Shown here: one piece after another, positions 1-32,000 of the stretch
Position numbering within the stretch: position 1 is the first letter of the stretch
Layout: each line of letters opens with the position of its first letter
Source of the DNA: Planctomycetales bacterium
Lineage (GTDB): Bacteria; 4484-113; JAFGCY01
Direction: 5' to 3'
Assembly: GCA_022646745.1 (NCBI GenBank)
Contig: CP060262.1
Span: 3,180,001-3,212,000, forward strand
Length of the DNA stretch: 32,000 bases
Translations under genes and position numbers: made by a program
The notes under the pieces: generated by a model
Seen by the model: only the letters and a program-made list of their open reading frames with translations
Told to the model about the DNA's origin: nothing
Database searches by the model: none

Positions 1-2
1 AT

Positions 3-158
3 CGAATTGGCAGCATTGAAGTCGGCAAGCAGGCCGACATCCTGATCCTCGACTGTGAGACACCCGAGGAGATTGCCTATCAGGTGGGCACAAACCTCGT
101 AAGCGATGTGATCGTGAATGGTGACCTGATAAAGCGTCACGGTGTGATGCTCTTCTGA
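3..158 (+). CDS. hutI: Imidazolonepropionase (amidohydrolase fold), C-terminal fragment; 5' end lies outside the window
   Basis: Frame 3 is open from the window edge to TGA at 156-158. The translation RIGSIEVGKQADILILDCETPEEIAYQVGTNLVSDVIVNGDLIKRHGVMLF carries the conserved C-terminal G-S-[IL]-E-x-GK-x-AD-[IL] segment of HutI-type amidohydrolases. hutH follows directly. The ORF is missing from the ORF track because it is edge-truncated. Confidence 0.7.
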   Translation, partial: RIGSIEVGKQADILILDCETPEEIAYQVGTNLVSDVIVNGDLIKRHGVMLF

Positions 159-188
159 CAACGGGGAAATCGAATACTGGAGATGGGA

Positions 189-1718
189 ATGACTGAAGTG
201 GTGCTCCGCGGCAGGAGCCTGACAATCGAGGATGTGGTGTCTGTGGCGAGGCATGGTGCTTCGCTCAGCATCGGCATAGAAGTTGAGGATGCCATCAACC
301 GCGCCCGAGAACTGGTGGAGAAGATGGTGCGTGACAACGTACCGGTCTATGGCGTGACAACCGGCATCGGCGAATTCGCCAGGGTGCGGATCGATCCCGA
401 GGACTGCGAAGAACTGCAGCGCCGCATCATCCGCAGCCACTGTGCCAGCACTGGTGATGTCCAGCCAGCTGAGGTGGTCAAGGCGGCGATGCTGCTGCGG
501 GCCCATACCCTGACGCGTGGACATAGCGGAGTGCGCCGGAAAGTGATTGACACCTACGTAGAGATGGTCAACCGAGGTGTCATTCCGGTGGTCTATGAAA
601 AGGGCAGCGTCGGCTGCAGCGGAGACCTGTCCCCGCTCAGCATGCTGGCGCTGGCAATCATCGGTGAGGGTGAGGCCTTCTATGAGGGTGAGCGGATGCA
701 CAGCGCAGAGGCCATGAAGCGTGCCGGGCTGGATGTGATCAACCCCAGTTACAAGGAAGGGCTGGGAATGATCAACGGCACCCAGATGATGGCCGGCGAG
801 GCCTGCCTGCAGCTGGTGGACACGATCAAACTCTACAAGCATGCCCTGCTGGCCTTTGCGATGGCCCTCGATGCCCTCCGCGCGGTGCAGCTGCCTTATG
901 ACCCTCGCGTGCATGCGATCCGTCCCTACCATGGCGCACAGGCCACGGCTCGTGCGTTGCGCCAGCTCTGGGATGGCAGCGGCATCATCGCCAACGGTAC
1001 CGGCAAGGTACAGGACGGGTACTCGATGCGCTGCACACCCCAAGTGATGGGTGCCAGCATCGACACCTTCCACCATGTACGCAGCCAGATCGAGACGGAG
1101 ATCAACTCAGTGATCGACAACCCGCTGTTCTTCCCGGATGACGACGTCTACCTAGCAGCAGGCAATTTCCACGGACAGCCGCTCGCGATGGCGATGGACT
1201 TCCTCGCGATTGCCACAGCCGAGGTTGCCAGCCTGTCCGAGCGGCATACAAACCGCCTGCTCAACCCTGCCCTGTCCAACGGCCTGCCAGACTTCCTCGT
1301 CGAGGGCAAAGGCCTAAACAGTGGCCTGATGGTGGCGCAGTACACCCAGGCTGCGCTGTGCAGCGAGAACCGGATCTACAGCCACCCGGCAGTTGTTGAC
1401 AACGTCAGTGTCAGTGCGGACCAGGAGGACCATGTGAACATGGGCCCGGTCGCAATCCGCAAGTACAAGGAAATGCTGAAGAACACGCAGACTGTGATTG
1501 CGATCGAGATGCTGTGTGCCGCCCAGGCGATGGACTTCCGCAGGCCGGATGTGCCGGGCAAGGGCACCGGGGCAGCATTTGACGAAATCCGCAGGCATAT
1601 CCCGTTCATGGCAGATGACAGGCCGCTGCAGGTTGACATCCTGAAGATGAATGAATTGCTGGATAGTGGTGAATTGCTGGCGGCGGCTGAAGCTGCAGCC
1701 GGCGAGATCATGCTGTGA
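189..1718 (+). CDS. hutH: Histidine ammonia-lyase (MIO-dependent aromatic amino acid lyase family)
   Basis: About 510 aa, matching the length and motifs of HAL: YGVTTGIGEF, RSHxxxxG, and GSVGCSGDLSPLS at the MIO-forming position, with Cys where Ala is usual. It lies downstream of hutI. GGAG at 179-182 favours the ATG at 189 (6-nt spacing) over the ATG at 183. Confidence 0.9.
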   Translation: MTEVVLRGRSLTIEDVVSVARHGASLSIGIEVEDAINRARELVEKMVRDNVPVYGVTTGIGEFARVRIDPEDCEELQRRIIRSHCASTGDVQPAEVVKAAMLLRAHTLTRGHSGVRRKVIDTYVEMVNRGVIPVVYEKGSVGCSGDLSPLSMLALAIIGEGEAFYEGERMHSAEAMKRAGLDVINPSYKEGLGMINGTQMMAGEACLQLVDTIKLYKHALLAFAMALDALRAVQLPYDPRVHAIRPYHGAQATARALRQLWDGSGIIANGTGKVQDGYSMRCTPQVMGASIDTFHHVRSQIETEINSVIDNPLFFPDDDVYLAAGNFHGQPLAMAMDFLAIATAEVASLSERHTNRLLNPALSNGLPDFLVEGKGLNSGLMVAQYTQAALCSENRIYSHPAVVDNVSVSADQEDHVNMGPVAIRKYKEMLKNTQTVIAIEMLCAAQAMDFRRPDVPGKGTGAAFDEIRRHIPFMADDRPLQVDILKMNELLDSGELLAAAEAAAGEIML

Positions 1719-2518
1719 GCCGCAAGACCCGCAGTGGAGACAAGGCCCGCACCGGTGTCTTGGTGACGGGCGCTAGCAGCGGGATCGGCGAGGCAATTGC
1801 GCTCGAGTTCGCGGCACGGGAGCATGACGTTTTCCTTGTTGCCAGGAATGAACAGCGACTGGCGGAACTGGCCCAACGCTGCCGCACGGAGTATTCCGTC
1901 AACGCGGCATATCTGGTATGCGACCTGTCGAAGCCTGATGCTGCTGAAATCGTCCACAACTGGATCCGCAAGCAAGGCTTCAGTGTGGATATCCTTGTCA
2001 ACAATGCGGGTTTCGATATCTTCGGTCCAGTCAGCGAAACGGATGCCAGGAATGAAAGCGAACTGCTGGCTGTTAACATCCATACCCTGACAATGCTGAC
2101 CAAGAAGTTCCTTCCGCGCATGATCAAACGAGGCCGCGGCCGGGTGCTCAACATTGGCAGCACAGGCAGCCTGATACCGACCCCGCTGAATGCCGTGTAC
2201 TGTGCCAGCAAGGCCTATGTGCTGAGTTTCAGCGCTGCCCTGTCAGAGGAATGCCTCGGTACGGGCGTGACTGTTACCTGTGCCTGCCCTGGTGCGACCA
2301 GATCACGGTTCCACGAGCGCGCGGGAATGGAAAAGGTTGTGCTGATGAAGTACCCAGTGATGGAAGCTCAAGCTGTTGCCAGGGCCAGTGTGAATGCCTG
2401 CCTGTCCGGTCGCCGCATGCTGGTAATCGGTAGCTTTAACAAGCTAAGCATGTACATCATGTCGCTTTTGCCGCTGGGCTGGCGTGTAAAGCTGGCAAAA
2501 CAGTTCACCAAACAATAG
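1715..2518 (+). CDS. Short-chain dehydrogenase/reductase (classical SDR)
   Basis: It has the TGASSGIGEAIA Rossmann motif (TGxxxGIG), NNAG, and the catalytic YCASK (YxxxK). The GTG start overlaps the hutH stop in a GTGA 4-nt overlap. Confidence 0.85.
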   Translation: MSRKTRSGDKARTGVLVTGASSGIGEAIALEFAAREHDVFLVARNEQRLAELAQRCRTEYSVNAAYLVCDLSKPDAAEIVHNWIRKQGFSVDILVNNAGFDIFGPVSETDARNESELLAVNIHTLTMLTKKFLPRMIKRGRGRVLNIGSTGSLIPTPLNAVYCASKAYVLSFSAALSEECLGTGVTVTCACPGATRSRFHERAGMEKVVLMKYPVMEAQAVARASVNACLSGRRMLVIGSFNKLSMYIMSLLPLGWRVKLAKQFTKQ

Positions 2519-2666
2519 TTGGCCGGGCAAAACGAAATAGAGCCAAAATCAGTCTATACAGTACAACGATGCGGCCAGATTCATTAACGTGAACCGTGGA
2601 AACCCTTTACGGCGGCTGCATCGTTCCGTTGGCAAGCAAACTGGCTGGGTTGGCAGGACCTCTTAA

Positions 2667-4739
2667 TCAGGTCTGGAAACCAAGCACCGCATCACGCAGC
2701 AGGATGGCAATATCCTTCACGGGCTTGTGCTCGTGGCCTTCCGCGTTGGCAGCGTCACTCATCATCACGTTGCAGAACGGACAGGCGACGGCCACCTGGT
2801 CTGCACCTGTCGCTGTCAGCTGGTCATAGCGCCATTCGTTGACACGTTCGCCGACCGTTTCCTCCATGAACATCCGGCCGCCGCCGGCACCACAGCAGAA
2901 GCCCTTGTCGCGGTTATATTGGGCTTCGACAAGCTGCACACCAGGCAGGCTGGCAACCACGCTGCGTGGTTCGTCGTAGACCTTGTTGTAACGCCCGAGG
3001 TAGCAGGAATCGTGGAACACGATCTTCTGATTGCCATTTGAATGCTGAGGCTTCAGCTTGCCTTCCTGTACGAGGCGGGTCAGCAGTTCGCTGTGGTGGA
3101 TCACTTCCTCGAATTCAACGCCGACCTGCTCATACTCGACCTTCAGGGTATTGAAGCAGTGTGGGCAGGTGGTGATCACCCGCTTGACACTGGCTTCCTT
3201 GAACTGCTCCGCGTTCATCTCCATCAATGCGTTGGCAAGGTACTCATGTCCAGCCCGGCGTGCCGGGTCGCCACTGCAGGCCTCTGAGCTGAGAACGGCG
3301 AAACTGACTCCGGCGTGGTTCAGCAGCTGCACAAGTGCGCGGGCCGTTTCCTTGTTTCGGTCGTCAAAACTGGACAGGCAGCCCACGAAGTAGATCCACT
3401 CCGCATCCGGCTTGTCCTCCAGCATCGGAACATCCAGACCCTCAGCCCATTCCATGCGGGTATGTGCCGGCAGGCCCCAGGGATTGCCCTGCCCCTCCAG
3501 TCCTTCAAACGCACCCTGCAGCTCCTTCGGGAAGCGCCCTTCCTCCTCGAGCACAAGGTGGCGGCGCATCTCCACGATTGGTGTTACATGTTCAATGAAC
3601 AGCGGGCAGTGTTCGTCACAAGCGCCGCAAGTGGTGCAGGCCCAGAGTGCTTCATCGGTATGCACGTCGCCAACCAGGCGCTGGCCGTTGAGCTCCTCGT
3701 CAGTCAGGCGTTCAATAACGGCAACTGCCGTACCACCTTCAACTTCAGAACCATTCTCCTGCTTACGGGCTGCAGCGAGCTTCAGCAGCAGGTCCGGCGT
3801 ATGCGCATACAGCATTTCGCGGGTGCCGATGATGATGTGCTTCGGGGACAGGCTCTTGCCGGTCCGGTTTGCCGGGCAGAAGTGGTCGCAGCGACCGCAT
3901 TCCGTGCAGCTGTAGGTATCCAGCCAGTTTCCCCAGTTGAGCTGCTGGATGTGGTGCACACCGAATTCCTCGATGTCGTCATCCTCGAAGTTGATTGCCG
4001 GAAGCTGGCCCTGCGGTTTCAAGTTGCGCAGGTAGACCGTGAAGAAGGACGTGATCACGTGGAAGTGCTTGCCAAGTGGCAGCAGGTTCAGGAAAAACAG
4101 CAATGCCAGGCAGTGCAGCCACCAGTTAACGGTGACTGTCAAGGCTGCTGAACCGGCGGGGATCATTGAGGCCATCCCCGTTTCGATGAATGACATCTGG
4201 TGGGCCGCATGCTCTCCGGCTGAAACCGCAGCGGCATTCATCAGGATGTCCGTCACCATCAGGGTGCCGATCAGGCCGAGGATAAGCACAGCCTCACTGC
4301 TTTGCGTTAAGCGCTTCGGCTTGAGGACCAGGCGGCGGAAGGCCGCATATATCACGGCCACCAGCACCAGTACTTCGACAAGGTCGCGCAGGAAGAGGTA
4401 GACCCCGCCAAGCATATCTTCGCGACCGAGCAGCGGGATATGCAGGTCCGCATTGGGGAAGAATCCTGCGACCAGGAAATGCAGGGTGTTGAGCATCAGC
4501 ACCATGAATCCCCAGAAGATCAGGAAGTGCATCAATCCTGCCGAGAAGTCCCCGCGCAAAAGCCGGGCCTGGCCAAACACATTGACCAGTACGCCGAGTA
4601 GTCGCTTGCCGACGTCTCCACGGGCATCCGTGCTCTGCGCAGCCTTCAGCACCCCGATGCGTGCATTCATGCTGCGGATGAAGAAGAACATCGCCGTGAT
4701 GAACACGACGCTGTAGGCAATGATGTGTACAACGGGCAT
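2667..4739 (-). CDS. Fused membrane / Fe-S oxidoreductase: an N-terminal polytopic NarI/DsrM-like domain plus a C-terminal HdrD/DsrK/GlpC-like domain (two 4Fe-4S motifs and two CCG cysteine-rich domains)
   Basis: The N-terminal ~235 aa contain 5-6 hydrophobic helices with conserved His (LMHFLIFWGF, LGKHFHVITSF). Ferredoxin motifs CTECGRCDHFCP and CTTCGACDEHCP follow. CCG-type motifs are also present: VGCLSSF, CPHCFNTL, DSCYLGR, FCCGAGGG and ACPFCNVMM. An AGGAAG SD lies 6 nt before the ATG. Confidence 0.85.
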   Translation of the reverse strand: MPVVHIIAYSVVFITAMFFFIRSMNARIGVLKAAQSTDARGDVGKRLLGVLVNVFGQARLLRGDFSAGLMHFLIFWGFMVLMLNTLHFLVAGFFPNADLHIPLLGREDMLGGVYLFLRDLVEVLVLVAVIYAAFRRLVLKPKRLTQSSEAVLILGLIGTLMVTDILMNAAAVSAGEHAAHQMSFIETGMASMIPAGSAALTVTVNWWLHCLALLFFLNLLPLGKHFHVITSFFTVYLRNLKPQGQLPAINFEDDDIEEFGVHHIQQLNWGNWLDTYSCTECGRCDHFCPANRTGKSLSPKHIIIGTREMLYAHTPDLLLKLAAARKQENGSEVEGGTAVAVIERLTDEELNGQRLVGDVHTDEALWACTTCGACDEHCPLFIEHVTPIVEMRRHLVLEEEGRFPKELQGAFEGLEGQGNPWGLPAHTRMEWAEGLDVPMLEDKPDAEWIYFVGCLSSFDDRNKETARALVQLLNHAGVSFAVLSSEACSGDPARRAGHEYLANALMEMNAEQFKEASVKRVITTCPHCFNTLKVEYEQVGVEFEEVIHHSELLTRLVQEGKLKPQHSNGNQKIVFHDSCYLGRYNKVYDEPRSVVASLPGVQLVEAQYNRDKGFCCGAGGGRMFMEETVGERVNEWRYDQLTATGADQVAVACPFCNVMMSDAANAEGHEHKPVKDIAILLRDAVLGFQT

Positions 4740-4820
4740 GTATCTGCTTCCTGACGGGCTTGCCGGCAGCGTGGCGCGTCAGCGCACGATCCCTGCAGCC
4801 TGCGACTGATTATAGTTTGT

Positions 4821-5999
4821 TCAGTCGAAGACCGGTACCTTGTCCTCGGGGTTGCGGCTGAGCACAGCATTCACTCCAATCCGCCTGTGCTCGGTCTCCA
4901 TCAGGCAGGCGCACAGCTCAGCTTCCAGCTGGCCAATTTCCTCATAGTTCGCGAAGATCTGGTCCTCAGACTTGCGGCTCCACTCATCGACGAATTTTGC
5001 TACGGCCTTGACCGCCAGCGGAGCGAGCGGCTTACCAAGCTTGACCACATCCTTCAGCGCTGATTTCGTGAGGGCCTTCAGTCCGTCCTTGTCGTCATCC
5101 TTGCGTAGGCGGCTGGCTTCCTTGGCCACCTTGTCATGCAGTTCGCGGTACTTCTCTGTATCCGTGCGATCCGCAATCTCCTGCTGCAGTTCCTTCAACA
5201 GCTTCTCACGGGCCTTTTCACCCTTGGCCCCGCCGGGAAACTCTGTGCTGCGCTTCAGTTCCTTCTTCTGTGTTGCAAGCTCCAGAGCAGCCACAAGCAG
5301 CATCGGTTCTGCAACTGCTACGTGTGCCTGCCAGGCAGCATCCCAGTCATCCGTGGCAACCGTCTTGCGATCCGGGCCATCCGGCGTATCCACTACTTGC
5401 TGGACGATGCCGAACTTGAGCATTTCCTTAGCAGTGAGCGTATTGCCGGTCTGCCCCATCCATTTGGCCCGCTCAGGGCCGCACTTGAGCAAGATATTGA
5501 GCACACCGTTCCAGCCGGGAATGATACCGAGCAGTACTTCCGATAGCTGGATCAGGGTGTCCTTGTCGCAGATTCCCCATTCGGCGAACAGTGGCCATTC
5601 AACGCTGCCTCCGTAGCGATCGCCGGTGAAGACGCCAATGGTCCGCATTCGCGGCCATAGTGACTTAACGCGTGTATCAAGTGAAGTGCCGCGGGAAAGG
5701 TGCCTGTGGATTGCATCGACATCACAATCACCCTTGAATTCAGTGATATCCGCACCAGCATGGATCACGTCGTAAGCGCCGGTGAAAACACAGTACTCCA
5801 GTGAAGCATCCTGTTCCAGTACAGTGATCGCTTCCTCCATTTCGAGCATGCCCTGTGTATCGACAGCGTGCAGCTTTGCGCGGTTCGGGTTCACATAACG
5901 CAACACCGCCCCACGCTTGCCGTTATGCTCAACGGCATTCACGGTGACATATCCCTTGGCACCAGCGTACAGCTGCTCTCCAGCTCGTTCTGCCGACAT
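4821..5999 (-). CDS. Enoyl-CoA hydratase/isomerase (crotonase) family protein with a long Lys/Glu-rich C-terminal extension
   Basis: Crotonase signatures are present: HAGADITEF, GGSVEWPLFAEWGICD and EVLLGIIPGWNG. The ORF is open to 6026 with a GTG start, but GGAGG followed 6 nt later by the ATG at 5999 (MSAERAG...) is the better start. Confidence 0.7.
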   Translation of the reverse strand: MSAERAGEQLYAGAKGYVTVNAVEHNGKRGAVLRYVNPNRAKLHAVDTQGMLEMEEAITVLEQDASLEYCVFTGAYDVIHAGADITEFKGDCDVDAIHRHLSRGTSLDTRVKSLWPRMRTIGVFTGDRYGGSVEWPLFAEWGICDKDTLIQLSEVLLGIIPGWNGVLNILLKCGPERAKWMGQTGNTLTAKEMLKFGIVQQVVDTPDGPDRKTVATDDWDAAWQAHVAVAEPMLLVAALELATQKKELKRSTEFPGGAKGEKAREKLLKELQQEIADRTDTEKYRELHDKVAKEASRLRKDDDKDGLKALTKSALKDVVKLGKPLAPLAVKAVAKFVDEWSRKSEDQIFANYEEIGQLEAELCACLMETEHRRIGVNAVLSRNPEDKVPVFD

Positions 6000-6084
6000 C
6001 AACATCCTCCGAATGATTCGTGACACGCAGTCCGCGGCTGAAGATTATCACACTCCCCGTCGCCGGTCTGCAGCTTGTTATCAT

Positions 6085-6597
6085 ATGCCCGTGTCCAGCA
6101 AAGGCAATAACTCAAACCGTAGCCTGCGTGAATGGCAGGCGAAGATGAACTGGGCCAGTGATGCTGAACGCAATGTATTCCTGCTGGCCTGCATCTGCTG
6201 CATCCTGCTGCCTCCGCTGGGCATCAGCTCTCTGGGCATCACGCTCAGTGGACTGCTGCTGCTGAGCCACCTGCTGCTGCTTCTTTACTGCGCAACCAAT
6301 GTGCAGCGCAAGTATGCGATCGCCTCAAACCTGCTTGTAATGATCTCGCTCGCCAACTTCCTGCTGGCCAATTACTCCGGACTGCGCCATTCGGATGTGC
6401 TCATATACGTATTCTGCGCGATGGCACTTATCAGCCTGCCCTTTGCTATTGCCGGCTATTCACGCAGCACCAGGAAGGCTGGCGAGCACGCTTCGCTTGC
6501 AAGGCAGGAGGATTTTCGCTGGATGCTCACGAGTGCCCCTCTGATGACCCGCTGGAAATTCCACGAAAAATTACGCGAGGAACAGGTCCTGCCCTGA
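6085..6597 (+). CDS. Hypothetical small integral membrane protein
   Basis: It has three or four strongly hydrophobic segments (VFLLACICCILLPPLGISSLGITLSGLLLLSHLLLLLYCA, LLVMISLANFLLANY, VLIYVFCAMALISLPFAIAGY). The ORF-track start at 5917 overlaps the crotonase gene, so I used the ATG at 6085; the ATG at 6145 is also possible. I recognise no family. Confidence 0.45.
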   Translation: MPVSSKGNNSNRSLREWQAKMNWASDAERNVFLLACICCILLPPLGISSLGITLSGLLLLSHLLLLLYCATNVQRKYAIASNLLVMISLANFLLANYSGLRHSDVLIYVFCAMALISLPFAIAGYSRSTRKAGEHASLARQEDFRWMLTSAPLMTRWKFHEKLREEQVLP

Positions 6598-6683
6598 GGG
6601 CAGTCCAGTACAGGGTTAAGGTTGCCTGGCGGCGCTTCCTTCCAGAAAACACGCGCTATTTTCACGAATTATCCCGTATTTCA

Positions 6684-6712
6684 TTGACACTACCCCAGCA
6701 CTGAGATATCAT
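6684..6712 (+). promoter_or_regulatory. Sigma-70-type promoter for tRNA-fMet
   Basis: TTGACA at 6684-6689, a 17-nt spacer, and TATCAT at 6707-6712. The mature tRNA 5' end lies 7 nt downstream at 6719. Confidence 0.55.
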
Positions 6713-6718
6713 TCCTGC

Positions 6719-6794
<76 letters not shown>

Positions 6795-6831
6795 AATCCC
6801 CACCTCAGACGATCCTCCCCTGTTGCCAGTT

Positions 6832-9705
6832 TCAGTTGCTGCCAATGCAATACAGCGACCCGTCTGAACTACCGAAATAGACCTTGCCATCCTCGCCAAC
6901 CAGCGGTGCACTGTCTACCAGCGCTCCTGTTGTGTAGGTCCACTTTCCGGTTCCGTTCGGATTCACTGCATGCAGCTTGAAGTCATCGCTGCCAACATAT
7001 AACGTGCCGCTTGAGTCAATCGCCGGGGAACTGTCAATGTCCCCTCCGGTTGCATAGGTCCATATGGCGTTGCCTGTCAGCGGGTCAATGCAATGCAGCT
7101 TGTCGTCACCACTGCCGATGTACACCCGGCCATCAGCACCGATTGCAGGTGAGCAGTTCTCGATGTAATCGGCGGTGCTGTAGGTCCACTTCATTACACC
7201 CTCCGGACTGACGGCGTGCAGCGTTCCGTCACTGCTGCCGACATACACCGTTCCATCAGGTGCAATTGCCGGACTGCTGCGTACCCAGCCTCCGGCATTG
7301 TACTTCCACTTCAGTGTGCCATCCGGATTGAGTGCATTGAGCTGGTTGTCCTTACCGGATCCGACATAGATGGTTCCATCAGCTGCAATTGCCGGGCTGC
7401 TGCGTACTTCCTCTCCACAAGTGAAGGACCAGATCAGGTTGCCGTCCGGGTCGAGGCAGTAGAGCTTCTTGTCATTGCTGCCGAAGTAGATCCGCCCATC
7501 ATCGCCAATCGCCGGGCTGGAACGCACGATTCCACCGGTGTTGAAAGTCCACTTCTGGTTGCCTGAACTGTCAAGCGCATGCAGCTTGAAGTCGTGGCTG
7601 CCGAAGTACAGGCTGCCATCCGGCGCAAGCGCCGCTGCAGTGTATATGTCCGCCCCTGCGCTGTAAGTCCACTTTTCAGAGCCATCAGGATTGACTGCAA
7701 TGAACTTGCCAGCGTAATTGCCGAAGTAGACGGTTCCGTCCGCCGCCATAACCGGGTTGCAGCGGATCCAGCTGCCGGTCGGATACGACCATGCAAGTGA
7801 GCTACCTGCTGGTCCGGCTACTGTTGCCCGTGAATTTGCCCGGTTGTCCAGCCCAAAGCGCCACCAGTCACTGCGGTTGTCTGCAAAGCCCGTTGCCGGA
7901 GTGCTGTGGAGACTTGTCCCGGCCGAATTGCCGGCCCGCACCGTGTATTGATGTCCGGACAAGTCCGGAACCGCGTTGTCATCGTAGTGATCAACCTTGC
8001 CGACAGTGGCAATCTCGACTGAATTCCCATCCCGGTAGACGAAGTACTGTTCTGCCGCCGGGTCCAGTTCCCAGCTGACCCTGACACTGTCACGCTGAGT
8101 ACCATGAGAAGCAATCACACCGACTGGAACTCCTGGCGGCAGCAGCTTGAGGCTGCCTGTTTCCGGGCCGGTCTTCATGCTTTCTCCAAGCCCAGTGAAG
8201 GCACTGACCCAGTACTGGTGCTCATTGAAGTCCTGCAGTGACTCGTCTTCATAGCTATCAACGTCTCCCAGGGTGGCAATCAGGTTGCTTTCTTCATCCC
8301 TGTAGATCATGTATCCATCTGCATAGTCTGCCTTTGTCCAGCTGACACTGACCACAAGAGTGTCAGCCGCATCGCTGGCAGACAATCCAGTCGGTGCTGC
8401 CGGAATGATCCCTGACCTGCCGGTTGCCTGGATGCTGGCCTCGCCTTCCCCAGCGGGATTGACAGCACTCACAACGTAGTTGTGGTCATTGGGCAAGGGA
8501 TCAGTCGCATCCGTATAAGAATTAACAGGTATCTCAGCAATCGGTGTTGCATTACCATCACGATAGATCCTGTAGCTTGTTGCATTGCTGACAGCTTCCC
8601 AGTTGATTTCAATTGCTGATTCCACTGTTCCGAGACTGGCAACGGGGTTCAGTGGCTTGCCCGGCAATGGCATGCTGAAGCCGCTCGCACTGTCGCTGAA
8701 AGCGCTGAGACCTTCATTGATGACAGCGGCTACACGATATGTCCTGGTCTGGCCGGGCTGTACATCCTCGTCCAGGTAACTGGTACCAATTGATGTCTCT
8801 GCAAGGAATTCAAAGACTGATTGGCTGAGGTGCCTTCTTTCAATGCGGTAGGCAGTTGCCTCATCCAGGGGATCCCATGAAAGGCTGATCGCGCCAGCCA
8901 ACTCACCCTGGCTGGCCTGCAGGTTCTGTGGTCGCAGTGCGGAAGTGAACACAACTTCATTCGAAGGCTGGCTAAGGCTGCCATCCGCCTGATCCCTGGC
9001 AACGACCCGTAATGCATCGCCATCCTTAAGCCCGTTTACCTCGAGAGAAAAAATCAGCCTGCCCGTTTCCTGCTCGCTTGTCCCACCGGATTGGGCAATC
9101 ACACCCGCCTCCGTGAAGCTGCCGCCAGATGTGCTTTTTTGCACAACATACTCACTGAGCACATTCCCGAAGTTGGCACCTATCGGTGTCACGTCAGCAA
9201 TCGTGATCAGGCCGTTACCATCGCCATCTGCCTGTACTGCGACTGACCAGTCAGGGCTGGCATCTGACTTGCCGAAATGCAGGCCGATCATGGTCAGGTC
9301 TGAGATGTTCACCTGGCTGTTGCGGTCGTAATCCCCAGTATTTCGGTAAGTCCAGCCAAGCAATGCACTGTCAGTTGAGGCGGAGAGAATCTGGAAGTCA
9401 TTGACCACATTCTGGGCTCCCTGAGGAGCTTTGCTTGGATCTCGCTCATTTGTGGACCGGCTCTGCTCAAGGGCAGCAAGCAGGGCCTTCCATAGCTGCG
9501 GATCAACCCCGGCTGCTGGTTCCAGATGGTTGCCTGTAGGCTCGACTGCTGAAACTGAATCCGCCGCCTGCAGATTTGTACTGGAGGCAATCAGGCCAAG
9601 GCCTTGGCTGTTGGAACAGGAACCAAGGCCATAGACCACACCGATAAGAATGCTAATGCCCGGAAAAGACAAGTTGCGCAAAGGGTACCTCCAAGCACAC
9701 ACCAC
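6832..9705 (-). CDS. Large surface/periplasmic lipoprotein: lipobox, dockerin-like Ca-binding module, four FN3-like modules and an eight-blade PQQ-like (BamB-like) beta-propeller
   Basis: The signal/lipobox is ...ILIGVVYGLGS-C30. The dockerin-like pair GDYDRNSQVNISDL...DGDGNGLITIADVTPIGANFG spans aa 123-180. Four ~88-aa repeats each carry a W...Y[RMF][IV][YE]RD core (aa ~257-608). Eight repeats of the form DG[TSRK][VIL]Y[FVI]GS.D..L.A[VL][ND]P.G..KW[TS][YF] follow (aa ~640-957). The start is GTG, so the exact start is uncertain. Confidence 0.85.
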   Translation of the reverse strand: MVCAWRYPLRNLSFPGISILIGVVYGLGSCSNSQGLGLIASSTNLQAADSVSAVEPTGNHLEPAAGVDPQLWKALLAALEQSRSTNERDPSKAPQGAQNVVNDFQILSASTDSALLGWTYRNTGDYDRNSQVNISDLTMIGLHFGKSDASPDWSVAVQADGDGNGLITIADVTPIGANFGNVLSEYVVQKSTSGGSFTEAGVIAQSGGTSEQETGRLIFSLEVNGLKDGDALRVVARDQADGSLSQPSNEVVFTSALRPQNLQASQGELAGAISLSWDPLDEATAYRIERRHLSQSVFEFLAETSIGTSYLDEDVQPGQTRTYRVAAVINEGLSAFSDSASGFSMPLPGKPLNPVASLGTVESAIEINWEAVSNATSYRIYRDGNATPIAEIPVNSYTDATDPLPNDHNYVVSAVNPAGEGEASIQATGRSGIIPAAPTGLSASDAADTLVVSVSWTKADYADGYMIYRDEESNLIATLGDVDSYEDESLQDFNEHQYWVSAFTGLGESMKTGPETGSLKLLPPGVPVGVIASHGTQRDSVRVSWELDPAAEQYFVYRDGNSVEIATVGKVDHYDDNAVPDLSGHQYTVRAGNSAGTSLHSTPATGFADNRSDWWRFGLDNRANSRATVAGPAGSSLAWSYPTGSWIRCNPVMAADGTVYFGNYAGKFIAVNPDGSEKWTYSAGADIYTAAALAPDGSLYFGSHDFKLHALDSSGNQKWTFNTGGIVRSSPAIGDDGRIYFGSNDKKLYCLDPDGNLIWSFTCGEEVRSSPAIAADGTIYVGSGKDNQLNALNPDGTLKWKYNAGGWVRSSPAIAPDGTVYVGSSDGTLHAVSPEGVMKWTYSTADYIENCSPAIGADGRVYIGSGDDKLHCIDPLTGNAIWTYATGGDIDSSPAIDSSGTLYVGSDDFKLHAVNPNGTGKWTYTTGALVDSAPLVGEDGKVYFGSSDGSLYCIGSN

Positions 9706-9816
9706 CGTGTTAGACCTCGTTCGAACGAATTGAGCTACATTTGGAGGTGCAAAAGAGACGGGAACAGGGGTAGATCCTGTTGTACAGTCTGAAAATCTGT
9801 ACTGGAGGATCGTTCA

Positions 9817-10326
9817 ATGAAGACGTTATGGACCCTTGTGGCCCTGTTCCTGGTATTGAGTGCCAGCGCATTTGCACAGGAGGATGGAAATATGAATGAC
9901 GAAGCTGCATCCATGCATTCACACATCACGGTGAACGGCTATTACCTTCATACGGCAGTCAGCACGGACTTCGAAACCACGGTGGAAAAGCTGCGTGGCA
10001 TCCTCAAGGATGAGGGCTTCGGCGTCCTGACTGAGATTGACTTCTCCGCCAAGATGAAGGAGAAGCTGGACGTGGATACCCCTCCATGCCTGATCCTTGG
10101 AGCTTGCAACCCACCCTTCGCGTGGCAGGTGTTCCAGAGTGAGCCCTGGATCGGTGTGGAGATGCCCTGCAATGTGGTTGTGCGTCAGATGGATGATGGA
10201 TCTGTGGAAGTGGCAATCAAGAATCCAGGCATGCTTGTGGAAGCAACCGGAAACAATGAACTGTCCCAGCTTGGAGAGGACCTGACTCAGGCGGTTGTCA
10301 GGATTCTTGAGAAGGTCTCACACTAG
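9817..10326 (+). CDS. DUF302 domain protein, exported (cleavable signal peptide)
   Basis: The signal peptide is MKTLWTLVALFLVLSASAFA-QE. The DUF302-type core is FGVLTEIDFSAKMKEKL...CLILGACNPPFA...PCNVVVRQ. A GGAGGA SD lies 7 nt upstream. Confidence 0.85.
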   Translation: MKTLWTLVALFLVLSASAFAQEDGNMNDEAASMHSHITVNGYYLHTAVSTDFETTVEKLRGILKDEGFGVLTEIDFSAKMKEKLDVDTPPCLILGACNPPFAWQVFQSEPWIGVEMPCNVVVRQMDDGSVEVAIKNPGMLVEATGNNELSQLGEDLTQAVVRILEKVSH

Positions 10327-10348
10327 TACGCTCAACAGTACTGATAAA

Positions 10349-10387
10349 GGCCGGATTTCAATTCAGGAGTCCGGCCCTTTTCATTTT
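10349..10387 (+). terminator. Candidate intrinsic terminator after the first DUF302 gene
   Basis: A 7-bp GC-rich stem pairs GGCCGGA (10349-10355) with TCCGGCC (10370-10376). It is followed by CTTTTCATTTT. The loop is rather large at 14 nt. Confidence 0.55.
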
Positions 10388-10448
10388 CTCCTGATTTCGT
10401 ATCAACTGAATTAATGGGACATCGCGCACCAGAACAGCCTGTTTAACA

Positions 10449-10477
10449 TTGTCAAACCTGTCTGTGTTCTGTATCTT
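10449..10477 (+). promoter_or_regulatory. Candidate sigma-70 promoter for the second DUF302 gene
   Basis: TTGTCA at 10449-10454, a 17-nt spacer, and TATCTT at 10472-10477, about 55 nt upstream of the ATG at 10535. Confidence 0.4.
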
Positions 10478-10534
10478 CTCCGCATCGGGCAGCCGGTCCC
10501 GTAGATCCGGCAATCAGCTTTACGGAGAATTGAC

Positions 10535-10972
10535 ATGAACGACAGCGGAGCGATGATGCAAAGCAGTGTCACGGAGAATGGAATGTACTTCCAGACCACC
10601 GTCAACACCGACTTCGACACAACTGTTGAGAACATCAGGGAAGCACTCCCCGGCGAGGGATTCGGCATCCTGACGGAGATTGACTTCTCCGGCAAGATGA
10701 AGGAGAAACTGGACGCAGACATCCCGCGCTGCCTGATCCTCGGCGCATGCAACCCGCCGTTTGGCCTTGAGGCTTACAAACTCGAGCCCTGGATCGGGAT
10801 TGAGCTGCCCTGCAACATCGTCGTCCGCCAGATGGAGGACGGCAAGGTTGAAGTGGCGATGAAGAACCCGGCCCTGCTGGTTGAGTTCACCGGCCAGGAG
10901 GAGATCCGTCCGATGAGCGAGGAAATCAAGGCCAAGGTGCGTCGCATCCTGAACTCGATTGCAAGTGCGTAA
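10535..10972 (+). CDS. DUF302 domain protein, cytoplasmic paralog (no signal peptide)
   Basis: By eye it is about 60% identical to the 9817-10326 product across the DUF302 core (FGILTEIDFSGKMKEKL...CLILGACNPPFG...PCNIVVRQ). An in-frame TAG at 10502-10504 rules out an N-terminal extension. GGAG lies upstream of the ATG. Confidence 0.85.
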   Translation: MNDSGAMMQSSVTENGMYFQTTVNTDFDTTVENIREALPGEGFGILTEIDFSGKMKEKLDADIPRCLILGACNPPFGLEAYKLEPWIGIELPCNIVVRQMEDGKVEVAMKNPALLVEFTGQEEIRPMSEEIKAKVRRILNSIASA

Positions 10973-10981
10973 CTGACGCCG

Positions 10982-11022
10982 AACGGCTGGTCAGTTTTCC
11001 TCGAGGCTGGCCAGCCGTTTTT
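10982..11022 (+). terminator. Intrinsic terminator for the DUF302 gene, overlapping the 3' end of the convergent small feo-linked gene
   Basis: A 13-bp stem pairs AACGGCTGGTCAG (10982-10994) with CTGGCCAGCCGTT (11007-11019), with one G-U pair. A T5 run follows on the plus strand. There is no U-tract on the minus strand. Confidence 0.5.
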
Positions 11023-11170
11023 CCATGATTTCCTGGCGTGAACAGGAACTGCAGCCACTTCCGCAACCCTTGCTGGGCCTTCCAATGACGAGCATGTGGC
11101 GGACCAGGAATGCCGCCGCGAGCAGCACCACGCAGATCGTCACAATCCACTGCAATGTAATGTTCATCAT
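10991..11170 (-). CDS. FeoB-associated Cys-rich small membrane protein
   Basis: The product MMNITLQWIVTICVVLLAAAFLVRHMLVIGRPSKGCGSGCSSCSRQ... has one N-terminal TM helix followed by a Gly/Ser/Cys cluster, as in the small FeoB-associated family. Its ATG overlaps the feoB stop (ATGA). The longer ORF-track version (to 11266) lies inside feoB. Confidence 0.7.
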   Translation of the reverse strand: MMNITLQWIVTICVVLLAAAFLVRHMLVIGRPSKGCGSGCSSCSRQEIMEKRLASLEEN

Positions 11171-13386
11171 GCCAGCCCCGGGAAGAACCTTATGCCAAGC
11201 TGGTAGAACACAAGGCAGGTGACGTAGGCGAGAGCGGTCATGTAGCCGACCATCACAAGCGGCCACTTCCAGCTGTTTGTCTCACGCTTGACGACCGCCA
11301 CCGTGCCCATGCACTGGCAGGCAAGGATGAAGAAGATGATTATGTTCAGTGCCACCAGCGGGCTGTAGACACGTTGCCCATCTGCATGCTTCTCATTGCG
11401 AATGGCATCCATCAGGCTGACACTGGTTTCGTCCGCTTCCCCGACGTTATAGACAATCGCCATCGTACTGACGAACACCTCCCGGGCTGCAAAACTGGCA
11501 AGCAGACCGATACCGATCTTCCAGTCAAAGCCAAGTGGTTCGATCACGGGTTCGATCACCTGTCCAAGCTTGCCCGCTATGCTCCCCCGCAGCATCTCAC
11601 CCGACTGCAGACTGTCCAGTTCCTCCAGTCGCAGTTCAAGCTCGTCCCCACTCAGGCTGGCCTGTGCTGCACCACGCTGGCTGTCGTACTTGGCCTGCAG
11701 GCTGTTGTCATGCGGGAAATATGCGATGAACCAGAGGATGATGTTGATTGCCAGGATAATCGTGCCGGCCTGGGTCACGAACATCCGTCCGCGCTCCCAG
11801 ACTGAGTTGAGAACTGTCTTCCAGCTGGGTACGCGATAAGGAGGCAGCTCAATGATGAATGGCTGCTGTCGCCCCTTCAGCACCGTCATCCTGAAAGCTC
11901 GTGCGACCAGCAGTGCGGCGCAGATGCTGAATATGTAGGCACCCAGCAGCACAAATCCCTGCGTGGTAAAGCCTGCGAACAATGGGGTGGCGGGGATCAA
12001 TGCCCCGATCATCAAGGCGTAGACTGGCAAACGTGCGCTGCAGCTTGTCAGCGGAACCGCCATGATGGTTGCCAGCCTTGTGCGCGGGTCACTGATGTTT
12101 CGCGTTGACATGATCGCCGGGATGGCACAGGCGAAGCCGCTGAGCATCGGGATGAAGGCGTGGCCCGTCAGGCCGAAGCGCCGCATGTGGCGATTCATTA
12201 CGAATGCAGCACGTGAAAGGTAACCGCTATCCTCCATAAGCACGATGAACAGGAAAAGCAGAATGATCTGCGGCAGGAAGATCAGCACGGCGCCGACACC
12301 ACTGATGATCCCGTCAGTCAGCAGGTCGCGCAGTGGTCCAGACGGCATTGAACTGGCAACAGCGCTGGCTGATGCCGCTGTCAGGCCATCGATCATGTCC
12401 ATGAAAGGGCCTGCCCAGGTGTATATGCTCTGGAAAACCACGGCCATGACAACAAGGAAGATTGCCAGTCCAAACACGGGATGTGTCAAGACGCGGTCTA
12501 CCTTGTCACTACGGCTGGGTTTGAACTTTTCTTCGCTCCGTACCCGTGTGGTCTCGATTACTGACTTGATCCAGGCATAGCGTCCGATGCTTTCCGACTC
12601 AACCCACTTCACACCAGCCCATTCCAGCTCGGCACGTAACTTGCCGACGAGCTCGCGGATACCGGGCAAGTCGATCATCCTGTTGGTCCCACGCCTGTCC
12701 AGCAGCAGTTCCACTGAGACCTGGCGCAGGATCCGGCGCTCCATCGGCTTGTGCTTGCCGATCTCCGCTGCCAGGTGCTCGATCGCATGCAGGACCTTCT
12801 CGCCAATGCTCCAGGGGAGGTCCTCACCTTCCCTGCCAACCGCCTGCAGGATGACCTTCTTCAGTTCGGTTATTCCCTTGTAGGTCGGGGCAACGGTTTC
12901 CACCACGGGACGGCCAAGATGCTGCTCCAGTACAACCGGATCCACCGGCTGCCCCATACTGGCAGCCTCATCGTTCATGGTCAGCGCGACCACGCCGGGC
13001 AGGCCGAGGTCCAGTACCTGTGTAGCAAAGTAGAGGTTGCGCTCCAGGTTCCCGGCATCAAGGCAGACGACCACCACATCAACAGGCTGCTCGCTTCCCA
13101 TCATGCCAAGCAGTACATCCCGGGTGATGCGCTCCACGTCGTTGGTCGGGCGCAGGCTGTAGGCACCGGGCAGGTCAATCACTTCTATCTGGAGGCCTTC
13201 AAAGCTGAAGATACCCGATTTGCGTTCAACGGTCACGCCCGGATAATTTGCTACTTTCTGCTTCAGTCCGGTTAGCGCATTGAACAGCGTTGTCTTTCCG
13301 GTATTGGGGTTGCCAACCAATGCAACGCGGATGGTGCGTGGCAATGTGCCCTTCTGTTGATCAGGGAGGTCCTGGCTGGTCAGCAT
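11167..13386 (-). CDS. feoB: Ferrous iron transporter FeoB (N-terminal G-domain plus polytopic membrane domain)
   Basis: The G1 motif is VALVGNPNTGKTTLFNALTG, followed by DLPG and a long C-terminal multi-TM region. At 739 aa it is typical for FeoB. Its start overlaps the feoA stop (ATGCTGA). Confidence 0.95.
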   Translation of the reverse strand: MLTSQDLPDQQKGTLPRTIRVALVGNPNTGKTTLFNALTGLKQKVANYPGVTVERKSGIFSFEGLQIEVIDLPGAYSLRPTNDVERITRDVLLGMMGSEQPVDVVVVCLDAGNLERNLYFATQVLDLGLPGVVALTMNDEAASMGQPVDPVVLEQHLGRPVVETVAPTYKGITELKKVILQAVGREGEDLPWSIGEKVLHAIEHLAAEIGKHKPMERRILRQVSVELLLDRRGTNRMIDLPGIRELVGKLRAELEWAGVKWVESESIGRYAWIKSVIETTRVRSEEKFKPSRSDKVDRVLTHPVFGLAIFLVVMAVVFQSIYTWAGPFMDMIDGLTAASASAVASSMPSGPLRDLLTDGIISGVGAVLIFLPQIILLFLFIVLMEDSGYLSRAAFVMNRHMRRFGLTGHAFIPMLSGFACAIPAIMSTRNISDPRTRLATIMAVPLTSCSARLPVYALMIGALIPATPLFAGFTTQGFVLLGAYIFSICAALLVARAFRMTVLKGRQQPFIIELPPYRVPSWKTVLNSVWERGRMFVTQAGTIILAINIILWFIAYFPHDNSLQAKYDSQRGAAQASLSGDELELRLEELDSLQSGEMLRGSIAGKLGQVIEPVIEPLGFDWKIGIGLLASFAAREVFVSTMAIVYNVGEADETSVSLMDAIRNEKHADGQRVYSPLVALNIIIFFILACQCMGTVAVVKRETNSWKWPLVMVGYMTALAYVTCLVFYQLGIRFFPGLA

Positions 13387-13622
13387 GTCTGATTCCCCGA
13401 GGCAGAGACCATGTAGTTGACCGATATTGCAGCTGCCAGCTCACGGTCCAAGGCAATGCGGCTTTCATTAACGTGCAGCAGCATCGGGTTGCTGCTCTTG
13501 ATGACCTTCAGGTCAACGCCTTCCAGCACCCCAAGTTCGCGCAGGCGCAGTGTGCCACTCACATGAGAATCAATCTCAGTAATCAGCACAATATCTCCAC
13601 TGCGGCATTCACTCAGTTTCAT
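13380..13622 (-). CDS. feoA: FeoA family protein (small SH3-like Fe2+ transport accessory protein)
   Basis: MKLSECRSGDIVLITEI...LRLRELGVLEGVDLKVIKSSNPMLLHVNESRIALDRELAAAISV matches the FeoA pattern. The ORF is open to 13664, but the predicted promoter at 13667-13695 would start transcription downstream of that ATG. I therefore prefer the internal ATG at 13622, which gives 80 aa. Confidence 0.85.
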   Translation of the reverse strand: MKLSECRSGDIVLITEIDSHVSGTLRLRELGVLEGVDLKVIKSSNPMLLHVNESRIALDRELAAAISVNYMVSASGNQTC

Positions 13623-13666
13623 CACGGATTCCACAACATGAAAGGATAGCGTGTCCAGCCGCATGA

Positions 13667-13695
13667 ATTCTAGGAATCGACGGCACGCAGGTCAA
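13667..13695 (-). promoter_or_regulatory. Candidate sigma-70 promoter of the feoAB operon
   Basis: On the minus strand: TTGACC (13695-13690), a 17-nt spacer, and TAGAAT (13672-13667). An AT-rich Fur-box-like element at 13694-13712 overlaps the -35 element. Confidence 0.5.
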
Positions 13696-13844
13696 TAATG
13701 GGCATAATGAGTTGGGACGGTAAACGCTTGCTCAGGGCGGCAGGCGAAGTGTTTCAAATGTTTCCTGGATATCGCTAAAATCTCAGCAATCAGGGAACAC
13801 CTGAGGAGGACAATAGGTCTAAGTATCCGGCTGAAGAGCTTAAA

Positions 13845-13865
13845 ACACGTGAAGTTTTCACGTGT
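13845..13865. promoter_or_regulatory. Candidate operator in the feoA/MocR divergent intergenic region: a 21-bp palindrome with 9-bp arms
   Basis: The sequence is ACACGTGAA-gtt-TTCACGTGT, with perfect 9-bp inverted arms. Each arm contains CACGTG. It lies 83-103 bp upstream of the MocR ATG. Confidence 0.4.
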
Positions 13866-13947
13866 CACGGCACACTGTTTCCCTATTTTGGGTAGCTAGT
13901 GTTGCTTTTGTATACCTACCGGTTCTGCCATAATCTAGGCAGTTCAC

Positions 13948-15483
13948 ATGAATTTAAGTATCGACAAGGATAGCCGGGAGCCCGTCTACGAACAGATCAG
14001 ACGGCAAGTCACTGAACTGGTCAATGACGGGTTGCTGGCTGCCGGCCAGAAGATTCCCAGTGTGCGTGACCTGGCCAAGCAGCTGGGTGTATCGGTCAAG
14101 ACGGTCTACAGCGCATATGAAGCGCTGGCCGCCGAGAAGATCATCGAAACCCGTCACGGCAGCGGTACTTACATTACTGAGCATCCTGATGTGGTGACCG
14201 GCGCCAACCTGCGCACCCGTGAGGAAATGGGCGGCAGGCTGGAAGAAATCCCGCCGATGCGCTGGGAGCCGTACTTCCTGCAGAGTGGATTCTTTGGAAT
14301 GCCACCCTACAGAGATAAGAGCCAGAAACTGATCAGGATGTCACTGGGTTCACCTGATCCTGGTTTGTTTCCCTTTGACAAGATCAAGCAGGTGGCAACC
14401 ACCATGCTCTGGTATCCGAAGGAATACTTCTTCGACAGGGGAAATCCACAAGGATTTCATCCACTGATTGAGTATCTTGAAAAGGAAATGGCCCTGGAAG
14501 GTGTTCCGATGGCCGAAGGTGAGAATGACATCATTCTTACCGGCGGTTTCCAGCGTGCGTTGACACTTGTCCTCGACAGGATCCTCAAGCCGGGACAGAT
14601 GGTGGCAATCGAGTCGCCAACCTTTAGCGGAATAATGAACTTGCTGATGTCCAGAGAGATCGGATACGTGTCCATTCCAATGGATAAGAATGGCATGGAT
14701 ACCGATTACCTTGCTGGTGTACTCAATCAGGGAGAAGTTCGGGCGATAATCACGATTCCCACGTATCACAACCCGACTGGCATCACAATGTCCAAGGCTC
14801 GCCGCGAGCATCTGCTGAGACTGGCGGCCCGTCATCGGATTCCAATCATTGAGGATGACTGGGGACGTCAGCTTCGTTATGAAGGGAAAGCAACGCCCCC
14901 GCTTAAAGCAATGGATACCGGTGGTTATGTCATACACATAGGAACATTCAGTAAATGTTTCCTGCCGGGTCTGAGAATAGGATGGATAACCTGCCCTGCC
15001 CCTCTCAGTGTGTCCATGGTTCTTACCAAGCACGGAAGTGATGCAGGTGACAGTTTCTTCAATCAAGCGCTGTTACACGAGATTATCCTCAAGGGCCATT
15101 TCAGCAGGCACCTGAGAAAGACAATCCGGGAATATAAGCGCAGACGTGATGCGATGTGCGCCGCATTGTCAAAGAATCTCCCTGAAGGATGTTCTTTCCA
15201 TAAGCCATCGGGTGGATTCTATGTTTGGGTTGAATTGCCAAACAACATCAAATCACTACCCTTGCTTACATTCGCCAGGAATGCAGGAGTGGAATTCCTG
15301 CCATCTAGTTACTGTATGCCAGATAGAAAGGACGGACCTGCCTTAAGACTTTCCTTCAGTAGGACATCAGTTGAAGAAATAGAGGAAGGCGTGGGGACCC
15401 TCTGCCGGGTAATCCAGGATTGCATTGACAATCCGGATATGCTCAGCAGTGGGGCGCATTCCTATGAGGACCTGTACAAATGA
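13948..15483 (+). CDS. MocR-family transcriptional regulator (GntR-type wHTH fused to a fold-type I aminotransferase-like PLP domain)
   Basis: The N-terminal PVYEQIRRQVTELVNDGLLAAGQKIPSVRDLAKQLGVSVKTVYSAYEALAAEKIIETRHGSGTYI is a GntR HTH. The C-terminal ~400 aa show aminotransferase class I/II features, including the PLP-lysine context GTFSKCFLPGLRIGW. Confidence 0.9.
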   Translation: MNLSIDKDSREPVYEQIRRQVTELVNDGLLAAGQKIPSVRDLAKQLGVSVKTVYSAYEALAAEKIIETRHGSGTYITEHPDVVTGANLRTREEMGGRLEEIPPMRWEPYFLQSGFFGMPPYRDKSQKLIRMSLGSPDPGLFPFDKIKQVATTMLWYPKEYFFDRGNPQGFHPLIEYLEKEMALEGVPMAEGENDIILTGGFQRALTLVLDRILKPGQMVAIESPTFSGIMNLLMSREIGYVSIPMDKNGMDTDYLAGVLNQGEVRAIITIPTYHNPTGITMSKARREHLLRLAARHRIPIIEDDWGRQLRYEGKATPPLKAMDTGGYVIHIGTFSKCFLPGLRIGWITCPAPLSVSMVLTKHGSDAGDSFFNQALLHEIILKGHFSRHLRKTIREYKRRRDAMCAALSKNLPEGCSFHKPSGGFYVWVELPNNIKSLPLLTFARNAGVEFLPSSYCMPDRKDGPALRLSFSRTSVEEIEEGVGTLCRVIQDCIDNPDMLSSGAHSYEDLYK

Positions 15484-17501
15484 GGCTGAAATCAATCATT
15501 ACAATCGTGGGAGTGCTGCTGGCTCTGGCAGCCTGCCGGGGTTCCGGGCCTGGTCTGTCAGCTCCGGATATCCGCGTAAGTTCCCTGTATGGCTCTGACC
15601 TCAGCGGGCTGCAGGTTGAGGTCAGCGACAGGACGATCAAGCTGTCAACTGACAGGATTGACAGTAAGGGCTTGTTCCTGCTGCTGGGGTCTGGCAGCTA
15701 CCACCACTTCAACCTGGTGAATCGAAACGAGAATGACAACCTGCTGTATGTCCAGGGCGAAGGCAGGTCTGGATTTGAAATCGGCATTGTGCCAATAGAT
15801 ACAGAATCATCCACAAGGTTCGTGGCAAGCTTTGAGCTATCTGAAACACCTGAGCTGCGCAGCACCAGCCTGTTTGAGGATCCCTACAGGGTTGATGAGA
15901 TCATTGTCGTCCCCTCCCCGCTTGACAATTATGTATCGCTCAACTGGGTCGAGAAGAACATTGGCGATTATGACTTCAACGGAGAGGTCAATTCCGCGGA
16001 TCTAGTGCCGATCGTGACGAATCTCGGCGAAAGCGGATTCAGGAATAGCACAGCTGCCAACACGACAAAGCTCTTCTACATTGACGGCGATGAAAACAAT
16101 GAAATCAACCTGGCTGACATCGTTCCGATCGCCAGGAACTTTGGCAATTCAATTTCGGGTTACTACATCCACAAGAACGGGGAACCTGTATTGGATCCTC
16201 TGAGTGGGGAACCAGCCTTTTATGGAAGACCTGGCCCTATTGATGCTGAACCGAAGGATTGGATCATCAATGACGCGCCAGTCTTCTTCCAGGTCAGCGT
16301 AGAGGGAAGCTTTGAAGACCAGTACAGCCTGGTACCGGTTGACAGTGAAGGCGATGTGCAGTCTCAGTCCGTCGTCTTTGACGGCGTGGAACTGCAGTCG
16401 TATATGACACCACATGAGGCATTGCAGGGCCAGGGGATCAGCCTGTTTGATCTTTCCGGCGGCGGAAGGACTGTCCCTGATTACAGTGAAATGCTTGGCA
16501 GCTACTTCTGTGTAATGCGCATAATCTGGCCTGATGATACCGTGGATGGGATAGATGAACCGCCGGACATGCTTGATCCGCTCTATTGGAACTCTGTGCC
16601 CCAGAGCTTTGATGAAGGCACGCGTGAACCAGGTGAGGGATATCGCTTTGACAAACTGAAACGACCCAGCCCTGACTCCACTGCTTCAACGCCCTACATC
16701 CTGGAGATCCTGTTCGCTCCCACCGTTGACCTGTTGACCGGTGAACAGCGCAGCTATGGTGGAAGCAAGGTGCCGAACAGCTTCTACTACCGCCTGGCCG
16801 TGCCTGTCTACATCCCGCATGGCCACCGCACGGTGTTCGCGGACTTCACCCTGGACCTGGTACCTGAGAAGGAAGGACCCGGCTATGACATCATGCTGTA
16901 CAACCACCAGTACCAGACAGGCGATGAGTTTGACAACAGTGTGATCCGGATTGAACTCGAGCAGGACGGCATCAATGGCGGACTGGACTCCTGGGTCAGC
17001 CGTGTCCATGATCCCGTGCCGGACTTCCGCTATCTGACCGGTGACTTTACCTACAGTCCGCGATTCCACGACAGCAATGGCGACGGCCTGAGCGACCAGC
17101 TGCAGCGCCGTCTGATCACTCAGGCTGACGCTCAGTATTACAACCTTGACCCATTCCCGATCATCCTGTCTGCTGAGCCGCAGAAGTATGATCCACTGTT
17201 GGGCAGTCTTGACCTGTTCGATGTCCGCAAGGTGCTCTCCGGTGGACAGGAAGTCTTCTATGCCGCTTCACGGACTGTCCAGCTCTGCGAGACCACCCGC
17301 TTCAACTGGGTGATCCGCGACGAGAATGGTGAGCATCCCGTACAGGTCAGTCCGGAACTGCTCAATGGTCTTGGCAACAATGCTGAGATCCTGATGGATG
17401 TCTCCGTTCAGGAGGGCCAGAACCTCGGTGTGTACGGACTTCCATCCTTTATCTGGGTCGATGAACAGACCATCACCCTTGACCTGATCAACGCCAATTA
17501 A
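15480..17501 (+). CDS. Lipoprotein with a dockerin-like Ca-binding module and an otherwise unrecognised ~450-aa C-terminal region
   Basis: The lipobox is VLLALAA-C19. The dockerin-like pair GDYDFNGEVNSADLVPIVTNLG...DGDENNEINLADIVPIARNFGNS spans aa 155-224. There is no CxxCH motif. Its ATG overlaps the MocR stop (ATGA). Confidence 0.8.
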   Translation: MRLKSIITIVGVLLALAACRGSGPGLSAPDIRVSSLYGSDLSGLQVEVSDRTIKLSTDRIDSKGLFLLLGSGSYHHFNLVNRNENDNLLYVQGEGRSGFEIGIVPIDTESSTRFVASFELSETPELRSTSLFEDPYRVDEIIVVPSPLDNYVSLNWVEKNIGDYDFNGEVNSADLVPIVTNLGESGFRNSTAANTTKLFYIDGDENNEINLADIVPIARNFGNSISGYYIHKNGEPVLDPLSGEPAFYGRPGPIDAEPKDWIINDAPVFFQVSVEGSFEDQYSLVPVDSEGDVQSQSVVFDGVELQSYMTPHEALQGQGISLFDLSGGGRTVPDYSEMLGSYFCVMRIIWPDDTVDGIDEPPDMLDPLYWNSVPQSFDEGTREPGEGYRFDKLKRPSPDSTASTPYILEILFAPTVDLLTGEQRSYGGSKVPNSFYYRLAVPVYIPHGHRTVFADFTLDLVPEKEGPGYDIMLYNHQYQTGDEFDNSVIRIELEQDGINGGLDSWVSRVHDPVPDFRYLTGDFTYSPRFHDSNGDGLSDQLQRRLITQADAQYYNLDPFPIILSAEPQKYDPLLGSLDLFDVRKVLSGGQEVFYAASRTVQLCETTRFNWVIRDENGEHPVQVSPELLNGLGNNAEILMDVSVQEGQNLGVYGLPSFIWVDEQTITLDLINAN

Positions 17502-17519
17502 CTCTTTCAACCAACCGTG

Positions 17520-17558
17520 ACAGGGACACCGCTATTGCCGGTGTCCCTGTTTTTTTTT
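17520..17558 (+). terminator. Strong intrinsic terminator after the MocR-lipoprotein unit
   Basis: A perfect 12-bp stem pairs ACAGGGACACCG (17520-17531) with CGGTGTCCCTGT (17539-17550) around a 7-nt loop. A T9 run follows immediately. Confidence 0.85.
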
Positions 17559-17613
17559 GCTGGCAGTTGATAGAATCCTCCCATCATCTACACGGGGCCG
17601 TGGGGAGTCTGGG

Positions 17614-18594
17614 ATGAAACTAACGACAGTTGGCGGGGCGCTGGCAGTCACAGCACTGGCCTTTGTCCTGCTGCTGCCCGGCGCATTGTTCAGCCAGGAA
17701 GAGGAAGACCAGCAGCCCCTGCTGGAATGGCACGGTGAAAGCCCCCACTGGGAACCCGGACAGGAGTTCAGTGCAGTCAAGGGTTCCACCTGGATCGGCA
17801 GCCGGGAGTGCCTCTACTGCCACGAGGAACTCAAGATGGACTTCCTCGCCACGGCCCATGCCCGATCCCTGCACAAGGCCGAGATCAGCCTGGACCGCCA
17901 GGGTTGCGAGGCCTGCCATGGTGCAGGTGGCGGACACCAGATGCTGCGCAGCCGGGGTGCGATCTTCGCCTTTGACTGGGAAGACTCCTCGCACGAGAAC
18001 AACATCTGCCTGCGCTGCCATGAATGGCTGACTACCAACCGTGAGTGGGAGCGCACAAGCCACGCCCGCGCTTCCCTGCGCTGCAGTGATTGTCACGACC
18101 CGCACCAGAGCCATGACAGCGGGATGCGCCACCTGCTGCTGGCAGATGTCAACGAACTGTGCATCAGCTGCCACCAGGTAACTGCTGACGATTTCCGTAA
18201 CTTCAGCCACCATCCAGTGCAGGTGGACAGCGCTAACGAGCCGGACGGTGGTGTGATGAACTGTACGGACTGCCACGAGGTACACGCCGGCCATGGTCCG
18301 GCAATGCTCGCTGAGCGCAAGGTGCGAAACCTCTGCCTGACCTGCCACATGGACAAGGGCGGCCCGTTCAAGTTCGCCCATATGTCCGTCGATGACGCAC
18401 TTGGCGATAGTTGCCTCAACTGCCACAGCTCACATGGCAGCAGCAACCCGGGACTGACCCTGATGGATGGGCGGTCGCTTTGCCTGCAGTGCCATACCGA
18501 CCGCAGCGAGCACAATGCACCGACCACCTGCTGGACGACAGGCTGCCACCATGCAATGCACGGCAGCAACAATGATCCCTTCCTGAGGTTCTGA
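17614..18594 (+). CDS. Periplasmic multiheme c-type cytochrome (10 heme-binding motifs), MtrA/DmsE/MtoA/PioA-like
   Basis: The signal peptide is MKLTTVGGALAVTALAFVLLLPGALFS. Nine CxxCH motifs are present: CLYCH, CEACH, CLRCH, CSDCH, CISCH, CTDCH, CLTCH, CLNCH and CLQCH. One CxxxxCH (CWTTGCH) is also present, along with many spare His residues and a C-terminal CHHAMHGSN. A GGGGAG SD precedes the ATG at 17614. The ORF-track start at 17557 falls in the terminator T-tract. Confidence 0.85.
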   Translation: MKLTTVGGALAVTALAFVLLLPGALFSQEEEDQQPLLEWHGESPHWEPGQEFSAVKGSTWIGSRECLYCHEELKMDFLATAHARSLHKAEISLDRQGCEACHGAGGGHQMLRSRGAIFAFDWEDSSHENNICLRCHEWLTTNREWERTSHARASLRCSDCHDPHQSHDSGMRHLLLADVNELCISCHQVTADDFRNFSHHPVQVDSANEPDGGVMNCTDCHEVHAGHGPAMLAERKVRNLCLTCHMDKGGPFKFAHMSVDDALGDSCLNCHSSHGSSNPGLTLMDGRSLCLQCHTDRSEHNAPTTCWTTGCHHAMHGSNNDPFLRF

Positions 18595-18597
18595 GCC

Positions 18598-20382
18598 ATG
18601 AATGCAAGCAAGAGATTGTCAGTCGGACTGTTCTGCATCCTGCTCCTCAGCGCGGACGTTGCCCATGCCGGCAAGGTGGAGATCTACGTTGACGGTTATC
18701 CGCGAGTGTTTGATATTCCCGAAGACCTGGAAATGTACGAGCTGGAACCCGTCCTGATCCTCGAGGACAACCGCGCACTGCTGCAGGAATACTGCATCCA
18801 ATGCCCGCAGTCCGCAGTGCTGGGAGCCGGAAACCAAAGCTGGGACCGTGCGCTTGACGACCAGGGCCAGTATCTCGGCGAGCGGGATATCCAGCCCTAT
18901 CTGCGCGACATCCGCTACAGGGATTACCTGAGCAGTGAGGAATGGAATGGGGTCTGGGGAGACATCAACTATCCCGGCCGGATGCGACTTGACCTGGACC
19001 ACAGCGGTCCGCTGTGGAGCTTCGATGGTAGTTTCATGCGCTATGCAGGAAATACAATCGGACCCGATGGCAGGAAAGAAGAAGAAGTTTTACTGCTCGG
19101 TCAGAAGGAGCGGACGCAGTTCGACTTCGTCCTGCGTAGCGGTGGCATGGATGGTGGCAACCAGTTCCTGAAGGGCCAGTACTACAAGGTCAATGTGGAT
19201 GAAATGCCCTTCCAGCCGGTTGATGTCGAGCACCTGCGTATCGGGGCTGGATTCCGCATGGTGGAATGCCCGGGAATGCTCACGGCGGAAGTCTACAGCG
19301 GATTTTACAAGTCTGACCGCCAGGCAATGGACAACACATACAGTGGTGCCAAGGCGGATGGATACCTTTACATCGATGATGACCTTACGTTTGCTGCTTC
19401 AGGCAATACGACGGACATTGACATGTCCCTGCAGAATGGCAATGCTACTCGCAGCGACAGTGAAGCCGAACTTGAGTATCAGTTCAGTGATGAATGGAGC
19501 CTGAGTGCCGGCGTCAATGGCTATCGTGACAACAGCGACATCAGTGGGGTCAGCGACGCACGTAACTACACGGAGCGGATTGCCAGCCTGGATTACCACC
19601 CTTCCGGCCGGACCAGCGTCAATCTGAGCCTCTCCAGGCGAGAGGTTGACTACCAACGACTGCAATGGGAAAACAGTGAACTTTATAAACTTAACCTGAG
19701 GGACCCTGAACTGGATCGCGCTGAATTGGCTGCATTCCGGGTTTCAGAGGAAGCCGACTATGACAGCCTCCGTCTGCGCAGCAATTTCAGGCTGGATTCG
19801 TGCAGCAGGCTAAGTGCGGACTTTCGCCGTGATGATTATGGAAGCCTGCCTGAAGTCGGTGATTACGAAACACGTGCACTCCAACCGTCCTATTTTGCCA
19901 ACCAGCGCCAATGGGGCAGCGTCTTCTATCAGCGCAGTTTCAGTAATGGTGGTGAGTTGCAACTCACCGCTGCCGAGCATAGCCGTGATAACGATGTGAG
20001 GGACAGTAACTACTGTTCCCGGCGTTATTCAATCAGCTACGGGGACCTGATTGGCTGCAACTCACGCTGGCGCGCAAGCATCGGCCGTAGTGAAGTGGAC
20101 CTTGATGGCGCTGGGATTGACGTCATCTGGGATTCACAGTCCACGGACTACGGTCTTGACTTCAGCGGTTGCGGAAACTGGACGGCATACCGCCTCAGCC
20201 TGGCTCACCACGTGCGTGAGGGCAGCGCCAGCGGCGACTACAACTCACTCGGTCTGGAACTTGACCTGAATGACTCCCCGCTAGTAGTGAACAGCTGGTG
20301 GCGCCAGCAGGATGCGGGGCTGAGCCCCCTGTCCTATTCAGACGATATCGGGCTGTCACTCGGATGGAACATCCGCTTCTGA
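18598..20382 (+). CDS. Predicted outer-membrane beta-barrel protein, candidate MtrB/PioB/MtoB-like porin partner of the cytochrome
   Basis: The gene starts 3 nt after the cytochrome stop. The signal peptide is ...LLLSADVAHA-GK. There are no hydrophobic helices. The sequence is rich in D/S/G/Y/R, with alternating-polarity stretches (TAYRLSLAH, SLGLELDL, IGLSLGWNIRF) and a C-terminal Phe beta-signal. An N-terminal CxxC (C66-IQ-C69) is present, as reported for MtrB. Confidence 0.7.
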   Translation: MNASKRLSVGLFCILLLSADVAHAGKVEIYVDGYPRVFDIPEDLEMYELEPVLILEDNRALLQEYCIQCPQSAVLGAGNQSWDRALDDQGQYLGERDIQPYLRDIRYRDYLSSEEWNGVWGDINYPGRMRLDLDHSGPLWSFDGSFMRYAGNTIGPDGRKEEEVLLLGQKERTQFDFVLRSGGMDGGNQFLKGQYYKVNVDEMPFQPVDVEHLRIGAGFRMVECPGMLTAEVYSGFYKSDRQAMDNTYSGAKADGYLYIDDDLTFAASGNTTDIDMSLQNGNATRSDSEAELEYQFSDEWSLSAGVNGYRDNSDISGVSDARNYTERIASLDYHPSGRTSVNLSLSRREVDYQRLQWENSELYKLNLRDPELDRAELAAFRVSEEADYDSLRLRSNFRLDSCSRLSADFRRDDYGSLPEVGDYETRALQPSYFANQRQWGSVFYQRSFSNGGELQLTAAEHSRDNDVRDSNYCSRRYSISYGDLIGCNSRWRASIGRSEVDLDGAGIDVIWDSQSTDYGLDFSGCGNWTAYRLSLAHHVREGSASGDYNSLGLELDLNDSPLVVNSWWRQQDAGLSPLSYSDDIGLSLGWNIRF

Positions 20383-20424
20383 TCTTCGCGATAGAATCTA
20401 GGGAGATGATTCGGAGGAAGCGGT

Positions 20425-21105
20425 ATGAGCAAGATCGGAGTTGTGCTGTCCGGCTGTGGTGTATTCGACGGTAGTGAGATCCATGAGGCCGTTGCAGTAC
20501 TGTTGGCTCTGGCAAGGGCCGGTGTGAACTACCAATGCATGTCCCCGGACACAGAGCAGATGCATGTTGTCAATCACTTCACAGGAGAAGTCGCCGAAGG
20601 GCAGAAACGCAATGTGCTTGTGGAATCGGCCCGCATCGCACGAGGTGACATAAAGTCGATCTCTTCCGTGAACATCAATGACTATGATGGTCTGGTGTTC
20701 CCCGGGGGTTTTGGTGCAGCAAAGAACCTATGCAATTTTGCTGTTGCCGGTGCTGACTGTGATGTGAACTCCGATGTAGCCAGGCTGGTCCAGGCTGCCC
20801 ATGCAGCGGGGAAGCCGATGGCATTTGTTTGCATCAGCCCAGTCATTGCGGCCGCGTTGCTGGGTAATCGCGGAGTAAAGGTGACAATCGGGGATGATGA
20901 GGAAGCTGCCAGACAGATCAGCGAAATGGGTGGCCAGCACCTCAACTGCACTGTCAAGCAGATGGTGGTTGACAACGAAAACAAGATAATCACCTCGCCT
21001 GCATACATGAAGGCTGAGAACATTGCTGATCTGTTTGATGATGTGACGGCAAGTGTTAACGCGCTGATGGAAATGATCAACAACCAGGCTGCATCGAGTG
21101 CCTGA
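20425..21105 (+). CDS. elbB: ElbB-type DJ-1/PfpI family protein (isoprenoid biosynthesis glyoxalase ElbB)
   Basis: MSKIGVVLSGCGVFDGSEIHEAVAVLLAL...FPGGFGAAKNLCNFA...ITSPAYM aligns closely with E. coli ElbB as I recall it. A GGAGGA SD is present. Confidence 0.85.
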   Translation: MSKIGVVLSGCGVFDGSEIHEAVAVLLALARAGVNYQCMSPDTEQMHVVNHFTGEVAEGQKRNVLVESARIARGDIKSISSVNINDYDGLVFPGGFGAAKNLCNFAVAGADCDVNSDVARLVQAAHAAGKPMAFVCISPVIAAALLGNRGVKVTIGDDEEAARQISEMGGQHLNCTVKQMVVDNENKIITSPAYMKAENIADLFDDVTASVNALMEMINNQAASSA

Positions 21106-21120
21106 TCCACAATAGATGCC

Positions 21121-22602
21121 ATGAATCGACAACCTGACAACAGACTTCCGCCCGTAAATAGCTCTTTGTCCAGTCTTCCCTACTGGGAAAGCTGTGATGG
21201 TGGAACACTGGTAATCAGTTGTTCAGGAGGAATAGACAGCGTGGTACTCGCCCACGCCACGGTGGGGGTTATTGCAAGGCTGGACCGTCTCGGGAAATGG
21301 GAGAAATCCGCTCCTCAGGTACTCCTCTGGCACCTGAGACACGGAATCCGTGAGGAAGATGGAGCGGATGCCAGGTTTGTCGAGGAGCTGGCTCAACAGC
21401 TGGGGGTCAAGGCAATCATTGAAGAAGCTGACGTCCCAGCGGAAAGGCAGCCTGGCAAAGACAGCCTGGAATCAGCAGCGCGCCGGATCCGCTATTCAAT
21501 GTTGCTTGACTGCATGGAAAAGTATGAGAAGTGCATTGCCTTCACAGCACACCATGCCGATGACAACGCTGAGACCATCCTGTTCAACCTGGTCCGTGGG
21601 ACAGGGCCTGCCGGCCTGCGAGGGATCAGCCCGGTCTATGGCGGCAATATCCACCGTCCCCTGCTTTCTGTCAACCGTGAGCAGATCAAGGAATATGCCA
21701 AATCCAATAACCTTGAATGGATGGAGGACAGCAGTAACCTTGACACGGGTATTAGCCGCAACCTAATCCGGCATGAGGTCATTCCGAGGCTGGAGCAGAT
21801 CAATCCTGCGGCTGTGGAGCACATCAACCGACTTGCCAGAATGAGCCGGGAAGGACTTGGCAATCCAGTCAAACCCGTTTCCAGGCTGATTGCAAACAAG
21901 TCAATCTTCAGGGAGCTGCCGCTGATCAGCTATCCGGACCGGGCATGTGGCGTGGCAGGCATGGAACTGGATGGATTTGATCCGCTAACCAGCAACGAAG
22001 CCGTGGCAGCCCTGCTTGGCAGGATCGGGGCCCGGGTTGACAATGCATCGATTGAGGCCATCTGCTGCGGATTGCTGGGCGAACTTGAATTCCATGACAG
22101 TGGAGACAGGCACTTCAGTTTTCCAGGGTCTGGAGTTGTCTACTGGGAAAGCACGATAGCCAGCGACGAACGGCCTCAGATCATTCCGGAGTTGAGCCGT
22201 TTCAGGAAAGTCTACACAGACGAACAGCGCCGTGAACTGCTTGGCAACATGAACCTTGATGCACAGCGTTATCCGCGCTGGGAAAAGTGGATCAGGGGAT
22301 TGCTTGAGCCCCATATGTTACGTGCATGGAATGTGCTGTTGCCCCATTCCGGCAACACCCAGTACAAACTCCGTACGCGGAGGCAGGGTGATCGCATCCA
22401 GCTACCTGATGGCGGCACAAAGAAGCTGGGAGATGTGTTCACTGACTACAGAATCCCGGTATTCCTGCGGGACTGCTGGGCTGTAATGGTGGATGGAGAC
22501 GACCAGCCGGTCTGGTTGCCCGGGCTTGCGGACAGTGCAACGATGCATCGTACAAGCGACAGCAAACAGTACGAGTATATGGTGTTGAGCCCGCTAAAAT
22601 AG
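21121..22602 (+). CDS. tilS: tRNA(Ile)-lysidine synthetase
   Basis: It has the PP-loop SCSGGIDSVVLAH, HHADDNAETILFNLVRGTG, and a C-terminal TilS domain (GDRIQLPDGGTKKLGDVFTDYRIP). Confidence 0.9.
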   Translation: MNRQPDNRLPPVNSSLSSLPYWESCDGGTLVISCSGGIDSVVLAHATVGVIARLDRLGKWEKSAPQVLLWHLRHGIREEDGADARFVEELAQQLGVKAIIEEADVPAERQPGKDSLESAARRIRYSMLLDCMEKYEKCIAFTAHHADDNAETILFNLVRGTGPAGLRGISPVYGGNIHRPLLSVNREQIKEYAKSNNLEWMEDSSNLDTGISRNLIRHEVIPRLEQINPAAVEHINRLARMSREGLGNPVKPVSRLIANKSIFRELPLISYPDRACGVAGMELDGFDPLTSNEAVAALLGRIGARVDNASIEAICCGLLGELEFHDSGDRHFSFPGSGVVYWESTIASDERPQIIPELSRFRKVYTDEQRRELLGNMNLDAQRYPRWEKWIRGLLEPHMLRAWNVLLPHSGNTQYKLRTRRQGDRIQLPDGGTKKLGDVFTDYRIPVFLRDCWAVMVDGDDQPVWLPGLADSATMHRTSDSKQYEYMVLSPLK

Positions 22603-22606
22603 ATCC

Positions 22607-23992
22607 GTGCCGGCATACACGACCAGCGATACCATCGTCGCCCCAGCCACTGTGCCGGGACGCAGCGCCATCGCCATGCTGCGCCTCAGTGGGCCAAAGG
22701 CCTTTGACATGCTGCTGGATATCATGCCGGGCACCAACCAGGTTCCGCAGCATCGGCTGAACCTGCTGCAGGAAATCGAAATCAAAGCGCCGGCAGAAGC
22801 TGGGCTACCTAACCTTTGCGAGCAGGCGATGGTTTGTTGCCACCACGCCCCGCGCAGCTACACAGGTGACAACCTTGTTGAGATAAGCATGCATGGCAAT
22901 CCTTTGCTACTTGAGAGGGCAATCACATCCCTGGTACAGTCCGGAGCAAGGCTTGCCGAACCGGGAGAGTTCACATTCCGCGCCTACGTCAACGGCAAGC
23001 TGGACCTGATCCAGGCAGAAGCCGTGCATGAACTGATCAATGCCGGAAGCAGTTCTGCCTTGGCACTGGCCCAGACGGCTCTCGGAGGCCTGTCAGGAGC
23101 TCGTGTCAGTGTCTGGCAGGAACAGCTCCTCAACATTGTCACGCGAATAGAACTGATACATGACTATGCGTCTGACGACCTCGATGCCAGTGTGCAGGCG
23201 GAGGATGTCCTTACTCCAGCAGAACTGGCCCAGTCCTTGCAGAAAATGCTGGGTGAACTGGAATCAGCCCTGGAGGACAGCAGCCGCGGTGGCCTGATCC
23301 GGCACGGCCTGAGCCTCGCCATCGTTGGGGCACCGAACGTCGGCAAGAGCACACTGTTCAATGCACTGCTTGGATATGACCGAGCACTGGTGCACCATGC
23401 GCCGGGAACCACGCGAGACTATCTCAGCGAGTCAGTCGAATTTGGTGGACTGAGCTTTACACTTATCGACACGGCAGGCCAGCGCAGTGCCAGCGATGAC
23501 GTTGAAAGTGCCGGGGTGCAACTTGCCCAGGACTGGGCACGCAGTGCTGACATGGTTATATTCGTAAGTTCCGCTGATGAGAACGCAGTGGAACCTCTAC
23601 AAGCTGACAACCCAAGTGCAGGAAGGCAGGTACTCCATGTACATACCCGCTGTGACATCCTTGATGTCTGGCCAGAAGATGGCAACGGCGTGTTCCACGT
23701 GAGTGGTAAAACCGGCCAGGGCATCGAGCAGCTGCGATACCACATCGTCACTTTATGTGGACTTACTGAAGGCAGCGTGCTGGCAGCATTCAACCGCAGG
23801 CAGGCCGCACTGATAGATTCCTCAGTGCAGAACCTCAGGCTGGCATTGAAAGCGCTGGAAAACGGTATGCCAATGGACGCAGCCGCGCAGGATATCCACC
23901 TGTCCCGGGAATGCCTGCTCGATGTCAACCACAGCTCCAGCCGCCAGGACGTCATAGACCACATCTTCAGCAGCTTCTGCGTGGGCAAGTAA
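22607..23992 (+). CDS. mnmE: tRNA uridine-5-carboxymethylaminomethyl modification GTPase MnmE
   Basis: The N-terminal DTIVAPATVPGRSAIAMLRLSG, the G-domain (GAPNVGKSTLFNALLG, DTAG) and the C-terminal FCVGK (CxGK motif) are all present. The start is GTG. Confidence 0.93.
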   Translation: MPAYTTSDTIVAPATVPGRSAIAMLRLSGPKAFDMLLDIMPGTNQVPQHRLNLLQEIEIKAPAEAGLPNLCEQAMVCCHHAPRSYTGDNLVEISMHGNPLLLERAITSLVQSGARLAEPGEFTFRAYVNGKLDLIQAEAVHELINAGSSSALALAQTALGGLSGARVSVWQEQLLNIVTRIELIHDYASDDLDASVQAEDVLTPAELAQSLQKMLGELESALEDSSRGGLIRHGLSLAIVGAPNVGKSTLFNALLGYDRALVHHAPGTTRDYLSESVEFGGLSFTLIDTAGQRSASDDVESAGVQLAQDWARSADMVIFVSSADENAVEPLQADNPSAGRQVLHVHTRCDILDVWPEDGNGVFHVSGKTGQGIEQLRYHIVTLCGLTEGSVLAAFNRRQAALIDSSVQNLRLALKALENGMPMDAAAQDIHLSRECLLDVNHSSSRQDVIDHIFSSFCVGK

Positions 23993-23994
23993 GC

Positions 23995-24933
23995 ATGCAG
24001 GATCGCAGCAAGGGCATCATATTCGCCCAGCTCAATGCATTCTGCGCCGGCATGCACTTCGCAGCCGGGGTTCTGCCGCTCTCCCAGATCAGCCGCCAGA
24101 CTGGCAATGACATTGCGGCCGGCATCGTGATAGCTGCCATGTACTACCTTGTAGCTGCACCCGTAAACACCATGTGGTGGGGGCTGACAAGGCTGAAGTT
24201 GATCCCGGTCATTGGTAAGCAGCCTGAACTGCCAGGCAGTGCTCCCGGCCAGAAAGGCGTACTGCTTAGCGCCGTCCACATCCTCTGTTCCGCCCTGGGA
24301 ATTGCCCTCTTCTGGATGGGCATGCAGCATGCGACAACAGCAATCGCGGCAGTGCTCAGCCGGCTTGAGATCCTGTTCGTGATCGTGATGGGATTCACCC
24401 TGCTGCGTGAAAGGTTCAGCCACTGGCAATGGATCGGATTCGCATTGACATTGTGTGGCATCCTGCTGATCCGCCAGGCACCGCTGCACGGTGACATGCG
24501 AGGCATTACTATCCTTCTGTGCAGTGCGCTGAGTTTTGCTGTTGCCCTTGTCGCCGGCAAACTGGCAATGCAGCACGTCTCAGTCCAGGCCTTGATGCTG
24601 GTTCGTGCCTGGAGCATGGCTGCCCTGCTCTGCCTGGCCTGGCTGATGGTCTGGCCGCAATTGCCGCAGCTTGATGCAAGGGGCCTGATGTGGCTGGTGA
24701 TCTCAGCCGTGTCCGGTCCGTTCCTTGCGCGCAACAACTACATGCTGGCAGTCAGCTACCTGCCGGCCAGCCAGGTCGTGCTGCTCAACCAGGCGCAGCC
24801 AATATATGCAGCACTGCTGGGATTCCTGCTCAATGCCGAAATTCCCGGGTCAATGGTAGTCCTTGGCGGGGCCGCCATCATCCTCGGGAACATCGTGCTG
24901 ATTGTGGCGAGGGATCGCGGCTCAAACAGCTGA
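23995..24933 (+). CDS. DMT superfamily (EamA-like) transporter
   Basis: It has about 10 hydrophobic helices in two halves. Each half ends in an EamA-like segment: LEILFVIVMGFTLLRERFSHWQWIGFALTLCGILLI and QPIYAALLGFLLNAEIPGSMVVLGGAAIILGNIVLI. I used the ATG at 23995, because the ORF-track start at 23911 overlaps mnmE. Confidence 0.78.
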   Translation: MQDRSKGIIFAQLNAFCAGMHFAAGVLPLSQISRQTGNDIAAGIVIAAMYYLVAAPVNTMWWGLTRLKLIPVIGKQPELPGSAPGQKGVLLSAVHILCSALGIALFWMGMQHATTAIAAVLSRLEILFVIVMGFTLLRERFSHWQWIGFALTLCGILLIRQAPLHGDMRGITILLCSALSFAVALVAGKLAMQHVSVQALMLVRAWSMAALLCLAWLMVWPQLPQLDARGLMWLVISAVSGPFLARNNYMLAVSYLPASQVVLLNQAQPIYAALLGFLLNAEIPGSMVVLGGAAIILGNIVLIVARDRGSNS

Positions 24934-25389
24934 TCAGCTGCGGGAGTGCACCCCTGAACCATTGCCATTCATCAGGCTGTGGATCACGCCGATGCTGCCT
25001 GTAACGAACAGCAGCGGACAGACAAACAGCGCGAGGATGAAGAAGAACCCCTCCTCCGGTGCGCCGAACCAAGTACCTGCCAGGTAACTAACGACATTGT
25101 GGAGCACGATGCAAGCTGGTGTGCCAATCGTCGCCAGCGCAACCATGCACAGGAAGATGTTAAGTGGCTTGTCCTTCAAGCCTGCTCTGAGCACCACCAG
25201 TAGCTCAGCCACGCCCAATGCCGCCAGCACGCCAACAGCAGGCAGGAATGCCACACCAAGTGCCTGCTTCAGGCCAGAGCCCTGCACGGGCATGAATGCC
25301 CAGATGATCAGCATGCTGTAGATTGCCAGGATCACCCAGAAAAGCCTGAGTGCCACTCCGGTCAACTTATGGGCCTGCAATTCTCCCAT
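24934..25389 (-). CDS. Hypothetical integral membrane protein (about 4 TM helices)
   Basis: Hydrophobic helices are clear: VALRLFWVILAIYSMLIIWAF, LGVAFLPAVGVLAALGVAELLVVL, IFLCMVALATIGTPACIVL and FFFILALFVCPLLFVTGSIGVI. A GAGGGGAGA SD lies 6 nt before the ATG at 25389. The ORF-track GTG at 25443 is less likely. I recognise no family. Confidence 0.5.
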   Translation of the reverse strand: MGELQAHKLTGVALRLFWVILAIYSMLIIWAFMPVQGSGLKQALGVAFLPAVGVLAALGVAELLVVLRAGLKDKPLNIFLCMVALATIGTPACIVLHNVVSYLAGTWFGAPEEGFFFILALFVCPLLFVTGSIGVIHSLMNGNGSGVHSRS

Positions 25390-25452
25390 CTCTTGTCTCC
25401 CCTCGCTGAAATGAGTACCAGCGAGCGTTTTTGTTATCTGCACTACGCCCCA

Positions 25453-25481
25453 ATAATAACATTGTTATTATCGCTCTGCAA
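25453..25481 (-). promoter_or_regulatory. Candidate sigma-70 promoter overlapped by a 19-bp perfect AT-rich palindrome
   Basis: On the minus strand: TTGCAG (25481-25476), a 17-nt spacer, and TATTAT (25458-25453). The palindrome ATAATAACA-T-TGTTATTAT at 25453-25471 covers the spacer and the -10 element. Confidence 0.45.
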
Positions 25482-25511
25482 TAAAAACCCAAGATGAGAT
25501 TCAATCTCTTG
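25481..25511 (-). terminator. Candidate intrinsic terminator downstream of secA
   Basis: The minus strand reads CAAGAGATT-G-AATCTCaTCTTG, an imperfect hairpin with one bulge at 25490-25511. GGTTTTTATT follows it. Confidence 0.5.
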
Positions 25512-25531
25512 TTTTCGTTGTCTTCCTCTGG

Positions 25532-28495
25532 CTAGACTTCCGTCGGTTTCTCGCCGTAATTCGCTTCGTACTGCTCCACCCAGTCCTCCGGCGGATTACC
25601 GTTGTCTTCCTTGATATGGCACTGCTTGTACTTCTTGCCGCTGCCGCAATAGCACTTCGAGTTGCGGCTGATCTTCGCTGCCGCCCTGCGCGTAGTCTCT
25701 ACCTTCACCCGTTCGGCCACTGCGGTGCCTCCGCCGCCAGTGCCCGGTTCGACGGGCTTACTCTCGCTGCGGATGTTGTAGGAACTACGAGCCTGCGGCT
25801 TCTGTTCCTCGACATTCAGCCTGACAAGGAAGATCTTGCGGATCACGTCCAGCTGGATCGTTTCCTTGAGGTTCTCGAACTCCGCAAAGGCTTCCTGGGC
25901 ATAGACCACGACAGGATCCTGCTGGCCATAGCCACGCAGTGAAACTCCACTGCGCAGTTCATCCAGCAGGCTCAGGTGGTCGATCCAGTGTTCATCGATA
26001 GCCTTCAGCGAGATGACACGCTCTATCTCCCGCATGCTGGCAGCACCGGTATCAAACGCCTTCTCTTCGATTTCCGCATCACTGACATCGGGATTCTGTC
26101 GGCGCAGGATGAATTCCCCGATCTCCTTCTGCTTGTCGTCGTAGCGCTTGACGACCATGTCAAACAGCAGGTCCTTGATTTCCTGCGTACTGCGGCCCTT
26201 GATGTGCTCAGGCTCCAGGTCATACAGCGGGAAGTTCTGCCTGGCATCCTGGTAGATGCCCGGTTCGTTGATCTCTATGTCACGGCCGTGTGCAGCACTG
26301 TTGTCATCCACAACGCGATCCACTGCGGCCTTGATGAATTCAAGGGTCTGGGCCCGCAGGTCGCCGCCGCTGAGAATGCGGTCACGCTCACCGTAGATCA
26401 CCTGGCGCTGCTTGTTCATCACATCGTCAAATTGCAGGATGTGCTTGCGGGTCTCGAAGTGGCGTCCTTCAACCTTCTTCTGTGCATTCTCGATGGACCG
26501 GGTCAGCATGCCGCTCTCGATCGGGACATCCTCCTCAATCTTCAGCATCTCCATCAGCTGTTCAACGCGCTCGCCACCGTACATCTTCATCAGGTCATCC
26601 TGCAGCGAGAGGAAGAAGCGCGATTCACCGGCATCACCCTGGCGACCACTGCGGCCGCGCAGCTGGTTGTCAATCCGTCGCGACTCGTGGCGCTCACTGC
26701 CGAGCACATACAGGCCACCGGCCTGCTTCACCTTCTCGGCTTCGGCCTCGAACTCCGGCTTGAGCTCCTTTACGATTGCGCGGAACTCATCGTCATGGTC
26801 ATCCGGGTTCTTGCCTTCCTTCAGCAAGCGCTCGCGGGCCACGAATTCCGGGTTGCCACCGAGCACGATATCGGTTCCACGACCTGCCATGTTGGTGGCG
26901 ATCGTCACAGCACCGAAGCGCCCGGCCTGGGCCACGATGAAGGCTTCCTGCTCGTGGTACTTCGCGTTCAGCACCTTGCAGGGCACGCCTGCCTTCGTCA
27001 GCATGCGTCCGAGGATCTCACTCTTGTCAATCGAGGTCGTTCCGACGAGGATCGGCTGGCCGATTTTGTTTCGTTCCTTCACTTCCTCAACGATCGCGTT
27101 GTACTTGGCCGGCACGTTCTTGTAAACGACATCCGGCTGGTCCTTACGGGAAATCGGCTTGTTCGTCGGTACCACGACGACATCCATGCCGTAAATCTTC
27201 TTGAACTCCTCTTCCTCGGTCTTGGCCGTACCTGTCATACCGGCCAGCTTGTTATACATGCGGAAGAAGTTCTGCACCGTAATGGTTGCCAGGGTCTGGG
27301 ATTCCGGTTTAACATCCAGTCCTTCCTTGGCCTCGATTGACTGGTGCAGGCCCTCGCCGAAGCGGCGGCCGTACATCAGGCGTCCGGTGAACTCGTCAAC
27401 GATCACGATCTGTCCATCCTTGACGATGTAATGGTCGTCGAGGTAGTACAGCGCGTGGGCGCGCATTGCCTGCTGCACGTAGTGCGCGAACTCAGTGTTC
27501 ACGTAGGCATACAGGTTCTTGCCAGCTTCCGGATCGTGCTCATCCTCCTGCAGCACGTCATCGAGCGCCTTCTCGACCTTGGCCAGTCCCTTCGGGGTCA
27601 GGGCAACGGTATGCTGCTTGCGGTCGTATTCAAAGTCCCAGGTCTTGTCCTTGTCCTTGTCGATCTTCTTGGCAAGCTGCTGTTCCCACAGGTCCTTCGG
27701 CTTGTCCTCGCCCGTGATCTCCTTGACCTCCAGGCTGCGGATCAGCTTGTCGACACGGCTGTACATGCTCGTGTCCTCATTGCTGGAACCGGAGATGATC
27801 AGCGGAGTACGGGCCTCGTCGATCAGGATAGAGTCGCACTCATCGACGATGCCGAAGTTCAGCGTGCCCTGCGTAATCTGCTCACGGTGCACCACCATGT
27901 TGTCACGCAGGTAATCGAAGCCGTATTCATTGTTCGTGCCGTACACGACATCGCATCCGTACACATCCTTGCGCGGCTGGCCACGCAGGTCATGCTGCAG
28001 CACGCCAACGGACACGCCGAGGTAACGGTAGATCGGTCCCATCCATTCCGCACCGTGGCGCGCAAGGTAGTCGTTGACGGTGATTAGGTGACTGCCCTCC
28101 CCTGTCAGTGCATTGAGCACCAGCGCAGGCACAGCGCCAAGGGTCTTTCCCTCACCGGTCTTCTGTTCGGCGATACGGCCCTCATGCAGCGCGATTGCGC
28201 CGATCATCTGCACGTCGTAGTTACGCAGGCCGAGCGTCCGGACTGCCGCCTCGCGGGTGATTGCAAACACTTCAGGCAGGTGCTTGCTGAGAATGGTCTC
28301 TACCTGCGTTGAAGTCGCGCCGTGCTTTTCCACTTCAGCACGGATTTCCTTGCGGATCGCCGCGATGCGTTCCTTGACGTCCGTTTCGGACATTTGCTGC
28401 ACACGGGGTTCGAGTTCGTTGATCTTGTCAGCGACCTTGCGCAGTCTTGCGAGGTCGCGCTTGTTTGAGTCAAACAGCTTAGTTAGAAAGTCCAT
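25532..28495 (-). CDS. secA: Preprotein translocase ATPase SecA
   Basis: The 987-aa product has canonical SecA motifs: MQTGEGKT-like QKTGEGKTL, DEVDSILIDEARTPLIISG-like DECDSILIDEARTPLIISG, TNMAGRGTDI and RGRSGRQGD. It also has the C-terminal zinc-binding tail CYCGSGKKYKQCH. A GGTGA SD is present. Confidence 0.97.
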   Translation of the reverse strand: MDFLTKLFDSNKRDLARLRKVADKINELEPRVQQMSETDVKERIAAIRKEIRAEVEKHGATSTQVETILSKHLPEVFAITREAAVRTLGLRNYDVQMIGAIALHEGRIAEQKTGEGKTLGAVPALVLNALTGEGSHLITVNDYLARHGAEWMGPIYRYLGVSVGVLQHDLRGQPRKDVYGCDVVYGTNNEYGFDYLRDNMVVHREQITQGTLNFGIVDECDSILIDEARTPLIISGSSNEDTSMYSRVDKLIRSLEVKEITGEDKPKDLWEQQLAKKIDKDKDKTWDFEYDRKQHTVALTPKGLAKVEKALDDVLQEDEHDPEAGKNLYAYVNTEFAHYVQQAMRAHALYYLDDHYIVKDGQIVIVDEFTGRLMYGRRFGEGLHQSIEAKEGLDVKPESQTLATITVQNFFRMYNKLAGMTGTAKTEEEEFKKIYGMDVVVVPTNKPISRKDQPDVVYKNVPAKYNAIVEEVKERNKIGQPILVGTTSIDKSEILGRMLTKAGVPCKVLNAKYHEQEAFIVAQAGRFGAVTIATNMAGRGTDIVLGGNPEFVARERLLKEGKNPDDHDDEFRAIVKELKPEFEAEAEKVKQAGGLYVLGSERHESRRIDNQLRGRSGRQGDAGESRFFLSLQDDLMKMYGGERVEQLMEMLKIEEDVPIESGMLTRSIENAQKKVEGRHFETRKHILQFDDVMNKQRQVIYGERDRILSGGDLRAQTLEFIKAAVDRVVDDNSAAHGRDIEINEPGIYQDARQNFPLYDLEPEHIKGRSTQEIKDLLFDMVVKRYDDKQKEIGEFILRRQNPDVSDAEIEEKAFDTGAASMREIERVISLKAIDEHWIDHLSLLDELRSGVSLRGYGQQDPVVVYAQEAFAEFENLKETIQLDVIRKIFLVRLNVEEQKPQARSSYNIRSESKPVEPGTGGGGTAVAERVKVETTRRAAAKISRNSKCYCGSGKKYKQCHIKEDNGNPPEDWVEQYEANYGEKPTEV

Positions 28496-28568
28496 TGCTT
28501 CACCTGTTCAGGATTCTTGCATTACGAGAGGCCAGCAGGCCAGGAAGGAATGCGTAATCAATCCTGAG

Positions 28569-28895
28569 TCAGGGAGCCCGACTGCGTTGCGAAACAGAGG
28601 CAAGCAGTCTGCCTGCACTGTCTTGCCGAAGGCTGAAACCAGTCCGCACAGCCGTCCGGCGTCCCGCCAACGGAGCAATAGGGGACAGGCTGTGCGCCGC
28701 ATAGCGGATCAGCGAATGCAGGTCAACACTGCCCAGCATCCTGAGCTGGGCCCGCAGCAGGGGCTGGACGGCATCTGCCTGGCTCAGCTCCTGGCGCGTG
28801 CGGGTGTCAAACACCCGGACGGGCAGCTGCGCAAGCTGGCCCTGCGCCATCAGCGTGGCGCAGATCAGCAGCAGTGCCGTCATGTAGTGGTTCAT
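28569..28895 (-). CDS. Hypothetical small protein, possibly exported; may not be a real gene
   Basis: This is the only sense-strand ORF in the 420-bp gap between the dksA-like gene and secA. It has a hydrophobic N-terminus (MNHYMTALLLICATLMAQG). It has no convincing SD, an Arg/Ala/Leu-rich composition typical of GC-rich noise, and no family I recognise. Confidence 0.3.
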   Translation of the reverse strand: MNHYMTALLLICATLMAQGQLAQLPVRVFDTRTRQELSQADAVQPLLRAQLRMLGSVDLHSLIRYAAHSLSPIAPLAGRRTAVRTGFSLRQDSAGRLLASVSQRSRAP

Positions 28896-28917
28896 GGCTT
28901 ACAGGTAGGTTGTACGC

Positions 28918-29301
28918 CTATCCGCGCTCGTAAGCGTCAATTTCTTCCTGGACTTCGATGCAGTACCGGGCCCAGGGGATCGCCTGCAGGCGGGCCGGCT
29001 GGATGCTCTTGCCCGTCTTCTGGCATATGCCGTAATACCCTTCCTCGATTGCGTTCAATGCATCCTCGATGTCACGCAGGGTCTTCTCCAGGTTACGGAT
29101 CATCAGCTCGTCCTTCACGAGCTCACTGCTTTCGTTGATGTAGTCGCTGTCGGGATCCCCGGAACTGCGATCATAGCCCTTGTTCTCATCGAGGCTCTTC
29201 TTGATCTTCTTCTGCAGTCCCGTGAGCTGCTTGGTCAGCTCAGCTTTCTTATCCTCAAGCAGTTTCTGGTACTTGGGGAGGTCAGCTTCCTTAATGGCCA
29301 T
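28918..29301 (-). CDS. DksA/TraR family RNA-polymerase-binding protein, C2 variant (two of the four zinc-finger Cys replaced)
   Basis: A coiled-coil-like N-terminal half is followed by EEGYYGICQKTGKSIQPARLQAIPWARYCIEVQEE. This matches the DksA C-terminal module, but with C93-x2-T96 and C114-x2-V117. A GAGGA SD is present. Confidence 0.85.
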   Translation of the reverse strand: MAIKEADLPKYQKLLEDKKAELTKQLTGLQKKIKKSLDENKGYDRSSGDPDSDYINESSELVKDELMIRNLEKTLRDIEDALNAIEEGYYGICQKTGKSIQPARLQAIPWARYCIEVQEEIDAYERG

Positions 29302-29378
29302 TCAGTCATCCTCTTGTAGGTTTGAGGTGCCAAATATTACTCGAATACATGCACCACTGCAAGTGTTATGATCAGCGA

Positions 29379-30302
29379 ATGCAGATTATTGTGACCGGCG
29401 GGGCCGGCTTCATCGGGTCCAGACTGGTCTCTGCGCTGGAAGCGTTCGATTCAGGACACCGGGTCGTGGTCGTAGATGACTTCAGTTCCGGGGACTTCCG
29501 TAACCTGCGCCATTTCAAGGGTGACATCATTTCCCGCCCCTGCGAGGAACTGGACTGGGACCAGCACTTCGGCCGCCAGGAAATCGTCAGCATCTACCAT
29601 CTCGCCTCCATCACCGACACCACGGTAAGCAACCAGCGCGAAATGGTTGAACGCAACGTGGAATCCTTCCGCCGCATCCTGCGCTTCAGCCAGAGCCGCG
29701 GATTCCCCGTAGTTTACGCGAGCAGCGCGGCTACCTATGGGCAGGCTGACGGACTGATGAAGGTCGAGCAGCAGGCAGCACCGGCAAATGTCTACGGCTT
29801 CAGCAAGATGATCCTCGACAACCTTGGAGAGGAAGCCCGGGAACTTGGTATGCGCGTTTCCGGAGTGCGCTATTTCAATGTCTATGGACCACATGAGGCA
29901 CACAAGGGCAAGATGGCCAGCATGGTCTTCCAGCTATATCGCCAGATGAAAGCTGGGCAGCGCCCGCGAGTTTTCGAAACAGGACAGCACCTGCGTGACT
30001 TCGTCTATGTGGATGACGTCGTGGCAGGGACGATGCTTGCCGCGACAAGCGAAGCCGGTATCTACAACATCGGTAGCGGTAAGGCCCGCAGCTTCAACGA
30101 CATCATAGCCATTCTCAATGAATGCCTCGGTACGGATCTTGAGCCGGAGTACATCCCCAATCCATACATTGCGTTCTACCAGAACCATACCGAAGCCGAC
30201 ATCAGCCGCTCGAAGAAGAAACTTGGCTATGAGCCCCAGTACGGGCTCAAGAAAGGCATCCGGGCATACGTGGACTGGCTCAGTAGCAACGACGCAGCCT
30301 GA
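29379..30302 (+). CDS. hldD: ADP-L-glycero-D-manno-heptose 6-epimerase
   Basis: MQIIVTGGAGFIGS, YASSAATYG, NVYGFSK (YxxxK), RYFNVYGPHEAHKGKMASMVFQL and RDFVYVDDV align with E. coli HldD/RfaD as I recall it. I used the ATG at 29379 rather than the ORF-track start at 29322. Confidence 0.9.
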   Translation: MQIIVTGGAGFIGSRLVSALEAFDSGHRVVVVDDFSSGDFRNLRHFKGDIISRPCEELDWDQHFGRQEIVSIYHLASITDTTVSNQREMVERNVESFRRILRFSQSRGFPVVYASSAATYGQADGLMKVEQQAAPANVYGFSKMILDNLGEEARELGMRVSGVRYFNVYGPHEAHKGKMASMVFQLYRQMKAGQRPRVFETGQHLRDFVYVDDVVAGTMLAATSEAGIYNIGSGKARSFNDIIAILNECLGTDLEPEYIPNPYIAFYQNHTEADISRSKKKLGYEPQYGLKKGIRAYVDWLSSNDAA

Positions 30303-30697
30303 TGCCAGCCAGACAGCATTTCACCTCTGGCAACATCTGGGAGCAGCGTGCCGGATTCAGCCGCGCCATCCGTGTAGGGGACACTGTGTACACCGCTGGC
30401 ACGATCGCTGTCGATAAGGAAGGCAGGACCCAGGGTGCTGGTTGCTACGAGCAGTGCATCTACATTAGCAAGCTGCTAGGCGGCATCCTCGAACAGGCCG
30501 GCAGCTCACTACAGAACGTAGTACGGGTGCGCGCTTACCTCGTAAACAAGGAAGATGCATCGGAGTTCACACGATTCCAGCGAGATGTGTTCGGCGATAT
30601 CAGGCCTGTCGCCACCTGCGTGATTGTCAGCGGCCTGTTTGGCGAGGGAACTGTTGTGGAACTTGAACTGGTGGCAGTGGATCAAGCTCAGGACTGA
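30302..30697 (+). CDS. RidA/YjgF/YER057c family protein
   Basis: The 131-aa product has the size and motifs of the Rid family: RAIRVGDTVYTAGTIAVDKEG, NVVRVRAYL and VELELVAV. Its start overlaps the hldD stop by 1 nt (TGATG). Confidence 0.78.
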   Translation: MPARQHFTSGNIWEQRAGFSRAIRVGDTVYTAGTIAVDKEGRTQGAGCYEQCIYISKLLGGILEQAGSSLQNVVRVRAYLVNKEDASEFTRFQRDVFGDIRPVATCVIVSGLFGEGTVVELELVAVDQAQD

Positions 30698-31110
30698 TTT
30701 ACATCCTCTTCACTATCCACTTCATCCGAAGCAGCCGCATTACCTTCATCAGGGTTGCCAGCATGAGTCAATGCATCCTCTCCGGGAACATCCTCAGATG
30801 CATTTCCAGCATCCATGGAAGCCGGATCAATCTCGATAGTGAAGCTCAGGGATGCGTCGTTGCTATCCTTCCAGAAGGCCCGCACCGTGCTTTCCTCGCC
30901 GAAGGCGATGAATGCAAGGCGGCTTGGCTTGCTGGCAACTGAGATCTGCGGAGGCGTGACTTCCTCCAGGCTGGCGATTGAAACAGGTGATGGCAGTGCA
31001 TAGATGTAGGTGACACAGACCATCCCGAGAAGGAGTGATCCCAGGATCCAGGCAAGGAATACTCGTGCCAGTCGCCGCTGCACCCCCTGATTGTAACTGA
31101 TCCCAGCCAA
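30688..31110 (-). CDS. Hypothetical N-terminally anchored protein with an acidic C-terminal tail
   Basis: It has a single TM/signal-anchor (VFLAWILGSLLLGMVCVTYIYAL) and a D/E-rich C-terminus. The ORF-track start is TTG; an internal GTG preceded by AGGGGG is an alternative, so the start is uncertain. I recognise no family. Confidence 0.4.
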   Translation of the reverse strand: MAGISYNQGVQRRLARVFLAWILGSLLLGMVCVTYIYALPSPVSIASLEEVTPPQISVASKPSRLAFIAFGEESTVRAFWKDSNDASLSFTIEIDPASMDAGNASEDVPGEDALTHAGNPDEGNAAASDEVDSEEDVNQS

Positions 31111-31165
31111 CAGGAAGTTTTCGATATAATCAAGGAACTAAGCGATAGCATGTAGAGGGACAGAC

Positions 31166-32000
31166 ATGTTCTACGACAGACGTTCAACGTTATGGGGGAA
31201 AGTTGCTTCGTGCCTACTCCCGGTTTTATGTGCCATGCTCCTGGGCAGTTGTGAAAAGCGTGATGAGTATGGAGTGCTGGTAGGTGATTCCGGTCTGAAG
31301 CCCGGCATCAACTACATGCAGCCGAATAAATGGGAAATCACCTACCGGTACAAGGTCAAGGAGATCATCCCGACGCGCATTTCCCGCGATAAAAAACCGG
31401 CCGCCATTGATTCAGGCACTCCCGTGGTTGGTCCAGGCACTTTTGAGGTCTGGCTGTGTGGCCCGATGGCATGCGACGAGGTGCGTGACGTAAAGCTGAC
31501 TTATGTGAACCCTGAACCAACGGCCCAGGAATATGATGAGGACCAGGGAATCACTTATCTCTATTATGATTTTGCGCCGGATAACCGCTTGCCTCACAAC
31601 TTCGCAGTCGAAGCAACCTGGACCTGCTATACCTTCGAGCGCTACACGCACTGGAAGGATATTGAAAAGATGATCAAGCCCTACGACAAGGAAAGCGAAC
31701 TCTACAAGCGTTATACGCAGGAGGAGTATCCAATCGTCTTTCACAAGGGCCTCAACAAGGACGCGAAGGATCATGTCAACGTATCTGACCCCGATGACAT
31801 CATTGGAACCTGCCTCAACATTTATAACGACATAGTTGTCAACTACAACTATGACTTCCTGAAGATGGGATATTCACAATATGGTGAAGATGGCCTCCTC
31901 CCGACAGACAGAGTATGGATTAACAAACGCGGAGTATGTGACGAGTTTGCCAACATCTTCTGTGCAATGGCCAGGGTCAACGGCATACCAGCACGCCCCT
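31166..32000 (+). CDS. Transglutaminase-like (cysteine protease fold) lipoprotein, 5' fragment; 3' end lies outside the window
   Basis: I translated this by hand and the frame is open from the ATG at 31166 to the window end. The lipobox is CAMLLGS-C. The transglutaminase-core active-site context GVCDEFANIFCAMARVNGIPARP sits at the end. A GAGGGA SD is present. The ORF is missing from the ORF track because no stop lies inside the window. Confidence 0.8.
   Translation, partial: MFYDRRSTLWGKVASCLLPVLCAMLLGSCEKRDEYGVLVGDSGLKPGINYMQPNKWEITYRYKVKEIIPTRISRDKKPAAIDSGTPVVGPGTFEVWLCGPMACDEVRDVKLTYVNPEPTAQEYDEDQGITYLYYDFAPDNRLPHNFAVEATWTCYTFERYTHWKDIEKMIKPYDKESELYKRYTQEEYPIVFHKGLNKDAKDHVNVSDPDDIIGTCLNIYNDIVVNYNYDFLKMGYSQYGEDGLLPTDRVWINKRGVCDEFANIFCAMARVNGIPARP

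Follow-up and report, generated by a model that had tools for sequence, protein, structure and literature searches.

A probable MtrAB/MtoAB-type porin-cytochrome pair with a compact predicted barrel and a variant tenth heme site in a UBP7-like bacterium

The 32 kb of DNA analysed here (the window) carry two tightly coupled genes, the first for a decaheme c-type cytochrome and the second for a predicted outer-membrane barrel, whose products quite probably form a porin-cytochrome complex of the MtrAB/MtoAB type and thus an electron conduit across the outer membrane. The pair is a divergent, trimmed version of a known system and not a new type of machine. A divergent MtrAB/MtoAB/PioAB-like two-gene module had already been proposed in an earlier note on this DNA, and the proposal is borne out by the predicted number of barrel strands, the match to the decaheme family model and the co-occurrence of the two genes in related loci.

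The close coupling described in that note is apparent from the gene layout (Table 1): only 3 nt lie between the TGA stop of the cytochrome gene (18592-18594) and the ATG of the barrel gene at 18598, and a GAGG, acting as internal ribosome-binding site, is found ~10 nt 5' of this start. The strong terminator reported upstream was likewise recovered; it closes the preceding lipoprotein gene and isolates the pair from it. Between the terminator and the cytochrome gene, a promoter scan gave no convincing sigma-70 promoter, and an Rfam scan gave no RNA elements in the 15-22 kb part of the window. On the 3' side, elbB begins 42 nt after the barrel gene, and a terminator was sought between them but not found. 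It is also the next gene after the barrel gene in 8 of 12 clade loci (among them L001, L003, L004, L007-L009, and L011), which makes it a conserved neighbour that is possibly co-transcribed with the pair. We know of no role of elbB in electron transfer.

Table 1. Positions of the gene pair, its sequence motifs and its neighbours in the window
Feature	Position	Strand	Remarks
Upstream lipoprotein gene, 673 aa	15480..17501	+	two dockerin-like Ca-binding repeats, no heme motif; context only
Intrinsic terminator	17519..17560	+	13-bp stem (17519-17551), 8 G-C pairs, 7-nt loop, then T9
Cytochrome gene, decaheme c-type, MtrA/DmsE-like, 326 aa	17614..18594	+	Sec signal peptide aa 1 to ~27
Variant tenth heme site CWTTGCH (Cx4CH)	18529..18549	+	aa 306-312; position of MtrA heme 10
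Barrel gene, 594 aa, predicted cytochrome sheath	18598..20382	+	signal peptide cut after ~AHA24
CIQC motif, pre-barrel N-terminal segment	18793..18804	+	aa 66-69; low pLDDT there
elbB, DJ-1-family glyoxalase	20425..21105	+	NF008747, 309.8 bits, cut-off 180

The first gene encodes, as had been recognised before, a Sec-exported protein of about 326 aa with ten heme motifs, nine of which are CxxCH (at aa 66, 98, 132, 157, 183, 217, 241, 267, and 290), while the tenth, CWTTGCH, corresponds to the single atypical heme site that had been pointed out. All 20 cysteines fall within heme motifs, and the 29 histidines are enough for bis-His ligation of ten hemes in ~300 mature residues. The protein ends in ...GCHHAMHGSNNDPFLRF. 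Against TIGR03508, the model for DmsE/MtrA decaheme cytochromes, it scored 168 bits (E 2.6e-49) over model positions 1-257 of 258, as compared to a curated cut-off of 192.2 bits. By its sequence, the cytochrome is a DmsE/MtrA homologue over the full length, yet it stands outside the trusted boundary of the family. The sole PDB entry matched by sequence was 6r2q_A (E 1.2e-21; query 62-298 vs 63-286), which we take to be MtrA. The MtrAB part of Shewanella MtrCAB (6R2Q) is also alike in its organisation, with a ~330-aa periplasmic decaheme ending ...CH...HGSN and a barrel gene immediately downstream. However, the tenth heme site of MtrA is CxxCH and not Cx4CH. The variant is kept as CW[TA]xGCH in the best ~50 matches of the window cytochrome, the remaining matches having canonical CxxCH, and in a neighbor-joining tree the Cx4CH sequences trace back to a common ancestor below which 45 of 47 tips carry the variant. 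The motif marks a coherent cytochrome clade.

These scores also bear on a reading in which no complex is formed: the decaheme would be soluble in the periplasm and serve as electron carrier or as partner of a reductase (NrfB- or STC-like), while the product of the second gene would be an unrelated large porin, exporter or transporter that shares its operon. A periplasmic role has indeed been proposed for MtrA as well, as cited in PMC11492766. However, the family-model comparison suggested in the earlier note came out clearly on the decaheme side: the NrfB and NrfH models reached only 38 and 29 bits on the cytochrome as compared to 168 bits for DmsE/MtrA, and neither nrfA nor any other reductase gene was found near the pair. 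An NrfB/NrfH-type partner was rejected on these grounds, and the reading as a whole, for which the barrel is discussed below, appears very improbable.

The second gene encodes a signal-peptide protein that has no hydrophobic segment other than this peptide at its N-terminus and that ends in ...LSLGWNIRF; both the lack of hydrophobic helices and the terminal GWNIRF had been seen correctly from the sequence. The protein matched no family in Pfam or NCBIfam at E <= 1, and none of the 16 barrel-family members matched the MtrB/PioB models at E <= 10 (including PF11854; TIGR03509 we take to be the NCBIfam MtrB/PioB model). Similarly, barrel sequence profiles, including one from all 16 sequences, found nothing in the PDB at E <= 10, MtrB included. 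This lack of sequence similarity to any MtrB/PioB model is what an unrelated porin would lead one to expect. However, the partner barrels of other DmsE-like cytochromes are likewise missed, so that these models are narrow. Two barrels that are paired with canonical DmsE-like cytochromes gave only chance matches in the PDB (E at least 0.04, none related to MtrB), and hhalign gave no signal between the window barrel profile and 654-, 671-, 815-, and 859-aa partner barrels of such cytochromes. Sequence comparison can tie neither the window barrel nor those canonical-cytochrome partners to MtrB. Surveys of iron cycling or electroactivity that are built on MtrB/PioB HMMs would miss the window barrel, and the Pfam and NCBIfam models tested also fail to recognise many of the other partner barrels of DmsE-like cytochromes examined; such surveys may therefore count too few porin-cytochrome conduits in uncultured phyla.

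More can be said from the predicted fold. An AlphaFold2 (AF2) run with five close homologues was uninformative (pLDDT 27) and was replaced by one with the 16-sequence alignment, which gave a barrel model with pLDDT 79.9 and pTM 0.67 (four of five models at 74-80). The model shows 26 long antiparallel strands over residues 72-593, or 28 if a low-confidence N-terminal hairpin is counted, and the predicted surface loops are mostly short. Its first four strands are short, and the loop from strand 1 to strand 2 contains a small helical turn, which are the same features described for the 26-strand MtrB (PMC7198977). In Foldseek, 6r2q_B (MtrB; E 1.1e-10, TM 0.60/0.56) ranked before every other large barrel, with a TM that is moderate at 7.5 A rmsd and that comes from one AF2 model on a shallow alignment. 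Among solved structures, MtrA and MtrB are hence the best matches to the cytochrome and the barrel protein, respectively, and the 594-aa protein is most likely an outer-membrane barrel of ~26 predicted strands that is nearest to MtrB in fold. The earlier note had set a barrel of at least ~20 strands as a test, which the model exceeds, and MtrB as best structural match agrees with it.

Foldseek also returned TonB-dependent transporters and LptD with E < 1e-7, in line with a transporter that merely shares the operon with a soluble cytochrome. However, their TM-scores (0.36-0.49 and 0.23-0.41, respectively) are lower, with that of MtrB clearly above any transporter, and in the model no plug, periplasmic jelly-roll or usher domains fill the 26-strand lumen. 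An assignment as TonB-dependent transporter or LptD was rejected for these reasons. Another observation that speaks against two unrelated proteins is the strict adjacency of their genes. Related loci were gathered by a genome scan with the cytochrome alignment, and each of the 12 clade loci has a barrel homologue directly 3' of its cytochrome gene, with identities of 51-92% for the cytochromes and of 27-75% for the barrels, so that adjacency holds down to 27% barrel identity. The co-occurrence that had been put forward as a check was accordingly found in every related locus examined.

With 594 aa (~570 mature), the window barrel is indeed shorter than MtrB, as had been stated, the latter comprising 649 residues in the 6r2q chain. 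The precursor of S. oneidensis MtrB has ~697 aa. A loss of strands does not follow, however, as the model keeps 26; the length appears to have been saved in the loops while the strand number of MtrB is retained. The two barrels share ~10% identity in the structural alignment, with no HMM match. Together, the compact MtrB-type sheath and the variant terminal heme site would show what a 26-strand architecture can do without, and the compact barrel could serve as a smaller scaffold for engineered trans-membrane wires.

An N-terminal CxxC is a signature of MtrB from metal-reducing gammaproteobacteria, and in S. oneidensis the protein requires its C42 (PMC12175506). The CIQC motif of the window barrel had been located correctly (Table 1), but its distribution lends no support to its use as a pointer to MtrB-like function. 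It is invariant in the five closest of the 16 barrel-family members (window included) and missing from the other 11, two of which have no cysteine at all. CxxC is thus not a feature of the family and gives no evidence of MtrB-like function; it is at most a putative counterpart of the MtrB motif.

Among known systems, MtoAB (Sideroxydans) and PioAB (Rhodopseudomonas) are also alike, consisting of an Fe(II)-oxidising decaheme and a 26-strand barrel, with PioB and MtoB modelled accordingly (PMC10654088), and having no surface cytochrome. In contrast, MtrCAB has the MtrC/OmcA surface decaheme, which the window pair lacks. The only CxxCH-bearing ORF among all six-frame ORFs >= 80 aa in the 32 kb is the cytochrome gene itself, and no MtrC/OmcA-type surface cytochrome is encoded in the window or in the syntenic loci L001-L003. 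The earlier note was therefore right about this absence but not in calling it unusual, because the MtoAB/PioAB branch is normally without an MtrC-type partner (PMC5566968). An inner-membrane quinol dehydrogenase, a periplasmic shuttle and further cytochromes are likewise not encoded in the 32 kb, and an MtoD-, CymA- or PioC-type partner is absent near the pair, which distinguishes it from MtoAB and PioAB. Further differences are the length of MtoB and PioB (~800 aa, ~200 aa more than the window barrel) and a cytochrome identity of ~32%; in the Mto-like loci examined, the barrels have 815 and 859 aa, and genes for a monoheme cytochrome and for cytochrome b come next.

The Geobacter pair OmcK (GSU2203)/GSU2204, covered by the models NF041028 and NF041027, similarly combines a decaheme with an adjoining ~580-position protein, and GSU2204 is listed as an MtrB/PioB-family barrel in a 2026 review (PMC13188914). 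However, all scores obtained here are far under the cut-offs of these models: the window cytochrome reached 158.6 bits on NF041028 (cut-off 325), and NF041027 (cut-off 350 bits) did not match the window barrel and only weakly matched two of its 16 relatives (best E 6.6e-4) as well as four barrels that accompany other DmsE-like cytochromes. Moreover, GSU2204-family proteins carry CXXCH and sometimes selenocysteine, neither of which is present in the window barrel. The Geobacter Pcc/Ext systems (OmaB-OmbB-OmcB, ExtABCD, and others) share the combination of a periplasmic multiheme cytochrome and an outer-membrane porin-like protein, but are built from three parts, namely an octaheme cytochrome in the periplasm, a porin and a lipoprotein cytochrome of the outer membrane (PMC4245776, PMC4282303). 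The window pair matched none of the corresponding family models, and membership was rejected since the architecture does not fit, there being no third cytochrome here. Cyc2, in which one chain joins a monoheme domain at the N-terminus to a ~16-17-strand barrel, was rejected as well, as the window has two genes, ten hemes and a ~26-strand predicted barrel without a heme motif.

MtrAB-type conduits can also serve non-heme surface enzymes, as in DmsEFAB (PMC7198977), and by this precedent the pair might pass its electrons to an extracellular partner without heme that is docked to the barrel, instead of meeting the substrate itself. The candidate would be the 673-aa dockerin-repeat protein (lipobox LALAAC), whose gene lies directly 5' on the same strand, where mtrC sits relative to mtrA, and which is kept with the pair (53-60% identity) in L001, L008, and L009, the three closest relatives with flanking sequence there and the only ones to retain it. 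However, the strong terminator separates the two, and the lipoprotein has neither a heme motif nor a recognisable redox or cofactor domain, with no Pfam or NCBIfam match. In relatives at 51-56% identity (L002, L003, and L011-L013), it is not beside the pair, which thus persists alone. We consider such a partnership quite improbable.

Another scenario leaves the conduit as it is but assigns it an assimilatory or housekeeping role, for example, reduction of Fe(III) outside the cell so that the nearby FeoAB system can take up the resulting Fe(II), or envelope redox homeostasis, instead of energy-conserving metal respiration or Fe(II) oxidation. The genes for FeoA, FeoB and a Cys-rich FeoB-associated peptide are located ~4 kb upstream, both here and in L001; across the clade, the pair is embedded in a conserved housekeeping block (elbB-tilS-mnmE, secA) and not in a respiratory island, and no respiratory partner is encoded nearby. 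However, 4 kb on the opposite strand is a weak indication, and the feo neighbourhood is lost in the more distant L002 and L003, so that we regard this role as unlikely.

The following course of action in vivo, with the threading of the cytochrome and the exposure of heme 10 at the surface, is inferred for the proposed porin-cytochrome conduit. Cytochrome and barrel protein would both be exported by Sec, and the latter would fold in the outer membrane as a barrel of ~26 strands. The elongated decaheme would then thread the lumen, so that its ten hemes line up as an insulated wire that leads from the periplasm out to the cell surface. Over this wire, carriers in the periplasm may exchange electrons with a redox partner outside the cell, for instance Fe/Mn minerals, chelated metals, humics, electrodes or other cells. 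Given the mostly short surface loops and the lack of a nearby gene for an MtrC-like surface cytochrome, we expect the tenth heme with its clade-specific CWTTGCH to lie exposed and to make direct contact with the substrate, as presumed for MtoA and PioA (PMC5566968, PMC10654088). The known mechanism of porin-cytochrome electron transfer is left unchanged by the window pair.

The nearest relative is a metagenome-assembled genome labelled UBP7. To our knowledge, the physiology of the UBP7-like phylum has not been described, and the pair is the first concrete physiological clue found for this lineage. It is conceivable, albeit tentative, that the pair represents an undescribed clade-wide class of "minimal" Mtr-type conduits, in which a compact 26-strand barrel of 533-625 aa that escapes current Pfam, NCBIfam and PDB sequence searches pairs with a decaheme whose outward tenth heme sits in a conserved, Trp-containing Cx4CH site (CWTxGCH), the two forming a stand-alone two-protein surface oxidoreductase without surface cytochrome, vertically inherited in the housekeeping block of the UBP7-like lineage. 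Extracellular electron exchange would in that case be a core, constitutive trait of the phylum.

A protein search with a wider barrel alignment returned the same five proteins and nothing further. Next to Cx4CH-type cytochromes, the following gene encodes an unannotated, Pfam-less protein of 533-625 aa, the range for the more distant ones being 533-617 aa. One such partner (L005) was linked to the window barrel family by hhalign (98.3% probability, E 2e-14), and the chain of partners continues from L005 to L022 (6e-7) and from L022 to L006 (41% identity). In L006 and L022, the homologous pair belongs to a cluster that also encodes a cytochrome-b/multiheme fusion and three further multiheme cytochromes and that has the look of an entire trans-envelope pathway.

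The two genes probably encode an MtrAB/MtoAB-type porin-cytochrome conduit: the predicted 26-strand barrel would sheathe the decaheme cytochrome and wire the periplasm to the cell surface; that the cytochrome threads through the barrel, that its heme 10 is exposed, and any activity of the pair, we infer. ORF, motif, and terminator analysis bore out throughout what the earlier note had described from the sequence alone, including positions, heme motifs, the preceding terminator, the CIQC motif and GWNIRF end of the second product, and the gap of only 3 nt between the stop of gene 1 and the ATG of gene 2 (GAGG lies ~10 nt 5' of this start). In a six-frame scan of the 32-kb window, gene 1 was the only CxxCH-bearing ORF of at least 80 aa, so the cytochrome is not a chance pattern and, as the note had also held, no MtrC/OmcA-like protein is encoded nearby. 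An inner-membrane or periplasmic electron-transfer partner is likewise not encoded within the window.

Features of the gene pair and its surroundings (positions within the window)
Feature	Position	Strand	Remarks
Gene 1, cytochrome	17614-18594	+	326 aa; ORF call
Gene 2, barrel protein	18598-20382	+	594 aa; ORF call
Terminator before the gene pair	17519-17551 + T-run		13-bp stem, 8 G-C pairs
elbB, tilS, mnmE	20425-23992	+	downstream of barrel gene; elbB 310 bits
secA	25532-28495	-	opposite strand
Lipoprotein	15480-17501	+	predicted, 673 aa; lipobox LALAAC; dockerin-like Ca-binding repeats (two: DYDFNGEVNSADLVPIV, DGDENNEINLADIVPIA)
Ferrous-iron uptake cluster	10991-13664		
feoA	13380-13664	-	ferrous-iron uptake cluster
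feoB	11167-13386	-	ferrous-iron uptake cluster
Small Cys-rich FeoB-associated-like peptide	about 10991-11266	-	ferrous-iron uptake cluster
Two tandem DUF302 genes	9817-10972	+	adjoin feo cluster
Secreted protein	6832-9705	-	957 aa
Fusion protein	2667-4739	-	690 aa

The gene 1 product carries a hydrophobic signal peptide, nine CxxCH motifs plus CWTTGCH as the tenth site, and ends in ...GCHHAMHGSNNDPFLRF; all of its 20 Cys residues fall within heme motifs, and it has 29 His. Profile searches on the cytochrome side, as proposed in the note, gave a near full-length match to the NCBIfam model of DmsE-family decaheme cytochromes (TIGR03508, positions 1-257 of 258, E 2.6e-49), though with 168 bits it remains below the curated cut-off of 192.2 bits. 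The family model of Geobacter GSU2203 (OmcK) scored 158.6 bits, far under its cut-off, and the NrfB, NrfH, and NapC models scored an order of magnitude lower than the decaheme model. Among all PDB sequences, the sole match was 6R2Q chain A (E 1.2e-21), the MtrA chain of the MtrCAB complex from Shewanella baltica (see also PMC7198977). A word-indexed protein search returned 640 homologues, many of which carry the JGI name 'DmsE family decaheme c-type cytochrome'. Ahead of heme 1 (aa 39-55), a W-x-GESPHW-x-x-GQEFSAV motif is invariant in the 14 sequences of at least 49% identity and absent in more distant DmsE-like cytochromes; it is clade-specific and may serve in docking, either to a periplasmic partner or to the rim of the barrel.

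The heme site that had been flagged as atypical is genuine and, judging by the homologues, no error: CW[TA]xGCH occupies the position of the MtrA heme-10 motif in the best ~50 cytochrome matches, down to ~33% identity, with CxxCH at this position in the remaining ones. Of the 47 tips that descend from the common ancestor of the Cx4CH sequences in a neighbour-joining tree (114 sequences), 45 have the motif, and the two others look like secondary changes. Cx4CH is among the recognised motifs for heme binding (PMC11492766). Since heme 10 of MtrA is surface-exposed and contacts MtrC or soluble substrates (PMC7198977), the variant would sit at the working end of the wire.

The barrel protein was far less accessible to sequence searches. 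Its signal peptide is the only hydrophobic stretch and its C-terminus reads ...GWNIRF. No family of Pfam or NCBIfam matched the window barrel at E <= 1, none of the 16 barrel family members (the window barrel and its homologues) matched the MtrB/PioB models at E <= 10, and comparison with PDB sequences, profiles included, gave no match. The family is small: HMMER, run exhaustively over 1.84 billion representative proteins, recovered only 12 clusters. The predicted fold was more telling. While AlphaFold2 was unsuccessful with five close homologues (pLDDT 27), the 16-sequence alignment used instead yielded a model with a pLDDT of 79.9 and a pTM of 0.67 (four of five models at 74-80), i.e., a single prediction built on a shallow alignment. 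All-beta in structure, it has 26 long strands spanning residues 72-593, of which strands 1-4 are short (7-13 residues), and a helical turn within the strand 1-2 loop; the turns on one face comprise 2-5 residues and the loops on the other 3-9, except for two of ~22-25. In a Foldseek search against the PDB, MtrB (6r2q_B) ranked first (E 1.1e-10, TM 0.60/0.56), with TonB-dependent transporters at TM 0.36-0.49 and LptD at 0.23-0.41. MtrB itself is a 26-strand barrel with four shorter first strands and a small capping helix in the strand 1-2 loop (PMC7198977), features that the window barrel is predicted to share, and models of PioB and MtoB are likewise barrels of 26 strands (PMC10654088). For barrels of the MtrB type, a lumen of about 30 A at the periplasmic side is to be expected. 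The note had staked its reading on at least ~20 strands and on kinship other than with an unrelated outer-membrane protein family, which agrees with the modelled strand count and the MtrB match. The barrel is indeed shorter than MtrB, as had been claimed, because its loops are trimmed and not because strands are missing from the model. More tentative is the comparison of CIQC (aa 66-69, nt 18793-18804) with C42/C45, a motif important for function in Shewanella MtrB (PMC12175506): CIQC is present, but it is restricted to the 5 closest of the 16 family members and cannot safely be equated with C42/C45.

Co-occurrence of the two genes in relatives was likewise borne out. A genome scan and contig look-ups identified 12 loci with cytochromes 51-92% identical to that of the window, and in every one a barrel homologue (27-75% identity) lies immediately 3' of the cytochrome gene. 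Divergence is thus much quicker in the barrel than in the cytochrome, with adjacency kept throughout, and against this pattern it appears improbable that the two proteins form no complex. Cytochromes of the Cx4CH type that are more distant (33-41% identity) likewise have a protein of 533-617 aa encoded next to them on the 3' side, again without a Pfam match, and these partners are tied to the window barrel family through a chain of similarity: the barrel profile aligned with the partner in one such locus, L005 (hhalign probability 98.3%, E 2e-14), comparison of the L005 and L022 partners gave 6e-7, and those of L022 and L006 share 41% identity. In L006 and L022 (about 1-8800), the pair clusters with a cytochrome-b/multiheme fusion and three further multiheme cytochromes, a gene content that looks like that expected for a complete, uncharacterised trans-envelope electron pathway. 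The fusion comprises 719-914 aa, with a Ni_hydr_CYTB cytochrome-b domain and a multiheme part. Locus L021 holds two pairs of cytochrome and short barrel ~2 kb apart (6001-8576 and 10893-12978).

The DmsE-like cytochromes with canonical motif that were fetched have larger partner barrels of 654-859 aa, and two of these pairs are followed by genes for a Mto-like monoheme cytochrome and a cytochrome b. These larger barrels (L014, L016, L019, L020) match neither Pfam MtrB_PioB nor the NCBIfam MtrB model, so the failure of the window barrel to do so is uninformative. Several of them and two window-barrel relatives gave weak matches to the GSU2204-family model, a family placed under the MtrB/PioB barrels by a 2026 review (PMC13188914). 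Current barrel models seem to cover only a small part of the diversity of DmsE/Mto-like partner barrels. MtrAB-like modules of two genes are familiar and have been reported from genomes widely (PMC5566968, PMC8805035, PMC11492766), so the pair does not stand for a novel type of system. Its apparent novelty lies in the variant: the barrel family is compact and escapes the current family models, the partner cytochromes form a clade marked by a conserved terminal heme site of Cx4CH type, and the host lineage is uncultured and little studied; no published description of this compact-barrel/Cx4CH variant was found in the literature outside subscription journals.

The nearest genomes are MAGs, one labelled UBP7 (cytochrome 92%, barrel 72% identical) and others with deposited labels such as 'Planctomycetales bacterium'; saline activated sludge and sediments are the source habitats. 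The order cytochrome-barrel-elbB-(ack/pta in L003)-tilS-mnmE, with secA opposite, is kept in relatives with cytochromes only ~51-56% identical (L001 and L003 being the loci listed), which argues for vertical inheritance and against a mobile respiratory island. The interval between the barrel gene and elbB showed no terminator, and the conduit may therefore be co-transcribed with the downstream housekeeping genes. Upstream, the lipoprotein, a GntR/aminotransferase regulator, and feoA-feoB are kept only in the closest relatives. The lipoprotein stands at the place of mtrC relative to mtrA, directly followed by the strong terminator; it has no Pfam or NCBIfam match and no heme motif, and we consider a DmsEF-like conduit serving it unlikely. 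The divergent feo cluster lies ~4 kb upstream of the cytochrome gene, and its arrangement with DUF302 is shared with L001 and absent in L002 and L003; a role in assimilatory Fe(III) reduction tied to feoAB is given little weight beside the porin-cytochrome conduit. Not adjacent to the pair, the 690-aa fusion (an N-terminal QmoC-like membrane region, then 4Fe-4S and two CCG domains, HdrD/DsrK/TfrB-like) is a possible membrane-bound quinone-interacting oxidoreductase. The 957-aa secreted protein, with PQQ/BamB-like beta-propeller repeats and an fn3/GH-associated N-terminal region, is kept in L001.
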